Below, piece by piece: positions 1-64,000 of a stretch of 64,000 bases of DNA. Under the pieces are notes generated by a model that made no database searches, was not told the DNA's origin, and worked only from the letters and a program-made list of their open reading frames with translations. The stretch is from assembly GCA_965218945.1 (NCBI GenBank), contig OZ244718.1, positions 3,005,700 through 3,069,699 on the forward strand, written 5' to 3'. This DNA is from Dehalococcoidia bacterium. GTDB lineage: Bacteria > Chloroflexota > Dehalococcoidia > Lucifugimonadales > UBA2985. Numbering within the stretch: the stretch's first letter is position 1; every line of letters begins with the position of its first letter. The position numbers were made by a program, and so were the translations under genes.

Positions 1-159
1 TCTGCATCAGCTTGATGGGCAGCAGCGCCAGCCTGACGGGAAGATAAAGCAGTTGGAGCAGGAAGCCCATCATCTACATGCGCCACGCGGAAACAGGACT
101 CCCGGCCCGAGACTCATCTCAGAAGGCGGCAGCAGACACCCGCGCAGGACAATGAGTTC

Positions 160-462
160 CTAAGGGGTTCCCTGCATCTGTTCCTTCAACGCCTCGATGG
201 CCTCGTGGCAGCCGAACAACGTGGACAGCTTGCCGTTGACCCGGGCGCGATGCTTGGAAATCAGCCCCTTCTTGTGCAGAGACCAGAAGGACCAGCTAAG
301 AGCGGACGGCTTCATACGGGGAAAGAGGCGTAGCAGACCCTGGTCGTTATACTCGAACACCTCGTCCTGACGCTTGATAAGCTCTTCAAGAATCATGGAC
401 TGCAGAGGCGGAAGGTCCTCCTCTGCGGGTCCCGTTGAAGTCATTATCTGAGAGATTTTCAT
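160..462 (-). CDS. hypothetical small protein
   Basis: 100-aa ORF with no motif I can recognise. It lies beside the R-M pair. Whether it is coding at all is uncertain. Confidence 0.3.
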   Translation of the reverse strand: MKISQIMTSTGPAEEDLPPLQSMILEELIKRQDEVFEYNDQGLLRLFPRMKPSALSWSFWSLHKKGLISKHRARVNGKLSTLFGCHEAIEALKEQMQGTP

Positions 463-810
463 TGCTTACCTCAATAATAGCACTCACAAGATGCTATCAG
501 ACTTGTCAAGCGCTTATCAAGGCAGGGAAGCGCGCATGGAGGACAGCATATGTAGGGGGATCCGCGAATTGCGCCTGCACCGGTATTCCGAGCGTAGCGA
601 GGAACCTAAAACGACACACCGGCACAAAGATAGGTAGTTGTATATGGTTTTAACCACCGTGCCTAAAATCAACCCTCCGCGCTCTTGCCTTTGATGGGTC
701 TAACAAAGTCTTTGATGATGTTCTCAAAAGTGTCCGGGATTCACTCTGGAGTACGGCGCGGAGGCCGGCTCCGCGATTTCCTATGTTGCTCCTGTCTCAG
801 CATATTGCCA

Positions 811-1548
811 CTACCCGTGGACGCCGTTTATCAGGGTGCGGAGGTTGGCCGCCAATGCATCAGCATTGAACCAGTTAGGGTCGTTCTCCATTTGCACCGT
901 CGGGGTCCTAGGGATTACGCCATTATCATCGGCTATCGTTACCGGTAAGCACAGTCGCCAGTCATCGTATGCCTTCCGTGTTAACTCACTCTCACTGTCA
1001 ACTCCATAGAAGTTCATCAGCCACTCAATGGCGGCTGGATTGTCAACCAGCGGTAAGCCTGCTTGCAGCGCACGTCCCCGGAACAGGGAATTGGACACGT
1101 TGCACAGTAATAGGTCAAATTCTCCCACTAAGTACCTGTCATTGGTCGTACTCTGCAACCCGAGATTGGAGCGGGATTTGTGGCACTTGACGGTGAAATG
1201 TGGCCCCGGGCGTCGTGAAGTTACCAGTTTAAAACTACCCCGAACAGCATTCTTTGTCTCAGCTTTCAATCTAGTGCCAGTTCTGCGAAATGTAATACTT
1301 ACATCTTCGTCGATAGTGCCTGGTTGTGGATTGAGATTCAGTTTCTCAACAATCCAATCCCGCGGGTCGAGCACTTGCTTCAAGAACGCCGCTCCAACAT
1401 ATTCCGTGGCCTTCCCGCGTATCATTGGTAGAACCTTCTGGTCTTCAAGTATGTCAAGCAGGTTCTCACGCGGGATATTGTAGGTTTGGCAATACTCCGT
1501 GATGCCATTAAACACTCGGAGAATCTCCTGGTCATTTTCAGACATCAT
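811..1548 (-). CDS. putative type II restriction endonuclease (PD-(D/E)xK-like), partner of the adjacent Dam-family methylase
   Basis: Track ORF 811..1716 trimmed to the ATGATG at 1548/1545. This start overlaps the methylase stop (ATGATGTCTGA), implying translational coupling. Candidate D...ExK signature (IDEDVSITF ... LKAETKNA). Visibly AT-richer than the flanks. Confidence 0.5.
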   Translation of the reverse strand: MMSENDQEILRVFNGITEYCQTYNIPRENLLDILEDQKVLPMIRGKATEYVGAAFLKQVLDPRDWIVEKLNLNPQPGTIDEDVSITFRRTGTRLKAETKNAVRGSFKLVTSRRPGPHFTVKCHKSRSNLGLQSTTNDRYLVGEFDLLLCNVSNSLFRGRALQAGLPLVDNPAAIEWLMNFYGVDSESELTRKAYDDWRLCLPVTIADDNGVIPRTPTVQMENDPNWFNADALAANLRTLINGVHG

Positions 1549-2404
1549 AGTTGCGGATGAAAAGTTCCTGACCCTTGCTCCTGGAACTACGGAATCCGTC
1601 CTCTTTCTTCTTGCCGTTACGCTGGTCATCTGTGCGATTGATTGTGTAATTCCATGCTTGTTGCGTAATTCGTTCTGTCCAACTGTAGAGTTGTCTGACT
1701 CCCGGATGGTCATCATAGGTCAGCAGGAAAGCCAGGCGGTGAGAATTGCGCTCCAAACATACGGCCAGTCTTGAATGGTCGGCCTCTGAAAAGGTGCAGT
1801 TGTAGAACTTCTGCTGATCGGCATTGAAATACGGCGGGTCCAAAAAGACAAAGTATCCGCTCGGCAGCGTTTCTATGACCTCTTCAAAGTCCAGAGAGCG
1901 TAACTCAACACCCTGCAACTTGTCGGAGACGGTACGAAGGTGTGGGGGCCAGTTTTCAGGCCTCATAGAGTATTTATCGCCAAATCCCCAGTAGCAGTTT
2001 TCGGGTCTCATGATTCCACTATACGAGGTTCGATTCAGGTAATACCAACGGAATGCCCTCTCCAAATCTGTACGGGGTTTATATTCTGACTTGTAGTAGG
2101 AGTGAAGGTACTTCGACGCTGGTAGGCCATCCAGCAGGCCAATCAACCCTTCCACATCGTCCCGGATACAGGCCAGCGTGTTAATGACCTCAGAATCCAA
2201 GTCGTTGAGGATTGAATACTCACCCTTTGGCTTGGCAAAGAAAACTGAAGCGCCCCCAGCAAACGGCTCGCAGTAGCCAGTATGTGGAGGAAGCATATCA
2301 AGAATTAGTTTGCGGGCGTAGAATTTGCCCCCAGGGTATCGGAATGGCGAATTGGATTTGAGTGATCTCGGTTTGGGCAACTCCAGCATTGCAGTTTGAA
2401 CCAT
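1538..2404 (-). CDS. DNA N6-adenine methyltransferase, Dam / D12 class
   Basis: N-terminal FRYPGGK, SAM-binding CEPFAGGASVFF and catalytic DPPY (FVFLDPPYF) motifs, as in Dam-family enzymes. Confidence 0.85.
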   Translation of the reverse strand: MVQTAMLELPKPRSLKSNSPFRYPGGKFYARKLILDMLPPHTGYCEPFAGGASVFFAKPKGEYSILNDLDSEVINTLACIRDDVEGLIGLLDGLPASKYLHSYYKSEYKPRTDLERAFRWYYLNRTSYSGIMRPENCYWGFGDKYSMRPENWPPHLRTVSDKLQGVELRSLDFEEVIETLPSGYFVFLDPPYFNADQQKFYNCTFSEADHSRLAVCLERNSHRLAFLLTYDDHPGVRQLYSWTERITQQAWNYTINRTDDQRNGKKKEDGFRSSRSKGQELFIRNYDV

Positions 2405-2511
2405 ATCACCCCCTATTATGCCCCAGCCATTTTGCCGTCCAAGTCAACCAGAATGGTACGAAATCTTGAAACCCAAAAGTGATTGTTACCGTCGTGACCA
2501 GATTGGGTTAC

Positions 2512-2800
2512 CTACACAATAAGGCCCTGATACCTGAGTCTCTTTCCCTCCATTCCCTTAACCAAGCCGCGAACTTGGTCAATTGTATCAACAGAGCGGT
2601 TGTTCTGTCTACCTGCAAACTCAGTTGTGCACCTGTGCAGATGCTTTGTGTTCACCTCGTGATAGACGCTGGCTATTCCTTGCTTGAGCGTGGTCTATAG
2701 GGCCTCAACCCCGTTCGTGCCGGTTTATCCCTTGACCTACTCGCCGGCGCCGTGCTTGACCGACCGTGTTCCATTTGGATAATTCTCGTACGCCGTGTAA
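2512..2800 (-). pseudogene. IS1595-family transposase C-terminal remnant (degraded)
   Basis: Own minus-strand translation gives ...VKHGAGE*VKG*TGTNGVEAL*TTLKQGIASVYHEVNTKHLHRCTTEFAGRQNNRSVDTIDQVRGLVKGMEGKRLRYQGLIV*. This matches the conserved IS1595/ISXO2-like C-terminus (H..V.H..GEYV.G..HTN.IE.FW..LKRGI.G.YH.VS.KHL.RY..EF..R.N.R) but carries three in-frame stops and has no N-terminal part. Confidence 0.6.
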
Positions 2801-2840
2801 TTCACCTCCGCTCATGTCCTTCGACAAGCTCAGAGGTGGA

Positions 2841-3656
2841 CTACTGACGCTCCTCGTCGTTCAGGTTCTCTTCCAGACGTTGAAGGGCAGCCCGAGTGGC
2901 GCGCAACTCCCGTAGCAAGTCCTCCCTGGACGCCGGGCTTTCCAGCTCACGCATCCGCTCCGCCTTGGCTTCGTCCAGGTTGTTAATGATGATGGCGATG
3001 AACAGGTTTATCACCACGAAGGTGCCGACGACGACAAAGCTGACGAAGTACACCCACGCCCACGAGTGCTCCTCCATGGCGGTGTACATGACCTTGGTCC
3101 AGCCCTCCAGCGTAATGATGTTGAACAGCGTCAGCACTGAAATGCCCAGATTGCGCCAGTTCTCCGGGTCGTGCTCGTGGAAGAGGTAGTAGCCCATGAC
3201 GGCGTAGATGTAGACCACAATGCTCATAAGCATGATTACGTGGCCCACGCTGGGGATGGACCGCACCAGCGCCGAAACTATGAGCCGCAGCTCGCGGACG
3301 GCCGAAATGAGTCTCAGTACACGCAGCAAGCGGGCGAGACGGGCGATCATGGCAAACTGGCCGGTGGAGGGGATCAGCGCGAACACTATCACCGAAAAGT
3401 CGAAGACGTTCCATCCGTCCCGGAAGTACCTATGCGGCCGCGGCGCCAGCGCCGTCATCTTGAGCAACGCTTCGACAATGAACACGCCCAGCGCCGCGTT
3501 GTTACCCAGGTGCAGCCAGTCGCCGTAGGTCTCCTCAATTTTTGGAGACGTACCCAGTCCCAGCAGCGCGCCGTTGGCCAGTATAACCGCGATGATAAAG
3601 TACTCGAACCAGGCGGATTCAACCAGCCTCTGAGACGAATGCACCAGGCGATTCAT
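2841..3656 (-). CDS. voltage-gated ion channel, single 6-TM domain (BacNav/NaChBac-like)
   Basis: S4 helix with Arg at every third position (RLARLLRVLRLISAVRELRLIV). Pore signature FNIITLEGWTKVMY. C-terminal charged coiled-coil tail. Confidence 0.85.
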   Translation of the reverse strand: MNRLVHSSQRLVESAWFEYFIIAVILANGALLGLGTSPKIEETYGDWLHLGNNAALGVFIVEALLKMTALAPRPHRYFRDGWNVFDFSVIVFALIPSTGQFAMIARLARLLRVLRLISAVRELRLIVSALVRSIPSVGHVIMLMSIVVYIYAVMGYYLFHEHDPENWRNLGISVLTLFNIITLEGWTKVMYTAMEEHSWAWVYFVSFVVVGTFVVINLFIAIIINNLDEAKAERMRELESPASREDLLRELRATRAALQRLEENLNDEERQ

Positions 3657-3701
3657 TGTGGCGTAAAGAATAGGCGCGGCAAGCGGGAGCCTCGGGGGAA
3701 G

Positions 3702-4085
3702 CTAGGACTCCGCCAAGACCTCGGCGTCTTGAATGTACTGGAGGGTTTCGCGTATGCGGCGCTCTATCGTCTCCATAGGTTCACATATGCCGAGAGAGAA
3801 GCAGTCGCCGTGCAACAGACTTTGCCTGGAGTAGTAACAACCCACCAGAGACCGGGCCCTTTCGTCGGCGTTGGCCAGCCTCTCCAGTCCAATTCTGGTA
3901 TCGGTAGACCTCTCCGGCTCTTCGCCGGTACGAGCCAGTATCAGCGCGTCCGTTGCCCGTTTGGCGGCGCACCACGCTTTTTCGGCTGCGTCCCGCACAT
4001 CGCCTTGAGCCAGACGGTCAAGGGCTTCCGTATGCACCTGGCGAGCGTCCGCAAATATCCTGGCTACGTCGGCGGTCGTTGTCAT
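3702..4085 (-). CDS. PaREP1/HEPN-like helical protein (uncertain)
   Basis: 127 aa. AEKAWCAAKRATDALILA ... LHGDCF pattern is reminiscent of the PaREP1 family. The ATG lies 3 nt after the cysteine synthase stop, so it is probably co-transcribed. Confidence 0.35.
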   Translation of the reverse strand: MTTTADVARIFADARQVHTEALDRLAQGDVRDAAEKAWCAAKRATDALILARTGEEPERSTDTRIGLERLANADERARSLVGCYYSRQSLLHGDCFSLGICEPMETIERRIRETLQYIQDAEVLAES

Positions 4086-4088
4086 GGC

Positions 4089-5024
4089 CTACCACCAGAT
4101 CCTGTTTTCCACTGTACCCATTAGCTCGTCGAAGTCCTTGGTCCAGAGGGACGTGCTGAGGTATTTCCAGCCGCCATCGGCCAGCAGGCAGACTATGTTC
4201 CCGCTCTCCATACGCTCGGCCAGCCGCATGGCGCAGCACACCACCGAGCCGGAGGATACCCCGGCAAATATCCCCTCCTGCTGCATCAGTTGGCGGGTGG
4301 TGCGAAAGGCGTCCCGGCTTTCGATCATTATCCGGCTGTCCAGCAGCGACAGATCCAGGATGGGCGGGATAAAGCCCTCCTCCAGGCTCCTGAGGCCCTG
4401 GATCACATCGTCCGGGTGAGGGACCACCGCCACAATCTTTATGTTGGAATCGTACTCCTTGAGGCGTCTGCCCACGCCCATCAGCGTGCCTCCGGTGCCC
4501 AGGCCGGCCACGAAAGTATCCACCTCCGGAAGGTCTCGAAGAATCTCCTGGCCCGTGGTTTCGTAGTGGGCCAGGGGGTTGGCCTGGTTGCCGTACTGGT
4601 AGAGCATGTAGTAGTTGGGGTCGTTGGCCGCCATCTCCTGGGCTACCACAATGGAACCGTTGCTTCCCTTGGCGCCATCGCTGTACACGATCTCCGCTCC
4701 GTATGCCTCCAGCAACTGCGTTCGCTCCGGGCCCACGTTCTCCGGCATGACGACCTTCACCCGGTAGCCCTTCCTCTTTGCGACAAAGGCGAGGGCTATG
4801 CCGGTGTTGCCGCTGGTAGGCTCCAGAATGGTCTTGTCGTGGGTCAGCTTGCCCTCGGCCTCGGCCCGCTCAATCATGTACCTGGCGATGCGGTCCTTGA
4901 GACTCCCCGTAGGGTTGGCCCCCTCCAGCTTGGCGAAGATGTGGACGCTCTCCTTGGGACTCATCCTCGTCAACTCCACGAGAGGCGTGTTCCCTATGGT
5001 ATCGAGGATGTCTCTCCCGGTCAT
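4089..5024 (-). CDS. cysteine synthase (PLP-dependent, CysK/CysM family)
   Basis: GNTPLVEL ... KLEGANPTGSLKDRIA (PLP lysine) ... TSGNTGIALA motifs. Track ORF (to 5111) trimmed to MTGRDILD at 5024. Confidence 0.85.
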   Translation of the reverse strand: MTGRDILDTIGNTPLVELTRMSPKESVHIFAKLEGANPTGSLKDRIARYMIERAEAEGKLTHDKTILEPTSGNTGIALAFVAKRKGYRVKVVMPENVGPERTQLLEAYGAEIVYSDGAKGSNGSIVVAQEMAANDPNYYMLYQYGNQANPLAHYETTGQEILRDLPEVDTFVAGLGTGGTLMGVGRRLKEYDSNIKIVAVVPHPDDVIQGLRSLEEGFIPPILDLSLLDSRIMIESRDAFRTTRQLMQQEGIFAGVSSGSVVCCAMRLAERMESGNIVCLLADGGWKYLSTSLWTKDFDELMGTVENRIWW

Positions 5025-5061
5025 GACTGCATGTCCAACACTTCCAGCGAGCGAAAGTGAG

Positions 5062-5895
5062 CTAGCCCTGGATGGCGGTAACGGGCTCCTGCAGGCCGCA
5101 GAAGGCCACATAGTCTATGAGCTCGTGGATGGTTGGATTGTCGCCGCACAGTGGGCACTGGCTGTTGCGCCGCAGCTTCACGGAGCGAAAGTCCATGCTG
5201 AGGGCGTCGATGATGAGCAGGCGACCCGCCAGAGGCTCGCCGGCGCCTATTATCAGCTTGATTGTCTCTACGGCCTGGATGCTGCCCACCATGCCCGGCA
5301 GAGCTCCCAGCACACCGGCCTCGGCGCAGCTGGGCACCGCGCCGGGAGGCGGGGGAGCCGGGAAGAGGCAGCGATAGCACCCCTGCCCGGGCAAGAACAC
5401 GCTGGCCTGGCCGTCGAAGAGAAGGATGCTGCCGTCCACCAGCGGCTTGCCTGACAGGTATGAGGCATCGTTCACCAGGTAGCGGGCGGGGAAGTTGTCC
5501 GCCCCGTTCACTATGATGTCGTACTGGGGGATGATGTCCATCGCGTTCTCCGAGGTGAGCGGCTCCTCGTGGATGACCACGTTCACGTCGGAGTTGTAGT
5601 TGTTAAGGGTCTCCAGGGCCGACTCCACCTTCGGTCTCCCAACGTCGCCCTCCTGGTGAAGGATCTGGCGCTGGAGGTTGCTCAGGTCCACAGTATCGAA
5701 GTCAACGATTCCAAGTGTGCCCACGCCCGCGAGAGTCAGGTACACCGCGACGGGTGAGCCGAGACCGCCTGCGCCAACTATGAGCACCTTGGCGTCGATA
5801 AGACTCCGCTGCCCCTTGCTTCCCACCTGGGGCATTATGATGTGCCGGCTGTATCGCTTGACCTGCTGCGGTGTTAGCGCCTGTGTCTGAGCCAT
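5062..5895 (-). CDS. ThiF/MoeB-family adenylyltransferase (E1-like)
   Basis: RYSRHI, Rossmann VLIVGAGGLGSPVAVYL, DFDTVDLSNLQRQ and two CxxC pairs (CYRC ... CPLC). No rhodanese domain. Confidence 0.8.
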   Translation of the reverse strand: MAQTQALTPQQVKRYSRHIIMPQVGSKGQRSLIDAKVLIVGAGGLGSPVAVYLTLAGVGTLGIVDFDTVDLSNLQRQILHQEGDVGRPKVESALETLNNYNSDVNVVIHEEPLTSENAMDIIPQYDIIVNGADNFPARYLVNDASYLSGKPLVDGSILLFDGQASVFLPGQGCYRCLFPAPPPPGAVPSCAEAGVLGALPGMVGSIQAVETIKLIIGAGEPLAGRLLIIDALSMDFRSVKLRRNSQCPLCGDNPTIHELIDYVAFCGLQEPVTAIQG

Positions 5896-6039
5896 GACTT
5901 GTAATTCCTCCTAAGCTGTCGTGGGCATCCATTATACCCCACGGGCTACCAGTAATATAAAGACCCCGCTCTCCACGCTCGGCCATGGCCGAGGGGTATA
6001 TCCAAACGGGGCCTGCGCCTTTCCGATATTGTGACGGGG

Positions 6040-6477
6040 CTAGATGTGATACATCCCCCGGCTTTGCAGTCTCTCCTGACGACTGGCCAGGTCGGCAATG
6101 GTGGTGGCGTTGAGCACGCCCTGCACCGCGTCCTCCACCGACCGCCAGACCTCCCGCTGAGCGCAGATTTTCGAGAGGTTACACCCATCGGGCTCGTCAA
6201 TGCAGTCCAGCGGGGCTGCCGTGCCTTCGAGACCGGCCATAACCATTCCCAAGCTTATCTCGTGCGGGGCCTTGGCCAGAACGTGGCCCCCCTGAGGCCC
6301 CCTGCGGCTGCGTATAAACCCAAACTTGCCTAGCGTCGCTAGAAGCTGGTCCAGATAGGGCTCGGGAATGCTCTGGCGCTCCGCTATCTCCACCGTCTGA
6401 ACGGACCCACTCCCGTAGCGCTGCGCCAACTCAACCAGCGCACGCACTCCGTAATCTACCTTCATGGGTACCTTCAT
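6040..6477 (-). CDS. Rrf2-family transcriptional regulator
   Basis: Typical Rrf2 N-terminus (KVDYGVRALVELA ... VQTVEIAERQSIPEPYLDQLL..L...G.I.S.RGP.GG). Confidence 0.85.
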   Translation of the reverse strand: MKVPMKVDYGVRALVELAQRYGSGSVQTVEIAERQSIPEPYLDQLLATLGKFGFIRSRRGPQGGHVLAKAPHEISLGMVMAGLEGTAAPLDCIDEPDGCNLSKICAQREVWRSVEDAVQGVLNATTIADLASRQERLQSRGMYHI

Positions 6478-6511
6478 GCCCCTCCTCCTCCTCTAGTCTA
6501 TCCGTCCGACG

Positions 6512-6540
6512 ATTATAGCATGACCCCTGTACAGCTTCAA
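6512..6540 (-). promoter_or_regulatory. sigma70-type promoter for the Rrf2 operon
   Basis: The minus strand reads TTGAAG, a 17-nt spacer, then TATAAT. This is followed by a GAGGAGGAGGAGG RBS and the ATG at 6477. Confidence 0.5.
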
Positions 6541-6590
6541 GCGCAATCTATCTTGGGTAGCGTCTCAGTTTGGGATATCCTATTTTGGTG

Positions 6591-7823
6591 TCAGATTTCA
6601 CGGCCGCCCAGCAATCGCGAAAGTTCTGTCGTAGCCGGATGTCGAGCATATGCCGCGGATGGCATATGCTCGTACTTTTCTAGTAATTCCGACTCGGAGA
6701 AATTCTGCGGCCAGTTGAGGTCGGCAGTGACCCGGCCGCCGCTGATTATGATAGCCGATAGCTCCATCAGCCCAAGTATGTCTCTCAAAAGAGCGCGGTC
6801 AGGGAATTTGAGGTTTCTGTAATACATGCTAACCCGACTCGCCAATTCATTCAGTCTCATGGAGTCGGTGTCCAGTAGTACGCTTATGATCTGTAGCTGA
6901 CGCTCCGCCAATGCTCGGCGGCGTGGACTTCGTAGCCGCCCGAACAGCGATTGGGCGACCTCCCTATAGAGTATCCTCTTGCTGTGAGTAACGATCTCTG
7001 TAGCAAGTGCATCACACCTCTCTGTGACTGCCGGCAAGGCAAATCTCAGGAAAGGCGTGAGATTGTGTCCGTTGCTTCGGGATTCGTACAACGCCGCCAA
7101 GTATTCATCTTGGTGTTCGTAATAGTAGTTGGACAGGCTGACCATGACCATATCATTAACTCCGGCTTGTCTTAACATGAACGCTTCCAGTGCGCGTGCG
7201 CTACGCCCGTTGCCATCACCGAAAGGGTGCATAGCGCCAATATGGTAGTGGGCAGCCATCGCCTGTATGATACGGTCATGCTTTGGAAACTCTCTGGCAA
7301 TGGCTTGCACAAGACCCTCGAATGCCCCGGCTAGTTCAAGCCCTCCTTCCGTGCCTCGACAGCGTGGACGGCCAAAGGTGACGTTCGCTCCGTCGCGACG
7401 AAGCGCGCCAGGCTCGCAGTGATCATCATCACAACCTTTGACGATGCGTTGGTGGATACCAAATGCCAACTCAGCCGTAACTGGCATATCTGTGGGAAGA
7501 GAACGAAGCCAGCGGTAAGTATCTGAGGCTGCTCGCAACTGTCGCTGCGAATGAGTAAGTCCGGCAAGTGCGGGTGTATCAGAGGCGAGAGCTTCTTCCT
7601 GCTCTCGCTGAGTGAACTCAGCGCCTTCAATGCGCGAGGTGCCGAGCGCTTCCAACCTTAGCTGCTCCTCATGGACCTGTTCAATCCATTGCGACAGGTA
7701 AGGGAGACGCTTCAGTACGCCGGCAGCGGTCTTAGCTTCGATTAGCAAACCTGATATGATTGCGCTGTCATAATGTATCCACTGCTGTGGGACGGTGTAA
7801 TGACTGACATAGGTAGATGTCAT
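6591..7823 (-). CDS. Fic/DOC family protein
   Basis: Canonical Fic motif HPFGDGNGRSARA. AT-richer than neighbouring genes. Confidence 0.85.
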   Translation of the reverse strand: MTSTYVSHYTVPQQWIHYDSAIISGLLIEAKTAAGVLKRLPYLSQWIEQVHEEQLRLEALGTSRIEGAEFTQREQEEALASDTPALAGLTHSQRQLRAASDTYRWLRSLPTDMPVTAELAFGIHQRIVKGCDDDHCEPGALRRDGANVTFGRPRCRGTEGGLELAGAFEGLVQAIAREFPKHDRIIQAMAAHYHIGAMHPFGDGNGRSARALEAFMLRQAGVNDMVMVSLSNYYYEHQDEYLAALYESRSNGHNLTPFLRFALPAVTERCDALATEIVTHSKRILYREVAQSLFGRLRSPRRRALAERQLQIISVLLDTDSMRLNELASRVSMYYRNLKFPDRALLRDILGLMELSAIIISGGRVTADLNWPQNFSESELLEKYEHMPSAAYARHPATTELSRLLGGREI

Positions 7824-7940
7824 GCGAGCCTCATTTTTAGCTTATTTCAAGGTTCCACGCATGAAATGATATAGAGTCCTCTATTCCATTTCAACTCCAT
7901 TTCCGTTTCGTTTCCAGATTTGGCCGATTGACTGGTGGGG

Positions 7941-7969
7941 TTGTGTATTTTGCACGAGCCTCATATTAT
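7941..7969 (+). promoter_or_regulatory. possible promoter for rplY
   Basis: TTGTGT, a 17-nt spacer, then TATTAT, about 40 nt upstream of the AAGGAGAG RBS and the ATG at 8012. Confidence 0.4.
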
Positions 7970-8011
7970 AGCTAGGCAATTTCAACAGCCATAAAGCTGC
8001 AAGGAGAGTCC

Positions 8012-8650
8012 ATGGACGCCATATCACTCGAAGCTACACCCAGGGACGTGCTGGGCAAGAAGGTAAGCAACCTGAGGCGCGCCGGCATGACCCCGATCCA
8101 CCTGTACGGGAAGGGAATAGACTCCAGAGCGCTGCAGGCCGACTCCGTGACCGTCAACAAGGTCGTAAGCCAGGTGGGACAGAACATCCCCCTGCAACTG
8201 AAGGTCAGCGACACCAACGAGCAGGCCCTGGTCTTCGTGCGGGAGGTGCAGCGTCACGCTGTCACCAACCAGATACTTCACATTGACTTCTACCGGGTGG
8301 ATGCCACCGAACGGCTACGGGGAGAGATACCCGTGGTCCTGACTGGGGAGGCCCCCGCTGTGCGAGTGCACAGGGGCATACTGATGCAGACCCTGCACAC
8401 CCTCGCTGTAGAGTGCCTGCCCATGGACACGCCAGAGCGGATTGAGGTGGACATCTCCCTCCTTGAGGCCCTGGACCAGGGCATTCGGGTCTCAGACCTT
8501 GCCACTGACCCGGCCATCACAATCCTGACAGACCCCGAAGAGCTGATAGTCCGGGTAAACGCTCCGCGAGTGGCCGAAGACGGGGCCGCGGGACAGCCCG
8601 GGGATGCTGCGGGCGCGCCTGCCGGGGAGGCGCGGGAGGATTCGGACTGA
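8012..8650 (+). CDS. rplY: 50S ribosomal protein L25 / general stress protein Ctc
   Basis: N-terminal L25 fold signature (R...GKK....RR.G..P...YG) plus the Ctc-type C-terminal domain and an acidic tail. Confidence 0.85.
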   Translation: MDAISLEATPRDVLGKKVSNLRRAGMTPIHLYGKGIDSRALQADSVTVNKVVSQVGQNIPLQLKVSDTNEQALVFVREVQRHAVTNQILHIDFYRVDATERLRGEIPVVLTGEAPAVRVHRGILMQTLHTLAVECLPMDTPERIEVDISLLEALDQGIRVSDLATDPAITILTDPEELIVRVNAPRVAEDGAAGQPGDAAGAPAGEAREDSD

Positions 8651-8746
8651 CTTTCGGCGGGGCCCTCCGGTTAACGCGGTTACGCCGGACAGGATAGAAG
8701 TCGTCCCCTACGACGAGGGGTGGCCCTGTGCCTGACACGGGGGTGA

Positions 8747-9565
8747 GGATTCTGTTGCATTTCGCGGGGTATGCTACTCATGAGTCCGCTACTCCCCCTC
8801 GTCTACTCGTGCATCGCCAGGGTAGACTACCGACCTTTTAGGGTTATCTGGCCGTAACGTCAACAGAGCCTCTGTGGAGTTCATGGCCTTCAAGACAGCT
8901 AACAGTTTTCGTCGTTGAGCTGGCGTACACAATACGAGGTTCTTTATGAGCTCGTCTATTGCTTCATCAGCTTGGCTTTGAGGTTTACTCAATGACTGGA
9001 AATTGACCCCTGCGCCCGGTCCATCTGTTCGCATGTAAAATGGTCTCCACTGTATCTCTTCCGACCTGTAAGAGTGAGATGGGCGCAAGTCGTATATATC
9101 CTGTTCGCTACGAATAGGCACCTGTATGACTTCAATTCCGCCTTCCGTCAAGTGACGGAGCTTGGGTGCTGGCGTAGGATGTGTCACTACAACCTCAATC
9201 ACCCGAATGACCTTCAAGTCCGCGTCCCTCAACGCCAGATCAGGAACGTAGCCCCTAACGGCGTCAAGTCCATCAGGTACCGTAATGTGTTCCACGCCAT
9301 CCAGAACATCGCCCGACAGCGACCCGTCCAGCTGGGGTAGCTGCACTTTCTCATCTTTCTTGCGACGCCCACCCTTAGTCCGATCACCCCTCTCTTCGCG
9401 CCCATCGTTTCGCGTCTTCAACATATCCCATATCACGCCCACGGCGTACTCGTGGAGTAAACTTACTCGATGCTCTTCGGTGCCGACATTTTTGTTCCAG
9501 TCCATATCGCTACCACCTTTCTTTTGATACGTTTCCCCTAACTACCCCGCGAATGCAACAGAACC
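8747..9565. mobile_element. 819-bp IS-like element: 23-25 nt terminal inverted repeats, 7-bp flanking direct repeat, one ORF
   Basis: Left end GGATTCTGTTGCATTTCGCGGGGTA (8747-8771). Right end TACCCCGCGAATGCAACAGAACC (9543-9565), its reverse complement apart from two 1-nt indels. GGGGTGA lies immediately outside both ends (8740-8746 and 9566-9572). Confidence 0.55.
8789..9505 (-). CDS. hypothetical protein carried by the TIR-bounded element (possible PD-(D/E)xK-like nuclease)
   Basis: 238-aa ORF that fills the element. YVPDLAL ... VIEVVVTH resembles nuclease-fold motifs, but the family is not recognised. Contains a Lys/Arg-rich insert. Confidence 0.45.
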   Translation of the reverse strand: MDWNKNVGTEEHRVSLLHEYAVGVIWDMLKTRNDGREERGDRTKGGRRKKDEKVQLPQLDGSLSGDVLDGVEHITVPDGLDAVRGYVPDLALRDADLKVIRVIEVVVTHPTPAPKLRHLTEGGIEVIQVPIRSEQDIYDLRPSHSYRSEEIQWRPFYMRTDGPGAGVNFQSLSKPQSQADEAIDELIKNLVLCTPAQRRKLLAVLKAMNSTEALLTLRPDNPKRSVVYPGDARVDEGE

Positions 9566-9621
9566 GGGGTGAGCGGAATCTCGAAGGCTCCCATTTAAGG
9601 CGACGCGTAAACCCCGGCAGC

Positions 9622-10563
9622 CTATGAGGGCAGCGTAGACCCCAGGAAGCCCTCGTGGCCCTTCAGGAAGTCGGCAGCGTCAACCGCTCGACGCCCCTCC
9701 AACTGGACGCGCTTGAGGCCCAGGACGCCTTCCCCCGCAGCCACTCCCACCGGCGCCAGGCCGTCTTTCTCCAGTAGCAGCGCCTTCCCCGGGGCGCCAA
9801 CGCCGGTACCGGGCAGCGGCACAGCCTCCAGCACCTTCAGCAGCCTGCCCTCCCAGCGTGTGTATGAGCCGGGCCAGGGGTGGTAAGCCCGCACCTGCCG
9901 CCATATGCTCTCCGCCGGCAGCGCCCATCGGATTTCGCCGTCCTCCTTGGTCAGCCTGGGGGCGTATGTGGCCCGGGCTTCCTCCTGGGGCTGGGAGACC
10001 ATATCGCCCTGCAGGAAGCGGGGTAGACTGTCGACCAGCAGCTTCGCTCCCCTGCGAAAGAGCCTGTCCGTGAGAGTCTCCGTTGTGTCCTCCGGGAGGA
10101 TTGGCTCCTCTTCCTGAGCGATTACCGGCCCGGAGTCCATCCCCTCGTCCAGCAGCATGATGCTCACCCCGGCCGTCTCGTCTCCCTCCAGGATGGTGAA
10201 CGCCACCGGCGACGGCCCGCGATGTCTCGGAAGAAGCGACGGGTGGACGTTCACGCATCCTCCCGGAGACATCCCGATCACCTCCGGCGGAAGGATCCTG
10301 CCGTAGGCGGCTATGGCTATCAGGTCCGGGGCCAGAGCGGCCAGTTGGCTGTGGGCGTCAGGGTTTCTCAGAGAGGTGGGCTGGAGCACATTCAGGCCGC
10401 GCTCAATGGCAAAGGTCTTCACCGGCGAGGCCTCCATGCTCCTGCCTCTCCCTGCGGGTCTGTCGGGCTGTGTGTAGACGCCGACCAGGTCATATCCGCT
10501 CGCAAGAAGCTCCTCCAGCGGAGGGATTGCAAAGGCAGGAGTTCCCATATAAACCACTCTCAT
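9622..10563 (-). CDS. fmt: methionyl-tRNA formyltransferase
   Basis: MRVVYMGTPAFAIPPLEEL ... VYTQPDRPAGRG ... NVHPSLLPRHRG. Track ORF (410 aa) trimmed to the conserved start at 10563. Confidence 0.9.
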   Translation of the reverse strand: MRVVYMGTPAFAIPPLEELLASGYDLVGVYTQPDRPAGRGRSMEASPVKTFAIERGLNVLQPTSLRNPDAHSQLAALAPDLIAIAAYGRILPPEVIGMSPGGCVNVHPSLLPRHRGPSPVAFTILEGDETAGVSIMLLDEGMDSGPVIAQEEEPILPEDTTETLTDRLFRRGAKLLVDSLPRFLQGDMVSQPQEEARATYAPRLTKEDGEIRWALPAESIWRQVRAYHPWPGSYTRWEGRLLKVLEAVPLPGTGVGAPGKALLLEKDGLAPVGVAAGEGVLGLKRVQLEGRRAVDAADFLKGHEGFLGSTLPS

Positions 10564-10872
10564 AGACGCCCCCTGCCTGGGATTATAGAGTGGTGGAGAA
10601 GTCAAAACAACAGCCCGAAAAACTGCTCGAAAATTGGAGAAAAATTCCCGCCAAATTCCTCGCTCAACCCCTTGCAGGCCGTAGTCGAAAGGCCTGATAT
10701 AGTTGTCTTCAGCCAATTTCCGTCCGTCCGAACCAGCTCGGAGTTGGTCTTCACCTAGCCTGAACGCCAGGCTCTTTATTAGCGCCATCGGCGCTATGTA
10801 TCCGCCGACGGGTTTGCCCACGCGAGCCCGCCGGCCACTAACCCGATACACCAAGGGAGCGGCGCGTTCAGT

Positions 10873-12249
10873 ATGAAATTTCAGACCTCTGCGCAGGCAT
10901 GGGAAGCGGTGCTATCCAGCCTGGAACTACAGGTTAGCCGGCCCATCTTCAGGACGTGGTTGAAGGACACAGTCGGTTTGTCTCTGGAGGACAACCGGAT
11001 AGTCGTCGGGACGCCGTCCGCGTTTGTGGCGGAATGGCTTGAGAAACGTATGTCTTCCCTCATTGAGAGCGCGTTGTCCCAGGTCATGGGCCAGCGGACG
11101 GAGGCGCGCTTTCAGATTCTGACCGAGCAGCCACCGCCGGCACACGCCAGGCCGGTCTCCGCGCACAGCCCGGCGCCCAGCGCGCCGCCTGCTAACGACC
11201 GGCCTCTAGGCAGCGCCAACGGACGACCCAGGCTCAACCAGAAGTACACCCTCAGCTCCTTTGTGGTGGGGGCCTCCAACCAGTTGGCCTACGCCGCTGC
11301 GCTGGCCGTCTCCTCTCGACCGGGGGAAGCGTATAACCCACTCTTCCTCTATGCCGGAGTCGGCCTTGGCAAGACGCACCTTCTCCAGGCGATCGGCCAT
11401 GCCTATGCCACCAAGGGCATGAGCTACCTGTACGTCAGCTCCGAACAGTTCACCAATGACTTCGTCACTTCGATTCAAGCCAAACGTACACGGGAGTTTC
11501 GCGAGAAGTACCACAGCGCCGATGTACTCCTGGTGGATGACATCCAGTTCCTGCGCGGCAGGGAGGCCACCCAGGAGGGGTTTTTCCACACTTTCAACGA
11601 TCTCCACAACACAAACCGCCAGATTGTCATCGCCAGCGACAGACCGTCGTCGGCGCTCCTGCCCCTGGAGGACCGCCTCAGGTCCAGGTTCGAGTGGGGT
11701 CTCAGCGCAGACATCCAGACCCCTGACCAGGAGACGCGCATCGCCATTCTGCAGGCCAAAGCGGGAAGCCAAGGCGCAAATATCCCCCAAGAGGTACATG
11801 AGCTAATCGCTGAGAGCTTCCCCGCCAACATCAGGGAGCTGGAGGGCGCTCTCAACAGGGTCTGTGCCTACGCCGACTTCACAGGAAGAGCGCCCGATCT
11901 CGACCTAGCATATGAGGCTCTAGAGAGTCTCCTACCGCAAAGCACTTCCTCCATCCCCACGCCGGATATGGTTCTGGCAAGCGTCTGCGCCTTCTACAGC
12001 GTCACTAACGACGCTCTGTGCAGCAGACGCCGCGACAAAGCCGTCAGCCAGGCCAGACAGGTAGCAGTCTACCTCCTCAGAGAAGTCGCCTTGAAGAACC
12101 TCCGCGAGATAGGAAGCCTTCTGGGTCACCGGGATCACGCTACCATCCGGTACGCATGGATGAGGATATGCGAGGCTAGAGAGACGGATGCGGTCTTGAA
12201 AGCAGACATATCAGCCATCCTGGACAGTATCACCGCTTCAAGCAGCTAA
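10873..12249 (+). CDS. dnaA: chromosomal replication initiator protein DnaA
   Basis: Domain I (W..vl..l), AAA+ Walker A GVGLGKTHLLQAIG, Walker B LLVDDIQFL and a domain IV DNA-binding C-terminus. Confidence 0.95.
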   Translation: MKFQTSAQAWEAVLSSLELQVSRPIFRTWLKDTVGLSLEDNRIVVGTPSAFVAEWLEKRMSSLIESALSQVMGQRTEARFQILTEQPPPAHARPVSAHSPAPSAPPANDRPLGSANGRPRLNQKYTLSSFVVGASNQLAYAAALAVSSRPGEAYNPLFLYAGVGLGKTHLLQAIGHAYATKGMSYLYVSSEQFTNDFVTSIQAKRTREFREKYHSADVLLVDDIQFLRGREATQEGFFHTFNDLHNTNRQIVIASDRPSSALLPLEDRLRSRFEWGLSADIQTPDQETRIAILQAKAGSQGANIPQEVHELIAESFPANIRELEGALNRVCAYADFTGRAPDLDLAYEALESLLPQSTSSIPTPDMVLASVCAFYSVTNDALCSRRRDKAVSQARQVAVYLLREVALKNLREIGSLLGHRDHATIRYAWMRICEARETDAVLKADISAILDSITASSS

Positions 12250-12340
12250 CAGCTGGACCGTATAGCGAATACCCTGTCTTTCCACACAGTTTTCCAAATC
12301 GGCTACTATCATTACCATTATCCCTTATAATCTAACTAGT

Positions 12341-13606
12341 ATGTTTGATAGAGCAAGTATAGTAGTTAAAGCAGGAAATGGAGGCCCGGGAGCAATAAGC
12401 CTCCGAAGGGAGAAGTTTGTTCCCAAAGGAGGTCCCGATGGTGGCGACGGTGGAAGAGGCGGCGCTGTTGTCCTGAGGGTTCATGAAGGGGAGCATATGC
12501 TGCGGGCCTTCCGGTACAAGAGGCGATTTGTAGCCGACGATGGTGGGTCTGGGGGACCTAACGATCGGAGTGGGCGGAATGGAGAAGATTACGTGGTAGA
12601 CGTCCCTCAGGGAACGCGGGTCTATGCTGTTGGAGAGGGGGGAGATAAGCAGGTACTAGCTGACTTGGTGGATATGAATGCTGTCTGGATAGCTACGCAA
12701 GGTGGACAGGGTGGTAGGGGTAACGCCAAGTTTGCGTACTCCCAGAATAGGGTTCCGATCTTGGCCGAAGCCGGGGAGGTCACGGAGGAAGTGGAGTTGG
12801 AGCTAGAGTTGCAGCTCCTTGCTGATGTGGCTGTGATTGGAGTCCCAAATGCGGGGAAGTCCTCCTTTCTCCAGGCCTGCTCTCGAGCGCGGCCTGACAT
12901 CGCTGGATACCCCTTCACCACACTGGAGCCGGTGCTGGGGTTTGTGGTGAGACGAGGACAGGAGTTTGTGGTTGTAGAGATACCCGGACTTCTTGAAGGC
13001 GCTCACGCCGGAGTCGGTCTGGGGGACGATTTCCTCCGGCATATGGGAAGAACCAGAGCGGTCATACACCTCCTGGACGGGGCCTCTGAGAATCCACTAA
13101 CAGACTACCGCAACGTTCGAGAGGAGATGGCGCTTTACGACGCTGCTCTTGCGCAGAAACCGGAGGTGGTCGCTCTGAACAAGCTGGACCTGCCTGAGAT
13201 GCAGGAGCGCAAAGCACAGGTGCTCGTAGACCTCCGTGGTATTGGCGTCGATGCCTACTGCATCTCGGCGGCTACACATGAGGGAGTCGACGCGGTGCTG
13301 GATGGCGCGCTGAAGATGCTCTCGGAACAGCCCGTGGCGTCCCAGCCAGTGGAGCAGCCAGTCCCTGTCCTCACTCCCAAGCCGCGGCGTAACAGGCCCT
13401 TTGTGGAGAGGGACGGGGAGGTATTCGTGCTCCGCTCGCCGCTTGCCGAACGTCTGGTGAGGCGCGTCGATCTGGGTGACTGGCAGGTGCAGATCCAGCT
13501 GTGGCAGGAGTTCCGTCGCAAGGGAATCGTCCGGGCGATGGAGAAGGCTGGCGCAAGGTCCGGATCGGTGGTCAGGATAGGCCAACACGAGCTGGAGTGG
13601 AAGTAG
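12341..13606 (+). CDS. obg: GTPase Obg/CgtA
   Basis: Gly-rich Obg fold (GGPDGGDGGRGG), G1 GVPNAGKSS, and a C-terminal OCT-like domain. Confidence 0.95.
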   Translation: MFDRASIVVKAGNGGPGAISLRREKFVPKGGPDGGDGGRGGAVVLRVHEGEHMLRAFRYKRRFVADDGGSGGPNDRSGRNGEDYVVDVPQGTRVYAVGEGGDKQVLADLVDMNAVWIATQGGQGGRGNAKFAYSQNRVPILAEAGEVTEEVELELELQLLADVAVIGVPNAGKSSFLQACSRARPDIAGYPFTTLEPVLGFVVRRGQEFVVVEIPGLLEGAHAGVGLGDDFLRHMGRTRAVIHLLDGASENPLTDYRNVREEMALYDAALAQKPEVVALNKLDLPEMQERKAQVLVDLRGIGVDAYCISAATHEGVDAVLDGALKMLSEQPVASQPVEQPVPVLTPKPRRNRPFVERDGEVFVLRSPLAERLVRRVDLGDWQVQIQLWQEFRRKGIVRAMEKAGARSGSVVRIGQHELEWK

Positions 13607-13607
13607 T

Positions 13608-14225
13608 ATGCGGCTCGGCATCCTGGGCGGGACCTTCGACCCTGTGCACATAGGGCACCTCATAATTGCTCAGGAGGCCGCCGCTGTGCTTGGTTTGGAC
13701 GAGGTGTGGTTCCTTCCCACGGGTCGGCCCTGGATGAAGGAGGGGAGCGCGGTCACGGATTCCGGCCACCGCGGGGCTATGCTGAGGCTGGCTCTGGAGT
13801 GCAGCGCCGGCTTCAAGGTGTCAACGGCGGAGGTGGACCGGCCGGGGCTTTCCTACACCGTCGATACCCTGACAGCCCTGCTGGAAGGCGAGGCTATGGG
13901 CGCATCGCTGTTCTTCATCCTGGGCATGGACTCCCTAGAGACGCTGCACCAGTGGAAAGAGCCTCACCGCCTTTTCGACATGTGTACCCTGGTGGCGGTG
14001 TCCAGGCCGGGCCACGTGGACTTTGACAGGGCATCCTTGGACGGCATACGCCCCAACGCCGCGGAGGAAGTGGTCTTCCTTGAGGGACCTGACATAGGTA
14101 TAAGCGGGGCAGAGATACGCCGGCGGGTGCAGCAGGGCCTGCCGATAACCTACTGGGCGCCCCCGGCAGTGGCCCAGTACATCCGCGAACACGGACTCTA
14201 TCAGGAGGCTGACATTGAGCAATGA
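13608..14225 (+). CDS. nadD: nicotinate-nucleotide adenylyltransferase
   Basis: GILGGTFDPVHIGHL (HxGH) motif. Typical NadD length. Confidence 0.9.
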   Translation: MRLGILGGTFDPVHIGHLIIAQEAAAVLGLDEVWFLPTGRPWMKEGSAVTDSGHRGAMLRLALECSAGFKVSTAEVDRPGLSYTVDTLTALLEGEAMGASLFFILGMDSLETLHQWKEPHRLFDMCTLVAVSRPGHVDFDRASLDGIRPNAAEEVVFLEGPDIGISGAEIRRRVQQGLPITYWAPPAVAQYIREHGLYQEADIEQ

Positions 14226-14778
14226 GATTTCTCAGAGGGTTCTCGAGCTTTCCGAGCAGGTGGGGGCTCTGAAGTACGGCGACTTCACCCTGTCTTCCGG
14301 GGCGAAGAGCAGCTACTACTTCGACGGTCGGCTTATCAGTCTGCACCCGGAGGGCGCCTATCTGCTGGGTAAGGCGTTCCTGGAGAGTCTCCAAGGTTCC
14401 GGTGTAGCCGCGGTGGGAGGCCCGGCAATGGCGGCCATTCCTATAGTCACTGCCGTCGCTCTGGTGAGCCAGCTGGAGGGCAGTCCCCTGGAGGCTTTCT
14501 TCGTGCGGGGCGAGGCCAAGGACCACGGCACCGGCAAGCAGGTGGAGGGCAGGCTGCAGGACGGCAGCCGCGTGGCGATCCTGGACGACGTTTGCACGTC
14601 GGGGGGTTCGCTGTTCACCGCGATAGAGGCGGTGGAGGAAGCGGGCTGCAAGGTGGAGAGGGTGCTGGCGATACTGGACCGCCGCCAGGGTGGAGGTGAG
14701 GAATTGCGTAAGAGAGGCTACGATTTCCGTGTGCTGCTGGAGGCGGACGCGGAGGGCAGGGTCAGGGTGGTGTCGTAA
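14215..14778 (+). CDS. pyrE: orotate phosphoribosyltransferase
   Basis: GDFTLSSGAKSSYYFD and the PRPP-binding VAILDDVCTSGGS motif. TTG start. Confidence 0.85.
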   Translation: MSNEISQRVLELSEQVGALKYGDFTLSSGAKSSYYFDGRLISLHPEGAYLLGKAFLESLQGSGVAAVGGPAMAAIPIVTAVALVSQLEGSPLEAFFVRGEAKDHGTGKQVEGRLQDGSRVAILDDVCTSGGSLFTAIEAVEEAGCKVERVLAILDRRQGGGEELRKRGYDFRVLLEADAEGRVRVVS

Positions 14779-14797
14779 CGGGAAGCTCTTCGCAGGC

Positions 14798-14826
14798 TTG
14801 ACAATTTCAGAGTCGCGAAGTAGTTT
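14798..14826 (+). promoter_or_regulatory. possible sigma70-type promoter for the MaoC-like gene
   Basis: TTGACA, a 17-nt spacer, then TAGTTT, about 40 nt upstream of the GGAGGG RBS. Confidence 0.45.
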
Positions 14827-14867
14827 AAGGTCATCACCAGAGAGGGCAGAGTCCCCAGAATTGGAGG

Positions 14868-15965
14868 GTGGCTATGGCAACCGAGCACACTTGGGAAGAC
14901 CTGGAAAACGCGGTCGGTCAGGATTTCTCCGACGGAGAGATACGCTGGGCGCTTGAACCTGTTGAGTGGACGTCCATCCGTCGCTACTGCGAGGCGATAG
15001 AGTCGGACTTTCCGCTCTTCCATAACGCTGACGAGGCAAAGAATCACGGCTACGAGGGTATCATCTGTCCCGCCAGCCATATCCAGAACCACACCGGTCA
15101 GGGCCTGTGGCGGCCCGGCGACCCCACGCGCTGGCCCGTGTCCGAGCGCAACTTCGTCGCCGCCGGCGTGTCCCAGGGCGTGAACAGACCCCTGCCATCC
15201 CCCAAGACCACGGCGGGTTTTGCCACGGACCGGGAGGTGGAGTACATCAAGCCGGTCCACGTGGGCGACCACCTGGGGTCCCGCGGCAGGAAGCTCCTGT
15301 CAGTGGTCGTGCGAGAGACCAGCGTGGGGTACGGCGCATTTAACATCACCGAGAGCGAGTGGGTGAACCAGAGGGGTGAGGTTGTGGCCCTGTCCCGCAG
15401 CGGCGGCTACCAGTACAACCCCCATCCGGAGGGCTACGCCCCCAACCTGCCTGGCGGCGGCGGCACCGCTCGCCAGGTCGAGGAGAGGCCTCCTTTCGAG
15501 GCGCCGGAGGCAAGGGCGAGCTACGTGGACTGGGGCAAGCAGCGCCACTACGAGGACGTGAACGTCGGCGACCTCACTGAGCCTGTGACCTTCCACATGA
15601 CCGTGCAGCGCCTTGTATACGAGGCGGGCGGCAACCGCGACTTCGCCCCCATCCATCACAACGACGAGATCGCCCGGGCCGGCCGCGCGCCTGCCATGTA
15701 CGCCAACAACGGCTTCATCCAGGGCATGTGGGAACGGGCGTACCGGGAGTTCTTCGGCGTAGAGGGATGGATCCAGAAGGTGGGCCCATTCCGAATGCGC
15801 ATATTCAACGTCGTGGGCGAGCCGTCGGTGGTGCGGGCAAAGGTGGCCAAGAAGTGGCAGGAGGACGGCAAGAACTACGTTGAGCTGGAGATGTGGAGCG
15901 AGACCCCCAAGGGCACCAGCGTGGGCCCCGGGCCCGTGGTGGGCACCCTGCCGTCCAGAGGGTAG
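14868..15965 (+). CDS. MaoC-like (double hot-dog) acyl dehydratase
   Basis: An N-terminal MaoC_dehydrat_N-like segment (RRYCEAIESDFPLFHN) plus a C-terminal MaoC hot-dog (FAPIHHNDEIARAGRAPAMYANNGF). The start may instead be the ATG at 14874. Confidence 0.65.
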   Translation: MAMATEHTWEDLENAVGQDFSDGEIRWALEPVEWTSIRRYCEAIESDFPLFHNADEAKNHGYEGIICPASHIQNHTGQGLWRPGDPTRWPVSERNFVAAGVSQGVNRPLPSPKTTAGFATDREVEYIKPVHVGDHLGSRGRKLLSVVVRETSVGYGAFNITESEWVNQRGEVVALSRSGGYQYNPHPEGYAPNLPGGGGTARQVEERPPFEAPEARASYVDWGKQRHYEDVNVGDLTEPVTFHMTVQRLVYEAGGNRDFAPIHHNDEIARAGRAPAMYANNGFIQGMWERAYREFFGVEGWIQKVGPFRMRIFNVVGEPSVVRAKVAKKWQEDGKNYVELEMWSETPKGTSVGPGPVVGTLPSRG

Positions 15966-16144
15966 ACGGATAAACCCCTCTAGAGGGCTGGGAGGGCTGT
16001 ATAGCACAAGTAGGCGCCCCCAAAAAAGTCCTTGACAAACACCTTTTTGTCTTGCGACAATAAGATTGCGGATAGCTTACTCGTTAACTCGTGGGCTAGG
16101 CGGGTTTCCTGAAACATGGAGGCCCGGCCTGGCCCACAACATTT

Positions 16145-16831
16145 TCACCTGTTGACGTATTGGTTGGTGGTTAAATCTCGTGAGTTCACAAAGGAAAGCT
16201 CACGAGGCGGTGTAGAGCCGCCAACCACGCCCACAAAGGCGTTGGCTATGTGGTGCACGACCTGCAGGCCCTCTACGTAAATCGATGCGGCGTGGGTTAT
16301 GTGAATGGGCGTCGGTATATTCCTGTTACCGGCGATATACTGCCACAGGTTCTCGATTTGTTCCCTGGTTAGCTCTATACGATCGAGAACAAGGTCGTAT
16401 TGCCTGGACTGCAGCTTGTACTGCTGAAAGTGGTGCTCAAGCAACCGGCGGAGTATATAATTCCGGAATCTAACGGGATCCGGCGGTCTCTTTTCCCCTA
16501 GCTTCAGATAGCTCCCAGTGTAATTTAGTTTGTCTACGTAAACCATAGACGCCCATATATTCTTGCCTCCTTCGGACATGGCTCGAATCGGGTCAAGGAG
16601 CTTTGTGAATTCTTCCCTCTCGGCGGGGATTTTTAACTCCCTACTCAGTCCGGAGTAATACCTGAAAGCAGCCACGTGCTTGTTCAGGTCGCGAAACGAG
16701 TCGTCGCATAGATGTAACGCGGCGGCCACATAGAAGCTGGTACTTGTCAGCCGACCAGAGATTGGATCATGTGTGAATGCCGCGTCGCCAGATTCATCTA
16801 CGAATATGTAGTCATGACGCGGTATCAGAAT
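16145..16831 (-). CDS. DUF3800-like protein (start codon unresolved)
   Basis: The frame stays open upstream of the track start (GTG at 16729). It encodes ...ILIPRHDYIFVDESGD..., the hallmark DUF3800 N-terminal motif (YIFIDESG). No ATG/GTG/TTG lies upstream, only ATT/CTG, so this is either a non-canonical start or a decaying gene. Confidence 0.5.
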   Translation of the reverse strand: MLIPRHDYIFVDESGDAAFTHDPISGRLTSTSFYVAAALHLCDDSFRDLNKHVAAFRYYSGLSRELKIPAEREEFTKLLDPIRAMSEGGKNIWASMVYVDKLNYTGSYLKLGEKRPPDPVRFRNYILRRLLEHHFQQYKLQSRQYDLVLDRIELTREQIENLWQYIAGNRNIPTPIHITHAASIYVEGLQVVHHIANAFVGVVGGSTPPRELSFVNSRDLTTNQYVNR

Positions 16832-16884
16832 GCTTTCACGTAAAGAAGAGAACAGGAGCGCCTAGCAATTAGCTATCCTGGACC

Positions 16885-17196
16885 CTATCCCCACTGAATG
16901 CCGCCCAGGGGAAGGCGGGCCTGGAGTCGGTAGAGCATAGCGTTGGGGTTCTCGCTGTAGAGCCTGGCGAGGTGGTCCATGCGCCCCTGCAGCTTAGACT
17001 CGTCGCCCACCCACTGCTCGGACCACACAAGCTGCGGGTTACGGCCCGCGGTGGAAGGGAACTCCCCCTGGTAGTGCTCCCGGACCTGGCGTTCCAGGTT
17101 GTCCGTCAGCCCCAGGTAGAAGTCCCCTCCGTCCAGTGTCAGAAGGTACACGTACCGGCTCGCGGTCTGCGTCGTTCCGGCGTCGTGATCGCTCAC
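16885..17196 (-). CDS. GIY-YIG nuclease domain protein
   Basis: YVYLLTL....FYLGLTDNLERQVREH matches the GIY-YIG core. 103 aa. Confidence 0.7.
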   Translation of the reverse strand: MSDHDAGTTQTASRYVYLLTLDGGDFYLGLTDNLERQVREHYQGEFPSTAGRNPQLVWSEQWVGDESKLQGRMDHLARLYSENPNAMLYRLQARLPLGGIQWG

Positions 17197-17216
17197 TTCA
17201 ACCCCCTGTGAGAGGC

Positions 17217-19535
17217 CTATCCCGCGGCCTTCTCCTCCAGGGCTTCAAGGATAGCCCCGGGAGACATCGGCAGCCTGTCCATCCTGACCCCTATAGCGCC
17301 GTGGATGGCGTTGGCCATGGCGGCCAGGGGCGGGATGAGCACCGTCTCGCCCACGCCGCGTATCCCGAAGGGGTGGCGGGCGTTGGGCACCTCTATGATT
17401 TCGCAGTCGATCATGGGCAGGTCCAGGCTGGTGGGCATTCGATAGTCCAGGAAGCTGGAGTTGGCCATAGTGCCGTCCTCCGTCATGTAGTACTCCTCAT
17501 TGAGGGCCCAACCGATGCCCTGGAGCGCCCCGCCCTGCATCTGCCCCTCCACGTAGCTGGGGTGGGCCGCCTTGCCGGCGTCGATGAAGGTCGTGTAGCG
17601 AAGGATGTCCACCTTGCCCGTCTCCGGGTCCACCTCAACGTCCACAATGTGGCCGGCGAGCTGTGCGCCCACGCCGCCCTGCTTGTCCTGGCCGGAGCAG
17701 GTCACCGGGCCGCCGGTGTCCATCAGCTTGGCCGCAAGCTGCTTGAAGGTGAACCTGTCCTCCGTGTTCTTCTTGCAGATGAACTCGCCGTCCATGAAGT
17801 CCACGTCCTCCGGCTGAACCTCCCACAGCAGAGCTGCCCGGGCGCTCATCTGCCTGATGACCTCCTGGGCCGTATTGATGGCTGCGCGGCCGGTGTCGAA
17901 GGCGATCCGGCTGCCGCCGGTCCCGCCCGTCCATCCAACGGCGTCCGTGTCCACAACGATTGGATTCACGTCTTCTGCCGAGATGCCCAGCACCTCGGCG
18001 GCCTGCATTGCCACCGCAGTGCGGGTCCCGCCGATGTCGACTGAGCCTGTGAGGAGGTTGATGGTGCCGTTGGCGTTGACGTTGATTGTGGCTGAGGAGC
18101 CGCTTCCGCCGCCGTTCAGCCGGTAGCCCACGGCGACGCCGCGGCCGCGGTTGGGGCCTTCCAGAGGAGCGTTGTAGTGGGGATGGGCCTTCATCGCCTG
18201 CTCAACCTCCTCGCAGCCGAAGCGCAGGTGAGGCACGCCGCTGGGGGCCCTGTCGCCCTCATGGACGGAGTTCTTGATGCGGAACTCCAGGGGGTCCATT
18301 CCCAGCTTCTCGGCCAGCTCGTCGATGACCGGCTCCACCGCAAAGGCCGCCTGGGGTTGCCCGGGCGCGCGGTAGGCCGCCGTCTTCTGCTTGTTGACCA
18401 CAACGTCGTAGCCGTCCACCTGCAGGTTGTCTATCTTGTAGGGGCCCAGGCCGCTCATTGCGCCGCCGCCGACGGGCGAGCCGGGGAAAGCGCCGGACTC
18501 GAACGCCAGGTAAAGCTCGGCCGCCGTGATCTTTCCACTCTTGTCAGCGCCTATCTTGCAGCGCATGAAGCTGCCCGACGTGGGCCCTGTGCCCTCAAAG
18601 ACCTCCTTGCGGGTCATGGAGATCTTCACCGGATTTCCGGACTTCTTGGAGAGCAGCGCAACAACCGGGTCCAGGTAGGTGATGGTCTTGCCTCCGAAGC
18701 CTCCGCCAATCTCCATTGGAACCACCTTGATCATGGACGGTGGCAGGTCAAGTATCGCCGCCGTCGAGTCTCGTATGGTGAAGGATCCCTGGGTGCTGGT
18801 CCAGATGGTCAGGTGGCCGTCGGCAGACCAGTGACCCGTGGACGTGTGAGGCTCAATGTAGCCCTGATGAACGGGCTGGGTGGTAAACTCCCGCTCCACG
18901 ATGACGTCGGCCTCCTTGAAACCCTGCTCAAGGTCGCCCCGCTTGAACTGGATGTGTCCCGCCACGTTGCTCTTGACTCCCGTGTTCTCGCCCGGGCCGA
19001 ACCGCTCGACGCGGAACACGGTGGTCAGGCTGTCGTGGAGAAGGGGAGCGTCCTCTGCAAGGGAGTCCTTCACGTTCAGGATGGGCTTGAGCACCTCGTA
19101 CTCAACCTCGATAAGCTCAATGGCCTCCTCAGCGATGTGGGCGTCGGTGGCGGCCACGGCCGCAATTGCATGGCCCTTGTACATGGCCTTCTTGGTGGCC
19201 AGAATGTTCTCCGCCAGGAGCCTTACATTGCCCTGGGTCTCCGTGAAGTCCAGGACCCTGTTCTCAATCACCGGTAAGTCCTTGGACGTGAGCACGGCCT
19301 TCACGCCCGGCAGGGCTTCGGCCTTGCTGGTGTCTATTGACAGGATGTGGGCATGGGCGTGGGGGCTGCGGAGTATCTTGCCGTGCAGCATCCCGGGCAT
19401 ATTGATGTCGGCGCCGTACTTGGCGCGGCCCGTGACCTTGTCCAGAGCGTCGTGACGAATGGGCCTGCTGCCCACAACATTGAACTGGTCGGAACCAGAG
19501 CTCTCTCTACCGGCTGTAATAGTCATGGAGACCAC
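17217..19535 (-). CDS. xanthine dehydrogenase/CO dehydrogenase-family molybdopterin-binding large subunit
   Basis: 772 aa. N-terminal a/b-hammerhead signature (R.DALDKVTGRAKYGADI..PGMLHGKILRSPHAHA.I..ID). No adjacent FeS or FAD subunit genes in the window. Confidence 0.85.
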   Translation of the reverse strand: MVSMTITAGRESSGSDQFNVVGSRPIRHDALDKVTGRAKYGADINMPGMLHGKILRSPHAHAHILSIDTSKAEALPGVKAVLTSKDLPVIENRVLDFTETQGNVRLLAENILATKKAMYKGHAIAAVAATDAHIAEEAIELIEVEYEVLKPILNVKDSLAEDAPLLHDSLTTVFRVERFGPGENTGVKSNVAGHIQFKRGDLEQGFKEADVIVEREFTTQPVHQGYIEPHTSTGHWSADGHLTIWTSTQGSFTIRDSTAAILDLPPSMIKVVPMEIGGGFGGKTITYLDPVVALLSKKSGNPVKISMTRKEVFEGTGPTSGSFMRCKIGADKSGKITAAELYLAFESGAFPGSPVGGGAMSGLGPYKIDNLQVDGYDVVVNKQKTAAYRAPGQPQAAFAVEPVIDELAEKLGMDPLEFRIKNSVHEGDRAPSGVPHLRFGCEEVEQAMKAHPHYNAPLEGPNRGRGVAVGYRLNGGGSGSSATINVNANGTINLLTGSVDIGGTRTAVAMQAAEVLGISAEDVNPIVVDTDAVGWTGGTGGSRIAFDTGRAAINTAQEVIRQMSARAALLWEVQPEDVDFMDGEFICKKNTEDRFTFKQLAAKLMDTGGPVTCSGQDKQGGVGAQLAGHIVDVEVDPETGKVDILRYTTFIDAGKAAHPSYVEGQMQGGALQGIGWALNEEYYMTEDGTMANSSFLDYRMPTSLDLPMIDCEIIEVPNARHPFGIRGVGETVLIPPLAAMANAIHGAIGVRMDRLPMSPGAILEALEEKAAG

Positions 19536-19736
19536 CTCCTAGGCAAAAATTTCTGTCTCAGACCCGCGGGGATACCCCGCGCCTGATTTCAGCACCACCA
19601 GCCTATTATCTAAGCGCGCTCGTGTCAAGGATTGGAATTCTCCTGCCTCATACTACCTCTTATAACTTGGTAAATATTGCTTGACAGCTAGGGTCTATGA
19701 TAGTAGCCTTATGGGAGAAGAAAAGGAGGTATTTGC

Positions 19737-20810
19737 ATGAAGCCTATCTCTATGACAAGCCGACTATTAGCTGGGTCTCTAAGACGCCAGCTTTGGGTGC
19801 TAGCACTATTAACCATTGGCGTTCTCTTGCTGGCCGCCTGTTCCGGAGCCGAAGGGCCGCAGGGACCTGCTGGGCAGGATGGTGGGGTCGGGCAGACGGG
19901 TCCTCAGGGAGCCGTAGGACCGGCAGGATCTCAAGGGGATGCAGGCCCAGCGGGACCGGCGGGTAACCAGGGTCCACAGGGTCCACAGGGCGACAAGGGC
20001 GACCCGGGCGGACCCGTGGGACCGGAGGGACCGCAGGGAGCCCAGGGTGAACAGGGTAACACTGGTGAGCAGGGACCGCAGGGAGCCCAGGGTGACCGAG
20101 GATCTCAGGGTGAACCCGGCATACCAGGCGGACCTCCGGGACCGCTGGGACCCCAGGGGCCAGTTGGACCTCAGGGACCCATCGGAGCACGCGGCGTGAA
20201 GGGCGACACCGGCCCGCTGGGACCCCAGGGAATCCAGGGCAACCAGGGTGAACAGGGACCCCAGGGCGACTTGGGACCCCAGGGACCTCCGGGACCCCAG
20301 GGTGACCGAGGACCCCAGGGACCTCTGGGACCCCAGGGTGACCGAGGACCCCAGGGACCTCTGGGACCCCAGGGTGACCGAGGACCCCAGGGTGACATAG
20401 GACCCCAGGGCCCCACGGGACCCCAGGGTGAGCAGGGACCGTCAGGACAGCGCGGCGCTCCTGGACCGCAGGGCATAGCCGGACCTCACGGACCCCAGGG
20501 AAGGCCCGGAAACCCGGGTGTAAGTAACCTGCAGATAGTCAGATTGGATGGTGATTCTGACAGCGGGGACAAGACGGGACTCAAGGCGGCGGTCGTTCTC
20601 TGTGAGAAAGGCGGTGAGGACCTGTTCGCCATCGGCGGCGGATACAAGCTCGAAGGCTCAACCGATAACGTGAGCGTAACGGTATCTCGCCCGGACGGGC
20701 TGGCCGGTGAAGTGCCCGCCGGGTGGAGAGTGGAAGCCGTGGAGACCGGCCCAGGGCAGACGGGCAGCTGGTCCATCACTGCCTATGCGGTGTGCGCCAA
20801 CGTCAACTAG
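19737..20810 (+). CDS. collagen-like (Gly-X-Y) repeat lipoprotein with globular C-terminal domain
   Basis: Signal peptide with lipobox LLAAC. About 230 aa of uninterrupted GXY triplets. About 95-aa non-repetitive C-terminus. Strong AAAGGAGG RBS. Confidence 0.85.
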
Positions 20811-20852
20811 AGACGAGTAGGGCGCAGGCGGTGACTAACCGCAGAAGACGAA

Positions 20853-20891
20853 GAGGGGGGCAGGCGCTAGCCTGCCCCCCTCTCTATTTTT
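20853..20891 (+). terminator. rho-independent terminator of the collagen-like gene
   Basis: Perfect 13-bp GC-rich stem (GAGGGGGGCAGGC / GCCTGCCCCCCTC), a 4-nt loop, then TCTATTTTT. Confidence 0.75.
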
Positions 20892-20952
20892 GGCCTGTCC
20901 CCTCATTAAGTGGGGGGCAAGCGGCCAAGGGCATGACGCATCAACCGTCGCT

Positions 20953-21166
20953 CCCGTGAAAAGAGACCTTTGCATAACTCTGGTATCTTCCCCAAAGATG
21001 CGCGTTTCACTGTCATTCTGAGCGGAGCGCAGCGGAGTGAAGAATCCAAAGCCTTTGCCTGCAAAGCTACGTTGTCCTGAATGTAACGCCTTGGAGTCCC
21101 GTTTTCACGGGAATGACGGGAGTATGGGGCTGCGGCACAAGTTACGCAAAGGTCTCTGAAAACGGG
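20953..21166. repeat. MITE-like element with ~27-nt imperfect terminal inverted repeats
   Basis: CCCGTGAAAAGAGACCTTTGCATAACT (20953-20979) pairs with AGTTACGCAAAGGTCTCTGAAAACGGG (21140-21166). Inside is a TGTCATTCTGAG...GAAGAATCC motif shared with the 22.5-23.0 kb repeats. Small ...AATGAC hairpins follow up to 21260. Confidence 0.5.
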
Positions 21167-21265
21167 AGCCCACGCCTCCACCTTCCCCCTGGATTCCTGC
21201 CTCCGCAGGAATGACGAATCTCCCCTACTGGATACCCGTTGACACGGGCATGACGAAACCGCGGC

Positions 21266-21820
21266 CTACTGCAGCGCCTTCTGATTCTCTATTTCGGCCC
21301 GCAGCGCCTCCGCGTCAAACCCCAATCCTATCGCCTGATCAACGTCCTGTTGGGCAGCCGCGTCGTCTCCGAGGCGGGTGTAAGCCTTGGCCCTGTTGAC
21401 GTAGAACTCGCCTACCTGCGGCAAGCGGTCGATGGCTTCGGTGTAGTCGTCAATGGCAAGCTGGTATTCGCCCAGCAGGAAGTAGGTGATTCCCCTGGTG
21501 TTGTACGCGCCCACGTGCCCCGAATCGAACCGTATTGCCTCGCTCAGGTCCTGGAGCGCCCGCTCGTACTCACCCAGCCTGCCGTAGGAGCCGCCCCTGC
21601 GAAAGTAGTAGTCGGCATCGACGGGATTGATCTCAAGCGCCTGGTCGTACTGCGCTATCGCCTCCTCGACCTGCCCCTGTTTCTCCAGCTCCACGCCCGC
21701 GTTGAAGTGCGTCTCCGCCCTCTCCGCAGCGCCTTCGCAGGCCGAGGACGCCAGGGCGGCAACCACCAGCGCGGCCGCGGCCAGCAGAGTCGGTTTCACT
21801 ATGCGGGGAATCCTGAACAC
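21266..21820 (-). CDS. TPR-repeat (lipo)protein
   Basis: Four or five TPR units (A...Y..AL...P....YY.RG..Y..LG.Y..A). Hydrophobic signal ending SSAC. GTG start chosen at 21820. The longer track ORF (to 22129) is a low-complexity extension. Confidence 0.65.
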   Translation of the reverse strand: MFRIPRIVKPTLLAAAALVVAALASSACEGAAERAETHFNAGVELEKQGQVEEAIAQYDQALEINPVDADYYFRRGGSYGRLGEYERALQDLSEAIRFDSGHVGAYNTRGITYFLLGEYQLAIDDYTEAIDRLPQVGEFYVNRAKAYTRLGDDAAAQQDVDQAIGLGFDAEALRAEIENQKALQ

Positions 21821-21958
21821 CCCGGAATTGTACCACCGCAGCGGCCTCCCGCGCCCCCTCGACACGCAAGAGTCGGTGGGGTAGACTGGCGCAAAGAACG
21901 GCAGGATGGAGCGTATGGGCACAGAGCGCCCGGCGCCGCGTTCCTGAAGGGAGGCCCC

Positions 21959-22477
21959 ATGTTCGATGTAAAGGACCGACGCGACCTCGTTGAGAAGCTG
22001 GAGGAGAACCGGCAGGCCCTGCTGGAGGTCGTCGCCACCCTGGACGAGAAGCAAGCCGAGACTCCGCAGAAGGCCGGGGACCGGTCCCCCAAGGGTCAGC
22101 TGCTGCACCTGGCGGAGGCGGAGCACCACTACGTGTGGGAGTGGGCGCGCCGCTCACGGGACGAGGACTCCCCAGACCTGGCAGGGCTCCCGGACCCGGG
22201 CGCAACCGGAGAGGCTCCGCTATTCGATCACGCCAACGAAATCCCCTTGGCCCAGCTGCTGGAGCGAATGGAGCAGGAGCGCCAACTGACGGTCCGGTTC
22301 ATCGCCGAGACAGCGGACTCGGAGATGGAGCGCGCGGGACGCAATACTCCCTTTGGGGAGCTGAGTGTCCACCAGTTCCTGAAGTCCCTGTACAGGCACG
22401 ACCGGATGCACCAGGACGAGGTGCTGGGGCGGGAGTCCACCTACGTGGTGACCACCCAGGAGGGACGGCGGCTGTAG
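21959..22477 (+). CDS. DinB-family protein
   Basis: 172 aa after a GAAGGGAGG RBS. Four-helix DinB-like pattern (HL...E..Y ... SLYRHDRMHQDE). The track ORF 21350..22477 is a chimera whose 5' part is antisense to the TPR gene. Confidence 0.65.
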   Translation: MFDVKDRRDLVEKLEENRQALLEVVATLDEKQAETPQKAGDRSPKGQLLHLAEAEHHYVWEWARRSRDEDSPDLAGLPDPGATGEAPLFDHANEIPLAQLLERMEQERQLTVRFIAETADSEMERAGRNTPFGELSVHQFLKSLYRHDRMHQDEVLGRESTYVVTTQEGRRL

Positions 22478-22541
22478 ACGGAGGGGTAAGGGGCCGGTAA
22501 TCTGTTATGCCCGTGTCGAAGGGCATCCAGGGGAGCGCGTC

Positions 22542-23010
22542 TGTCATTCTGAGGAGTGAAGCGACGAAGAATCCCAGGCCGTTGCGCGACTGCTGCGTTT
22601 GCATCCTGACAGACGAGGCCCACAGTCGGCACGTGGAATCAGGGAGTCGTATGTGTGTAGACCTGAGCGCTGAGTGGTCGGAGGCTCTGGATTCTTCACT
22701 GCGTTCAGAATGACAGGCGCGCGCGGCGTCTGTCATTCTGAGGAGTAAAGCGACGAAGAATCCCAGGCTGTCCTTGAACGCTGCGGTTGCATCCTGCCAA
22801 ACGAAACTCACAATCTGCACATGGAATCGGAGAGTCGTATGTGTGTAGACCTGAGCGCTGAGTGGTCGGAGGCTCTGGATTCTTCACTGCGTTCAGAATG
22901 ACAGGAGGGCGAGCGGCGACTGTCATTCTGAGGAGTGAAGCGACGAAGAATCCCAGGCCGTTGCGCGACTGCTGCGTTTGCATTCTGACAAACGAGGCCC
23001 ACAGGCTGGC
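22542..23010. repeat. tandem array (2.5 copies) of a ~174-bp MITE-like unit bounded by inverted TGTCATTCTGA...GAAGAATCC arms
   Basis: Units at 22542-22715, 22731-22903 and 22921-~23010 (truncated). The right halves of units 1 and 2 are identical. The left halves of units 1 and 3 are near-identical. Confidence 0.7.
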
Positions 23011-23039
23011 TGCACGGGAGCGGCGGTTATGCGCCGAGC

Positions 23040-24167
23040 CTACAGCGCGGCGGCTATCCTGTCCCAGTGGAACCGGGCATCCCCGAAGAGGGCCTGGTTA
23101 ACCTTGGCCTTCTTGTGGTACAGGTGGATGTCCATCTCTTTGGTGAAGGATATTCCCCCGTGGCACTGGTGCGCCAGGTATGTGACCCTGCCGTAGGCGT
23201 CGCTGATCCAAGCCTTGGCCTTCGAGACCTCCGGGGCGGAGAAATCTCCCTGGGACACAAGCCCGGCGGCCTGGTAGGTGAGGTATCGTGAGGTGTCGAT
23301 GTCTGTGAGCATATTGGCGCAGTGGTGCTGGATGGCCTGGAAGCTGCCGATGGACCGACCAAAGGCGGGACGGGCGTTGACGTAGCTCACCGCGAGCTCC
23401 ATAGCGGCTTGAGCGCCGCCCACGGACTCCGCGCACTTGCCAATAGCGCCCCACACTATGAGCTTCTCCACCAGGGGCCACCCCCCGTCGAGGGGGCCCA
23501 GCAGGTTGTCGGCAGACACCTGAACGTTGTCGAACACCACCTCAGCCTGCTTGTCGATTCCCATCACCCTCAGCGGGGTGACGGTGACGCCGGGGGTGTC
23601 GGCGTCCACTATGAGGAGCGAAACGCCGTCCCTGGGATCGGGGTTGTCGGAGGAGCGTGCTGCAACGATGAACGAGCCGGCGGCCTGGCCGTCGGACACG
23701 AACATCTTGACGCCGTTGATCGCGTAGCCGTCGCCGGACGGGGCGCATCGAACTGCGATGTCGCCGGCCTCATACTGTCCACTTGCCTCCGTCAGCGCCA
23801 GTGCCATGATGAGCTCACCCATCGCAATCCGTTCCAAGTATGCGTCCTTCTGCTTGTCCGTGCCGGCGTCCAGAATGGCCTGTCCGCACAGCACTACGGT
23901 GGAGAAGTAGGGGCCTGGGAGAATGGCCCGCCCCATCTCCTCCAGCAGCATTGCCATGTCCAGAAAGCTGAACTCAGCGCCCCCGTACTGCTCCGGGAAG
24001 GTGAGTCCCAGCCAGCCCAACTCGGCCATCTTCTGCCAAAGCTCGGGCGAGTATCCCTTTTCGTCGGTCTCCATTGCCCGCACCAGGGACTTGGGGCATT
24101 CGGCCTCCAGGAACTCCCTGGCCAGTGGGCTGAGCATCTGCTGCTCTTCTGAAAAGGCTAGATCCAT
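23040..24167 (-). CDS. acyl-CoA dehydrogenase
   Basis: 375 aa with the ACAD N/M/C domain pattern (LAELGWLG ... TE...GSD ... G.QCHGG.G). Confidence 0.9.
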   Translation of the reverse strand: MDLAFSEEQQMLSPLAREFLEAECPKSLVRAMETDEKGYSPELWQKMAELGWLGLTFPEQYGGAEFSFLDMAMLLEEMGRAILPGPYFSTVVLCGQAILDAGTDKQKDAYLERIAMGELIMALALTEASGQYEAGDIAVRCAPSGDGYAINGVKMFVSDGQAAGSFIVAARSSDNPDPRDGVSLLIVDADTPGVTVTPLRVMGIDKQAEVVFDNVQVSADNLLGPLDGGWPLVEKLIVWGAIGKCAESVGGAQAAMELAVSYVNARPAFGRSIGSFQAIQHHCANMLTDIDTSRYLTYQAAGLVSQGDFSAPEVSKAKAWISDAYGRVTYLAHQCHGGISFTKEMDIHLYHKKAKVNQALFGDARFHWDRIAAAL

Positions 24168-24194
24168 ATGACTATCCCTCTTCCGTTTCGCTCT

Positions 24195-25382
24195 CTACTC
24201 CCGGGGCATCCCCAAGCCCCGCTGGGCAATGATGGTGCGTTGCATCTCCGACGTGCCCAGATGGAGGGTGGCTGCCACGGAGCTTACGAAGGCCTCCCCC
24301 AGTCTGCCCATAAGTGGAGCGGCCCTGGAGCCCGGCTCCAGGGAGCCGTAGAGGCCCAGGACCTGTGTAGCGTCGGCGGTGAACTGCCGCCACATCTCGC
24401 TGCTCAGGAGCCTGCTCATGGACGCCTCATGGCTGGAGTCCAGGCCCTCCTTCTGAAGCCAGGCCACCCGGTACGCGGCCACGCGGCAGGCCTCGATGCC
24501 CATCGCCATCTCACCCAGCTTGCTTTGCACGTGGGGTAGGTCGAAGAGGGTCTTGTCGCCGCTCGCAGTTTCCCTGGTATAGGCTGCGAGGTCGTCCAGG
24601 AGGGCGCGGGCGCGGCCGACCATCTCTATGCCGACGCGCTGCCGGTTCAGAATGCTCACGGCTACATACCATCCCATGCCGCGCTCTCCGACCATGCACT
24701 CCGCGGGCACCTCAAGGTCGTCGAAGAACACCTCGTTCAGCATCCCGCTCCTGCCATCCACCTCGTCCAGGGCGCGGAGAGTGATCTTGGGGGAGTTCAT
24801 ATCTATCACAAAGCAGCTTACGTCACGGTGTCTGGGAGCGTCCGGGTTGGTGCGGGCCAGTATGTGGATCCAGTCCGCTCTGGCCGCGCCGCCCACGTAG
24901 TCCTTCTGGCCGCTGACGATGTAGTGGTCGCCGTCCTGGACGGCCGTGGTGCGGACGGAGGCCAGGTCAGAGCCTCCACCCGGCTCAGTGTACCCCTGGC
25001 ACCAGAAAGTGTCTGCGCTGGCAATGGACGGCAGGTGGCTGCTCTTCAGCTGCTCCGACCCATGCTCGATAATGGCCGGGCCAATCAGGTTCGGGCCGTC
25101 GTCAAAGGAGATGGACTCCGGGACGCCCCAGTAGGCCATCTCCTCCCGGAAGAGCATGTGAAGGACGGGTGAGCAGTCCTGGCCGCCGTGCTCCGAGGGC
25201 CAGTGCATCGTAGTCCAGCCCCTCTGGGCCACCTTCCTGCGCGCCTCCAGCACCGCGGGCCAGAGGTCGTCCTTGTAAACGACTCTGTCCTGCCAGCGTA
25301 TCTCCGGGGGGATCTCGGCGAGGATGAACTCGCGGACCTCGTCCCGGAAGGCTGATTCCTCGGCGCTAAGGCGAAAATCCAC
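24195..25382 (-). CDS. acyl-CoA dehydrogenase
   Basis: 395 aa with ACAD motifs (YTEPGGGSDLAS ... ). Adjacent to and co-directional with the 23040..24167 paralogue. Confidence 0.9.
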   Translation of the reverse strand: MDFRLSAEESAFRDEVREFILAEIPPEIRWQDRVVYKDDLWPAVLEARRKVAQRGWTTMHWPSEHGGQDCSPVLHMLFREEMAYWGVPESISFDDGPNLIGPAIIEHGSEQLKSSHLPSIASADTFWCQGYTEPGGGSDLASVRTTAVQDGDHYIVSGQKDYVGGAARADWIHILARTNPDAPRHRDVSCFVIDMNSPKITLRALDEVDGRSGMLNEVFFDDLEVPAECMVGERGMGWYVAVSILNRQRVGIEMVGRARALLDDLAAYTRETASGDKTLFDLPHVQSKLGEMAMGIEACRVAAYRVAWLQKEGLDSSHEASMSRLLSSEMWRQFTADATQVLGLYGSLEPGSRAAPLMGRLGEAFVSSVAATLHLGTSEMQRTIIAQRGLGMPRE

Positions 25383-25432
25383 TCAGGTTACTCCTTTGGA
25401 GTTGGGTGTCGGCTCACGAAGGCCGGCTTGGG

Positions 25433-26026
25433 CTAGGGCCTCCACCATGTGTTGCGGTCCGACAGGGAGATCTCCATCACTACCACATCCTGGTAGCCTC
25501 CGTAGTAATCCATGATGCGGGCCGGAAGGGTGGCCACCCTCTCGAATCCCATGCGCTCGGCGAAGCTGATGGCGGCTTCCTCTCGGCGTGGCACCAGGTC
25601 TAAGTACACCTTGTACAGGTTCAGCTCCTTGGCTATGTCCAAGAGCTCTCTGATGACGTGGGCTCCCAGTCCCCTCTGCCTGAATCTCGGGTCTACAACT
25701 ATCCTCAACTCTCCGATGTGTCGCCGGGAGAAGGCGCGGGTCCGGTGGAGTGTAGCATCGGAGACGATCTCGCCGTCCACAATAGCCTCAATGGCGATAA
25801 CGCGCTCGTGGTTTATGTTGTGGGTCCACTCCCGGGTCACGTCGACATCAGTAACTTCGTCCTTCAGGTAGTAGAGGTCCTCCTCAGGTATTCGACTGAA
25901 GAAGTCGTGCAGCGCCTGGTGGTCACTCTCTACCAGAGGCCTCAGTTCGACCTCAGTGCCGTCGTCAAGGTTGAACTTCTTTGGAAATCCCTCAAAAGCG
26001 GGTACGTTCCTGGATTGTGCTGCCAT
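25433..26026 (-). CDS. GNAT-family N-acetyltransferase
   Basis: Acetyl-CoA binding motif A (RIVVDPRFRQRGLGAHVIREL). Confidence 0.8.
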   Translation of the reverse strand: MAAQSRNVPAFEGFPKKFNLDDGTEVELRPLVESDHQALHDFFSRIPEEDLYYLKDEVTDVDVTREWTHNINHERVIAIEAIVDGEIVSDATLHRTRAFSRRHIGELRIVVDPRFRQRGLGAHVIRELLDIAKELNLYKVYLDLVPRREEAAISFAERMGFERVATLPARIMDYYGGYQDVVVMEISLSDRNTWWRP

Positions 26027-26164
26027 AATCCTCTCCTTTACAATACTGTTTTCTTTCGATTACTCTCGCGCCGCTCAAAGGCGCTAACCTTTAGACCTAA
26101 AAACCCCAACGGGGATTCTAATACACTGCGGGTCGAGAAGATAGCCTTCTTAACGATTCCCTGT

Positions 26165-26470
26165 TTAGTGCTCTCCCTCTATAATCCAGATGGTGGTCTC
26201 CTGCGGCTCCAGTAGCAACTCCCCAATCTCGCTCAGCACAGACATCCTCTCCGGGTTGTTGTCGTAGGCCCTCCATGCGCCGAGGCTTATCCAGGTGCTT
26301 ATCACCAGACAAGCGCCGGGCTGGTCCACCGAGAAGAGGGTCTCGCCGGAGATGTAGCCCGGACTTCTGAGGGCCAGCCTGCGCAAATCTCTCAGCTTCT
26401 CCTGCAGAGCGGAGCGGTCTTCGTCCCTCACCACGCGCTTCATCAAGACTCTGACGGTCATGGCGGGCAC
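26165..26470 (-). CDS. antibiotic-biosynthesis-monooxygenase (ABM)-like small protein
   Basis: 101 aa with a ferredoxin-like ABM pattern (... GYISGETL ... ISTW.S..AW.A). Confidence 0.55.
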   Translation of the reverse strand: MPAMTVRVLMKRVVRDEDRSALQEKLRDLRRLALRSPGYISGETLFSVDQPGACLVISTWISLGAWRAYDNNPERMSVLSEIGELLLEPQETTIWIIEGEH

Positions 26471-27003
26471 CTCGCCTTGGGTTTCCGTGCTAACCCTTCG
26501 TTGGACTATCGGGGCGCAGCCTGCTCAGGCAAGCGCAGGAGTCTCGTGCAAGTCGCTGCCTTGCCGGGCGAATCCGGCTATGGCTGGACTTGCGGCTCAA
26601 ACGCCTCTACTTGAATTTTAAGCTACATAGCTACACCAAGGCAAGGATTGGGGTGGTCTGATAAGGCATCAGCTTGTAGCTGAACGGCCGCGCTGTCCTA
26701 TTTCTAGAGGGTACAGGGAATTTATTGATTGAGACACTATCTCGCGCTCTGCATCTCCTTACTTGGCACACTGTTTGCCCCACTATTTGACAGCTTTTGC
26801 AGGCGCTATTCGTATCTGCATTATACGGATCTACGCGACATGCGTTCATTATTTGGCAGCCTGTTTGACAACAAACTTGTCACCATTGAGAACCCTTCCC
26901 CGCTCATGTGCACTGACAAGCTTACCTCCGAACCAAGTGCGATGGACAGGCCATTAGGAAATGGTGGCGCGGCCGGCAGTGGTTGGGAGAGAATAAGCCT
27001 TCA

Positions 27004-27032
27004 TTGACACGACTGGGAAGGGGTAGTATATT
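27004..27032 (+). promoter_or_regulatory. sigma70-type promoter of the nuo operon
   Basis: Perfect -35 TTGACA (27004-27009), an exact 17-nt spacer, and -10 TATATT (27027-27032), 66 nt upstream of the nuoA GTG. Confidence 0.65.
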
Positions 27033-27097
27033 CTGGGTGCGGTCATTGATTCTACGGGTAATGGCCCCGTATAGAGTTGTTGCTTTGGGGGCTGTAA

Positions 27098-27469
27098 GTG
27101 GCGCCTGAAGGATTCACAATAAACTACACCGCGGTAGTGGTCACAGCAATTGTGGGCGCCATCGCAATGGGCATCATGTTTGCAGCGTCCTTCGTCTTGT
27201 CCCCAAAGAGGCGGTCCACGCTCAAGGATATGCCCTACGAGTGCGGCATCCCGCCGGAGCCTTACGCTTGGTCCCAGCTCCATATGCGGTACTACATCTT
27301 CGCTATCCTGTTCCTCATATTCGACGTTGAGGCCGTCTTCTTGTTTCCCTGGGCCGTCGTCTTCCTCACAAGCATAGAGGCGGTGTTCTACGAGATGCTC
27401 ATATTCATCGCCATTCTATTCTTCGGAATAGTTTACGGCTGGAGGAAGGGAGTGCTGCAATGGAGGTGA
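27098..27469 (+). CDS. nuoA: NADH-quinone oxidoreductase subunit A
   Basis: GTG start. Three TM helices. PYECGI motif. Confidence 0.9.
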
Positions 27470-27981
27470 CCACCGGAACAGGCAACCAAGAGCCTAGGAG
27501 CCTTCTCAACAGGGCCGCTCCGGGAATTTTGACGGGCAGGTCTGAGGAGCTCATTGCTCTGGCCAGGAAGTCGTCCCTGTGGCCCATGACATTCGGACTG
27601 GCCTGCTGCGCCATAGAGATGATCAGCACATACATGGCCCACCACGACCTGGACCGCTTCGGGATAGTCACCTGGCCTTCGCCACGGCAGTCGGACGTGA
27701 TGATTGTAGCGGGGACGGTGGTGAAGAAGATGGCGGAGCCGATAAAGATTCTCTACGAGCAAATGCCGGAACCCAAGTGGGTGATAGCAATGGGCAGCTG
27801 CGCCACCAACGGGGGGCCGTACTACAGGTCCTACTCCGTGGTCATGGGGGTCGACCACATCGTCCCTGTGGACGTGTACGTGCCCGGTTGCCCCCCAAGG
27901 CCGGAGGCCCTTATGGAGGGCATCTTGAAGCTCCAAGACAAGATCTCGCTGGACGCCAAAGAGCGTGGTCGAAAGGCGTAG
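27460..27981 (+). CDS. nuoB: NADH-quinone oxidoreductase subunit B
   Basis: N2 cluster cysteines [17 protein letters not shown] and CPPRPE. Confidence 0.95.
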
Positions 27982-28477
27982 GCGGGAGCAGGCCACCCAG
28001 GCCCAAGTCACGCTGGACGAGAAGGGCCGCATCCTTGAAGGGCTGCTCCCCGACGCGCTGGGGGAATTTGAGCCGGAGATAGCGGCTTCCTTTGACCTTG
28101 TAGAGGTCACGGTCAAGCCCGATAGCGTCCCATCCGTGTGCTCGATCCTCAAAGAGAACCCGGATCTGGCCTTCGACTTCCTCTTGTGCCTGTGCGTGGT
28201 GGATTACGAGGAGCATCTCCAGGTGGTCTACCATCTGTACAGCACCGTCAAGAAGCACAAGATGGTGCTCAAGGCCAGCGTCCCCACGGAAGATCCCACT
28301 ATTCCCACCATCATATCGGTGTGGCCCGGAGCCGACTGGTTCGAGCGCGAGGGGCACGACCTTTTCGGGGTGGTCTTCGAAGGCCATCCCAACATGACGC
28401 CCCTTCTGCTGTACGAGGGGTTCGAGGGATACCCCGGTCGGAAGAGCTATGATTTCAACGACTACACCGAATGGTAG
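27965..28477 (+). CDS. nuoC: NADH-quinone oxidoreductase subunit C
   Basis: [23 protein letters not shown] signature. Confidence 0.9.
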
Positions 28478-28496
28478 CTAAGGACTTGGTGACGCA

Positions 28497-29609
28497 GTGA
28501 GCACGGAGAACCAACTGGACATGGTCCAGATGATGGTCAACATGGGGCCTCAGCACCCCAGCACTCACGGCGTCTTCCGTATGCTTCTCTGGGTAGACGG
28601 AGAGCGCATTGTGGACGTTGAGCCGCACATTGGGTACCTCCACAGAGGCGCGGAGAAGCTGTGCGAGGGGGAGCTTTACGCCCAGATAGTCACCCTCTTC
28701 GACCGCCTGGACTACATATCCAACTTCAACAACGAGCTGGTCTTCTGCATGGCGACGGAGAAGCTCATGGGCCTGGAGATCCCCGAACGAGCGGAGTACA
28801 TCCGCGTGCTCATGTGCGAGCTGAACCGCGTAGCCAGCCATCTTCTCTTCTTTGGGACAATGGGGCTGGACGTTGGGGCCATGACTCCGGTCATGTACAC
28901 GTTCCGGGACAGGGAGAAGATCCAGTCCCTCTTCGAGGCCGTGAGCGGCGCTCGGATGATGCACAACTACATACGCATAGGAGGCGTCAAGAACGACCTG
29001 CCGGACGACTTCTCCCAGCACATGGCCCGGCTCATCCCGGAGATCAAGCAGGGAATCGATGAGGCGGACAGGCTGCTGAGCTTCAGCGAGATATTCCTGG
29101 CCCGCACCAAGGGCATCGGGGTCATTGACGCGGAGACGGCCATAGCCAACGGGATGAGTGGCCCTTCTCTGAGAGCCACCGGGGTGCCTATGGACGTGCG
29201 AAAGGACGAGCCGTACTCCGTGTACGACCGCTTCGATTTCGGCATCCCCATCGGCGAGAAAGGCGACTGCTGGGACAGGTTCTATGTTCGCGTGGAGGAG
29301 ATGCGGCAGTCCCTCCGCATCATCGAGCAGGCGATGGACCAGATTGAGGCCGGGCCGGTGGCGGTCCCCGTCAGGATTGTACTCCGACCTCCCGAGGGCG
29401 AGGTGTACGTGCGTGCCGAGAACCCCCGGGGCGAGATAGGAGTGTACCTTGTGAGCAAGGGGGCAGACAGGCCCTACCGCGTGAAGGTGCGCCCGCCCTC
29501 TTTCTGCAACCTGATGTCCCTGAAGCACCTGCTCAAGGACTGCTACGTGGCCGACTCCGTGGTGATACTCGGCTCCTTGGACGTGGTGCTCGGAGAGGTG
29601 GACCGGTGA
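28497..29609 (+). CDS. nuoD: NADH-quinone oxidoreductase subunit D
   Basis: NMGPQHPSTHGVFR ... GYLHRG.EK ... LGEVDR. GTG start. Confidence 0.95.
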   Translation: MSTENQLDMVQMMVNMGPQHPSTHGVFRMLLWVDGERIVDVEPHIGYLHRGAEKLCEGELYAQIVTLFDRLDYISNFNNELVFCMATEKLMGLEIPERAEYIRVLMCELNRVASHLLFFGTMGLDVGAMTPVMYTFRDREKIQSLFEAVSGARMMHNYIRIGGVKNDLPDDFSQHMARLIPEIKQGIDEADRLLSFSEIFLARTKGIGVIDAETAIANGMSGPSLRATGVPMDVRKDEPYSVYDRFDFGIPIGEKGDCWDRFYVRVEEMRQSLRIIEQAMDQIEAGPVAVPVRIVLRPPEGEVYVRAENPRGEIGVYLVSKGADRPYRVKVRPPSFCNLMSLKHLLKDCYVADSVVILGSLDVVLGEVDR

Positions 29610-30724
29610 ACCTCTTGGACGTGGGCATACTGGTCGTGCTCGTCCTGGTGCTGCTGACGGCCCTGTCCGTCGTTGTCCTCTCCCTGACGTGGCTCGAGAG
29701 GAAGTTCCTGGGTCGCATTCAGATGCGGATGGGCCCCACGCGCGTCGGTCCTTTCGGGCTGCTCCAGCCGGTTGCCGACGCCATCAAGCTCATGTCCAAG
29801 GAGGATATACTGCCGGGAGAGGTGAACCGGGCGGTGTACTGGGTGGCTCCTCTAGCCGTGTTTGTGCCCACCTTTATGATATGGGTCACCATCCCCTTTG
29901 CAAGGGACGTGGTCATACGCAACCTGGAGATGGGCCTTTTCTACATTGTAGCTCTTTCGGTGCTGTCCATAGTGGGTCTTGTGTGCGCGGGCTGGGCCTC
30001 CGCAAACAAGTACGCCGTGCTGGGAGGGTTCAGGGCGGCCGCGCAGCTAATAAGCTACGAGATTCCCCTGATACTAGCGGTCCTGGGCGTAGCGATGCTG
30101 GGCCAGACCCTCAACATAGAGGAGGTTGTGGAGAACCAGTCGCCCGTCCCGTACATCCTGATTCAGCCCCTCGGGATGGTGATATTCCTCATCGCCGGAC
30201 TGGCGGAGCTTGGGCGCACCCCCTTCGACATTCATCCGGCGGAGTCGGAGGTTGTGGGCGGCCCCTTCGTGGAGTACAGCGGGGCGCACTGGTCCGTGTT
30301 CTTCCTGGCCGAGTACATCAACACCTTCGCCATCGCTGCCCTGACCGTGCTCCTGTTCCTGGGAGGCTGGCGCATCCCGTTCGTCTCCGACGACCTCACG
30401 GTGGCCGGAGTCGGAGTGTTCCTGGTGAAGACGTACATGGTCATCCTTGTCATATTCTGGATACGCGGCACCTTTCCGCGACTGCGCATCGATCAGCTGA
30501 TGAGCCTGGGATGGAAGGTGCTGGTGCCACTGTCGTTCGTGAACATCATCATAACCGGAGTGTACCTGTTCTACGGCTGGCCCGCCTGGACCCTTACCAT
30601 CATGTCGCTGGGCATTCTGGTCGGGACCGCTTGGGGTCTGAGCAAGCGCATGAAGACGCTTCCTGCGCACGAGAACACGGTGCGTCTGTACACTCCGCCG
30701 CAGGAGGTGGGCGATGCCAGGTGA
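29606..30724 (+). CDS. nuoH: NADH-quinone oxidoreductase subunit H
   Basis: ERKFLGRIQMRMGPTRVGPFGLLQPVADAIKL, with 8 TM helices. Confidence 0.95.
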   Translation: MNLLDVGILVVLVLVLLTALSVVVLSLTWLERKFLGRIQMRMGPTRVGPFGLLQPVADAIKLMSKEDILPGEVNRAVYWVAPLAVFVPTFMIWVTIPFARDVVIRNLEMGLFYIVALSVLSIVGLVCAGWASANKYAVLGGFRAAAQLISYEIPLILAVLGVAMLGQTLNIEEVVENQSPVPYILIQPLGMVIFLIAGLAELGRTPFDIHPAESEVVGGPFVEYSGAHWSVFFLAEYINTFAIAALTVLLFLGGWRIPFVSDDLTVAGVGVFLVKTYMVILVIFWIRGTFPRLRIDQLMSLGWKVLVPLSFVNIIITGVYLFYGWPAWTLTIMSLGILVGTAWGLSKRMKTLPAHENTVRLYTPPQEVGDAR

Positions 30725-30778
30725 TGTCAAAGTTATGCTTGTCGCAGCCGTCTTGCAGTCGTCCGAAGGAGGTAGCAA

Positions 30779-31276
30779 ATGCTTGGCAATCTGAAGGGCC
30801 TTGTGGTGACTCTGACCACCCTGTTCCGCAAGCCGGTGACATACCAGTACCCTGCCGCCCACAAGCCCATTGAGCCGCGCTACATGGGCTTTCCCGTCCT
30901 TACCTGGGACCAGCAGGTGGGCGAGCCGTACTGCACCGGCTGCATGGTGTGCGTACGCTACTGCCCCACGCAGTGCATGTCCGCGGTGATGAAGGACAAT
31001 CCGCTTCACGCCGACGGCCAGAGCTCCCGCCGGAAGATAGTGGACAGCTTCGAGATAAACCTGGGCCGGTGCATCGTGTGCGGGATATGCGTGGACGTGT
31101 GCAACTTCGACGCCATTGAGATGAGCCACGAGCACGAGATGAGCAAATTCGCCCGCAACGACAATCGCACGGACCTTGAAAAACTGCTCGACATGGGCAA
31201 GAGCTACCAGCAGGAGGTTGGCTGGAGACCCAAGAAGGGAGCCGAGGAAGAGGAAGCCGCGGAGACCGAGAGCTAA
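30779..31276 (+). CDS. nuoI: NADH-quinone oxidoreductase subunit I
   Basis: Two 4Fe-4S motifs (CTGCMVCVRYCP, CIVCGICVDVCN). Confidence 0.9.
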   Translation: MLGNLKGLVVTLTTLFRKPVTYQYPAAHKPIEPRYMGFPVLTWDQQVGEPYCTGCMVCVRYCPTQCMSAVMKDNPLHADGQSSRRKIVDSFEINLGRCIVCGICVDVCNFDAIEMSHEHEMSKFARNDNRTDLEKLLDMGKSYQQEVGWRPKKGAEEEEAAETES

Positions 31277-31278
31277 AT

Positions 31279-31767
31279 ATGACAATAGCCGTATTCTACG
31301 TCCTGGCGGCGATCTGCCTGGGAGGCGCCCTGGGAGTGGTGATGACGCGTAACGTAGTGTACGCCGCGTTGCTGCTCCTCCTCTCTCTGTTGGGCGTGGC
31401 TGGTCTATACCTGCTTCTGCTGGCTGAGTTCCTGGCGCTTGTCCAGATACTCATCTACGGAGGCGCTATCACTATAGTCGCGCTTTTCGTCATTATGCTG
31501 ACGCGCCAACAGGAGTTCCGGTCCATGACGGACAACCCCCAGTGGCCGCTGGCGGCGGTTGTTGCGATAGCGGTGTTCGCGGTGCTGTTTGCGGCAATGA
31601 GAGAGGGTAGTCCCTTCGCAAGCGAGCGGGGGTCGCTGGGATTTGCGGAGCTTGGGGACAGCCTCTTTGCGCAGTGGGCCGTTCCCTTCGAGATCGCTTC
31701 TCTGGTGCTGCTGGTTGCCCTGATTGGGGCCATCGTCATCGCGCGGGAAGGCGGTGAAGAGGAGTGA
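31279..31767 (+). CDS. nuoJ: NADH-quinone oxidoreductase subunit J
   Basis: 162 aa, 5 TM helices, YGGAITIV motif, and the expected position in the operon. Confidence 0.85.
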   Translation: MTIAVFYVLAAICLGGALGVVMTRNVVYAALLLLLSLLGVAGLYLLLLAEFLALVQILIYGGAITIVALFVIMLTRQQEFRSMTDNPQWPLAAVVAIAVFAVLFAAMREGSPFASERGSLGFAELGDSLFAQWAVPFEIASLVLLVALIGAIVIAREGGEEE

Positions 31768-32075
31768 CGATCACCCTGCTCCACTTCCAGGTGCTCAGCG
31801 CGGCCCTCTTCTCCATAGGGATATACGGTGTGCTCGCGCGGCGCAGCGCGGTGCTCATTCTGCTGGCCCTTGAGCTTATGCTGAACGCCGTCAACATCAA
31901 CCTGATAGCGTATGCAGCGTACATAGAGGATATCCGGGCTACCGGACAGGTCATCGCAATATTCGTCATTACCGTTGCGGCAGCGGAGGTGGGACTGGCA
32001 ATGGCCATAATCCTGCGTCTGTTCCGCAACCGCGCTTCGGTGGATGTGGATGAGGTGGACATTATGAAATGGTAG
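31764..32075 (+). CDS. nuoK: NADH-quinone oxidoreductase subunit K
   Basis: 103 aa, 3 TM helices, LELMLNAVN and AAAEVGLA motifs. Confidence 0.9.
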   Translation: MTITLLHFQVLSAALFSIGIYGVLARRSAVLILLALELMLNAVNINLIAYAAYIEDIRATGQVIAIFVITVAAAEVGLAMAIILRLFRNRASVDVDEVDIMKW

Positions 32076-32088
32076 GTGCTCTACACCA

Positions 32089-33981
32089 ATGCCGGAGACA
32101 AGCAACTCGATGATTGGGATGGTACCAGCAGCATGGCTGGCGCCTGTATTTTGCTTAGCCGCCTTTACGGTCATTGCGGTTCTTGGCCGGTTCCTCCCGC
32201 GACAGGGGGCGCACCTGTCCGTTCTGGCTATTCTGGCGGGCTTTGGCGTCTTCTGGTACGTTCTAACGGGCTTCCTCTCCTCGGGAGGGGGAACCTACCA
32301 GTTACAATGGTTCACCGTGGGCGATGTCACCCTATCCTGGGGCATCATAGTGGACGAGCTTTCCATTGTTATGCTGGGGCTTGTGACCCTGGTCGCGCTG
32401 GCAGTCCAGGTGTACTCCCTCAGCTACATGAAGGACGAGCCGGCCTTCGGATGGTACTTCGCCGTCCACTCACTGTTCGCCGCCGCCATGCTGACCCTGA
32501 TTCTCGCGGACAACTTCCTTCTCCTGTACATCGCATGGGAGCTGGTGGGCCTCTGCTCCTACCTGTTGATAGGCTTCTGGTATCAGCGCCGCTCTGCGGC
32601 CGAGGCGGCCAAAAAGGCCTTTATCACCACGCGGATTGGCGACGTGGGTCTTCTCATAGGCATCCTGCTGCTGTTCAACGAGACGGGCACTTTCGACATT
32701 GCCACCATAATCCACGTTGCCGAGCAGGGCGCAATAAGCTCCGGCACGCTGACGGCGGCGCTGCTGCTCATCTTCCTGGGCGCAATGGGCAAGTCCGCCC
32801 AGTTCCCGCTGCACGTTTGGCTGCCCGACGCCATGGAGGGTCCGACGCCGGTCAGCGCTCTCATCCACGCAGCGACGATGGTGGTTGCAGGCGTCTTCCT
32901 GGTGGCCCGCATATTCCCCCTCTTCGTCCTCTCGCCCGACGCGATGCTGGTGGTGGCCGTCATTGGCCTCACTACGGCCCTCGTCGCGGCGGCAATGGCC
33001 CTTGTGATGACCGACCTCAAGCGGGTGCTGGCCTACTCCACCATAAGCCACCTGGGATTTATGATGCTGGCCCTGGGAGCGGGCGGATACACCGCCGCTA
33101 TCTTCCACCTCGTGGCCCACGCCTTCGCGAAGGCGCTGCTCTTCCTGGGCGCCGGCAGCGTCACCCACGGCACCGACAAGACGGACATCCGGGACATGGG
33201 CGGCCTGCGAAAGCGAATGCCCCTGACCTTCGTCACCTTCGGCATCGGCGCGCTGGCCCTGGCGGGCATACCGCCCCTGGGCGGGTTCTTCAGCAAGGAC
33301 GAGATCCTGGTGGCAGTGCTGGACGGCAGGCATCCGATATTCTTTGTGCTGGTCCTGGTCGCCGCGCTTATGAGCGCGCTGTACATGGCTCGCGTCTTCT
33401 TCCTGGTGTTCTTCGGAGAGCTTAAACGTGAAAACAACCGCGCTCACGAGTCGCCTCTGCTTATGGTGCTCCCCCTGGCGGTGCTGGCTGTCCTCGCTCT
33501 GACCGCCGGCCTATTGGCGCCTGCCTGGACGTCGGACTACCAGGGGTTTGGCGCGTGGCTCTTCCACGATGAGCCTCACGCCTACAAGGTGAACGTCATG
33601 GTCATGGCGCTGTCCGTAGCGCTGGCCGTGGGCGGCTTCGCCCTGGGCTGGGCGCTCTACGTGAAGGGGTCGCTGTCCCCGGACCGCATACGACAGCAGA
33701 TGTCGGGCCTGCACACGCTGACGGTCAACAAGTTCTACATCGACGAGCTGTACCAGTGGGGCATCGACCGCGTCGTTCTGGTCTTCGCCAACTTCATGGC
33801 CATCTTCGACCGCATTGTGGTGAACGATACGGGGGTGAACGGCACGGGACGCTCGGTGCTCCTGTCGGGATTGCGGCTGCGGTACATAGAGACGGGCAAG
33901 GTGTACAACTACGCCCTCGGGATGGGCGTTGGCGTGGTGGTGATAGCCTTGATATGGTGGCTGGCGTTGCCCTATGTCTGA
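32089..33981 (+). CDS. nuoL: NADH-quinone oxidoreductase subunit L
   Basis: 630-aa antiporter-like subunit (GKSAQFPLHVWLPDAMEGPTPVSALIHAATMV). Confidence 0.95.
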   Translation: MPETSNSMIGMVPAAWLAPVFCLAAFTVIAVLGRFLPRQGAHLSVLAILAGFGVFWYVLTGFLSSGGGTYQLQWFTVGDVTLSWGIIVDELSIVMLGLVTLVALAVQVYSLSYMKDEPAFGWYFAVHSLFAAAMLTLILADNFLLLYIAWELVGLCSYLLIGFWYQRRSAAEAAKKAFITTRIGDVGLLIGILLLFNETGTFDIATIIHVAEQGAISSGTLTAALLLIFLGAMGKSAQFPLHVWLPDAMEGPTPVSALIHAATMVVAGVFLVARIFPLFVLSPDAMLVVAVIGLTTALVAAAMALVMTDLKRVLAYSTISHLGFMMLALGAGGYTAAIFHLVAHAFAKALLFLGAGSVTHGTDKTDIRDMGGLRKRMPLTFVTFGIGALALAGIPPLGGFFSKDEILVAVLDGRHPIFFVLVLVAALMSALYMARVFFLVFFGELKRENNRAHESPLLMVLPLAVLAVLALTAGLLAPAWTSDYQGFGAWLFHDEPHAYKVNVMVMALSVALAVGGFALGWALYVKGSLSPDRIRQQMSGLHTLTVNKFYIDELYQWGIDRVVLVFANFMAIFDRIVVNDTGVNGTGRSVLLSGLRLRYIETGKVYNYALGMGVGVVVIALIWWLALPYV

Positions 33982-33990
33982 CAAATCTAG

Positions 33991-35514
33991 GTGGAGATGA
34001 CCTTGGACTCGCTTGATTCATACGTCCTGTTTGCGCTGGTGGCGATCCCCTTCGCGTGGGGGCTCGCAATTGCCCTCTTGCCGCCGGAGAGCCGTCAGGC
34101 CATCCGGGTCTTGTCGGTGGCGGTGTCCCTGGTTCTCCTGGCCCTGTCCACCTACGTCTTCCTGGGATACGACAAGGAAGCGGCCGGGTACCAGTTTATG
34201 CGGGAGTTCCAGTGGCTTGACTCCCTGGGCATCGCGCTTGCGCTGGGCGTGGATGGCATCTCCGTCCCGATGGTTTTCCTGACCGGCATAGTGACCTTTA
34301 CGGGCGTCCTCATCTCCTGGAACATCTCATCGGACATGCCGCGCCGTATGAAGGACTTCTTCGTCCTCTTCTTCCTGCTGGTGGCCGGCGTCTACGGGGT
34401 GTTCGTCTCGCTGGACCTCTTCTTCCTGTTCTTCTTCTACGAGCTGGCCGTGCTGCCCATGTACCTGCTCATCGGCGTGTGGGGAAGCAGCAGCGACTTC
34501 GGCACGTTCCTGCGACCCAAGGAGTACGGGGCGATGAAGCTCATGCTCTACCTCGTCGCGGGCAGCATACTGGTATGGATTGCGATTCTGGCGGTCTACG
34601 TTGAGAGCGGGATGGGGACTTTCTCCTTCCTGGCGCTGCAGAACGCCACCTTCTCCGAGGGCTTCCAGAAGTTCTTCTTCCTGCTGTTCATGGTGGGCTT
34701 CGGCGTGCTGGCGGGTCTCTGGCCCTTCCACACGTGGTCGCCGGACGGCCACGTGGCCGCGCCGACGGCGGTGAGCATGCTTCACGCCGGCGTGCTGATG
34801 AAGCTGGGCGCATACGGCATCATCCGGCTGGGAATCGACCTGCTGCCGGAGGGCGCGCAGTGGGGGGCGCAGTGGCTCATCATCCTTGGCATTATCAACG
34901 TGGTCTACGGCGCGGTGGCCGCTATGGGACAGCGCGACCTCAAGTACGTTGTGGGCTACTCCAGCGTCAGCCACATGGGATACGTACTGGTGGGATTCGC
35001 CACGCTCAACTCCTTTGGATTGAGCGGCGCTGTGCTCCAGATGTTCTCCCACGGCATTATGACGGCCCTCTTCTTTGCTCTTGTGGGCGCCATCTACGAC
35101 CGCGCGCACGTCCGGGACATCGGCGTCCTTGAGGGCTTGACCAGGCGCATGCCCCTGACCTCGGCCTTCTTTGCAGTTGCCGGCCTGACCTCTCTGGGAC
35201 TGCCCGGGCTGAGCGGGTTTGTGGCTGAGCTGATGGTGTTCATCGGCGCGTTCAGGGACTATCCAATTATCGGAATGCTCGGCATCGTGGGAGCGGCCAT
35301 CACTGCGGTCTACATCCTGCGGCTGCTGGGCAAGGTGTTCTTCGGCCCCATCAGCCCGCAGTGGGTGCGACTTACGGACGCAACGCGCCTCGAAGGGTTC
35401 TCGATGGCCATCCTGGTGGCTTTCCTGGTCGGGGTGGGTCTGTATCCGCGGCCGTGGATGGACCTGATTAACAGCGGCGTGGCTCCTCTGCTGGAAAGGG
35501 TGGTTGGGCTGTAA
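33991..35514 (+). CDS. nuoM: NADH-quinone oxidoreductase subunit M
   Basis: 507-aa antiporter-like subunit (PFHTWSPDGHVAAPTAVSMLHAGVLMKLG). Confidence 0.95.
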   Translation: MEMTLDSLDSYVLFALVAIPFAWGLAIALLPPESRQAIRVLSVAVSLVLLALSTYVFLGYDKEAAGYQFMREFQWLDSLGIALALGVDGISVPMVFLTGIVTFTGVLISWNISSDMPRRMKDFFVLFFLLVAGVYGVFVSLDLFFLFFFYELAVLPMYLLIGVWGSSSDFGTFLRPKEYGAMKLMLYLVAGSILVWIAILAVYVESGMGTFSFLALQNATFSEGFQKFFFLLFMVGFGVLAGLWPFHTWSPDGHVAAPTAVSMLHAGVLMKLGAYGIIRLGIDLLPEGAQWGAQWLIILGIINVVYGAVAAMGQRDLKYVVGYSSVSHMGYVLVGFATLNSFGLSGAVLQMFSHGIMTALFFALVGAIYDRAHVRDIGVLEGLTRRMPLTSAFFAVAGLTSLGLPGLSGFVAELMVFIGAFRDYPIIGMLGIVGAAITAVYILRLLGKVFFGPISPQWVRLTDATRLEGFSMAILVAFLVGVGLYPRPWMDLINSGVAPLLERVVGL

Positions 35515-36947
35515 TGAACTTCATGCTCTTCCTGCCGGAGTTCCTCCTCGCGGGCTTAGCCTTTGGCGTCCTGGGCATAGACCTGTTCCTGCCCAGGGAG
35601 AGGAAGATCTACCTGCCGTGGATAACCCTGGTGGGTCTTGTGGGCGTTTTGGTGGTGTCGCTGACCTACATGTGGGGCAGGGACACCGACCTGTACGACG
35701 GCCTGTTCCTCGTCGACAACTTCTCCCTCTTCTTCAAGGGCTTCTTCCTGGTCCTGGGCGCGCTGGTGGTGCTGATGTCCGTCGACTACGTGAAGAAGAA
35801 CTTGAGCCATCCCGGCGAGTACTACGGCATTCTGCTCTTCTCCATCCTGGGGATGATGCTGATGACTGCCGCGGGGGAGTTGCTCACTGCCTACATCTCC
35901 CTTGAGCTGCTCAGCTTCAGCCTGTACGTGCTGGTCTCCCACGGCAGGAACAACCCCAAGTCCAACGAGGCCGGCATCAAGTACATACTGCTGGGCGCTT
36001 TCGCCTCTGCGCTGCTCCTCTACGGCATCAGCCAGGTGTACGGGATGCTGGGCACGACCCGGTTCTCGGAGATACACGCGGTCCTGGCCTTCGAGCCGTC
36101 GCCCCTCAACCCGGCGTTGCTGGTGGGCCTGGCGCTCATTGTGGCCGGGCTGGGATTCAAGGTGGCCGCCGTGCCCTTCCACATGTGGGCCCCCGACGTC
36201 TACGAAGGCGCGCCTACGCCCATCACGGCGTATCTGGCCGTGGGATCTAAGGCCGCCGCCTTCGCCCTGATACTGAGGCTGTTTTCCCAGGCCTTCCTTC
36301 CGGCCATCGACGACTGGCAGATTATCCTGGTGGTGTTGGCCGCTCTGACCATGACTGTGGGTAACCTGGTGGCCCTGGCCCAGGACAACATCAAGAGAAT
36401 GCTGGCCTACTCCAGCGTAGGCCACGTGGGGTACCTGCTCCTGGGCGTGGCGGCCCTCTCGCCCTTGGCGTCCGACGGGGTTATCTTTCACCTGGCCGGG
36501 TATGGCGTGACCAACCTGGCCGCGTTTCTCTGCGTCATCATCTTCTACAATGCGACCAACCGGGAGGACATAGCCGGCTTCGCGGGCTTGGCGGACAGGG
36601 CGCCCTACCTGGCGATGGCCTTAGCCGTGGCCCTGTTCTCGCTGGCGGGACTGCCGTTCTTCGCCGGCTTCACAACCAAGTTCTACCTGTTCACCGCCGC
36701 CGCCGAGGGTGGTCTGCTGTGGCTGGTGGGGCTGGCCATCGTCAACAGCCTCATCTCCCTCTACTACTACCTGATGGTGATAAAGCAGATGTACATGGTG
36801 CCTGCCGGGGAGAACGCGCCGGTGAAGGTGTCTCTGTTGAGCGGAGGCGTCCTGGGGCTGCTGGTGCTTGGGATTATCGTCCTGGGCGTCTATCCCGGCC
36901 CCCTGGTGGACGCCATACAGGGAGCCACGGCCGCGATACTGCCGTAG
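35514..36947 (+). CDS. nuoN: NADH-quinone oxidoreductase subunit N
   Basis: 477-aa antiporter-like subunit (PFHMWAPDVYEGAPTPITAYLAVGSK). Confidence 0.95.
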   Translation: MNFMLFLPEFLLAGLAFGVLGIDLFLPRERKIYLPWITLVGLVGVLVVSLTYMWGRDTDLYDGLFLVDNFSLFFKGFFLVLGALVVLMSVDYVKKNLSHPGEYYGILLFSILGMMLMTAAGELLTAYISLELLSFSLYVLVSHGRNNPKSNEAGIKYILLGAFASALLLYGISQVYGMLGTTRFSEIHAVLAFEPSPLNPALLVGLALIVAGLGFKVAAVPFHMWAPDVYEGAPTPITAYLAVGSKAAAFALILRLFSQAFLPAIDDWQIILVVLAALTMTVGNLVALAQDNIKRMLAYSSVGHVGYLLLGVAALSPLASDGVIFHLAGYGVTNLAAFLCVIIFYNATNREDIAGFAGLADRAPYLAMALAVALFSLAGLPFFAGFTTKFYLFTAAAEGGLLWLVGLAIVNSLISLYYYLMVIKQMYMVPAGENAPVKVSLLSGGVLGLLVLGIIVLGVYPGPLVDAIQGATAAILP

Positions 36948-37120
36948 CTATTCCTGGGTTGTGTTGGCAATGACAGTTCCCACCTGAAGTGCCTCTTTTT
37001 CCGCTCATGGTGAGCCTGTCCATACATATTACTCAATCGACACCAAAAACTGCGGTACTCGTGGGTTATAGGATTTGATTCAACCAGGTAGCTCGAGGGG
37101 GTTAAGAGATGGAACTGCCA

Positions 37121-37210
37121 CCTCAACCCTATATAAGCGGTTCGAGTCCACTAAGGTGGGCCTAAGTTGACGGTAGGCAGTACCATCTTTGAGATGAGAA
37201 TCGGCCTGTG
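37121..37210 (+). repeat. island-boundary repeat copy 1 (contains a tRNA T-arm-like GGTTCGAGTCC relic)
   Basis: CCTCAACCCTATATAAGCGGTTCGAGTCCACTAAGGTGGGCCTAAGTTGACGGTAGGCAGTACCATCTTTGAGATGAGAATCGGCC. It aligns by eye with 44176-44260 and 61507-61590. It lies in a convergent intergenic gap (nuoN / cap2-like). Confidence 0.55.
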
Positions 37211-37375
37211 AACCGGGTGAATGGCCTCAGTCATTCTTTATGATGCGGCAGGGCTGAAGAGCGCCAGTAGCCCTTTGACGGTCCTCTGCTGGTCGATATC
37301 TTCTTGCCATGATGAATCTTCTTCGATGTTCAACTCGCTAGTCGCCGTTTGCAGGGTGATATCTCCTGCGTCCAC

Positions 37376-38923
37376 TCACTGCCCCAAGACAATCTTTCCA
37401 ATATGATGGAACGGCGGTTCAGGAATGGGCTGGTATACATCAATCACCTCATCGGCAAATTCGAACCGGCCAGTCAGGACGTCGATTGCCGCTTGAGCTA
37501 TGAGGGAAGAGCAGGCCGAGACTGCGGAGGGAGGGGCGTTGTTGACGGGGGCCGAGCAACCCAGCTGAGGAGAAGCGAAGTCCTCGCTTTCGGTACCAGC
37601 TGGTATGACTGGATAACGTAGGGAGTCCTCCCGTAGGTGAATCGGCGTGTCAGCGGGCACCACCTGCCGTTGCATCCGGCCAATGAAACCGCCTCGATAG
37701 AGCGCTCCCGAGACCAGCGGCTTTTCCATCTCCGCTGCCACCATGGCCAGTGAGGCAAGTAGCGCCTCGTTGCCCGTCGCGTCTAGGACGATGTCGGCGT
37801 CCTCTATGCGCTCTCGGATTGCGCCGGGCGTCCCGGGACCTTCCTGGAAACAGGTCACCTCCGTCCAGGGAGCGTGATCTGCAATCACCGCCTGGACCGC
37901 CTTTACCTTGGTGGTGCCCACCCGCCCATGGCCGGCGACGTGTCTCACCACATTCCCTGGCAAGAGCACGTCGGGGTCCACCAACGCCAATGAACCGAGC
38001 CCGCTTTCGGCTAGCAACGTTGCGGTGTGGCCGCCCAAGGCCCCCGCACCGAACAGAGTCGCTTTCCTGGTAAGCAACGTTGCCGAGTCTGGTCCCGCCC
38101 GGAGAATGAGGCTCTTGTCATCCTTTGGTCCTGGCTGCACTGCGATTGCCTCCACTTTGTCATCTACTCCTTTGCATACCATCACTAGCAGGTCGGTCCG
38201 ACCACGACGGTCCCAGCAGAACAGGATGAGATCCACGCCGCCGCTGACAACCAATGGGTCAGGTCTGCGCCGTTCCATCACCGCCCGCTGCAGTCCTCTA
38301 CGTTGTCCTCGTGATAGGTGGGCCGGAACCTCAGACAAATGACGGGGTGGTGGCGCCGTCAGCTCTCCCGCATGGAACCACAGCCCTTGAAGCTGGCTTC
38401 CTGTCGGCGGGTGCCCAGGCTCGATTTCTAGCCGGAACGGGTCGGGGTTCACAACCCCATAGAATTCACCCCAGCCTCGCTCGTGAACGGCAAGGGCACC
38501 GAGGTCGAAGGTGGCAACGAGGGCATCCTTGGGCCAGAAATTCAGCCATGCATCTTGATCGAGAAGGTCGTCCTCCCATCCACTTGTGGCGTTCTCGCAC
38601 CATTTCTCGATCCTGGAGTACAGACCATCGAGGGTGGCCCACTCCAAGCTAGGGTCTCCCTCGCGCCACATACACACCAAGCCCGAGCGCATCGAGTGGT
38701 TCGTGTTAAGGCCCTGCACGAAGAGACCAGGTGGACGGAAGGGCCATCCCGGAGCAATGACTATGTCCATCGTCTTCGCGTCGGTCAGCGGCCCGAAGGC
38801 CGGATGAATCTCGCCCGTCCAGCGTGGCGGGTCAGAGTCAGTGACCAGCCGGAAGCCAGCGGACGTCAGCTCCGAGGTGAACTGTTTCAGCGATTCAAGA
38901 TGGAAGTGTTGATCGGTGATCAT
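37376..38923 (-). CDS. cap2: Cap2-like E2/E1 fusion protein (CBASS type II accessory)
   Basis: N-terminal UBC-like segment (WPFRPPGLFV ... NHSMRSGLVCMW). C-terminal ThiF-type E1 (TLFGAGALGGHTATLLAESGLGSLALVDPDVLLPGNVVRH). Starts 3 nt after the CD-NTase stop. Confidence 0.8.
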   Translation of the reverse strand: MITDQHFHLESLKQFTSELTSAGFRLVTDSDPPRWTGEIHPAFGPLTDAKTMDIVIAPGWPFRPPGLFVQGLNTNHSMRSGLVCMWREGDPSLEWATLDGLYSRIEKWCENATSGWEDDLLDQDAWLNFWPKDALVATFDLGALAVHERGWGEFYGVVNPDPFRLEIEPGHPPTGSQLQGLWFHAGELTAPPPRHLSEVPAHLSRGQRRGLQRAVMERRRPDPLVVSGGVDLILFCWDRRGRTDLLVMVCKGVDDKVEAIAVQPGPKDDKSLILRAGPDSATLLTRKATLFGAGALGGHTATLLAESGLGSLALVDPDVLLPGNVVRHVAGHGRVGTTKVKAVQAVIADHAPWTEVTCFQEGPGTPGAIRERIEDADIVLDATGNEALLASLAMVAAEMEKPLVSGALYRGGFIGRMQRQVVPADTPIHLREDSLRYPVIPAGTESEDFASPQLGCSAPVNNAPPSAVSACSSLIAQAAIDVLTGRFEFADEVIDVYQPIPEPPFHHIGKIVLGQ

Positions 38924-38925
38924 CG

Positions 38926-39939
38926 CTATCCAAACCTACGGGCCTCATTCGGACGCCGGGCCACTGGTATGCCAGCGGCGGGGGCTACATATCTGGCTGC
39001 CTTGCTGCCGGGAGCCTTAGACGAGTTGCCCGCACCGACGCCGCTGGTGGAGCCTCTCCCAAAGCTCTCACCGAACAGTTTCTTCCAGGTATTGGCGGCC
39101 GCTTCGTTTGAAGGATCAGCCTTGGCCGTCTTTGCCGTCTGGGCATGGGAGTTGACTCTGGCCCGGAAGTTGGCGTACTTGGCCTGGTCCCAGTGTCGAT
39201 TGAAGTTCTCAGTTGGCAGAACGGGATTCTGGATCATCGGCATTACGGGATTGCGCTGGAGGATATCGTCCATTCTCGTCAGCACGGTCACCAGGGTGCC
39301 GGAGACTGTGCCGACGGCCTCCGTCCCCTCATCGGACGGCCTGATGGTGGCGCCAGCAAGGGTGGTCAGCAGAATGGACTTGGCGGTGTAGTTGTTCTTG
39401 TGGTCCCGCAGGTACTTGAGCAGCCTCACGACCCGCTTCAAGTTGCCGCCGGTAATCCGGTTCTTCTCGTTGAACCAGTCCCTGTACCCCGTACCGTCTG
39501 TCGGCTCGAATTTGTTATCGGCCCGATTGCAGACGTAGTGTCTGCCCTGAGAGGTCACCCGAGGAACGACGTCGAGGTGGAAGTCGCCGGCGTAGTCGAT
39601 GGTGACGCACCGTGTCTTGAGCCTGAGCTTGTCGGCATAGTTGTGATTCTGCTTGAGGGCGTTGTATATCGCGTTTACGTAGTCTTTGGCCTGCCAGTTG
39701 GGATTGGGGTTCATCACGATCTGGATGTCGGCATCGTACTCGTCGTTCTTGTCGACAGGCTTGATGAGGGTGCCCAGTGCGTATGAACCTTGCCGCTCCA
39801 TCTTCTGATAGCCGGTCAGGTTGTCTCTAAGGTGACTGTCTACAGCGCGCACACTGGTATTCAGTCGGTCGAGTCTGCTCTGGTTGAGATTGACCTCGTC
39901 CCTGAGAAGGTCTTGGAACTGCTGATTGTTCTTGGTCAT
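38926..39939 (-). CDS. CD-NTase / SMODS-family cyclic oligonucleotide synthase
   Basis: Pol-beta NTase signature QGSYALGT ... DEYDADIQIV. Start set at the ATG at 39939 behind an AAGGAGA RBS. Low-complexity C-terminal tail ending ...RRFG (terminal Gly). Confidence 0.75.
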   Translation of the reverse strand: MTKNNQQFQDLLRDEVNLNQSRLDRLNTSVRAVDSHLRDNLTGYQKMERQGSYALGTLIKPVDKNDEYDADIQIVMNPNPNWQAKDYVNAIYNALKQNHNYADKLRLKTRCVTIDYAGDFHLDVVPRVTSQGRHYVCNRADNKFEPTDGTGYRDWFNEKNRITGGNLKRVVRLLKYLRDHKNNYTAKSILLTTLAGATIRPSDEGTEAVGTVSGTLVTVLTRMDDILQRNPVMPMIQNPVLPTENFNRHWDQAKYANFRARVNSHAQTAKTAKADPSNEAAANTWKKLFGESFGRGSTSGVGAGNSSKAPGSKAARYVAPAAGIPVARRPNEARRFG

Positions 39940-40023
39940 CCGCGTCTCCTTGTGAAGTAGTGTTTTCGTCATCAGCGCCCCGGCCAGCCTCCGTACACGT
40001 ACGCAGACCATGCCGGAGTCATG

Positions 40024-40974
40024 TCACTCTGTTCTCTTCAAGTACTTCTTGACCTCCTCGCTGCGGAGTGTGAAGTCCCTGGTTGCAAGAGACATCAGTT
40101 CGTCCAGGTGCTTCACGTCGTCTAGGTCCCAATCATTGATAACGGGATCCAGACGCAGGTAGCTGCCTGGAAGAAACAGCTTCGCCATATTCTCCGAGGC
40201 CTGAGATTGCAGCCCGAGAACATAGGAGATCAGCTTCTGCCGGCGCCAGCCGGTAAGGAACCCCCAACTCCTGCTTCGGGAGTAGAGGTTGAGGGAGTGT
40301 CCAGTTCCGATAGATAGGATGCGCACCTGATCAACCGGCGTCCTGAACTTAGATACGGCCTCTGTCAGAGCTATGATCGAAGGATTGTTCGCCCACAGGC
40401 CGCCGTCTGCGAGTAGCAGATCGCCGACGAGAACAGGGTCAAAAAATGTAGGAGCTGCGCACGACGAGAGGATGGCGTCGCTCAAAAGCACCTGTGAATC
40501 CCTGACGTACGGCGCTTGGAGGTCCTCGAGGTACCTGGACTTGAACACATGGACTCCGCCGGTGGATATGTCGGAGCCGGTTATCATCAGCGGCTTCGAT
40601 ATCTGTCCCAGCGTGATGTTGGGTACGGACTCCCTTACGACCTGCTCGAGCGGCAGCCTTGAGTACTTGCTTCGAAATAAGAATGCGCCGATGCGCTTCT
40701 TTCCGAAGACCCTAGGGGCCTTCTCCTTGAAGAGCCTGACTATCTCGGCCATCGGGATGCCGACAGCCGCGGCTCCCCCTATGATCGACCCCGTGCTGGT
40801 GCCGACGATGAGGTCGAAGCACTCTCCGACCGGGGTCTGGAGCTCCTTTTCGATGTTGCCGAGCATCTGGGCGGGATAGATTCCTCTAGCCCCACCCCCG
40901 TCTAGGGCTAGGATGTGAAAAGCGGCTCCCTGATCCTTGGGTCTCTCCGTTCGTCCTTCTCTGCTAAACGGCAT
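40024..40974 (-). CDS. capV: patatin-like phospholipase (CapV-like CBASS effector)
   Basis: LDGGGARG oxyanion hole, GTSTGS (GxSxG) nucleophile and a LADGG catalytic Asp motif. ATG at 40974 behind a GGGAGA RBS (the track starts at a TTG at 40998). Confidence 0.85.
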   Translation of the reverse strand: MPFSREGRTERPKDQGAAFHILALDGGGARGIYPAQMLGNIEKELQTPVGECFDLIVGTSTGSIIGGAAAVGIPMAEIVRLFKEKAPRVFGKKRIGAFLFRSKYSRLPLEQVVRESVPNITLGQISKPLMITGSDISTGGVHVFKSRYLEDLQAPYVRDSQVLLSDAILSSCAAPTFFDPVLVGDLLLADGGLWANNPSIIALTEAVSKFRTPVDQVRILSIGTGHSLNLYSRSRSWGFLTGWRRQKLISYVLGLQSQASENMAKLFLPGSYLRLDPVINDWDLDDVKHLDELMSLATRDFTLRSEEVKKYLKRTE

Positions 40975-41076
40975 ATCGGTCTCCCGCGAGCTGCGCAATA
41001 CCGTGGTGCTCGACTGCTTCCTGTTGGGCGTTGTCCGGTTCCTTGTCTTGCCTCCGCAAGAGCAGTATGCGGCTCT

Positions 41077-41523
41077 TTACTTACGCCACTTCCCTGACGA
41101 CAAACCGCGCCATACGCGTCGGAGCCATGAGCGAGGGGTCTGACCGCGTGACGGCGAGCCAAGCATGCGAGCCCGCTCAGCACCCTCATAATCCGTGCGA
41201 CGCCCCGGATCGATCGGATACGACCAGACGACCTCGTTGTTTCGTATGAAATAGTGGCTGTTGCAATCGGAAGTGGTCCAGATTGACCCACCCGTAGGGC
41301 CTTTCAGCGAGACCGACTTGCCATCGAAGTAAACGTGCCATCGGCTGGGGTGGAGGGATAGCACCGCCAGTTCGCCACAGCCGCACGGACATCGCAGGTT
41401 AACGGTCCGATGCTTGTGGCTGACCCACAGCTCGCCATCTTTGATTGAGTCGAACGGGGGCATTACCTCTACGAAGATAGGGCGGAGCTTCACCGCGGGC
41501 AACTCATGCAAATCATTGCGCAT
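41077..41523 (-). CDS. DUF6527-like Cys-rich protein
   Basis: ELWVSHKHRTVNLRCPCGCGELAVLSL.PSRW.V.FDGKSVSL.......W...C.SHYFIRNNEVVW matches my recollection of DUF6527 (C-C-GC ... SHYWI.NN.V.W). The ATG at 41523 overlaps the E1 stop by 11 nt. It has an unusually long basic C-terminal tail. Confidence 0.6.
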   Translation of the reverse strand: MRNDLHELPAVKLRPIFVEVMPPFDSIKDGELWVSHKHRTVNLRCPCGCGELAVLSLHPSRWHVYFDGKSVSLKGPTGGSIWTTSDCNSHYFIRNNEVVWSYPIDPGRRTDYEGAERARMLGSPSRGQTPRSWLRRVWRGLSSGKWRK

Positions 41524-42700
41524 AGGAGATGCGCCCCTTCTCGAGCCGGAACTTCTGGAAGAATGAACGGGGCTCTGAAACATACTGCCCAGTGCGGCGG
41601 CGCCACTCCATGACGGCAAACGTCGCAGCCGCCGCGTTCACCTCCGGCAGTTGGACATTGCGATACCCGGGGGCACCACCATGCAGTCTGGCGTTCGGTA
41701 TGGCATCCTTCCAAGCATCAGAACCTGCATCATATGCACTTGTCGTCACGGAGCCTCTAACAGCACAGGCCTCGAGCGTTATACTCACGCCCGAATCGAT
41801 GAACGGCACCGCCGCCTCAGAGAGAGAGCAGTAGACGACATCCTGACGCGGCGAATCGCCCTCAGTGAGTTGGTCAATACACACGAAGGCATAGTCGATG
41901 GGATGATCCGACAGAAACTCAGCGAACATTGACGGGCTGTCTACTCGAACAGGATGCGGATGGATGCCGTCCCGGAAGGCCGCATACTTGGAATAATAGT
42001 AATCGACCTTGAACAGTGATCCCGCGCGAACGAGATCAATCTCCTCGGCGGTAGGCGCACCAGGGGCTCGCATGAGGGTGTGCCAGTCTACGCAATCAGA
42101 ATCCAGTAGATGGATTTCCGACACGGGCGTTTTGGCTATGAGATCAAGAAGGTAGGCGCCCGTTCCGCCCAAGCCGATAATCGCAATGCGCTGACCGCGG
42201 ATGCGGTCCTGGACTGGCGCGATGGCGGCCCGTGCCTCAAACGTGTTGGGTACGTGGAAGGGATCGGGCGTCCCGGCAGAAGCAGTCTCGGTGTGTCCGG
42301 CCGCCCACGCCGCCCCGACGATCTGCTTCGCATAGCGATGGACAACGTCGCTCGCCGACCTATCGTCTTCCGGGCTTTCCTGGCTGCCCTTGTGGATGGA
42401 GATGTTTGACCAGGTCTTGCCGTCACCTCCGACGCGGTTCCCAATAGGGGTCCCATCCGCATGGTACACGAGCCCGTCGAGCTCTGCGGCAGTGGTGATC
42501 TGCACCGCGTGGACCGCGTCGCCTATCCGACCATCCGGCTTCCCGCTGGAGGGGTCGTAGGACTTCCTGATGGTGCAAGTGCCAACGACCCCCTCCTTAA
42601 GGCGACAAGGAACCCCGACGGCCAGGACAATGTCAGGTTCGACCCTGACCTCAAACCCGACCTGCTCACCGAACGCGGTGAGGCGGTCTTTAGGAGACAT
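41513..42700 (-). CDS. ThiF-family E1-like adenylyltransferase with ~190-aa N-terminal extension (possible E2-like domain)
   Basis: Rossmann IAIIGLGGTGAYLLDLIAKT and LLDSDCVDWHTLMR. Start set at MSPKDRL (42700), which overlaps the Ubl stop by 11 nt. The N-terminal domain is not assignable by eye. Confidence 0.7.
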   Translation of the reverse strand: MSPKDRLTAFGEQVGFEVRVEPDIVLAVGVPCRLKEGVVGTCTIRKSYDPSSGKPDGRIGDAVHAVQITTAAELDGLVYHADGTPIGNRVGGDGKTWSNISIHKGSQESPEDDRSASDVVHRYAKQIVGAAWAAGHTETASAGTPDPFHVPNTFEARAAIAPVQDRIRGQRIAIIGLGGTGAYLLDLIAKTPVSEIHLLDSDCVDWHTLMRAPGAPTAEEIDLVRAGSLFKVDYYYSKYAAFRDGIHPHPVRVDSPSMFAEFLSDHPIDYAFVCIDQLTEGDSPRQDVVYCSLSEAAVPFIDSGVSITLEACAVRGSVTTSAYDAGSDAWKDAIPNARLHGGAPGYRNVQLPEVNAAAATFAVMEWRRRTGQYVSEPRSFFQKFRLEKGRISYAQ

Positions 42701-42938
42701 GCTCCGGGTCCACCGAGAAGCTAGTGCCGTCCTTGACCCTAACGTCCTTGCCCGGCAGGAGAACACCGTCCTCACCTTTCGAGTCGTCTTCGTAGTCAAT
42801 GCCGGGCGTGCCGATGATGTGCTTGTTCTCCGGCTCATGTAGCTGGTTCCATATCTTCACGATCTCCTCATAGGTCACGAGACCGCTTGGAACCTTGTAC
42901 TCTCGACCGCTCACGTAGATCTCCGTATCGCCATTCAT
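42690..42938 (-). CDS. ubiquitin-like beta-grasp protein (multiubiquitin-domain-like, single domain)
   Basis: 82 aa. EIYVSGREYKVPSGLVTYEEIVKIW ... DGVLLPGKDVRVKDGTSFSV fits the Multi_ubiq pattern. Very strong RBS (AAGGAAGGAGG). C-terminus is ...DPEHVS, not Gly. Confidence 0.6.
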   Translation of the reverse strand: MNGDTEIYVSGREYKVPSGLVTYEEIVKIWNQLHEPENKHIIGTPGIDYEDDSKGEDGVLLPGKDVRVKDGTSFSVDPEHVS

Positions 42939-42972
42939 GGGTATACCTCCTTCCTTGTTGTCCCACTAGATA

Positions 42973-43002
42973 TTGACAGTACCAACTCCGGTACTCCAAT
43001 AT
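42973..43002 (+). promoter_or_regulatory. divergent promoter region with palindromic candidate operator
   Basis: TTGACA (42973-42978), an 18-nt spacer, then CAATAT (42997-43002). The spacer is the perfect palindrome AGTACC-N6-GGTACT (42978-42995). On the opposite strand, TATATT lies just upstream of the same palindrome. Confidence 0.45.
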
Positions 43003-43077
43003 ACAGGGTATGAGCCGGTCGGCTCCCTTGTCAAGCCTTCAGTGGCACATTGTACCGTTTACCGCACAGGAGGCGAG

Positions 43078-43557
43078 ATGAACACAGGTAAGCTTGAACT
43101 CAGCGACCTAGGCCGCTTGGTTCTTGCCGAGCGAAGCCGTAGAGAGATGAGCCTCCGGGAGGCGGCTCTTGCCATAGGAATCCCCTTCAACACCTTGGCG
43201 CGCGTAGAGAAGGGGCACGTCCCCGACCTCCCTAAGTTCAAGAGACTCGTCGAATGGTGCGGCGCGGACATCACGCAATTCTTTGAAGCTCAGGAGAAGG
43301 CGGCGGCGACTACGGACATCATTGCCGAGCACCTTCGCTCGGACAGCAATCTACCCTCTGGCGCAGCCGATCAGATTGCAGGAATCGTCAGCGAGCTCTA
43401 CCAGGCGCTGGCGCGGCCCCAAGAAATCGTCGCAGTGCATCTGCGGGCCGCAAAGACGTTCCGCCCGGACGCTGCTCGCGTCATAGGCGTGTTACTCAGC
43501 GATATGAATGAAGCACTCATAGAGGAGCTTGCCGATGGCGCTGCGGAGAGGGTTTAA
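43078..43557 (+). CDS. XRE-family HTH regulator (CapH-like)
   Basis: HTH SLREAALAIGIPFNTLARVEKG. ATG at 43078 behind a CAGGAGG RBS. About 90-aa C-terminal non-HTH domain. Confidence 0.75.
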   Translation: MNTGKLELSDLGRLVLAERSRREMSLREAALAIGIPFNTLARVEKGHVPDLPKFKRLVEWCGADITQFFEAQEKAAATTDIIAEHLRSDSNLPSGAADQIAGIVSELYQALARPQEIVAVHLRAAKTFRPDAARVIGVLLSDMNEALIEELADGAAERV

Positions 43558-44089
43558 GTCCGAAGCCGAGAGAATAGCTAGGGGTGTGCAGGTGGACTTG
43601 GGAATCAGCGCGGCTCAGTCGGTCACTCCCGAAATGCTCGCCGATCTGCTGGGCATCGAGGTCCGAGCGGGGGACGAGTTGATACCACGCAAGAGGTTCG
43701 CCGAACTCGAAAAGGTGCAACCCGGCGCCTTCTCAGCGTGTACGTTTCGACCTTCGGCCGATCGCGTGGTCGTCGTATACAATCCTCTCTCGGCAGAATC
43801 GCGCCGGAGGAGCGATCTGGCACATGAACTTGCGCATACCCTTCTTGAGCACGAGCTGAGCCGGGTCGAGAAGCTCGGCGAAGTCACCTTCCTGTCTTGT
43901 GATTCGACTCAGGAGGAAGAGGCTACCTGGTTGTCCGGTTGTCTCCTTCTACCCCGTGCACTGCTACTGGTGGAAGTCCGTAAGGGATCTGGTGCGAGGG
44001 AGATTGCAAAGAGGTGCGGCGTCAGCGAAAAGATGGCTCAGTACAGATTGAATGTCACTGGTGTAACTAGGCAGAACCGAGCAGGTTAA
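43535..44089 (+). CDS. ImmA/IrrE-family zinc metallopeptidase (CapP-like)
   Basis: HExxH (AHELAHTLLEH) followed by EEEATWLSGCLLLP, typical of ImmA/IrrE. Overlaps the end of the HTH gene. Confidence 0.75.
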   Translation: MALRRGFKSEAERIARGVQVDLGISAAQSVTPEMLADLLGIEVRAGDELIPRKRFAELEKVQPGAFSACTFRPSADRVVVVYNPLSAESRRRSDLAHELAHTLLEHELSRVEKLGEVTFLSCDSTQEEEATWLSGCLLLPRALLLVEVRKGSGAREIAKRCGVSEKMAQYRLNVTGVTRQNRAG

Positions 44090-44175
44090 CGAAGGAGCGG
44101 CGCGCGCGGCGGTGAGGTGGAGCCGGAGAGCCTCACTACGTTGTGATACTCGTGAGATGCGGCAGTCGGCCTCCG

Positions 44176-44260
44176 CTCTTCAACCCTAGCGGCTAGGCGT
44201 TACCGAGGCAGCGGAGGACGGTAGGCGGAACCATCTTTGAAATGCGGCTAGCCCTTTGAG
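44176..44260 (+). repeat. island-boundary repeat copy 2 (internal)
   Basis: CTTCAACCCTAGCGG...GACGGTAGGCGGAACCATCTTTGAAATGCGGCTAGCCCTTTGAG. It shares both ends of copy 1 but lacks the T-arm-like segment. It lies in a convergent gap (ImmA-like / abiEii). Confidence 0.5.
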
Positions 44261-44283
44261 TCTGCCCCCTCCCTCAAATCATG

Positions 44284-45162
44284 CTATGCGCCGCCTGGAC
44301 TAACCAGCTGCGCCACCTGAGGCCGCAGATCGCTGATCACAGTCTGGAATATAGGCAAGTCCGGCATGAGCGGGCCGAGCGACTGCTCCCAAGTCTCTTC
44401 GACGAAAGCAAGCATGCGGTCATGGAAGAATTTGTCCGGTCCTGCGAAGAAGACACCCCGGACGGCGCACTTCTCACGCAGCAGCGAGTCGAAGCCTGCC
44501 AGGTTCATTTGGTCTCTGTAGGCGTCAAGCACCCGCCAGAGGTCGTAGTAGTCGCGGGCGCGTGAGCGGCTCCAACCTCTCCGCTCGAACATTTCCGCTT
44601 GTTGCAGGAGCGCTCGCAGCTTTTCGGCAACAATCTCTTCGAGGGAATACACCTTCACTTCTGCGTTGAGCGGCTCGCCGTACTCGTGGATGACCTGCCG
44701 CAGCTCGGCAGGCAGCAGGACTCTCTCATCCATCGTTACCTCGACCATGACACGGGTCTGCAGGCGGCTGTGCCACGGAAACCTCGCTCGGATGGCGAAT
44801 GCTTCCTGACCGCCTGGATGGAGTTCCCTCTCCGTGTAACGCTCACAAGTGATCTCCACAGGAGCGTATTCGTCCAGAAGTCGCACGGCGGTTCCGCACA
44901 CTTCCCTTATCAACCCCTCTATCTCGTTGCCAGTCGGAATCCCTTTCAGCGTTGAGAAGTCCAAGTCCTCAGAGAAGCGGTAGTCACCGAAGTAGCACTT
45001 TCGGAGGGCTGTGCCTCCCTTGAAGACCAGTGTGTCGCGGAGCACGGGCGTCCGGCTAACGCCAGCCAAGATCCAGGACAGCAGGTAGTCGCGTTCAAGA
45101 GCCTCCCAGGGGATGCCGAGGCGTCGGCGTGCTTCCTGTAGGCGCGTGCGGAGTGGTCTCAT
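44284..45162 (-). CDS. abiEii: AbiEii/AbiGii-family nucleotidyltransferase toxin (type IV TA)
   Basis: LVFKGGTALRKCYFGDYRFSEDLDFS signature of DUF1814/AbiEii. Confidence 0.8.
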   Translation of the reverse strand: MRPLRTRLQEARRRLGIPWEALERDYLLSWILAGVSRTPVLRDTLVFKGGTALRKCYFGDYRFSEDLDFSTLKGIPTGNEIEGLIREVCGTAVRLLDEYAPVEITCERYTERELHPGGQEAFAIRARFPWHSRLQTRVMVEVTMDERVLLPAELRQVIHEYGEPLNAEVKVYSLEEIVAEKLRALLQQAEMFERRGWSRSRARDYYDLWRVLDAYRDQMNLAGFDSLLREKCAVRGVFFAGPDKFFHDRMLAFVEETWEQSLGPLMPDLPIFQTVISDLRPQVAQLVSPGGA

Positions 45163-45998
45163 GCCTCAACCATCCTTGGCAGGTTTTCCTGCACCATCCA
45201 ACGGCCATTGCATGGCCCCTTGCGAGGCCCAGTAGAATCAAGCTTGCGGTAGCCCTTGATCGGCAGCGCCGCCAGCTCCTCCAACTCGAACGGGAGAACC
45301 CCTTGGGCTTCGAGCGCCCACCCCAAGCGCTTGGCTGTGGTCACGCCCAGCCTGATGGCGTACTCTGTGATGCGTTCGATGTTCAGTCGAGCCATCGCGA
45401 CTTGGAAGGCGTAGAGCACCTCCCCGAACCCCCCACAGTGCTGGGGCATGGAGAGGCAGTCCAGCAACGTGCGCTCCAAGTCAGACATGGGCACACGGGC
45501 TTCGCCGACCCACAGGTTCTCACTTCCGAAGAAGCGGTCGGGCTTGACCTGGATGAACCGGTACGTTGTATCCCCGACGACGAAGCCGCCTCCGGCCCTC
45601 TCCTTCCCTTCCTTCCTCGGACGTGGAACCCAGGCATCCGTCGTCGTGAGGACGAAAACATCCCTCGGTATCTGCTCCGTCAACCCATGATGGTGCAGGG
45701 CCGACCAGTGGGAAATCATGGCTGGGTCCACCAAGGCCGTGGCTATCTCGAATTCGTGGGCGTCCGCAACCCCAGGGACCGTGGGAGAGAGCGCATAGAG
45801 TCCTCGCCGGAGGGGGACGATCCAGTCGTTCTTACGGAGGTGGTACAGCGCTTCGGTGAGGTAGGAGTCCTTCAGACCTACACGCGGCGCGAGCTCCCTG
45901 GCCCGCTCCGTCGTGAAGATGCGGTCTCCCTCATAGGCGAGCAGCCGGACCAGTTCGATGCCGACCAGAGATTGCTTGGGCTTTGTGCTAACCGTCAT
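45159..45998 (-). CDS. abiEi: AbiEi-family antitoxin/transcriptional regulator
   Basis: N-terminal wHTH. 4-nt overlap with abiEii. Start set at MTVSTKP (45998). Confidence 0.7.
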   Translation of the reverse strand: MTVSTKPKQSLVGIELVRLLAYEGDRIFTTERARELAPRVGLKDSYLTEALYHLRKNDWIVPLRRGLYALSPTVPGVADAHEFEIATALVDPAMISHWSALHHHGLTEQIPRDVFVLTTTDAWVPRPRKEGKERAGGGFVVGDTTYRFIQVKPDRFFGSENLWVGEARVPMSDLERTLLDCLSMPQHCGGFGEVLYAFQVAMARLNIERITEYAIRLGVTTAKRLGWALEAQGVLPFELEELAALPIKGYRKLDSTGPRKGPCNGRWMVQENLPRMVEA

Positions 45999-46039
45999 TG
46001 TACGTATCCCAGGGTTACATCTGGGTGAGAAGCAACTGC

Positions 46040-46068
46040 TTGCAAATTTACAGCGAAACTTGGATAAT
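46040..46068 (+). promoter_or_regulatory. sigma70-type promoter for the methyltransferase cluster
   Basis: TTGCAA, a 17-nt spacer, then GATAAT, 45 nt upstream of the ATG at 46113 (RBS GAGGGAGAG). Confidence 0.5.
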
Positions 46069-46112
46069 GTCAAAGATGCTGTGTTCCTGAGCTAACTATT
46101 GAGGGAGAGTCG

Positions 46113-49100
46113 ATGACCTCACCTACCGCCAATCAGACATCCGCATACCTCGAAGCCACATTCGGCCTTGGGCGCGACTGGACGTCGCAGGCAGGGCAGT
46201 CTGCAACGGTCTGGGAGACGCCTGCTTACCATCTTCTGTGGTTCAATGATGCAGCGAGCGATGTGGAACTACGGAGACTGTGGGAGGCACGGAAAGGCCG
46301 TCAAGCCTATCCGGTTGTCTTGCTGGCCCCATCAGACGACGCAAACAAACTGCGGGTAGCTGGGCCGCAGGATGCCCGGCCCATTCGGGAGTTGCCAGTC
46401 AGCCGAGTCCTCGACCTATTGGAGACGAGCCGCAGTCTGGCGGCCCGTGAAGCGGCATCGTTCCTGGCCAGGGAGTTCAGCCGTCTTGAGGAGGCAGTGG
46501 TTCCCGGGCTGCGGGTCAAGGACCTCCTCACCCCTCATTTCATGCGGGAGCGCCTGCGCCGGCCCATCAACGAGCAGCGATTGTCCGGCGCCGTCGATGG
46601 TATCGCTTCTATCGGCAGCATTGCATGGCGCTCACTGTTCCAAGGCATGGGCTACCAGGTGGAGCAGCTTCCCCAGCGCGGTTACTTGCTGAGGCACGAC
46701 AATGCGCCGGTTGCTGTGGTGCATCCTCACCGGGACGCCTCCCAGTTCAGCAGCCTCACGGACAACGGAGAACTGCCCGAGGGAATGGTGCTGGCGGACT
46801 GCGGGCAGCACGGGGCGCATTGGGGCATCCTGGCGGCGGAGGGCCGCTACCGGCTATTTCAGCGACGGCCTCCGGTAGGACCGGCGACGGGTCAGCACGT
46901 GGAGTTAGACCTAAGAGAGTTGGAGCGGAGCGACCGCTTCTATCTGGGTCTACTTGCCCCAGAGTCATTGAAGGAAAAGGGATGGCTGACCGATTGGGTC
47001 GGTGAGGCGAAGGACTTTGGTGAAGAGCTGCGGAAGGGGCTCGAGGAGCGGCTCATCAAGGACGCGCTGCCCAACATTGCGCGTGGGCTGGGTGAGTATC
47101 TTGAATCGCAGGGCGCAGATATGCGTGACCGGGAGCAACTCCGGCAGATAGAGGAGGCGGCGCTGACGCTGGTATTCCGGTTCATGTTCCTGTTGCACAC
47201 CGAGGCTCGCGGTTATCTCCCCATCGGCTCGGCGGCCTACCGGCCCCACAGCGCACGCCAGCTTGCCGAGGACTCCCGGCTGGCGCTGTCGTCGCTCAGC
47301 CGGAGGGCTACCCAGCGGTGGGACCGACTTCGGACACTGGTACGGATGGTGCGCACCGGAGATCGCTCGGCCGGAGTGCCCGCCTACAACGGCAGCCTCT
47401 TCGCTGCCGATGGCTTCCCTGGCAGCGCATTGCTGGAACGGGCCGAAATCGCCGACGTCCACCTCGCTCCTGCACTCGCGGCGATCGCCTACGAGACGGA
47501 CAAACCCGACGCTCCTGGACTGGATTACGCCGGCCTGCAAATCGGCCACCTGGGCGCCATCTATGAGGCCCTTCTCACCCTGAGGCTCACCCGCGCCCCC
47601 GAAGACCTGGCCTACGATTCCAGGCAGGATATGTTCCGCCCCGTCCGCGCCGGGGAGCAGCCGGAGGTGACCAGGGCTCAGCTCTACTACCAAGCCGAGA
47701 CGGGCGGACGAAAGGCCGGAGGCGTGTTCTACACGCGGCATGAGTTCGTGGATCACCTACTCAACCATTCGCTGCTGCCCGCCCTCGACGACCATCTGGC
47801 CGAGGTCAAGAAGGTCGCCCAGCAGGACTCCACCGAGGCGACGCGGCGGCTGTTCGACTTCTCGGTAGTGGACCCGGCGATGGGCAGCGCCCACTTCCTT
47901 ACGGCGGCCTTGGACATGATTGCTGACCGCATCGAGATCTTCCTCGCCGAAGTCGGCGGCCTGCCCGGTATTGCCCAGCTACTGAAGGAGTTGAGCCAGG
48001 ACAATGGGACGGTCTCTCAGCAGCCGGAGGACGGCGACCTGCTGCGGCGGCTCATACTCAAACGCTGCATCTACGGCGTAGACCTCTCCCCGATGGCGGT
48101 GGAGGTCGCTAACGTCACGCTCTGGCTGGCGTCCTTCGTTCCCGGCTTGGCCCTCTCCTATCTGGGCAGCAACCTCAAGTGCGGCGATGCCCTCATCGGC
48201 GTGGCCGATCCGTCCGTGGTCGGCGCCAGCGACAGCCCTCTCTTCACAGGCCAGACCGTGCGGAACGCCATGGACCACGCCGCCGCGCTCCAGCGGGAGC
48301 AGGCCGCTATCCCTGACCGGACGCCGGAAGAGGTCAAGCAGTCAGAGGAATTGGGAACCCGTCGGGAGGAAGCCACCGCAGGTCTGAGAGCGGCCTTCGA
48401 CCTGTGGGCGGCGGAACCACTTGGATTGACCGTCGAAAACAAGTTCATCGCGAAGAACGGAGATCTCCAAGAGCGTGTTGGTTCCCGTCATATACTGGAG
48501 AACAACGCGGCCGCTATTGTAGAGCGGCGTGAGACCCCAGATGTATCCGAAGTTGTAGCCAATGCCTCCGCCATCGCCGCCCAGTACCGCTTCTTCCACT
48601 GGCCCCTGGAGTTCCCCAACGTCTTCCACAGGGAGCATCCTGGCTTCGACGTGGTGGTCGGCAATCCACCGTGGAACGAGATAACCGTCGAGGAACTCGC
48701 CTTCTATGCGCTGCGCGAGCCTGGACTGCGGGGATGGTCGAATCTGGCTGACAGAAGAAGGCGCATCGCCGAGCTTGATGTGGAGAATCCTGGCTGGCGG
48801 GGGGAGCTTGAGGTACAGCAGGAACAAATGGCGACACTGCGGCAGTTCTTCTGGAAGAGCGGAGAGTATCACCTTTGGAGCGTGGGCGACCGGGACCTGT
48901 ACCAGCTCTTTTGCGAACGCTATGACCATTTAATCCGCCAGGAAGGGCGATTAGGTGTGGTGCTTCCTAGGAATGCATTCTTGGCGGAAGGGGCCAAACG
49001 ATTCAGACAGTGGCTCTTTACTCGCAACAGCCTGCGGCGTCTCGACCTCCTGCTAAATAACCGAAGTTGGGCGTTCACTATTCATCCGCAATATACGATT

Positions 49101-50138
49101 GCGCTGTTGACTGGCCAACGCCACACTCCAACCGGTCAGGCCGCCTTTCAAGTCACCGGTCCGTCAGCGAGCCTTGACGAGTTTCAGGCATCCGCTCAAG
49201 GCGATGGTATTACCATCCCTACGTCCTCCCTGGGTAGTGCCTATGTAGTGCCTCTCATGCCAAGCCAAGTGCACGCCGACGTGCTCGCCAAGCTGCGGCG
49301 CGGCATCCAGTTTGACGCTCTTCAAAATCCCGAAAGTCAAGAAATTTCAAGAGGGCGCGCTGCTGCGTCTCATGCAATTCCGTATAGGGAGCTAGATGAG
49401 ACGCAGCAGCGCGCCCTCTTCTCACATTCCCAAGGCGTTCCCGTATGGAAGGGTCGTTCGTTCAATCAGTACGCACCACATGGCAGTGAGCCAGCCGGAT
49501 ACGCCAAGTGGGATGAGGTCTTTTCCTTCGCACAGCAGAAGCGGATGCGATCTCCCGTCTTTAAGCGGATTTTTTCCAAAGAGGTCCTAGCCGATCCCAA
49601 GACCCATCCGATGAACCACTGCCGCATTGCCTTCCGAGACGTTACACGAAGCACTGACTCCCGCACCGTAAGAGCCTGCTTAGTGCCACCGCGAGTGCCT
49701 TTGACGAACAGCGCACCATACTTGGTGTTTGCGGGGTGGCTGCCACTATCTCAAGCGAGTTTACTTGGCGTACTGAACAGCACACCTTTTGACTGGCTGG
49801 CTCGCAGATATGTCGAGATTCATCTCAATTTCTATGTTCTCAACAGCCTTACCTTTCCTCCACCGGCCAACACTCCCTGGCAGCGCATCGGTAGGTTGGC
49901 TGCCCGATTGTCCTGCACGGACGAGCGGTTCGCTGAATTCGCTGCTGAGGTAGGGGTGGAGTGCGGGGTGTTGACCGAGGCTCGGCACAACGACATGCGG
50001 GCAGAGATAGATGCCCTCGTCGCACGCGCTTACGGTTTGACCGAGGACGAGTTGCGCTTCATCTTCACCGACTTCACGGAGAACGCGGTCAGCCCCGCCT
50101 ACCGGCGGCAGGTTCTGGAGAAGCTCGAGGGCCTGTAG
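46113..50138 (+). CDS. large (1341 aa) gamma-class N6-adenine DNA methyltransferase, Eco57I/PglX/type IIG-like
   Basis: Motif I VVDPAMGSAHFL, YGVDLSPMAVEVANVTLWL and motif IV VVVGNPPW. About 550-aa N-terminal region of unknown function. About 470-aa C-terminal TRD-like region (LNSTPFDWLARRYV..HLNFYVLNSL.FPPP). Confidence 0.8.
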   Translation: MTSPTANQTSAYLEATFGLGRDWTSQAGQSATVWETPAYHLLWFNDAASDVELRRLWEARKGRQAYPVVLLAPSDDANKLRVAGPQDARPIRELPVSRVLDLLETSRSLAAREAASFLAREFSRLEEAVVPGLRVKDLLTPHFMRERLRRPINEQRLSGAVDGIASIGSIAWRSLFQGMGYQVEQLPQRGYLLRHDNAPVAVVHPHRDASQFSSLTDNGELPEGMVLADCGQHGAHWGILAAEGRYRLFQRRPPVGPATGQHVELDLRELERSDRFYLGLLAPESLKEKGWLTDWVGEAKDFGEELRKGLEERLIKDALPNIARGLGEYLESQGADMRDREQLRQIEEAALTLVFRFMFLLHTEARGYLPIGSAAYRPHSARQLAEDSRLALSSLSRRATQRWDRLRTLVRMVRTGDRSAGVPAYNGSLFAADGFPGSALLERAEIADVHLAPALAAIAYETDKPDAPGLDYAGLQIGHLGAIYEALLTLRLTRAPEDLAYDSRQDMFRPVRAGEQPEVTRAQLYYQAETGGRKAGGVFYTRHEFVDHLLNHSLLPALDDHLAEVKKVAQQDSTEATRRLFDFSVVDPAMGSAHFLTAALDMIADRIEIFLAEVGGLPGIAQLLKELSQDNGTVSQQPEDGDLLRRLILKRCIYGVDLSPMAVEVANVTLWLASFVPGLALSYLGSNLKCGDALIGVADPSVVGASDSPLFTGQTVRNAMDHAAALQREQAAIPDRTPEEVKQSEELGTRREEATAGLRAAFDLWAAEPLGLTVENKFIAKNGDLQERVGSRHILENNAAAIVERRETPDVSEVVANASAIAAQYRFFHWPLEFPNVFHREHPGFDVVVGNPPWNEITVEELAFYALREPGLRGWSNLADRRRRIAELDVENPGWRGELEVQQEQMATLRQFFWKSGEYHLWSVGDRDLYQLFCERYDHLIRQEGRLGVVLPRNAFLAEGAKRFRQWLFTRNSLRRLDLLLNNRSWAFTIHPQYTIALLTGQRHTPTGQAAFQVTGPSASLDEFQASAQGDGITIPTSSLGSAYVVPLMPSQVHADVLAKLRRGIQFDALQNPESQEISRGRAAASHAIPYRELDETQQRALFSHSQGVPVWKGRSFNQYAPHGSEPAGYAKWDEVFSFAQQKRMRSPVFKRIFSKEVLADPKTHPMNHCRIAFRDVTRSTDSRTVRACLVPPRVPLTNSAPYLVFAGWLPLSQASLLGVLNSTPFDWLARRYVEIHLNFYVLNSLTFPPPANTPWQRIGRLAARLSCTDERFAEFAAEVGVECGVLTEARHNDMRAEIDALVARAYGLTEDELRFIFTDFTENAVSPAYRRQVLEKLEGL

Positions 50139-50163
50139 GGTGTAGCCGAGAGGCAAAACGATA

Positions 50164-50904
50164 GTGTTGCTAATGAGCGAGCTTGCAAGGGGAGTTGATC
50201 ACTCCATCGGCAACATACGGAGGAGCGTAAAGGCATACGTCTTCGATGGAGATGACTCGGCATATCGCGTTGTGGCCGTAGAGTTGAGGAAACTGCTTCT
50301 GGATACCAATGCAGCCGCATCATTTGCTCCTAAAGTCAAGAAAGGGAAGAATAAGCGGAGTCTCTTTGAATTGCATTACGGCAGTGGCAAGAACATACTT
50401 GTGCGATCCTTCATACCAGAGCAAGAGGACAAGGAGAGCCCCGAATCCAACGACTATGTCGCGGTTTCGCCAAACATTTACCCGAACCGAACCGACATAC
50501 TCTGGACAGCGACGCATGGCGGCAGGCTAGTTAACCTCATTGCTTGGTTGGATGAACCCTTCGTCCACAACAACAGTGGAGCCGTGATGAAGGTTCGAAC
50601 AGTCTTGCATTACATAGCGGGCAGAGAGGGAGCTCACATCATAAGCTCAAAGGGGAGAGATGAGAGAGAAGACGTCAGGATTGCGTTCTCTGCCAGTCCA
50701 GTCGCAACTGAAGACGTGCCGTCCCTTGAATTCGTCGAGCACTGGGAACAATTCGTCATAGATGCAGGGATGAGATTGCTCGATGCGAGGAGGGCAGCAA
50801 ACGGACATCCTCTAATAGCGCACGGCGTCTCTGTACCAGAGAGGCAGGTCACAACAACGAGACTTGAGAAGATTAGACCGGGTATACGAAAACTGAGGTC
50901 CTGA
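50164..50904 (+). CDS. hypothetical protein (no recognisable motif), embedded in the methyltransferase/helicase cluster
   Basis: 246-aa ORF, co-directional, with 26-nt gaps to both neighbours. Visibly AT-richer than its neighbours. Confidence 0.5.
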   Translation: MLLMSELARGVDHSIGNIRRSVKAYVFDGDDSAYRVVAVELRKLLLDTNAAASFAPKVKKGKNKRSLFELHYGSGKNILVRSFIPEQEDKESPESNDYVAVSPNIYPNRTDILWTATHGGRLVNLIAWLDEPFVHNNSGAVMKVRTVLHYIAGREGAHIISSKGRDEREDVRIAFSASPVATEDVPSLEFVEHWEQFVIDAGMRLLDARRAANGHPLIAHGVSVPERQVTTTRLEKIRPGIRKLRS

Positions 50905-50930
50905 GCAAGCAGCAGGGGGGAGGACTTTAC

Positions 50931-53900
50931 TTGACTCAAGGCTCCTATGAACTGGTGGACAACGTTGACTACGGCAACCACCAGCAAGCCTTGGCGTGGC
51001 TGGCGGAGCACTACGCGGGGCCGCTGAATGTGGCGACAGGTTACGTCGGCCTGGAGGGGCTGGACGCACTGGCCAGGATTGCGGCAGACCGAAGCGCGGG
51101 CGGACGGCTCCTCATCGGAGCCGCGCCGTCGTCAGAGGACTTGATGGGTCCGGTAGGAGAGACGGTAGCTGACCGCTTCGAGCAATCGGTGTTGGCCCTG
51201 CGCCGCCAGCGTGACTTCTCAGCGTTCCCTGCCGCACGGCGAGCCGTCCTTGAGCGGGTGACCCGCTTCTTCGAGTCCGACGATGTTGCGGTGCGGCGGT
51301 ACGTTCGGCGCTTCCTCCACGGCAAAGCCTACATTATCGGTGAGTTGAGCGAATCTGGGTCCCCGGTAGGACCAGGAACATCTCTGGTTAGTTCTGCCAA
51401 CCTTACGCAGGGCGGCCTTGTCGCCAATCTCGAACTGGGCATGGTGCATTACCAGCCCAACGTCGTTGGCATGGCATTGGGCTGGTACCAGCGGCTGTGG
51501 GACGACGCCCAGGACTTTCGCGAGGAACTGTTGGAGCTATTGCGTCCGCCGTCCCTGGAGAGCGATCCCCAGACTGTGTTCCTACGTGCGCTGCTCGAAC
51601 TCTACGAGGGTGAGTTGGACGACGATGTATCTCTCCCTGACCTGCACGCCCTCACCGCTTTCCAGCGGGACGGGTTGGCGCGAGCCAAGCGGATTCTGGA
51701 TCGCTACGGCGGCGTCCTCTACGCCGACGGCGTGGGCATGGGCAAGACGGAGATAGGCATCCAATTCATCAGGGAACACACTCGGGACCTCGGACAGCAC
51801 GTGTTGGTCATATCCCCGGCGCAGCTTCGCGACCGCCTCTGGCAGCAGCGCCTCAGCGAAGCGAACCTGCCAGGAACCGTGGTGTCCTACCAGCAGTTGG
51901 CCCAGGACCGGCAACTGTCCTCCGACGGAGGGCAAAGGGTCCTACCAGTGAACAAGGACGTGTACCGGTTTGTCATCATCGACGAAGCCCACGCGTACCG
52001 CAACGTAGACAACACCTGGTATGCGGCGCTGGACCGGCTTATGGGAGGAACGCCGAAGAAGTTGCTGCTCCTGACCGCGACCCCGGTCAACAACTCCCTA
52101 TGGGACCTGCACAACCTCTTCCTGCTGTTCGGCCGGCACGATGGGGCCTTCAACGCCGAACCACTGCGGATTCCCAGCCTGCGGAAGTTCTTCGCCGAGT
52201 CCGGCGCATCCAAATCCGAGAACCTATCGGAGGCAAAGCTGTTCCCGTTGATAGACGCCCTGACTGTCCGACGGGACCGGGCCTTCATCAAGGAGCGGTA
52301 TCGCAACGAGCGATTCGCCGACGGGACGTTGGTAAAGTTCCCTGTCCCGGAGTTGGAAGAGCGCCGCTATGACCTGGACAGCGCGCACCCCGGCATCGTG
52401 CAGTTCATCTACGACAGACTAGACCCTGAGAAGAGAGACAGCCTGAAGATGACGCGGTACCGACCGTCAGCCTATAGAGTGGACAGGGAAGGCGAGTCGG
52501 CGTCGGAAGAGGCGCTGGCAGGGCTGATGCAATCGCAGCTGCTGAAGCGCTTCGAGTCGTCCTGGTACTCGGCCCTGCAGACGGTGACCAGGATGAGGAA
52601 CGGCAACGACGTGATGCTTCGGGTCATCTCGGAGCGGGGAGTCGTGCCGCCGCCGGACGTGATCAGAGACCTTGTCGGCGATGTAGGCCAAGACGACACT
52701 TTCCTTGCCACCGACATCATCGACGACGCGCTGGCTGGGTCGGAGGGTGGCGTCCCCACCGACATGTTCAACGACCAGTTCTTGGCCGACTTGGAGAATG
52801 ACAGGGACATTCTCGCGGAAATGGCGGAGCTGTTGGCGAGATTGGAGAACGGCACGGACCCCAAGCTGGACGCCCTCCAAGACGTAATGACCGCAACGCC
52901 GTCGAAAAAGGTCGCCGTCTTCACCGCATTCCAGGACACGGCAGCCTACCTAAAGCAGTGCATAGAACGTCAACCGGCCCTGCTGGGGGGTCGCGAATGG
53001 ACTGTGGCCGTCGGCTCAGACACCAGCGCCGACGCCCGCACCAGGGAACTCGAACGATTCTGCCCGGAGTCGGTGACCGGCGAGCAGGGCTTCGTCCCGG
53101 AGGGGGGTGAGGTCGATGTCATCCTTAGCACCGACATCCTTTCCGAGGGGCAGAACTTACAGCAGGCCCAGGCTGTGCTGTCTTTCGACATGCCCTGGAA
53201 TCCGCAGCGAGTGGTGCAGCGCAACGGTCGCATCATCCGCCTGCGCAGCCCCCACGACACAGCCTACCTCTATACCTTGCTTCCCAAGCAGGGCGACCTG
53301 GATCGGCTGCTAAAGTTGGAGGCCAAGCTCCAGTCAAAGATCATGGCGGCGAACGCCTCGGTGGGCATGGAAACCCCGGTACTGGCCGACGTGGAGACGG
53401 AATCCCAGGTGTATGCTGACCTGACCACCTTCGCCGAACGTCTCGCCAGTGGGGACGCCACTCTGCTGGACGAGCGGGAGAGCGGCGGGGAGACCGGCTC
53501 GGCATTCGCCGGCGAGCTCTTCCGCTCATATCTCCGCCGCGCTGCGGAGGAGGGCGAGATTGCCAGGCTCAGGGACCTGCCTTGGGGCATAGGCGCCGCT
53601 TTCGTGCAGCGTTTGCCGACACTGGCCGAACCGGCGGTATTCTTCGCCTGTCGAACGCGCAGAGATGAGCGCTACTGGCGCATCGTGGGGCAATCTGGAG
53701 AGATCCTGCACAGGGAAGACCTGCCGATGTTGCGGCTGATAGACCCGCACGAGCAGCCCGGCTGTCCCCTCCCCGACAGTCTGGACTTGGAGCGTCTGTT
53801 TACCATAGCCGCCGCCGACATGTGCGCGGTGCACAATGCGCTGTTAGACCCAGAAACCCGATTCGCATCCTTGCCCGCCAGCCAGCGTTGGGCGCTGGAC

Positions 53901-54173
53901 GTACTGCGCTCGCCGGATGCCCCCGCCGGGGAGGAGTACGACGAGGCTGACCAGGCCCTCTCAGTCGGCAGGAACAACTTGGTGCGGCGCGAGCTATCGG
54001 AGTTGCGCCGGGAGTACGAAGGAGGGGGTATGAGCGCGACAGATGGCGCTCGGCGCATCGTCGAAGTCGTAGCGCGGTTCGGCCTGCGCCCGGTCGAGGC
54101 CCCGCAGGCCCCCGAACCCATCACCGAGGATGATCTGGGAGTGGTTTGCTATCAGGTGGTGTTGCCGGCGTGA
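50931..54173 (+). CDS. PLD(HKD)-nuclease / SNF2-family helicase fusion
   Basis: HKD motif FLHGKAYIIG ... SLVSSANLTQGG. SNF2 motifs YADGVGMGKTE, FVIIDEAHAYRN and LLLTATPVNNSLWDL. Helicase-C motifs LSTDILSEGQNLQ and VQRNGRIIRLRS. TTG start behind a GGGGGGAGGA RBS. Confidence 0.85.
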   Translation: MTQGSYELVDNVDYGNHQQALAWLAEHYAGPLNVATGYVGLEGLDALARIAADRSAGGRLLIGAAPSSEDLMGPVGETVADRFEQSVLALRRQRDFSAFPAARRAVLERVTRFFESDDVAVRRYVRRFLHGKAYIIGELSESGSPVGPGTSLVSSANLTQGGLVANLELGMVHYQPNVVGMALGWYQRLWDDAQDFREELLELLRPPSLESDPQTVFLRALLELYEGELDDDVSLPDLHALTAFQRDGLARAKRILDRYGGVLYADGVGMGKTEIGIQFIREHTRDLGQHVLVISPAQLRDRLWQQRLSEANLPGTVVSYQQLAQDRQLSSDGGQRVLPVNKDVYRFVIIDEAHAYRNVDNTWYAALDRLMGGTPKKLLLLTATPVNNSLWDLHNLFLLFGRHDGAFNAEPLRIPSLRKFFAESGASKSENLSEAKLFPLIDALTVRRDRAFIKERYRNERFADGTLVKFPVPELEERRYDLDSAHPGIVQFIYDRLDPEKRDSLKMTRYRPSAYRVDREGESASEEALAGLMQSQLLKRFESSWYSALQTVTRMRNGNDVMLRVISERGVVPPPDVIRDLVGDVGQDDTFLATDIIDDALAGSEGGVPTDMFNDQFLADLENDRDILAEMAELLARLENGTDPKLDALQDVMTATPSKKVAVFTAFQDTAAYLKQCIERQPALLGGREWTVAVGSDTSADARTRELERFCPESVTGEQGFVPEGGEVDVILSTDILSEGQNLQQAQAVLSFDMPWNPQRVVQRNGRIIRLRSPHDTAYLYTLLPKQGDLDRLLKLEAKLQSKIMAANASVGMETPVLADVETESQVYADLTTFAERLASGDATLLDERESGGETGSAFAGELFRSYLRRAAEEGEIARLRDLPWGIGAAFVQRLPTLAEPAVFFACRTRRDERYWRIVGQSGEILHREDLPMLRLIDPHEQPGCPLPDSLDLERLFTIAAADMCAVHNALLDPETRFASLPASQRWALDVLRSPDAPAGEEYDEADQALSVGRNNLVRRELSELRREYEGGGMSATDGARRIVEVVARFGLRPVEAPQAPEPITEDDLGVVCYQVVLPA

Positions 54174-54269
54174 CTTATTAGCCACTTGGTTCTCGGGTGG
54201 TGACTATGGTATTGCTGGCCGTAGTGCGCCCCTTGATTCCAATCGTTTCTTAGCCTACTCTGAGGTATT

Positions 54270-55271
54270 ATGGCCAGCAAAGAACCTACCTACACCATTG
54301 ATGCCCAAGGTGTAGCCATAGAGCTACAACCCCGCGCAACAGAGGACATCCGAAAGCTCGTGGGCGGCCTTGTTGAGGCTGCCGATAGGATAGGTTGTCC
54401 GTACAAGCTGCACAGCGTCCTACTGACCAGTCAGTTTCAGGACGATGTGAACCGGCTACTTCGGGAGCGCTCAGGGCTTACGGGGTATGTAGCCGCCCGT
54501 AGTAATGCACATGCCATTGGCAAGACCCTGTGGACTCGTTCCCTCGATGGGGACATCGGTTTTTCGGTGGTCATCGACGCCACTCAGATTGGCTCTTGGA
54601 GCCTCAACAATGCCCGGTGTTTGACCACGGTCTTGCATGAACTAACTCATGTTCTCTACGAGACGCGCCATCTCAAGAGACTGGGCGAGACGGAGTACAC
54701 GGCGGTCGGTGACACGAGGGAACGGCTATTGGACCGTTCGGCTTCGTTGCTCATTGACGAATTTGATGTGGACCGCACAGTTGATGCTTTGGTGAAAGGC
54801 TTAGCGAAAAAGGACGACGGCAGTGCGTGGTCGCTCCGAGAATTGGAGGAGGCTCAGAATGTGGACTGGCCCCGATCATTAGTCAATGGACTTTCAGGAA
54901 TGCCTCAAGTAGTAGATGAAAAGGTCTGGCGATTCCGCACTCGGAGGATGGGCATCGACGACCTTGTTGCTCAATTGATCCCCTTTGTCAACGATCTCCT
55001 AACCCTTCTCAGCCATACAGCCGCCATATACTTGGCAACCGAGGGGTGGCCCGAAATTCTCGGTCGCATTAGGCAGACCGCGGCATATCGGCGCTTTCTC
55101 AGTGAGCACCTAGACACTATTCTCAGCCAACTCGATAGTACGCAGGTGCTATTCCCGACCGCTGTTGAGACGGTGGCCAGTAGCATAGAGGGCATATTCC
55201 GCAATTGCGGTCTGAGTCTTCAGACGGTGGATGAAGGGGTATACATCGGCGTTCAGGCACCGGCGCAGTAG
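54270..55271 (+). CDS. hypothetical protein with HExxH motif (putative zinc metallopeptidase-like)
   Basis: 333 aa. Single HExxH (TTVLHELTHVLYE). No other family recognised. Confidence 0.45.
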   Translation: MASKEPTYTIDAQGVAIELQPRATEDIRKLVGGLVEAADRIGCPYKLHSVLLTSQFQDDVNRLLRERSGLTGYVAARSNAHAIGKTLWTRSLDGDIGFSVVIDATQIGSWSLNNARCLTTVLHELTHVLYETRHLKRLGETEYTAVGDTRERLLDRSASLLIDEFDVDRTVDALVKGLAKKDDGSAWSLRELEEAQNVDWPRSLVNGLSGMPQVVDEKVWRFRTRRMGIDDLVAQLIPFVNDLLTLLSHTAAIYLATEGWPEILGRIRQTAAYRRFLSEHLDTILSQLDSTQVLFPTAVETVASSIEGIFRNCGLSLQTVDEGVYIGVQAPAQ

Positions 55272-55694
55272 CTTCGTCTCTCTATTGCTTTCGTGGCAGG
55301 CTGTCCCAATTCCAAGTATGGCCACGACAAGGGTACCACTCGCTCACCCCACGAGTTTTTCGATACAGGGTGTGACACCTCGAACGCCCTGTCAAAAGCA
55401 AGCCTTGTCGGGGGACAAGCCTAGGTCCAGCCACAGGCCTCCCTTACGCGCCACCGATGAATCGAAGATCAGCGCTGACCTGATATGGTCACCCTGCGCT
55501 CTGCCGTTCCGAAGCACCTCGACTGGTTCTAATCAAGGCTTTCCCCTCGCTCCTACCACAAAACCGCACCCAAAACAAGGGCTTGCAATGCCTTACCTTC
55601 GACGAATTTCCCGTTTAAAATGGGATGTTGGGCTATTGCTGGCAGGAGCAGTCGATTGATCGTCGCGGAGCCAAGAACACAACCATTGAACGGC

Positions 55695-57671
55695 ATGACA
55701 CAGGCCGGACCGGGCCTCGAGATGGCGGTCCGGGACTACGTGCGCGCCTACGCGTGGCTGCATGGACGGAGGAAGACAGCCGAGGACCTCGGCGTGTCCC
55801 GCCACACCTTGTGGCGATTCCTCGAACGGGGCCACGCAGGGCGAGCCGTGCCCTCCGCCGTCCTGAGCTCCGTCGGCGGGAGCGTGCGGGCGATTGAAGC
55901 GGCCACGTACGAGGTCATCATCGACCTGGAGGGCCTGCGGCCGGACCCTGCCCTGCGTTCCCTACGCCAGGGTCTTGAGGAGGCGCTCCTGCTGCTGTGC
56001 GCCACGCCCCTGGCCACCGTGGACGAGTTGTCCCGCTTCGGGCGACTTCCAACCTCCACGCTCCGCGACCGGTTGAAGAAGCTGACCGAGCGGGGCCTCG
56101 TGGACTCCGTGGCGCACCATCTGGGCGTCCTGGGGGCTCGCCCGCAGCGCCGGTACTTCCCCACCGAGAAAGGCGTCACCGTAGCTGGCGCAGCCACGAA
56201 GGGCCGAGCGCACATGCTGCAATCCTACCCGGTGTCCAAGCAGTGGTTCCGGCTGCTGGCCGAGCGGCTGGACGCCGTGGCCGTGCTCCACCGCGTCGCC
56301 GCCATGACCGCCGACGCAGACCCGCACAACGATCCCGTGCGCGTGGACCACCATCGCAACGGCCCCTACGACATGCTGCTCACCCTCTCCGGGGGGCGCA
56401 CCATTGGCCTGATTCGCCAGGGACCGGCGCTGCCCACCTCCAGACTCCGCTACCGCCTCAGGAGCATCGAGCGGCTGGACAGCAGCGACAGCCCCTTCGT
56501 CACCCTGGTGCTGACCCATGCAGACCAGGCCACCCGCAGGGCCATCCGCTCCCTGGGCGACCCGTCGGAGCATCGGAGGACGTTCGTTGCGACGGAAGGG
56601 GAGCTTCTTGCCGGAGACCACACGGGAGTCGTCTGGCAGCAGTGCGGGAGCGGTCTGGGCGAGGCCGTGCGCATCGACGCCGACGCATCCCTGGTGGGTA
56701 TCCTGGCCTTGGCGGAGCGCCTGCTGGACTCCTCCTACTCCTTCCTGGGCAAAAGCCCGAAGCCAAATCCCAGCGACCTCTATCCCTCCGGCGTGCAGGC
56801 CGCCATGCCGGAACCCACTGAGCAGCTCACATCAACCCTCCCTGTGCAGCTGACCCGCGCCGAGAAGGACGCCCTCGACCTGCTGGCCGCCTGGCCCCTG
56901 TGCACCCGTGAGCAGCTGGCGGGACTGATGGGCGGCGTCACCCTGCGCCGGGTGAACCAGGTGCTTCGTTCTCTGACCCAGCACGGCCTAGTGCGAGCGG
57001 ACGAGCCTCTGCACATGCTCACCGATGAGGGGCTGACTTACCTTGCCCGCAGGGACCGGGCCGCCGTGGGGCTGACCCTCGACCGGTGGAGCGCCGAGCC
57101 TCTCTACCTGAACGCCGACATCTACGCCGGGACCGCCGTGCGAGCCCTGGCCTCTCAGATGCGCCACCACGCCGGCGTCATCGACTTCGCCGCCGCCCTG
57201 TCGACCGAGGTCGCCCGCTCCCCGGACCACGACCTGTTCGACCTGCTGCCCACGTCCCGTTCCAGCATCGGCTACCGCTACGACTGGACTACCTACGTCA
57301 TCCATCCCGACGCCTCCTTCACCCTGGAATACAAAGGCCGTTGGCGTCCCTACCTGCTGGAGTTCGAGAGACGGGCCACGACACCGAAGCGCGCCCGTGT
57401 CCGCCTGAAGTCCTATCGACGCTACTTCCAGAGCGGCTGGGCTGAGCGAGACCACGAGGGACGCCTGCCCCGGGTGCTCTTCGTCTTCGAGTCCCCGGAC
57501 AACGAGAATACCTTCCTGGATGTCGCCGACACGGTGGAGGGAGTCCCCATCATCACGTCCAACACAAAGACCCTTGCGAAACGGGGCATCCTGGGCGACG
57601 CATGGATACTTCCGCCCCCGCATTCCCTCGACAGGAGGCCGTTATCCCTGTTGCATCAGGTGCAACAATGA
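55695..57671 (+). CDS. replication-relaxation family protein with two MarR-like wHTH segments
   Basis: wHTH-like LSRFGRLPTSTLRDRLKKLTERGLV and TREQLAGLMGGVTLRRVNQVLRSLTQHGLV. C-terminal IHPDASF...YLLEFERRATT, typical of Replic_Relax proteins. Confidence 0.6.
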   Translation: MTQAGPGLEMAVRDYVRAYAWLHGRRKTAEDLGVSRHTLWRFLERGHAGRAVPSAVLSSVGGSVRAIEAATYEVIIDLEGLRPDPALRSLRQGLEEALLLLCATPLATVDELSRFGRLPTSTLRDRLKKLTERGLVDSVAHHLGVLGARPQRRYFPTEKGVTVAGAATKGRAHMLQSYPVSKQWFRLLAERLDAVAVLHRVAAMTADADPHNDPVRVDHHRNGPYDMLLTLSGGRTIGLIRQGPALPTSRLRYRLRSIERLDSSDSPFVTLVLTHADQATRRAIRSLGDPSEHRRTFVATEGELLAGDHTGVVWQQCGSGLGEAVRIDADASLVGILALAERLLDSSYSFLGKSPKPNPSDLYPSGVQAAMPEPTEQLTSTLPVQLTRAEKDALDLLAAWPLCTREQLAGLMGGVTLRRVNQVLRSLTQHGLVRADEPLHMLTDEGLTYLARRDRAAVGLTLDRWSAEPLYLNADIYAGTAVRALASQMRHHAGVIDFAAALSTEVARSPDHDLFDLLPTSRSSIGYRYDWTTYVIHPDASFTLEYKGRWRPYLLEFERRATTPKRARVRLKSYRRYFQSGWAERDHEGRLPRVLFVFESPDNENTFLDVADTVEGVPIITSNTKTLAKRGILGDAWILPPPHSLDRRPLSLLHQVQQ

Positions 57672-58058
57672 CCGCCCCAGCCGTTCCGACCACTTCCTGT
57701 AGGGGGTGTCCCAGCATGGCTGCTGGGACCATTGTCCTCCCACTTGCAACCGCTCTTGCACCTTCCGCCCTCCCGATTACAAATTGGTGCAGAATTGACA
57801 CGTCAGGGGAGGCCCCGTCCACCACACATTCCTACCGCCTCTCAGCTTTGGCTCGTAGCTACATCCGCCTCACCAACGACCCAACGAACATCTCCTCGAG
57901 GGTCACAGAAGCATGTTGCATTACCGGCGCCAGTCCGTTCCTACGACTTCCTATAGGGGGACAGAGGGGCATTCCTCTACTTACGGTGTTAGCCCCCAAC
58001 AGGTCGAAACGTGACAATTGTTGCAGCGCCCGGCGGGGGGTTGAAGATCGGTTGCCGG

Positions 58059-58088
58059 TTGGCATATAGTAAGACACTGTGCTATAAT
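58059..58088 (+). promoter_or_regulatory. sigma70-type promoter (extended -10) for the RHH gene
   Basis: TTGGCA, an 18-nt spacer, then TGCTATAAT (TGn-extended -10, TATAAT at 58083-58088). Confidence 0.6.
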
Positions 58089-58107
58089 AGCTATGAAGAG
58101 AGAGGCC

Positions 58108-58341
58108 ATGTCCCCAAAGTTATCTAGGAACACCGAGACGATCACCTTCTCCTTGCCGCCGGAATTGGCCCAACATCTGCGGCAGGTGGTCAAGGAGGAG
58201 GAGCGCACGGTGAGCGAGCTGCTCCGGGAGGCGATCCGCCTGTACATGGATGAGAGGGAGTGGCGCAGACGGGAGCGGCTGGAACGGCTGCGCTCCCGCA
58301 CGACTACCGACCAGGAAGAGACAGGGAGGAGGGACCGATGA
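58108..58341 (+). CDS. ribbon-helix-helix (CopG/Arc-like) protein
   Basis: TITFSLPPELAQHLRQVVKEEERTVSELLREAIRLYM gives a beta-strand plus two helices. ATG at 58108 behind a GAGAGAGG RBS. The stop overlaps a relic recombinase ATG (ATGA). Confidence 0.7.
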   Translation: MSPKLSRNTETITFSLPPELAQHLRQVVKEEERTVSELLREAIRLYMDEREWRRRERLERLRSRTTTDQEETGRRDR

Positions 58342-58382
58342 ACGACCGACTCGAATCTAATGCCGACAGTCCTCTACGCCAG
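58338..58382 (+). pseudogene. relic 5' end of a serine recombinase gene (first ~15 codons only)
   Basis: ATGAACGACCGACTCGAATCTAATGCCGACAGTCCTCTACGCCAG aligns with the first 44 nt of the intact recombinase at 59843. Homology stops just before the codons for the catalytic VSS. Confidence 0.6.
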
Positions 58383-58518
58383 ATAGCCTTTAGGTCAGGC
58401 CCAGCGAAGGGAATCGAATTGGACACCGGGATCCAACCTACCGTTTCATTCGCCTTGTCCCCCGTGGCTGGATTGGTCTGGCGAGATCGGCTACAACAAA
58501 GCCGGAGGCCATAGTGAG

Positions 58519-59550
58519 ATGAATGATGCGTTTCTATTAGGAGCAGGCTTTTCTAAAGCAATCTGCAAAACGATGCCGACAATGACAGAATTGTATGCGC
58601 TCTTAGAACCGCTCATCGACGTCGCAGACGGTTTCAGCAGAGATGCCTACGAATACGCATCTGGTAATGTTGAGACTTTACTCTCCTACTACGCGATTCC
58701 AAGCCCGCATGACGACCCGGTCGAGTGCTTGCGAAAGAGGCGAGTAACCACTCTGTTGGAGATTGGGATAGGCGCGCTACTACAAGCTCGCGAACAGGAG
58801 GGAGCCGGATTGGGACTAAATCCAGCTGGAGCCCAGTTGATCCTGAAATGGCACGAGCGAAGAAGCCACGTCTTGACAACGAACTATGACACCCTGGTAG
58901 AGAGAATCGCTTCTGAGACGGTTTTCACAACAAGTGGGGGAAACAGCTACCCCCTCCGTTACGAAGATCTATATCCGATACCCATTAGCCCCGCCTTAAC
59001 CCGAGACGGAGGTATGGTGTTGGGTTCTTCTTATCCGGACACTTTCACTCTTTATAAACTTCACGGTTCAACTGCTTGGTTTAAGTCGCCCACCGAATCA
59101 ATTTTCGACCCGATCTACGGACTATCGCATGAGCAGTTGGGAAATCCTCGTTACCAGAAGTTCATTGCTGACAAGGGCCGCTTCATAGTCCCACCGGTGT
59201 ACGACAAGTCATCGTTGCTGAACCATGAGAGCATCCGCAACCTGTGGCTGCAGGCCAAGAATCAGGCTCTGCAAAAAGCGGACAACCTGTACATAATCGG
59301 CTATTCGCTTCCAGAAACAGACGCAGCTATGCAAATCCTTTTGTGGGAAGGAACACGAACTGGCCAGAATACAAATGGTAGCAAGAAGGCTCTTTACGTC
59401 GTTGATTTGGATGAAGGCGTTGGTCAGCATTACATAGAAAAGCTGGGCAAATACTATGACGTGAACGTTTGTTACGCAGGCAGCCAAAATGCGTTTGATG
59501 ATTTTGTTGGGGAATACGTAAATAAGGGGGGAGATGATCAGGTAAGGTAG
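58519..59550 (+). CDS. SIR2-like (SIR2_2 family) protein
   Basis: N-terminal FLLGAGFS, LTTNYDTLVE and YKLHGS motifs. AT-richer than its surroundings. No partner gene such as TIR or HerA is adjacent. Confidence 0.75.
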   Translation: MNDAFLLGAGFSKAICKTMPTMTELYALLEPLIDVADGFSRDAYEYASGNVETLLSYYAIPSPHDDPVECLRKRRVTTLLEIGIGALLQAREQEGAGLGLNPAGAQLILKWHERRSHVLTTNYDTLVERIASETVFTTSGGNSYPLRYEDLYPIPISPALTRDGGMVLGSSYPDTFTLYKLHGSTAWFKSPTESIFDPIYGLSHEQLGNPRYQKFIADKGRFIVPPVYDKSSLLNHESIRNLWLQAKNQALQKADNLYIIGYSLPETDAAMQILLWEGTRTGQNTNGSKKALYVVDLDEGVGQHYIEKLGKYYDVNVCYAGSQNAFDDFVGEYVNKGGDDQVR

Positions 59551-59669
59551 GCGTTTCCCTACTGATCATTCCGAGGCGTCCCGCGATGATTTCTAGCGGA
59601 TAGGACTTATGCAGCTGGCTATGGGATTTCAATCGATAGAGATGTGTGGCCACCACCGGACGGATATAG

Positions 59670-59843
59670 TCGCTCAGGACATTAACCTTGGCCAACTCCG
59701 ATTTCAACACCGCCCTCAAGTTGCTCCAAGCCCGGGCCATCCGCCTGTTTATGGAGGAACGGGAGTGGCGCAGACGGGAGCGGCTGGAACGGCTGCGCTC
59801 CCGCCCGACTACTGACCAGGATGACACAGGGAGGAGAGACTGA
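59670..59843 (+). pseudogene. N-terminally truncated RHH gene paralogue
   Basis: In-frame translation ...TALKLLQARAIRLFMEEREWRRRERLERLRSRPTTDQDDTGRRD* parallels the C-terminal half of the 58108 RHH protein. It has no start codon or beta-strand region. Confidence 0.55.
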
Positions 59844-61474
59844 TGAATGACCGACTCGATCTGATACCGGCGGCCCTCTACGCCAGGGTTTCCAGCGACC
59901 GCCAGGACGTGGACCTGTCCGTGGCCGCCCAGCTGCGGGCGCTCAGGGACTACGCAGAGAAGAACGGCTACCACGTCGCCCGCGAGTACGTGGACGAGGC
60001 CGAGAGCGGGCGCATCGCCGACCGGCCCCAGTTCCAGAAGATGCTGGACGAGGCCGCTAAGCCCGAGGCTCCCTTCAAGGAGATCTTGGTCTGGAAGTTC
60101 AGCCGCTTCACCAGGAAGCGGGAGCACGCCGTCGCCTTCAAGTCCATGCTCCGCAGGCGGGGCATTCGCGTGGTCTCCATCACCGAGCATGCCGACGATT
60201 CCCCCACCGGCAAGCTCATGGAGGCCATCATCGAGTCGGTGGACGAATTCTACAGCGAGAATCTGGCGCAGGAAGTTGTCAGGGGGATGCGTGAGTCTGC
60301 TTCTCGGGGCTTCTGGGTCGCCAGCAGGGTTCCCTACGGCTTCAGCAAGGTCATGGTACAGGACGGGGCCAAGAAGCGCCCCAGCCTCGAACCCGATCCT
60401 GCCACCGCGCCCGTTGTGGAGCGCATCTTCGGGATGGCCGAGGCGGGCAGGGGAATCCTGAACATCACCCGCACCCTCAACGACGAGGGCATCGCCAACC
60501 CCACCGGCAGGCTCTGGTCCAAGAACGGCATCCACATCATCCTCAAGAACGAGGCTTACACCGGAACATTGGTCTGGGGCGTCGACGCCAAGGACAAGGC
60601 AGACCCGGTGCGGGTGGAGAAGGCATTCCCCGCCATCGTCTCCAAGGCAAAGTTCCGCCGGGTGAACCGGAAGCTGCGCTCCCGCGCTCCAAAGCGGAGC
60701 CACCCCCGCCGGGTCGGGAGCTCCTACCTCCTCAGCGGCTTGATCAAGTGCAAAGTGTGCAACCGGGCGCTCTCCGGCCAGGACGCCAAGAGTGGCAGGT
60801 TCTCCTACTACGTCTGCCAGTCGGTGTTGAAGCGTGGCAGCGGGGCCTGCGACGCCCCCAGACTCAACGCCCGGCGCTTCGAGAAGTTGGTGGTCGGCAA
60901 GATTCGGGAGAACGTGCTCACCGAGTCCAACATCCAGGAGTTGGTGAAGCTGGTGGACGAGGAGATGGACGGGGTGGCCAAGGAGCAGAGGCAGAAGCTG
61001 GAGACCATTGAGGCGGAGTTGGTGGACGTGAAGCGCAAGTTGGGACGGCTCTACGACCTGGCGGAGACCACCGACCTGGACGTCGACGACTTCAAGCCCA
61101 GGATACGCGAGCACCGGGAGCGGCAGGAGAAACTGGAGGCTACGGCGGAGGAGGCGAGGGCGATGCTCTCCCAGCGCAGAGAGGTCCTGGACGACGTGGA
61201 GACCATCACGGCCTACGCCCTAGACATGAGCATGTTCCTGAACGAGAGCGAGTTGACGGAGCGCAGGGCCTTCATCGAGAGCTTCGTGAAGGAGATCGTC
61301 GTCATGCCCGACAACGCCGTGGTGCGCTACACGATTCCGATGCCCGACGACAGCCCCATACCCGGGAGAGACGTCGAGGAGATGGCGCTGAACGGCTCGG
61401 TTCTGTCTACCGTCAAGTTTGGTGGGCCAAAGCATACCGAACTGCGAACTTTTCGGTGGGTCGTGTCAATATAG
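59843..61474 (+). CDS. large serine recombinase
   Basis: Catalytic ALYARVSSDRQ, a resolvase N-domain, a recombinase domain, a zinc-ribbon (CKVCNRALSG ... YYVCQ ... GACD) and a coiled-coil region. Confidence 0.9.
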   Translation: MNDRLDLIPAALYARVSSDRQDVDLSVAAQLRALRDYAEKNGYHVAREYVDEAESGRIADRPQFQKMLDEAAKPEAPFKEILVWKFSRFTRKREHAVAFKSMLRRRGIRVVSITEHADDSPTGKLMEAIIESVDEFYSENLAQEVVRGMRESASRGFWVASRVPYGFSKVMVQDGAKKRPSLEPDPATAPVVERIFGMAEAGRGILNITRTLNDEGIANPTGRLWSKNGIHIILKNEAYTGTLVWGVDAKDKADPVRVEKAFPAIVSKAKFRRVNRKLRSRAPKRSHPRRVGSSYLLSGLIKCKVCNRALSGQDAKSGRFSYYVCQSVLKRGSGACDAPRLNARRFEKLVVGKIRENVLTESNIQELVKLVDEEMDGVAKEQRQKLETIEAELVDVKRKLGRLYDLAETTDLDVDDFKPRIREHRERQEKLEATAEEARAMLSQRREVLDDVETITAYALDMSMFLNESELTERRAFIESFVKEIVVMPDNAVVRYTIPMPDDSPIPGRDVEEMALNGSVLSTVKFGGPKHTELRTFRWVVSI

Positions 61475-61506
61475 ACGGAGCTCTTAAGAATCGTGAGAGA
61501 TTCTTC

Positions 61507-61590
61507 ACGGTTCGAATCTAGTCGGGTGCGCCAAGGCTGACTGAATGCAGTACCGTGTTTGAGCTTAGTGTGGATATCGGCCTTGAGAGT
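61507..61590 (+). repeat. island-boundary repeat copy 3 (contains a degenerate tRNA 3'-end-like GGTTCGAATC...GCGCCA)
   Basis: ACGGTTCGAATCTAGTCGGGTGCGCCAAGGCTGACTGAATGCAGTACCGTGTTTGAGCTTAGTGTGGATATCGGCCTTGAGAG aligns with copy 1 along its whole length. It lies in a convergent gap (recombinase / SNF2 helicase). Confidence 0.5.
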
Positions 61591-61702
61591 GGGTTGCGGT
61601 CGGGCGATCAGACACGCTAATGCCAATTCGCTGACGACCTACACGCCGTGACAGTAGATCAGGGGAGCCTGCTTTTCTAAGTCCGGTGATTCTGAAATAG
61701 TT

Positions 61703-64000
61703 TTACCTAAGGTCATCTGTATCTCTCGCAGCTACGACATCGACAGCGGCCAGCAATACAACGTCGTTTGGATGGCGCAACGTTGTGCATCGGGCAGCAA
61801 GCTCGTCTTCAGCGCACTCAAGTAGCAGTTTCAACAATTCCCGTCGCTCTTGTGGGCTTGTCGCTGGAATATCCCCAGGGGTCATTGCTGGTTCGGTGAA
61901 CATGCTGGCGAAAAACTGTGGATTGACATGGGGAACGTTTGAGCCGGTTGGAAGGAAGATTGGTACTAGTGCCTCCCACCTTGGGATACCCTGATCGTTC
62001 TGCCAGCGGATTCGAACGAGGCCTAATGTGCCGTCCTCTCTTCCTTGGATACAGGCATATTCTCCCTTGAACTCCGGTGACTTGGCTTTCTCAATCAGAT
62101 CTGTGAAGAATACACTAGCAAAATCCATTGGAACTAAATTGGGGACTCGCACTGCCAATTGCCTGTCAATTGTGACGCGAACGACAGTTGCGCGTTCAGG
62201 AAACTCAGAATGTCTCCCACGCATTTCCGCTGGCAATTCCAATTCAAGTACCCGCCCACCGTACATTCTGGACCGGATCGAAATGCCAACCATTGGAAGA
62301 ATGCCTTCCAGAAAAGATAACACCTCTTCCTGGCCAAATGAGTAGAGCGCTGCCCCTGCGTCTGGATCGTAACCCTCGACTTTCGAGAATAGCGCTTCTT
62401 GTTGAGACTTAGCTTCCATGGCTCGCATTATAGCCTCGTCAACTTCTTGTTCAGAGTGGTGCAGGTCCATGGTCTTGTTCCTAGCCAAAATCGAAGCAAC
62501 ATCCACGCGCTCTAGCAATTCCCCAATGATCTCCGTCTCGATGCCCTCTACGTATTCGGCACTAACGCTTGCCATGTCATTTGCTATGTTGTAAACGCGG
62601 TCAAGCATCATGCTCAGGGTCATGTTATCAAACCCATCTCTGGCCATCAGATTGAAGACTATTACTCGTTCCTGTTGTCCGTATCGATATAGCCGGCCCG
62701 CACGCTGCACGAGGCGGCTAGGATTCCACGGCAGGTCGTAGTTCACGAGAATGTGGCAGTTCTCGTGCAAGTTAATGCCTTCACCTCCAGCTTCCGTAGA
62801 GATCATGAACTGACAACTATCGTTAAATCTGGCGATGTTTTCCCTCTTCACACTCAGTGACATGCTGCCATTGATCTGACTAATGCCTGACTTCGGATAA
62901 CGAATCCTGAGTGCTTCTGCGAGATATTCCTGAGTAGCTCGATATTCTGTAAATATGAGTAGCCGCTTGCCTTCCCTCCGAAGAGGATCAACAATATGCT
63001 CTAGGAATTCCTTTAACTTGAGGTCCTCGCTTCTCACCTGTTTCGCCAGAGCGATCAGGTCTGCGATTTGGTGTTGCTCGTCATCAAAGAACGGATTAGC
63101 TCCTGCAAAGGAACCTGCAATCTGGTCGGCCAAGTCTTCTAAATCATCCTGTTGGTCAGAGCCTTCCTCAACAATCTCATTTATTTCTCCAAATTCAGTC
63201 TCAGTTATGCGATTCGTGCTGGCGTCTCCTAGCAGACGTTCTCTTCTTCGCTCTAAGGCTTTCTCGATTGCGGCGATGCTTGAAGATGCGAGCTTGCGAT
63301 ACGTGGTCATCACGAATCCTATGGCGCGTCCTGTAGTGCCTCCTTCTGCCGCAGCGCTATAGCCAAGCCTTAGATAATCCTGAAGGTACCTGTCGAATTG
63401 CAGAGCCTCGTCCGACATTGGAACGTCCACTAGACTAGTGTCCTGACCACGAAAAATGAAATTGCCATTGGCATCCGTAACTAGGCTTTTGCGATTACGT
63501 AGGACAACCTCTGCCACGACAGAAGGATCGGAGAAGACATACTTAAAGCGCCTAGCCAGATCGGGTCGCAGTAACACTAGCAAATTGACGAACTGAGGTG
63601 TTCTACCCTGGTGTGGTGTTCCAGTGAGAAAGAAAAGTGAGTCAGGCTGCTTTTGCAGCCTTTCCGCCAACTGGTATCGTTGAGTCACGGGTTGATGTTC
63701 AATCTTGCTCAGGTGATGTGCTTCGTCGAAAACAATGACGTCCCAGTCTCCAGACTCTGAGAAGATGGGCCCGTGCACATCTGACTTGGCACGGTCTATG
63801 GAGGCGATTACCCTGTCGAAGCCTGCCCAGTGAGAGGGCTGATGGATGCTGAAGTCTATACCGTAGATTCGATAGTCCTCATTGAATTTATACTTCATTT
63901 CATCCTGCCATTGGCGAACAACCCCGGCGGGACAGACTATCAGTACCCGCCGACCTTGGCGGCGGCGCTTCATAGCTGTAAGCAGAAGTCCGACCTCTAT
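61703..64000 (-). CDS. SNF2-family helicase (N-terminus beyond window edge) with uncharacterised ~250-aa C-terminal domain
   Basis: VIVFDEAHHL (DEAH), FFLTGTPHQG, and helicase-C NLHENCHILVNYDLPWNPSRLVQRAGRLYRYGQ. The frame remains open upstream of the track Met (…IEVGLLLTAMKRRR), so the gene continues past 64000. Confidence 0.8.
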   Translation of the reverse strand: MEVGLLLTAMKRRRQGRRVLIVCPAGVVRQWQDEMKYKFNEDYRIYGIDFSIHQPSHWAGFDRVIASIDRAKSDVHGPIFSESGDWDVIVFDEAHHLSKIEHQPVTQRYQLAERLQKQPDSLFFLTGTPHQGRTPQFVNLLVLLRPDLARRFKYVFSDPSVVAEVVLRNRKSLVTDANGNFIFRGQDTSLVDVPMSDEALQFDRYLQDYLRLGYSAAAEGGTTGRAIGFVMTTYRKLASSSIAAIEKALERRRERLLGDASTNRITETEFGEINEIVEEGSDQQDDLEDLADQIAGSFAGANPFFDDEQHQIADLIALAKQVRSEDLKLKEFLEHIVDPLRREGKRLLIFTEYRATQEYLAEALRIRYPKSGISQINGSMSLSVKRENIARFNDSCQFMISTEAGGEGINLHENCHILVNYDLPWNPSRLVQRAGRLYRYGQQERVIVFNLMARDGFDNMTLSMMLDRVYNIANDMASVSAEYVEGIETEIIGELLERVDVASILARNKTMDLHHSEQEVDEAIMRAMEAKSQQEALFSKVEGYDPDAGAALYSFGQEEVLSFLEGILPMVGISIRSRMYGGRVLELELPAEMRGRHSEFPERATVVRVTIDRQLAVRVPNLVPMDFASVFFTDLIEKAKSPEFKGEYACIQGREDGTLGLVRIRWQNDQGIPRWEALVPIFLPTGSNVPHVNPQFFASMFTEPAMTPGDIPATSPQERRELLKLLLECAEDELAARCTTLRHPNDVVLLAAVDVVAARDTDDLR

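Follow-up and report, generated by a model that had tools for sequence, protein, structure and literature searches.

A conserved methylase/PLD-SNF2 gene pair predicted to form a restriction-modification-like defence module, with passenger cassettes in variable slots

Results

Gene layout of the locus

The window, a 64,000-nucleotide stretch of a Dehalococcoidia bacterium contig, contains four co-directional open reading frames (ORFs) on the plus strand, separated by gaps of 25, 26 and 96 nt. They encode a methylase (46113-50138, 1341 aa, ATG start), a 246-aa protein (p246; 50164-50904, GTG start), a PLD-SNF2 protein (50931-54173, 1080 aa, TTG start) and a 333-aa HExxH protein (p333; 54270-55271, ATG start). 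An AbiEii/AbiEi toxin-antitoxin pair on the minus strand (44284..46073; Pfam AbiEii, 1.8e-40, and AbiEi_1/AbiEi_4) is divergent from the methylase gene. It occupies the same position in L054-L056 with an identity of 88-93% and belongs to the conserved backbone shared with the closest relatives. The downstream context (55620..61474, plus strand) is a mobile-element backbone, in which Pfam matches identify genes for a Replic_Relax protein (55620-57671) and a large serine recombinase (59843-61474), as well as a SIR2 cassette (58519-59550) between the two. The Replic_Relax and recombinase genes are also found downstream of the methylase/PLD-SNF2 pair in L054 and L056, and beside p333 homologues in L004 and L047. 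The element is laid out as AbiE, methylase, slot 1, PLD-SNF2, slot 2, Replic_Relax, slot 3 (SIR2) and serine recombinase, with CBASS and AbiE upstream of the pair and SIR2 downstream. The GC content of the cassettes is below that of the backbone (SIR2, 0.49 vs. 0.63-0.68; p246, 0.51 vs. 0.63 in the neighbour genes; p333, 0.55).

A promoter-like site (TTGCAA-17-GATAAT, 46040-46068, plus strand) lies in the region of ~90 nt that separates the divergently oriented abiEi and methylase genes. The first-pass annotation had placed the four genes, their motifs and this site correctly, and had called the site a good promoter. The site is indeed present, but it matches just 9 of 12 consensus positions, and five sites of such quality occur in the region compared with 2.3 +/- 1.4 in shuffles, which makes it weak evidence for a promoter. 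A better promoter-like site on the minus strand (46073-46045) overlaps it and points to abiEi.

Methylase

Profile matches and motifs assign the 1341-aa protein as an N6-adenine DNA methyltransferase of the Eco57I/PglX/DrmMI-like (type IIG-like) kind. It matches Pfam Eco57I (1.4e-20) and PADLOC DrmMI (2.4e-68), and residues 45-1324 are covered by PADLOC REase_MTase_IIG (PDLC03620, 1.8e-118). The N-terminal ~550 and C-terminal ~470 residues, initially described as unassigned, are so in Pfam but are spanned by this type IIG model. The expected DPAMGSAHFL and NPPW motifs are found at residues 587 and 851, and motifs I and IV are invariant among the six aligned sequences. The N-terminal part of the protein (1-~550) is conserved, the catalytic core spans ~570-860, and the C-terminal half is variable. 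Homologues from an archaeon and an actinobacterium, at 29-32% identity, are still conserved over the full length.

Comparison with L055 showed a mosaic divergence. Residues 1-750 of the methylase are 92-100% identical and residues 775-1225 just 26-66%, whereas the helicase remains 78-98% identical. The GC3 of the C-terminal half is 0.64, compared with 0.77. Such swapping of the C-terminal half between near-identical loci is the pattern of exchanged target-recognition domains of restriction-modification (RM) systems, and this half is presumed to be the target-recognition region. In the alignment of the six sequences, E264 is the only invariant Glu of the first ~340 residues, where neither Asp nor Lys is invariant at any position; an invariant D...(D/E)xK set is hence lacking. 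The nuclease would thus most simply be supplied by the PLD-SNF2 partner.

PLD-SNF2 protein

The 1080-aa protein has an N-terminal single-HKD (PLD-family) nuclease domain followed by a RapA/DrmD-like SNF2 ATPase motor, with RapA as the top PDB sequence match. Pfam matches are PLDc_2, SNF2-rel_dom, Helicase_C and ResIII, and PADLOC matches are 'HKD+Snf2' (PDLC01075, 5.3e-46) and DrmD (2e-24). The NCBIfam matches are under cutoff for phospholipD_antiphage (3.2e-27) and far under cutoff for DISARM_DrmD (3.8e-30). The combination of one HKD motif and an SNF2 motor noted at first holds, with the refinement that the HKD motif is an HxK...SxN half-site (HGK 130-132 and SSAN 154-157), in which the canonical Asp is absent from its usual place. 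The motor carries GMGKT (269-273) and DEAH (351-354). Residues of the nuclease site (H130, G131, K132, S155 and N157), the Walker A and DEAH motifs (G269, G271, K272, T273, D351, E352, A353 and H354) and motif VI (Q763, R764, G766 and R767) are invariant in bacterial and archaeal homologues. With HxK/SxN, Walker A, DEAH, motif VI and methylase motifs I/IV all invariant, both core enzymes are predicted to be active. The C-terminal region (~820-1080) is also conserved among homologues, and Pfam and further profile searches detected no modified-base reader domain in it.

Conservation of the gene pair

Loci were counted if they held a full-length or nearly full-length PLD-SNF2 relative together with its upstream sequence. 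This gave a small sample of 15 loci including the window, biased toward what pattern scans could detect; the 14 others are L020-L025, a Euzebya plasmid (L052), the Halorubrum megaplasmid pHLAC01 (L053), L054-L056, L057, L058 and L061. Every one of the 14 has a methylase homologue as the next gene upstream of its PLD-SNF2 homologue, over identities ranging between 96% and ~30% and in bacteria as well as archaea. The spacing is usually a few tens of bases or less. The distance between ORFs or annotated coding sequences is 16 nt in L020 and 56 nt in L053, L022 and L052 have a 4-nt overlap, and 15-24 nt separate the tblastn alignments in L021, L023 and L025, a spacing which suggests that the methylase and PLD-SNF2 protein are co-translated.

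The full-length type IIG match of the methylase could also indicate a complete type IIG enzyme with its own N-terminal nuclease, standing next to an autonomous defence protein of the SauUSI, Hna or PLD-helicase type. Single-gene SNF2-nuclease and PLD-helicase anti-phage proteins are known, Hna reportedly being a precedent for autonomous helicase-nuclease defence, and the under-cutoff phospholipD_antiphage match points the same way. However, strict adjacency, fixed order and stop/start overlap persist across this range of identity and two domains of life, which unrelated neighbours would not be expected to show in defence islands, where genes are shuffled fast. Moreover, the methylase N-terminus lacks an invariant nuclease triad, the PLD-SNF2 C-terminus has no detected modified-base reader, and a modification-dependent nuclease beside an adenine methylase would risk self-attack. 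Two independent systems are thus quite improbable.

The pair might instead serve the mobile element, for example by epigenetic marking combined with a remodelling ATPase-nuclease for transfer, replication or exclusion, as it lies within a Replic_Relax/serine recombinase element in the closest relatives and is found on plasmids. However, the more distantly related L020, L022 and L024 have the pair without this backbone, beside other defence genes including Gabija (adjoining in L022) and GmrSD (adjoining in L020). The swapping of the specificity region is an arms-race signature rather than a housekeeping one, and the exclusion of competing elements would itself be restriction. A role outside immunity is accordingly given very little credence.

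Cassettes in slots 1 and 2

The four proteins had at first been taken as one system. Their co-directional genes, short gaps and single promoter-like site in front would agree with p246 and p333 being obligatory accessory subunits (e.g. an MtsB-like co-regulator and a protease regulator), as would the requirement of the MANTIS system for a small co-regulator and the repetition of the methylase-p246-helicase order in L054. However, the co-occurrence test showed no joint conservation of the four genes in the 14 other loci. The pair has no insert in nine of them and unrelated inserts in four; p246 lies between the pair only in L054, and p333 is never found behind the pair, L054 included, even though the PLD-SNF2 protein of that locus is 96% identical. 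Homologues of p246 (74% identity) and p333 (42-57%) are found in unrelated settings from which both core genes are missing, no DUF3780 or other match was found for p246, and the composition of both genes is unlike that of the backbone. The neighbourhoods thus largely refute a four-gene system, which is now a most unlikely arrangement.

Searches of Pfam, NCBIfam and PADLOC gave no match for either protein, and PHROGs gave only non-significant matches (E of at least 0.1). Their early description as accessory proteins is not supported by the neighbourhoods. Homologues of p246 begin at its Met4 as called, and the true start is probably the ATG at 50173. The homologue alignment showed invariant Y34, E40, R42, K43, W128, E155, G156, H158 and W194. 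The AF2 model (pLDDT 84, pTM 0.85) has no significant match in the PDB; the closest BFVD entry is a Gordonia phage protein that is uncharacterised (E 0.016). In 1.84 billion proteins the family accounts for only 75 cluster representatives, with homologues down to 24% identity, stand-alone in L005-L019, and some relatives carry C-terminal TPR repeats. DNA similarity to L015 (78%) ends at the ORF ends. Slot 1 holds p246 in the window and L054, DUF5131+TcmP in L055 and L056, SLFN_AlbA_2-HATPase_c_4 in L024 and Trypsin_2 in L057. The ~26-nt spacing on both sides makes it almost certain that p246 and the pair share a transcript; by its distribution, p246 is a passenger cassette of a small uncharacterised family outside the conserved pair.

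The position of p246 between the core genes, with gaps of 25-26 nt, also raises the question of whether it is a guard or backup effector coupled to the pair, kept silent by an intact methylase/nuclease complex and freed when a phage anti-restriction protein inhibits that complex. PrrC, an effector inside the EcoprrI type I locus (PMC12707154), and documented BREX-embedded effectors (PMC12839542) are precedents. Slot 1 elsewhere holds typical suicide effectors (Schlafen/AlbA_2, a trypsin-like protease and DUF5131+TcmP), and the TPR repeats fused to p246 relatives are sensor-like. However, the homologues are mostly alone and far from RM-like genes, so that the family is not partner-dependent, and the model fold matches nothing significant. 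A guard role is thus doubtful. Such a role would be compatible with the two-gene module favoured below, to which it adds a functional link.

In p333, a putative metallopeptidase domain of the zincin-like kind precedes a helical domain. The HExxH residues H123, E124 and H127 are invariant in 43 homologues, as are E164 and D172, with D168 nearly so. The AF2 model (pLDDT 92, pTM 0.90) has weak, non-significant zincin matches (Wss1, prob 0.25; DPP3; M32). Homologues adjoin type I RM genes and tRNA-Ala in L046/47, lie among housekeeping genes in L048-51 and are beside other helicases or ATPases in L001-4. In the closest relatives slot 2 holds TIR+RNase H, TIR or IS+Shedu. On this distribution p333, like p246, is a passenger cassette outside the conserved pair.

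Discussion

BREX and DISARM relatives require additional ATPases or helicases. The pair described here resembles the helicase-methylase pairs of DISARM-I and ARMADA, but their defining partners are missing. Searches with Pfam, PADLOC and NCBIfam profiles found no PglZ/BrxC or DrmA/DrmB in the region, bearing out the initial view that the partners defining BREX and DISARM are absent. The PLD-SNF2 protein is also like the MANTIS effector, although the MANTIS defining partners are missing here. In MANTIS, restriction is effected by a dimeric PLD-SF2 protein that favours inverted site pairs and acts downstream of a hemimethylating methylase; methylation itself requires MtsA/MtsB, of which MtsB is a small co-regulator (bioRxiv 10.64898/2026.09.23.753747). 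Given these needs for extra components in BREX, DISARM and MANTIS, a system of just these two genes may lack components or depend on host factors.

The comparative evidence for the pair fits the original proposal of methylation-based self/non-self discrimination with a translocating PLD nuclease as the restriction arm. We consider that the pair is probably a two-gene, ATP-dependent, restriction-modification-like defence module and that p246 and p333 are independent cassettes. In favour of this reading are the invariant nuclease and ATPase residues, the exchange of the methylase C-terminal half, the defence genes in the neighbourhood and the MANTIS precedent. The methylase would recognise a short, probably asymmetric, DNA sequence via its variable C-terminal half and mark host DNA with N6-methyladenine. 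Where incoming DNA is unmodified at such a sequence, the methylase would recruit or license its PLD-SNF2 partner, whose RapA/DrmD-like motor would move along or remodel the DNA. Cleavage would be carried out by a PLD active site formed only on dimerisation of two single-HKD domains, a property shared with BfiI, SauUSI and MtsD, the effector of MANTIS. Two sites or two converging complexes may thus be needed for efficient cutting. Rather than being subunits, p246 and p333 would be independently mobile cassettes that occupy variable slots in an integrative element rich in defence genes. Trypsin-like, Schlafen and TIR proteins fill the same slots elsewhere, and by analogy each of the two most likely acts on its own, as a single-gene effector of defence or abortive infection.

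Organization of the gene cluster

Open reading frame (ORF) calls placed four co-directional genes on the plus strand, as the first-pass annotation had described. The 1341-aa methylase gene (46113-50138) is followed by genes for a 246-aa protein (p246, 50164-50904), the 1080-aa PLD-SNF2 protein (the helicase; 50931-54173, with a TTG start) and a 333-aa HExxH protein (p333, 54270-55271), with intergenic gaps of 25, 26 and 96 nt. The described motifs are also found. The methylase carries DPAMGSAHFL at residue 587 and NPPW at residue 851, and the PLD-SNF2 protein carries HGK (residues 130-132), SSAN (154-157), GMGKT (269-273) and DEAH (351-354). Pfam matches Eco57I on the methylase, and PLDc_2 (residues 98-190) followed by SNF2-rel_dom and Helicase_C on the PLD-SNF2 protein. 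The single good promoter proposed for the cluster is less distinctive. A promoter-like site (TTGCAA, 17 nt, GATAAT) is present at 46040-46068, but it matches 9 of 12 consensus positions, and five such sites occur in the region against 2.3 expected.

Conservation of the methylase and PLD-SNF2 pair

Homologues of p246, p333 and the PLD-SNF2 protein were gathered, and their genomic neighbourhoods were screened by tblastn with the window proteins. The pair formed by the methylase and PLD-SNF2 genes was counted in loci with a full-length or nearly full-length PLD-SNF2 relative and available upstream sequence. In all 14 such loci, a methylase homologue lies immediately upstream of the PLD-SNF2 homologue. 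The methylase and helicase identities are 86% and 96% in locus L054, 78% and 92% in L055, 72% and 87% in L056, and 74% and 82% in L020, falling to 45-59% in L021-L025 and 30-35% in L057, L058 and L061. The two remaining loci are on the Euzebya pacifica plasmid pEDY32-46I (L052, WP_114594567/WP_114594568, 33-34% identity) and on pHLAC01 of the archaeon Halorubrum lacusprofundi (L053, WP_012660153/WP_012660152, 29-32% identity). On both of these complete plasmids, RefSeq labels the ~1370-aa methylase homologue 'hypothetical protein' and gives its partner the name 'helicase-related protein'. In the Euzebya locus, a gene for a phosphorothioated-DNA-binding restriction endonuclease directly follows the pair.

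The two genes are directly adjacent in nine of the 14 loci, leaving the position between them (slot 1) empty. In L022 and L052 the genes share 4 nt, and in L020 and L053 they are 16 nt and 56 nt apart, respectively, as measured from ORFs or annotated coding sequences; the tblastn alignments of the pair are 15-24 nt apart in L021, L023 and L025. In contrast, p246 lies between the pair genes only in the window and L054, and p333 is not found after the pair in any of the 14 other loci. Thus, the proposal of a four-gene system does not survive the neighbourhood comparison, as the four genes are not conserved together. The methylase and the HKD-SNF2 protein are best described as a minimal restriction-modification (RM)-like pair common to bacteria and archaea, with variable embedded cassettes.

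The two conserved proteins

The methylase can be aligned over all 1341 residues with homologues as distant as 29% identity, and motifs I and IV do not vary among the six aligned sequences. Residues 1 to ~340 have no Pfam match and contain one invariant Glu and no invariant Asp or Lys among six homologues, leaving no invariant D...(D/E)xK set. Searching PDB sequences with the methylase returned no match. Relative to L055, methylase identity is 92-100% for residues 1-750 and falls to 26-66% for residues 775-1225, whereas the helicase keeps 78-98% identity; relative to L054, methylase identity dips at residues 700-775. This mosaic divergence looks like the exchange of target-recognition regions in type I, IIG, ISP and BREX methylases. 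The third-position GC content (GC3) of the gene is 0.77 in 46113-48362 versus 0.64 in 48363-50138, and the boundary coincides with the collapse of identity to L055 and L056. The coincidence of the two changes suggests that the C-terminal half was gained by recombination from a different source.

In the PLD-SNF2 protein, the HxK...SxN half-site (H130, G131, K132, S155 and N157) is kept in seven homologues including the archaeal one, as are the Walker A GxGKT, the DEAH box and the motif VI arginines. Many residues of the C-terminal 260 aa are conserved among the same homologues, and residues 821-1080 have no Pfam or PHROG match and no detected modified-base reader (DUF3427/SRA-like). The motor is RapA/DrmD-like by sequence. 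A single HKD half-site needs dimerisation to form one active site, as in Nuc, BfiI and SauUSI. Consistently, MtsD, the PLD-SF2 restriction effector of MANTIS, has been shown to act as a dimer (bioRxiv 10.64898/2026.09.23.753747).

Variable slots and their cargo

In four of the other loci slot 1 is filled by other genes. A DUF5131 gene with a gene for the TcmP 'three-Cys-motif partner' (TIGR04474, 2.4e-54) occupies it in L055 (8131-9985) and L056 (8151-10008), forming a cassette inside a restriction-like operon. In L024 (6400-7845) the slot holds a Schlafen/AlbA_2-HATPase_c_4-HTH protein and in L057 a trypsin-like peptidase. A Schlafen/AlbA_2 plus HATPase_c_4 protein is also encoded inside a type I RM operon beside a p333 homologue (L046/L047, 3707-5120), and proteins of this kind seem to travel repeatedly as passengers of restriction operons.

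Homologues of p246, from 74% down to 24% identity, stand alone among unrelated genes, and neither the methylase nor the PLD-SNF2 gene is close by. The DNA similarity between the window gene and its copy in L015 (74% protein identity) covers the ORF and ends at the ORF ends. Terminal repeats and target duplications were sought around the gene, and only short repeats at chance level were found. A profile search found 75 representatives of the family among 1.84 billion proteins, and its remote matches carry no Pfam domain. Three relatives of ~430 aa (P0153, P0155 and P0157) have an N-terminal p246-like domain and C-terminal TPR repeats; the effector-plus-repeat layout is common in conflict systems. 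A search of BFVD gave one marginal match, to an uncharacterised phage protein. A resemblance to AbiV was rejected, as the Foldseek comparison of the confident AF2 model with the PDB gave E~6.

The location of p246 could mean that it acts as a PrrC-like guard, which would be compatible with a two-gene module. PrrC in the type I locus EcoprrI provides the precedent (PMC12707154), together with effectors embedded in BREX loci (PMC12839542). These unrelated effector-type genes between modification and restriction genes are the best analogues of slot 1. Searches for similarity of p246 to PrrC or any known effector found none in sequence or fold, and we regard the guard role as unlikely.

The position after the PLD-SNF2 gene (slot 2), taken by p333 in the window, is filled by TIR and RNase H genes in L054, a TIR gene in L056, and an insertion sequence and a Shedu-like gene in L055. 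Homologues of p333 adjoin a type I RM locus and a tRNA-Ala(GGC) gene in L046 and L047, are single genes amid housekeeping genes in L048-L051, and in L001-L004 have an OLD nuclease as well as other helicases and ATPases as neighbours. The HExxH motif is invariant and is placed, in the confident AF2 model, at the start of a helix (residues 115-143) after a beta-sheet. Fold matches to zincins in the PDB were non-significant by Foldseek, and a resemblance to Wss1 was not accepted (Foldseek probability 0.25). We also considered p333 as the attachment site of the serine-recombinase element. However, the element in L047, whose recombinase is 73% identical to that of the window, is inserted in the 3' end of the tRNA-Ala(GGC) gene, 137 nt downstream of p333, and this tRNA gene is intact in the otherwise identical L046. 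As the L047 insertion is in the tRNA gene rather than in p333, and no tRNA or tRNA fragment was found in the window, this lead was dropped.

Neither p246 nor p333 has a match in Pfam (even at E <= 10), NCBIfam or PADLOC, and the PHROGs matches are all non-significant (E >= 0.1). Profile searches of PDB sequences were empty, and Foldseek of the confident AF2 models against the PDB gave no significant match. Both families are absent from IMG/VR; a phage-borne anti-restriction origin is thus not supported. The backbone (the N-terminal part of the methylase, the helicase, Replic_Relax and the recombinase) has a GC content of 0.63-0.68 and a GC3 of 0.77-0.89, and p246, p333 and SIR2 have a GC content of 0.49-0.55 and a GC3 of 0.53-0.60. 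The C-terminal half of the methylase is intermediate in both. We conclude that p246 and p333 are cargo in variable slots. By analogy with the Schlafen, trypsin-like protease, TIR and Shedu genes that fill those slots elsewhere, they are most likely independent effectors.

Genomic surroundings

The cluster sits within a defence-rich mobile region. Upstream, a CBASS operon on the minus strand encodes a ThiF/E1-like Cap2 (37376-38923), a SMODS CD-NTase (38926-40011), a patatin effector (40024-40998) and a second ThiF-like protein (41513-42838). Divergent from it are an HTH gene (42973-43557) and an IrrE/M78 peptidase gene (43529-44089), a pair that resembles the DNA-damage-responsive regulators CapH/CapP (bioRxiv 10.1101/2022.04.27.489752). 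An AbiEii/AbiEi toxin-antitoxin pair is also located upstream of the cluster. The TTG start of abiEi at 46073 is probably too far upstream, as abiEi homologues align only from residue 17. A 299-aa ORF on the plus strand (45129-46028), antisense to abiEi and without a family match, is almost certainly an artefact of the high-GC sequence rather than a gene.

On the downstream side, genes for a Replic_Relax protein, SIR2 and a large serine recombinase are followed by one for a DrmD/BrxHI-like SNF2 helicase, which extends to the window end. The Replic_Relax and large serine recombinase genes, separated by a variable gene, recur together as a mobile backbone in the window (55620-61474, with SIR2) and in L004, L047, L054 and L056. 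The second SNF2 helicase (756 aa, 61703-63973, minus strand) scores strongly as DrmD/BrxHI-like (PADLOC, 5e-73; NCBIfam DISARM_DrmD, 258 bits), and has a weak SWIM-like C-terminus. Its 5' end is near the window edge, and the protein could be part of a system of the DISARM, ARMADA or BREX kind that extends past the window.

Comparison with known systems

By sequence, the nearest relatives of the pair are the helicase and methylase pairs of DISARM class 1 (DrmD and DrmMI), ARMADA (ArmA and ArmB) and BREX type 3 (BrxHII and PglXI), such a pair having been described as a module common to these systems (PMC12458937). In each, as in the window, a RapA/DrmD-like SNF2 ATPase gene lies beside a gene for a large PglX/DrmMI-like N6-adenine methylase with NPPW. 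However, the methylase comes first in the window, and the HKD nuclease and the SNF2 motor form one chain, whereas DrmC and DrmD are separate in DISARM. PADLOC matches the methylase to DrmMI at 2.4e-68 and the PLD-SNF2 protein to DrmD at 2e-24. The NCBIfam DISARM_DrmD model matches the PLD-SNF2 protein at 3.8e-30, with 105 bits versus a cutoff of 610, and the DrmC_I model with 18 bits versus a cutoff of 133. The PglX models match only the catalytic core of the methylase (PADLOC, 9.5e-10; NCBIfam BREX_1_MTaseX, 35.6 bits versus a cutoff of 500). The DrmD and DrmMI scores point to related proteins rather than equivalogs.

The absence of the defining BREX and DISARM partners, noted in the first-pass annotation, is borne out in the cluster and the scanned neighbours. 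PglZ has no match in Pfam, PADLOC or NCBIfam among 18 proteins (35.5-64 kb), and neither BrxC/PglY nor a DUF499 AAA+ ATPase is matched in the cluster or its neighbours. DUF1998 (DrmB) has no match there, and what the DrmA models recognise in the SNF2 proteins is confined to the generic Helicase_C part. Neither a YprA-like helicase (DrmA/ArmC) nor, for ARMADA, a third helicase was found in the cluster.

In effector architecture, MANTIS (Gao_RL, Type-2 BR) is the nearest system and the best mechanistic model for the PLD-SNF2 protein. It combines self-marking by an N6-adenine methylase with a dimeric effector, in which an N-terminal single-HKD PLD nuclease is fused to an SF2 ATPase, and MtsD acts after a hemimethylating methylase (bioRxiv 10.64898/2026.09.23.753747). 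The PLD-SNF2 protein likewise has an HKD nuclease with invariant catalytic residues N-terminal to its SF2/SNF2 ATPase. However, MANTIS is defined by the DUF499 AAA+ ATPase MtsA and the small DUF3780 protein MtsB, both required for methylation (bioRxiv 10.64898/2026.09.23.753747). The DUF499 ATPase (MtsA/HmaC) is absent from the scanned window region, and a DUF499 gene was found only in L056, several kb downstream of the pair and beyond a serine recombinase. The Pfam searches of p246 and p333 gave no DUF3780 match. The window methylase differs in being of the Eco57I/PglX type, and the PLD-SNF2 protein matches the MANTIS-related HmaA model only over its Helicase_C part (PADLOC, 3.9e-19).

The logic of the module matches that of the ATP-dependent type ISP (LlaGI/LlaBIII), type I and type III RM enzymes, in which a sequence-specific adenine methylase with a target-recognition domain (TRD) works together with a nuclease and an SF2 motor driven by ATP. 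However, the nuclease here is PLD/HKD rather than PD-(D/E)xK or Mrr, the motor is SNF2/RapA-like rather than HsdR/Res-like, and the chains are divided into nuclease plus motor and methylase plus TRD. Cleavage is predicted to require either two sites or a collision (Loenen et al. 2014, PMC3874165). The methylase resembles type IIG/IIL enzymes (Eco57I, MmeI and BpuSI) and BREX PglX in matching Pfam Eco57I and, weakly, MmeI_Mtase. It also matches the PADLOC type IIG model over its full length, has the methylase and TRD in one chain with a variable C-terminal half, and contains a YNGSLF-type helical region upstream of motif I. Unlike type IIG enzymes, it has a separate nuclease-helicase gene as its partner in every locus counted, and no conserved nuclease triad was seen in its N-terminal region among six aligned homologues. 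The PADLOC type IIG label seems to fit only the methylase and TRD part; PglX-type 'type IIG' entries have already been re-labelled methylases by REBASE (PMC12707154).

SauUSI-type type IV enzymes and PbeA share the architecture of the PLD-SNF2 protein, with the SF2 ATPase placed after an N-terminal PLD nuclease (PMC10853773), and MtsD is similar to SauUSI (bioRxiv 10.64898/2026.09.23.753747). However, SauUSI, which carries a C-terminal reader for modified cytosine, acts on modified DNA by itself, and PbeA has a CxC ABC ATPase and DndE as its partners; neither the reader nor these partners were detected here.

Proposed mechanism and implications

The pair probably constitutes a two-gene, ATP-dependent RM-like module. 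Conservation, gene order, catalytic residues, mosaicism and slot variability come directly from the comparisons, and we infer methylation, interaction, translocation and cleavage. The methylase would read a short sequence and place m6A on the host DNA. At unmodified sites it would recruit or license the PLD-SNF2 protein, which would move on DNA with ATP and cleave after dimerisation; two sites or converging complexes would then probably be needed. The idea of methylation-based self/non-self discrimination with a PLD-nuclease arm fits the conservation, order and catalytic residues of the pair, whereas the neighbourhoods speak against p246 and p333 as parts of the system.

A stronger reading takes the pair as a distinct, minimal and ancient RM class of bacteria and archaea ('split type ISP with a PLD nuclease') in which two proteins suffice. 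Guard effectors would have slot 1 as their dedicated docking site, and p246 and p333 would represent new single-gene anti-phage effector families, p246 being triggered by inhibition of the module. BREX, DISARM, ARMADA and MANTIS each need four or more proteins, and a literature search of incomplete coverage found neither a named two-gene methylase and HKD-SNF2 system nor the accessions of the plasmid homologues. We consider this extended reading doubtful and retain the RM-like module.

BREX, DISARM, ARMADA and MANTIS are large methylation-based defences outside classical RM that remain mechanistically murky, and a two-gene relative that retains a PglX/DrmMI-like methylase and a DrmD-like motor and brings its own nuclease would be the simplest tractable model for methylases licensing a translocating nuclease. 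Automated tools would probably call the methylase a type IIG RM enzyme from its HMM matches. As its partner is annotated as a generic helicase and the methylase homologues as 'hypothetical protein', the pair is invisible as a system. The variable slots in and after the pair offer a handle on new effector genes, with the p246 family, the p333 HExxH family and DUF5131 plus TcmP as candidates. The pair is not categorically new, but as a minimal system it is clean and testable, and it supplies candidate effector families.

Follow-up and report, generated by a model that had tools for sequence, protein, structure and literature searches.

Genes and features of the locus

The window (the whole 64,000-nucleotide stretch of DNA analyzed) carries all of the features described below on its plus strand. 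At 55544-61427 lies a module made up of a Replic_Relax protein gene, a ribbon-helix-helix (RHH) gene, and a large serine recombinase (LSR) gene. A search of genome contigs found 359 relatives of the recombinase in Dehalococcoidia/Chloroflexota genomes, and we inspected 80 of these loci, which are designated by L numbers. By blastn, about 45 to 50 of the 80 matched 55544-58382 and all 80 matched from ~59867 to ~61428, and no sequence outside 55544 to ~61428 was matched in any of them. This pattern indicates that the module belongs to an integrative-element family of Dehalococcoidia that is interrupted in the window by an insert carrying a SIR2 gene. Within genomes, the element occurs in more than one copy.

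The first gene (55620-57671) encodes a 683-amino-acid Replic_Relax/winged-helix protein (PF13814, E value 7.5e-7, with winged-helix-turn-helix matches). It is kept in about 45 of the 80 loci and may serve the element in replication or relaxation. The last gene (59843-61474) encodes an intact 543-amino-acid LSR with Resolvase (1.5e-32), Recombinase (5.9e-21), and Zn_ribbon_recom (4.2e-12) Pfam domains; its identity to phage or plasmid LSRs is only ~30%. Overlapping the recombinase 3′ end is a putative attachment-site region (61393-61466). In relatives, conservation ends at TGGTGG (...TTTGGTGG), and this very point is the start of a tRNA gene on the other strand, as we found at 26 loci involving 8 tRNA species. 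These boundaries suggest that the family LSR targets tRNA 3′ ends. The copy in the window is unrecombined, and conserved sequence continues for another 45 nt past ...GTCAAGTTTGGTGG; the motif of this extension occurs once in the window and is shared with 10 other loci. Side-by-side elements thus exist, both in these unrecombined configurations and at L027, a direct tandem.

Between these genes is an intact CopG-type RHH gene (58093-58341; PF01402, E value 6.5e-7). Its family-conserved start is probably the ATG at 58108, and its stop overlaps the next start (ATGA). Upstream is a sigma-70-like promoter, TTGGCA-18-TGcTATAAT (58059-58088), which matches the consensus at 11 of 12 positions, has an extended -10 element, and overlaps a TATAG..CTATA palindrome. 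Family members share the -10 element and the palindrome. In at least 47 of the 80 loci, all lacking SIR2, the RHH gene lies directly 5′ of the recombinase gene and overlaps its start. We found no promoter- or terminator-like site on the plus strand from the RHH gene to the recombinase gene. It is plausible from this layout that SIR2 is cotranscribed from the conserved RHH promoter, with a regulator promoter driving an effector.

The SIR2_2 gene (58519-59550) encodes 343 amino acids. The protein matches PF13289 with 29.4 bits (cutoff, 24.5; E value 9.5e-7) and thirteen PADLOC SIR2 models (best E value 1e-12). The initial annotation had described the gene as AT rich, and we found a GC content of about 50% compared to 60 to 66% in the flanks. 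The TTNYD and KLHGS motifs are intact, and N122, D124, and H182 are invariant across 24 SIR2 homologues. An AlphaFold2 model (pLDDT, 84; pTM, 0.86) gave 8sub, 8uae, and 8j4u, which are SIR2-HerA structures, as the best Foldseek matches (E values down to 5e-9; TM score, ~0.5), with the SPARSA SIR2 ranking after them. The SIR2 of SIR2-HerA (Nezha) was the best match by profile as well as by structure; it is similar in size, and both motifs align to the same motifs of the solved structure. In contrast, SIR2_2 is only 15 to 19% identical to it. The locus does not match the two-gene SIR2-HerA system, as no HerA ATPase gene adjoins SIR2_2, whose neighbors are the RHH gene, a recombinase stub, and the recombinase gene. 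We likewise found no HerA gene among the neighbors of SIR2 homologues in eight other contexts. Those homologues are solitary or lie 3′ of unrelated proteins of 568 to 720 amino acids, and none on the eight other contigs has an RHH or recombinase neighbor. Judged by its motifs and predicted fold, SIR2_2 is a probable NAD+-consuming antiphage defense effector.

Repeat copies and the inserted segment

The initial annotation had reported a homologous pair of sequences around SIR2 with an identical core and divergence on either side. Pairwise alignment confirmed this. Copy A (58230-58382) and copy B (59735-59886) are direct repeats offset by 1505 nt. Of the 153 columns in their alignment, 134 (87.6%) agree, and the only gap is one nucleotide long, reflecting an additional A at ~58355 of copy A. 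The 44-nt core GGGAGTGGCGCAGACGGGAGCGGCTGGAACGGCTGCGCTCCCGC is present without mismatch in both, at 58256-58299 in copy A and at 59761-59804 in copy B. The similarity reaches well past the RERLERLR-coding stretch on both sides and so is not limited to it. We found no further repeat longer than 34 nt in the 55- to 64-kb part of the window, which excludes a chance origin of the pair. Because the 44-nt core is a block conserved across the whole element family, its identity is no sign of recent exchange between copies A and B. On the right, the homology stops after ...CTCTACGCCAG (LYAR|), directly before the catalytic Ser codons, as had been noted.

Copy A spans the last third of the RHH gene and the first 14 recombinase codons, which bears out the description of an intact RHH gene followed by a recombinase start. 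Copy B contains an RHH 3′ remnant (59735-59843), in which the final ~36 codons survive, followed by the genuine recombinase start. The remnant is part of a chimeric 51-amino-acid open reading frame (ORF) at 59688-59843. Thus, the annotation of copy B as an RHH 3′ end with an intact recombinase stood; what adjoins it on the left is a PF21716-type relic and not more RHH sequence. Copy B is up to 94.6% identical to the canonical junctions of other genomes. Over the RHH-coding part only, counts from the alignment gave 89% identity between copies A and B and ~92% between copy B and L002.

When we compared the window to its relatives, we found at least 47 of the 80 loci to have just one RHH/LSR junction, to which copies A and B both map. 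In a canonical locus, window sequence up to 58382 corresponds to sequence up to locus position 10044, and window sequence from 59739 corresponds to sequence from locus position 9897; the single-copy junction matching copy A lies at locus positions 9893 to 10044. It follows that 58383-59734 of the window is an insert of 1352 nt that canonical elements lack, and blastn coverage falls to 1 of 80 loci across it. The comparison also indicates that the SIR2-bearing state is derived. L020, which has a homologous upstream PLD-SNF2 gene, has the canonical junction without SIR2.

The insert has three parts. Part 1 (58383-58482) lies to the left of the SIR2 module. It is entered by the recombinase 5′ stub (58339-58382), which is frameshifted by the 1-nt insertion and reads through as a 58-amino-acid ORF (58339-58514) that ends 4 nt before the SIR2 ATG. 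Among 5.8 billion proteins, this ORF has a single homologue, the L089 copy. Part 2 is the SIR2 module (58483-59590), found also in L081, a nonelement context with 86% identity over 58483-59589. Part 3 (59591-59734) is what is left of a HigA-like gene of the PF21716 "addiction module antidote" type, now degenerate through stop codons and a frameshift, and its homology extends into the first bases of copy B. Across 46 nt, this relic has 80% nucleotide identity to the gene that precedes the recombinase in L048 and L061, and the L048 gene is a PF21716 member (E value 1e-19). By tblastn, ANPEFNTVLKVTRALGFRL aligned to ANSDFNTALKLLQARAIRL, with a second high-scoring pair upstream in another frame. 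A PF21716 gene stands in for the RHH gene in L045, L047, L048, L052, L061, and L073.

Besides the insert-free relatives, we found one locus with the same layout and one variant. L089, which was assembled independently from a different sample, shows the same arrangement with other sequence flanking it. It is colinear with window positions 55541 to 61427 at 90.4% identity, and its own two repeat copies are 83% alike. The tract from ~58107 to 59990, noncoding parts included, is 97 to 99% identical between the window and L089, compared to 82 to 91% for the backbone, and divergence within both repeats is patchy. For the insert interior, the figures are 97 to 99% against 88 to 91% in the backbone. 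L038 has the left junction of the window, including the derived stub substitutions, and a different right junction. Its SIR2 gene is 92% identical to that of the window, its RHH gene upstream of the same stub shows 77% nucleotide identity, and its recombinase leader belongs to a subfamily at ~70% identity. The L038 stub ORF is of equal length and reaches that length through a different frameshifting indel.

Origin of the repeats and the SIR2 insertion

We consider it fairly likely that the window holds a mosaic element copy in which the repeats are leftovers of the joining of two family lineages, with SIR2 as cargo. The initial annotation had offered the recombination or nesting of two related RHH-recombinase elements as one explanation, and four observations speak for it: the junction is single copy in relatives, the two copies in L089 are only 83% alike, the left edge of copy B has PF21716-type sequence of a kind found in other family members, and differing RHH allelic types lie upstream of the shared stub-SIR2 junction in the window and L038. 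According to this model, the left lineage would be the source of the intact RHH gene and of the nonfunctional recombinase stub of 14 codons. The live recombinase would come from the right lineage, as would the nonfunctional RHH 3′ remnant, to which the relic of an alternative regulator gene is joined. The repeats would then be recombination scars and neither a target-site duplication nor an att site. A transposon target-site duplication was rejected, as the repeats are ~150 nt long and 83 to 88% alike and the insert has neither a transposase nor terminal inverted repeats.

The route we propose begins with related elements piling up side by side. Deletions and illegitimate joins would strip the redundant recombinase and regulator copies, halting only at genes that are needed intact, and would leave the cargo between a stub and a remnant. 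Sequence identity shows that the SIR2-bearing allele, once it existed, moved among diverged backbones through homologous recombination within the RHH and recombinase sequence on either side. Transcription of SIR2 would start at the conserved promoter, which RHH probably autoregulates; ribosomes may reach the SIR2 start by way of the read-through stub ORF, and the recombinase would stay intact 3′ of SIR2. The repeats could permit occasional loss of the cassette by recombination. This route of accretion and deletion requires at least two or three separate events. No intermediate turned up among the inspected loci; one example would have been two elements in tandem, the downstream one having SIR2 in its cargo.

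It is unlikely, in our judgment, that SIR2 arrived in one step with a local duplication, either by a replication template switch that took in foreign DNA and resumed ~150 nt upstream or by Campbell-type homologous integration of a small circle with one copy of the junction, followed by divergence of the copies or their conversion by other family members. The geometry is exactly that expected, since the left copy ends at one point and, after the insert, the right copy starts upstream of it; L041 has the same geometry. TGCTCC and CCGGG are common to the RHH gene and the antidote relic at the right join, and the patchy divergence seen against L089 shows that conversion happens. Much of the extra divergence of copy A lies within the decaying recombinase stub, so identity alone is not decisive against an old in situ duplication with gene conversion. 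However, the copies are 83 to 88% alike, whereas the interior of the insert is 97 to 99% identical between instances, and the L041 cargo lies between junction copies of two different tail allelic types. The antidote relic beside copy B demands another event anyway, and neither a circle nor a recombinase-free mechanism of excision is evident.

The initial annotation had also likened the RHH and SIR2 genes to an antitoxin-toxin or regulator-effector module. We think it very doubtful that they are a selected pair of this kind controlling a toxic NADase. They do appear to be transcribed as a single unit from a strong promoter. Through two different frameshifting indels, separate lineages maintain an uninterrupted reading frame between the RHH stop and a point 4 nt short of the SIR2 start, and the architecture is kept in three lineages. 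In contrast, RHH has a conserved pairing with the recombinase in the SIR2-free elements, and the SIR2 homologues on eight contigs have no RHH neighbor. The RHH protein fits no PADLOC model, and its Antitox_RHH match is below the cutoff. Known defense SIR2 proteins are kept inactive by sensor partners or by their oligomeric state, not by antitoxins.

Other loci have unrelated cargos at the same junction, beside recombinase 5′ stubs of ~4, 14, 16, 40, 42, 103, and 167 codons. These cargos include a PD-(D/E)XK nuclease, a 439-amino-acid uncharacterized protein, a solute-binding protein, and a small membrane ORF. Such recurrence between RHH and recombinase would fit a programmed, integron-like capture in which the recombinase or another enzyme inserts cassettes at the junction. 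The stub ends do cluster loosely at codons ~14 to 17 and ~40 to 42, with two different cargos per cluster, which hints at some site preference, and the RHH 3′ region contains a nucleotide-conserved hairpin-forming block. Nevertheless, programmed capture seems highly improbable to us, and the cassette insertion suggested in the initial annotation gained no support as a site-specific event. Left boundaries lie either in the RHH tail or within the recombinase gene, at codons 4, 14, ~16, ~40, 103, and 167; right boundaries vary too; and we saw no common recombination motif at the cassette ends among the cargo-bearing loci. The putative attachment site of the family is at the recombinase 3′ end by tRNA genes, not at the 5′ end; 150-nt repeats are not expected from a serine-recombinase crossover; and the fold energy of the hairpin is no better than that of shuffled sequence. 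An integron-type cassette was rejected because the enzyme is a serine recombinase and the cargo boundaries are unconserved; in a test for an attC-like site, we found only a 5-bp inverted repeat downstream of SIR2.

Finally, although multicopy elements and repeats favor misassembly, a misjoin of reads from two element copies at the shared repeat has a negligible chance of being the explanation, since the same colinear layout occurs in the independently assembled L089, the left junction recurs in L038, and the repeat copies, differing at 19 of 153 positions, are not collapsible.

Comparison with known systems and implications

Hybrids of the Tn3/Tn21 type evolve in a modular way by exchange beside a serine recombinase gene, which is site specific at res. 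The elements described here resemble them in that exchange takes place beside a serine recombinase gene with a conserved 5′ coding block as the crossover region. They differ in that the exchange here appears to be homologous and illegitimate recombination and in that the enzyme is a large serine integrase, not a resolvase.

Tycheposons of Prochlorococcus target tRNA genes and carry an integrase, replication modules, and cargo, and 910 of 937 of these elements have a tyrosine recombinase (10.1101/2020.12.28.424599). Compared by layout, both families combine integration and replication modules with variable cargo at the 3′ ends of several tRNA genes, and both show side-by-side accumulation and scattered integrase fragments. 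Unlike tycheposons, every element here uses an LSR, accompanied by a Replic_Relax protein and a regulator of the RHH or antidote type, and the hosts are Dehalococcoidia.

Defense genes are also known as cargo in hotspots of P2/P4 elements, ICEs, Tn7-like elements, and pipolins (PMC11551731, PMC8649781, PMC10201445). As in those hotspots, a single defense-type gene sits here at a recurrently used site, and the cargo varies among members and has a lower GC content than the backbone. In those hotspots, the slot is flanked by conserved structural genes or lies at the end of a transposon, whereas here it is inside a regulator-recombinase operon, where recombinase 5′ stubs and 3′ remnants of the regulator reveal it.

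A wider reading, which we offer tentatively and consider unlikely, is that the junction is a general expression slot in which cargo is placed under the RHH promoter, is translated with the help of the stub, and is swapped among element copies by homologous recombination. This reading fits the different cargos that recur at the junction, the independent frame-restoring indels in the stub ORF, and a cassette interior much younger than the backbones. If true, the junction would be a homology-driven counterpart of the integron platform, shuffling defense genes in sponge-associated Dehalococcoidia. On the mosaic origin that we favor, the capture of SIR2 here would be the ordinary route by which mobile elements acquire defense genes.

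The repeated regulator-recombinase junction

The initial annotation described an AT-rich SIR2-like gene bracketed by homologous repeats, and pairwise alignment and repeat finding confirmed that this observation is real. We found a single long direct repeat in the region, with the left copy (copy A) at 58230-58382 and the right copy (copy B) at 59735-59886, offset by 1505 nt. In a global alignment, 134 of 153 columns were identical (87.6%), with one 1-nt indel. The 44-nt identical core reported earlier is exact and lies at 58256-58299 and 59761-59804, and the homology does end after ...CTCTACGCCAG, immediately 5' of the catalytic serine codons. Copy A consists of the last third of an intact RHH gene (58093-58341, plus strand; PF01402) and 14 codons of a recombinase start, referred to here as the stub. 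Copy B consists of an RHH 3' remnant and the genuine start of the 543-aa recombinase (LSR; 59843-61474, plus strand; Resolvase, Recombinase, and Zn_ribbon_recom domains). Between them lies an intact 343-aa SIR2_2 gene identified by profile match (58519-59550, plus strand), with a GC content of ~50% compared to 60-66% in the flanks. The listed RHH start, ATG 58093, is specific to the window; a family alignment places the conserved start at ATG 58108 (MSPKLSRN...).

A search of related genomes for elements with and without the SIR2 gene had been proposed, and it returned both. Among species-representative genomes we counted 359 relatives of the LSR; every one is in a Dehalococcoidia or Chloroflexota MAG, and a genome often has several copies. 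We compared the window with the loci of the best 80 of these 359, which share 80-95% amino-acid identity. In canonical loci, which have a single uninterrupted RHH/LSR junction, window sequence on the left, through 58382, aligns as far as ~10044, and sequence from 59739 onward aligns from ~9897. These positions overlap, and therefore both repeats fall on one single-copy junction, at which the RHH stop overlaps the recombinase start in the alignment. By a conservative count, RHH ends at the recombinase start in at least 47 of the 80 loci, and 1352 nt (58383-59734) are missing from all of these. The alignments indicate that the window arrangement is derived relative to the canonical junction.

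Two loci from other genomes carry the SIR2 gene at this junction. L089, from another sample, was reached from the stub ORF, a 58-aa read-through frame with a single protein homologue. It is colinear with the window over 55541-61427 (90.4%) and holds both repeats, SIR2, and the relic of an antidote gene found left of copy B. Its flanks differ: on the left lies a type I restriction system, and the right flank is a second element in convergent orientation. L038 has RHH and the stub-SIR2 left junction as in the window, with derived substitutions in common, and its SIR2 is 92% identical to that of the window at the nucleotide level. The right side of L038 differs: the recombinase begins 36 nt past SIR2, and its leader comes from a recombinase subfamily of ~70% identity. 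We concluded that the SIR2 arrangement is neither an artefact nor unique.

Origin of the repeats and the insert

The insert is composite. The SIR2 module (58483-59590, plus strand) is 86% identical in L081, where it has no recombinase and its neighbours are McrBC and transposase genes. The 100-nt segment to its left (58383-58482, plus strand) is common to L038 and L089 only. We rejected this segment as a tRNA remnant, as there is no tRNA there, and as the 3' end of a native SIR2 partner, as its sole protein homologue is in L089 and SIR2 partners in other contexts do not match the window. To the right of the module, nucleotide and tblastn homology identified the relic as a decayed PF21716 "addiction module antidote" gene (59591-59734, plus strand). 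The relic is 80% identical over 46 nt to the pre-recombinase gene of L048 and L061, and it gives two consecutive tblastn segments in different frames; the L048 gene itself matches PF21716 with an E value of 1e-19. The relic adjoins the RHH tail, and thus copy B joins the tail of RHH to part of an alternative regulator gene. TGCTCC and CCGGG, common to RHH and antidote genes, are present at the join.

Comparison with L089 bears on the history of the two copies. Copies A and B are only 83% alike in L089, compared to 87.6% in the window. The tail of copy A in the window has apparently undergone conversion towards the type seen in copy B, and L089 and L038 retain a different tail type there. Canonical junctions of other genomes match copy B at up to 94.6% identity; much of the additional divergence of copy A sits in the decaying stub, so identity to canonical junctions alone is not decisive. 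Between the window and L089, identity is 88% in the Replic_Relax gene, 82% in the intergenic region, and 89-91% in the recombinase. It rises to 97-99% across ~58107-59990, including non-coding parts, with local dips within both repeats. This is a young tract in diverged backbones, and therefore the SIR2-bearing allele moved by homologous recombination or overwrote the backbones. The repeats themselves are prone to conversion, and they are best explained, from these comparisons, as scars from joining different family lineages. The proposal that related elements recombined or nested with SIR2 as cargo is supported by the single canonical junction, the diverged copies, and the antidote relic.

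We rejected the 44-nt core as a mark of recent crossover or conversion between the copies: the same block is identical across many family members of other genomes and in both RHH allelic types. In this block of the RHH 3' coding region, EWRRRERLERLRSR (~9920-9963 in canonical loci), nucleotide conservation extends to synonymous sites, even between the two RHH allelic types, which are otherwise ~25% diverged. It could form a hairpin, CGGGAGCGGCTG-GAA-CGGCTGCGCTCCCG. As a structured RNA or recombination site, this hairpin was discarded, its folding energy being no better than that of shuffles (z of -0.5 to -1.1).

A plausible route to the arrangement is that family elements would accumulate side by side and that deletions would then remove redundant copies, sparing one RHH and one recombinase that need to stay functional. 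The outcome would be an intact RHH, a recombinase stub, cargo, a regulator remnant, and an intact recombinase. No intermediate stage was found among the loci inspected (80 of 359 relatives), and because of this the route is plausible rather than demonstrated. A one-step template switch or Campbell-type integration is a weaker alternative.

The other explanation offered, insertion of a cassette at the junction, did not hold up as a site-specific event. Other loci carry different cargo at the RHH/LSR junction: a 225-aa membrane protein (L021 and L026), a 772-aa P-loop protein (L029), a 439-aa protein with no assigned function past a 40-codon recombinase stub (L044), a PD-(D/E)XK/REase-ARP nuclease past a 42-codon stub (L055 and L079), and a solute-binding protein fused to a ~16-codon stub (L057 and L062). 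Recombinase fragments of 103 and 167 codons are also present in family loci. L041 (9654-10010) is an independent case, in which two RHH-tail/recombinase-start junction copies of different allelic tail types are separated by an insert of ~240 nt that carries, on the opposite strand, a small membrane ORF with two helices. A second cargo slot lies upstream of the RHH promoter and holds DUF4238 in L038 and L043. The cargo end points vary between loci and no common motif was found at the ends among the cargo-bearing loci compared, which argues against site-specific capture. The stub ends do cluster loosely, at codons ~14-17 and ~40-42, and leave a little room for site preference.

Predicted function and expression of SIR2

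The SIR2 protein scored above the Pfam threshold and matched 13 PADLOC SIR2 models, and the SIR2 of SIR2-HerA was matched by sequence profile. Its TTNYD and KLHGS motifs are kept and are invariant in 24 homologues. The predicted fold (pLDDT 84) gave the SIR2 proteins of SIR2-HerA and SPARSA as the best structural matches. The homologues are solitary genes among many restriction systems and transposases or lie behind unrelated large proteins. Based on motifs, profile, fold, and neighbours, SIR2 is therefore most likely an NAD+-consuming defence effector, carried as cargo. One conserved upstream partner family for SIR2 elsewhere was considered and rejected: only the proteins L082_691 and L087_708 are mutually related, and the proteins directly upstream of SIR2 in L082 (720 aa) and L084 (568 aa) match neither each other nor that pair.

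A single strong promoter-like site was seen; it lies upstream of RHH, is conserved in the family, and overlaps a TATAG..CTATA palindrome. We found no terminator-like site downstream of it on the plus strand. RHH, the stub ORF, SIR2, and the recombinase are probably read as one transcript. Without an indel, the junction would bring a stop codon (AGA|TAG) into the recombinase frame of the stub. The stub has a +1 insertion at CTCGAATC in the window and L089 and a different +1 change at CTCCGACGCC in L038, and both open the 58-aa frame, which ends 4 nt before the SIR2 ATG. These two events hint, weakly, at selection for translational coupling.

The layout had also been read as an RHH/SIR2 toxin-antitoxin-like pair. 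We found neither RHH nor a recombinase next to the SIR2 homologues examined, and RHH sits at the recombinase in at least 47 of the 80 loci; the pairing was not upheld.

The element family and its tRNA ends

By blastn of window positions 52-64 kb against the best 80 of 359 loci, the conserved module comprises 55544-58382 and 59739-~61428 and encodes a 683-aa Replic_Relax/winged-helix protein, RHH, and LSR. Sequence outside these bounds is shared by L020 only; there the upstream PLD-SNF2 gene is also present (81% identity) and the element is canonical. In six loci (L045, L047, L048, L052, L061, and L073; ~9630-9930), a PF21716 (HigA-like) antidote gene stands in place of RHH, and therefore the regulator position is itself a swappable module.

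We found that the conserved sequence stops at ...TTTGGTGG, exactly where an opposite-strand tRNA gene starts, in 26 loci (~11578; L007, L010, L011, L014-L016, L021-L024, L028, L029, L032, L033, L037, L039, L041, L043, L057, L062, L064, L070, L072, L076, L077, and L080). These right-end counts come from direct reading of the 3' ends and ARAGORN, automated classification being too crude. The abutting tRNAs are Val-TAC, Val-GAC, Ala-TGC, Ala-CGC, Lys-TTT, Lys-CTT, Ile-GAT, and Met-CAT. The final codons of the recombinase gene extend into the 3' end of the opposite-strand tRNA gene, and the recombinase C terminus differs from flank to flank (528-543 aa). These junctions point to CCA-end integration by this recombinase family at no fewer than eight different tRNA genes, and they place the putative attachment site across the recombinase 3' end. 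An attachment site at the recombinase 5' end, with the stub as an att half-site, was rejected on the same junctions.

The window and 10 other loci have a conserved 45-nt extension after the recombinase in place of chromosomal sequence. We interpret it as most likely the partner arm before recombination, which makes window 61393-61466 a putative unrecombined site. ARAGORN found no tRNA in the window, and Rfam had no match in 54-64 kb. At L087 6241-6290 the extension motif also occurs without a recombinase, with a distant SIR2 homologue 170 nt upstream and cargo after it that includes another SIR2_2 protein (580 aa); this lone motif could mark the left end of an integrated element or be left over from a deletion.

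Elements also lie next to each other. L027 is a direct tandem, and in about 26 loci (L002, L003, L004, L008, L012, L025, L030, L034-L036, L040, L046, L049, L050, L058-L061, L063, L065-L069, L073, and L075; ~11560-13400) a second element lies tail to tail with the first. The second has a recombinase ~70% identical at the nucleotide level and a separate RHH, in some loci also a separate Replic_Relax gene, and the recombinase 3' ends meet in the near-palindrome GTCAAGTTTGGTGGGCTGGACTTGAC.

The window is chromosomal (dnaA, obg, and the nuo operon are present). A defence island after the nuo operon (37376-54173) encodes type II CBASS (E1-E2, cyclase, and patatin effector), a second ThiF-like gene, AbiEi/AbiEii, a 1341-aa type IIG/DrmMI-like enzyme, and a PLD-SNF2 helicase. 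Directly right of the putative attachment-site region is an SNF2-type helicase gene (61703-63973, minus strand) with BrxHI and DrmD as best PADLOC matches. It aligns to these profiles only from ~position 130 and may be N-terminally truncated or continue past the window end.

IMG/VR scans with the recombinase and with SIR2 returned no relatives, and therefore the element is not evidently phage-borne. Phage and plasmid collections held only ~30%-identity LSRs, a JGI metagenome scan with the SIR2 alignment returned no relatives, and no exact-sequence record was found for the window's SIR2 or recombinase. As far as could be found, the LSR element family has no published description.

Phenomena of this kind, in which a mobile-element hotspot carries defence cargo and bears recombination scars, are already known. 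The window is a clear, sequence-resolved example of a mobile element that acquires a defence gene and is predicted to keep its expression, with SIR2 placed inside the element's own regulator-recombinase operon and with scars that date and order the events. It also illustrates that seeming "duplications" on either side of cargo can be what is left of fused sister elements and not insertion signatures. The element family is the more interesting lead, and this wider context may outweigh the SIR2 finding in importance. It is an uncharacterised, highly multi-copy LSR family in Dehalococcoidia, with swappable regulators, variable cargo in two slots, and tRNA CCA ends as apparent targets. LSRs are of practical interest for genome engineering, and the family is a natural system for studies of cargo turnover in uncultured symbionts.
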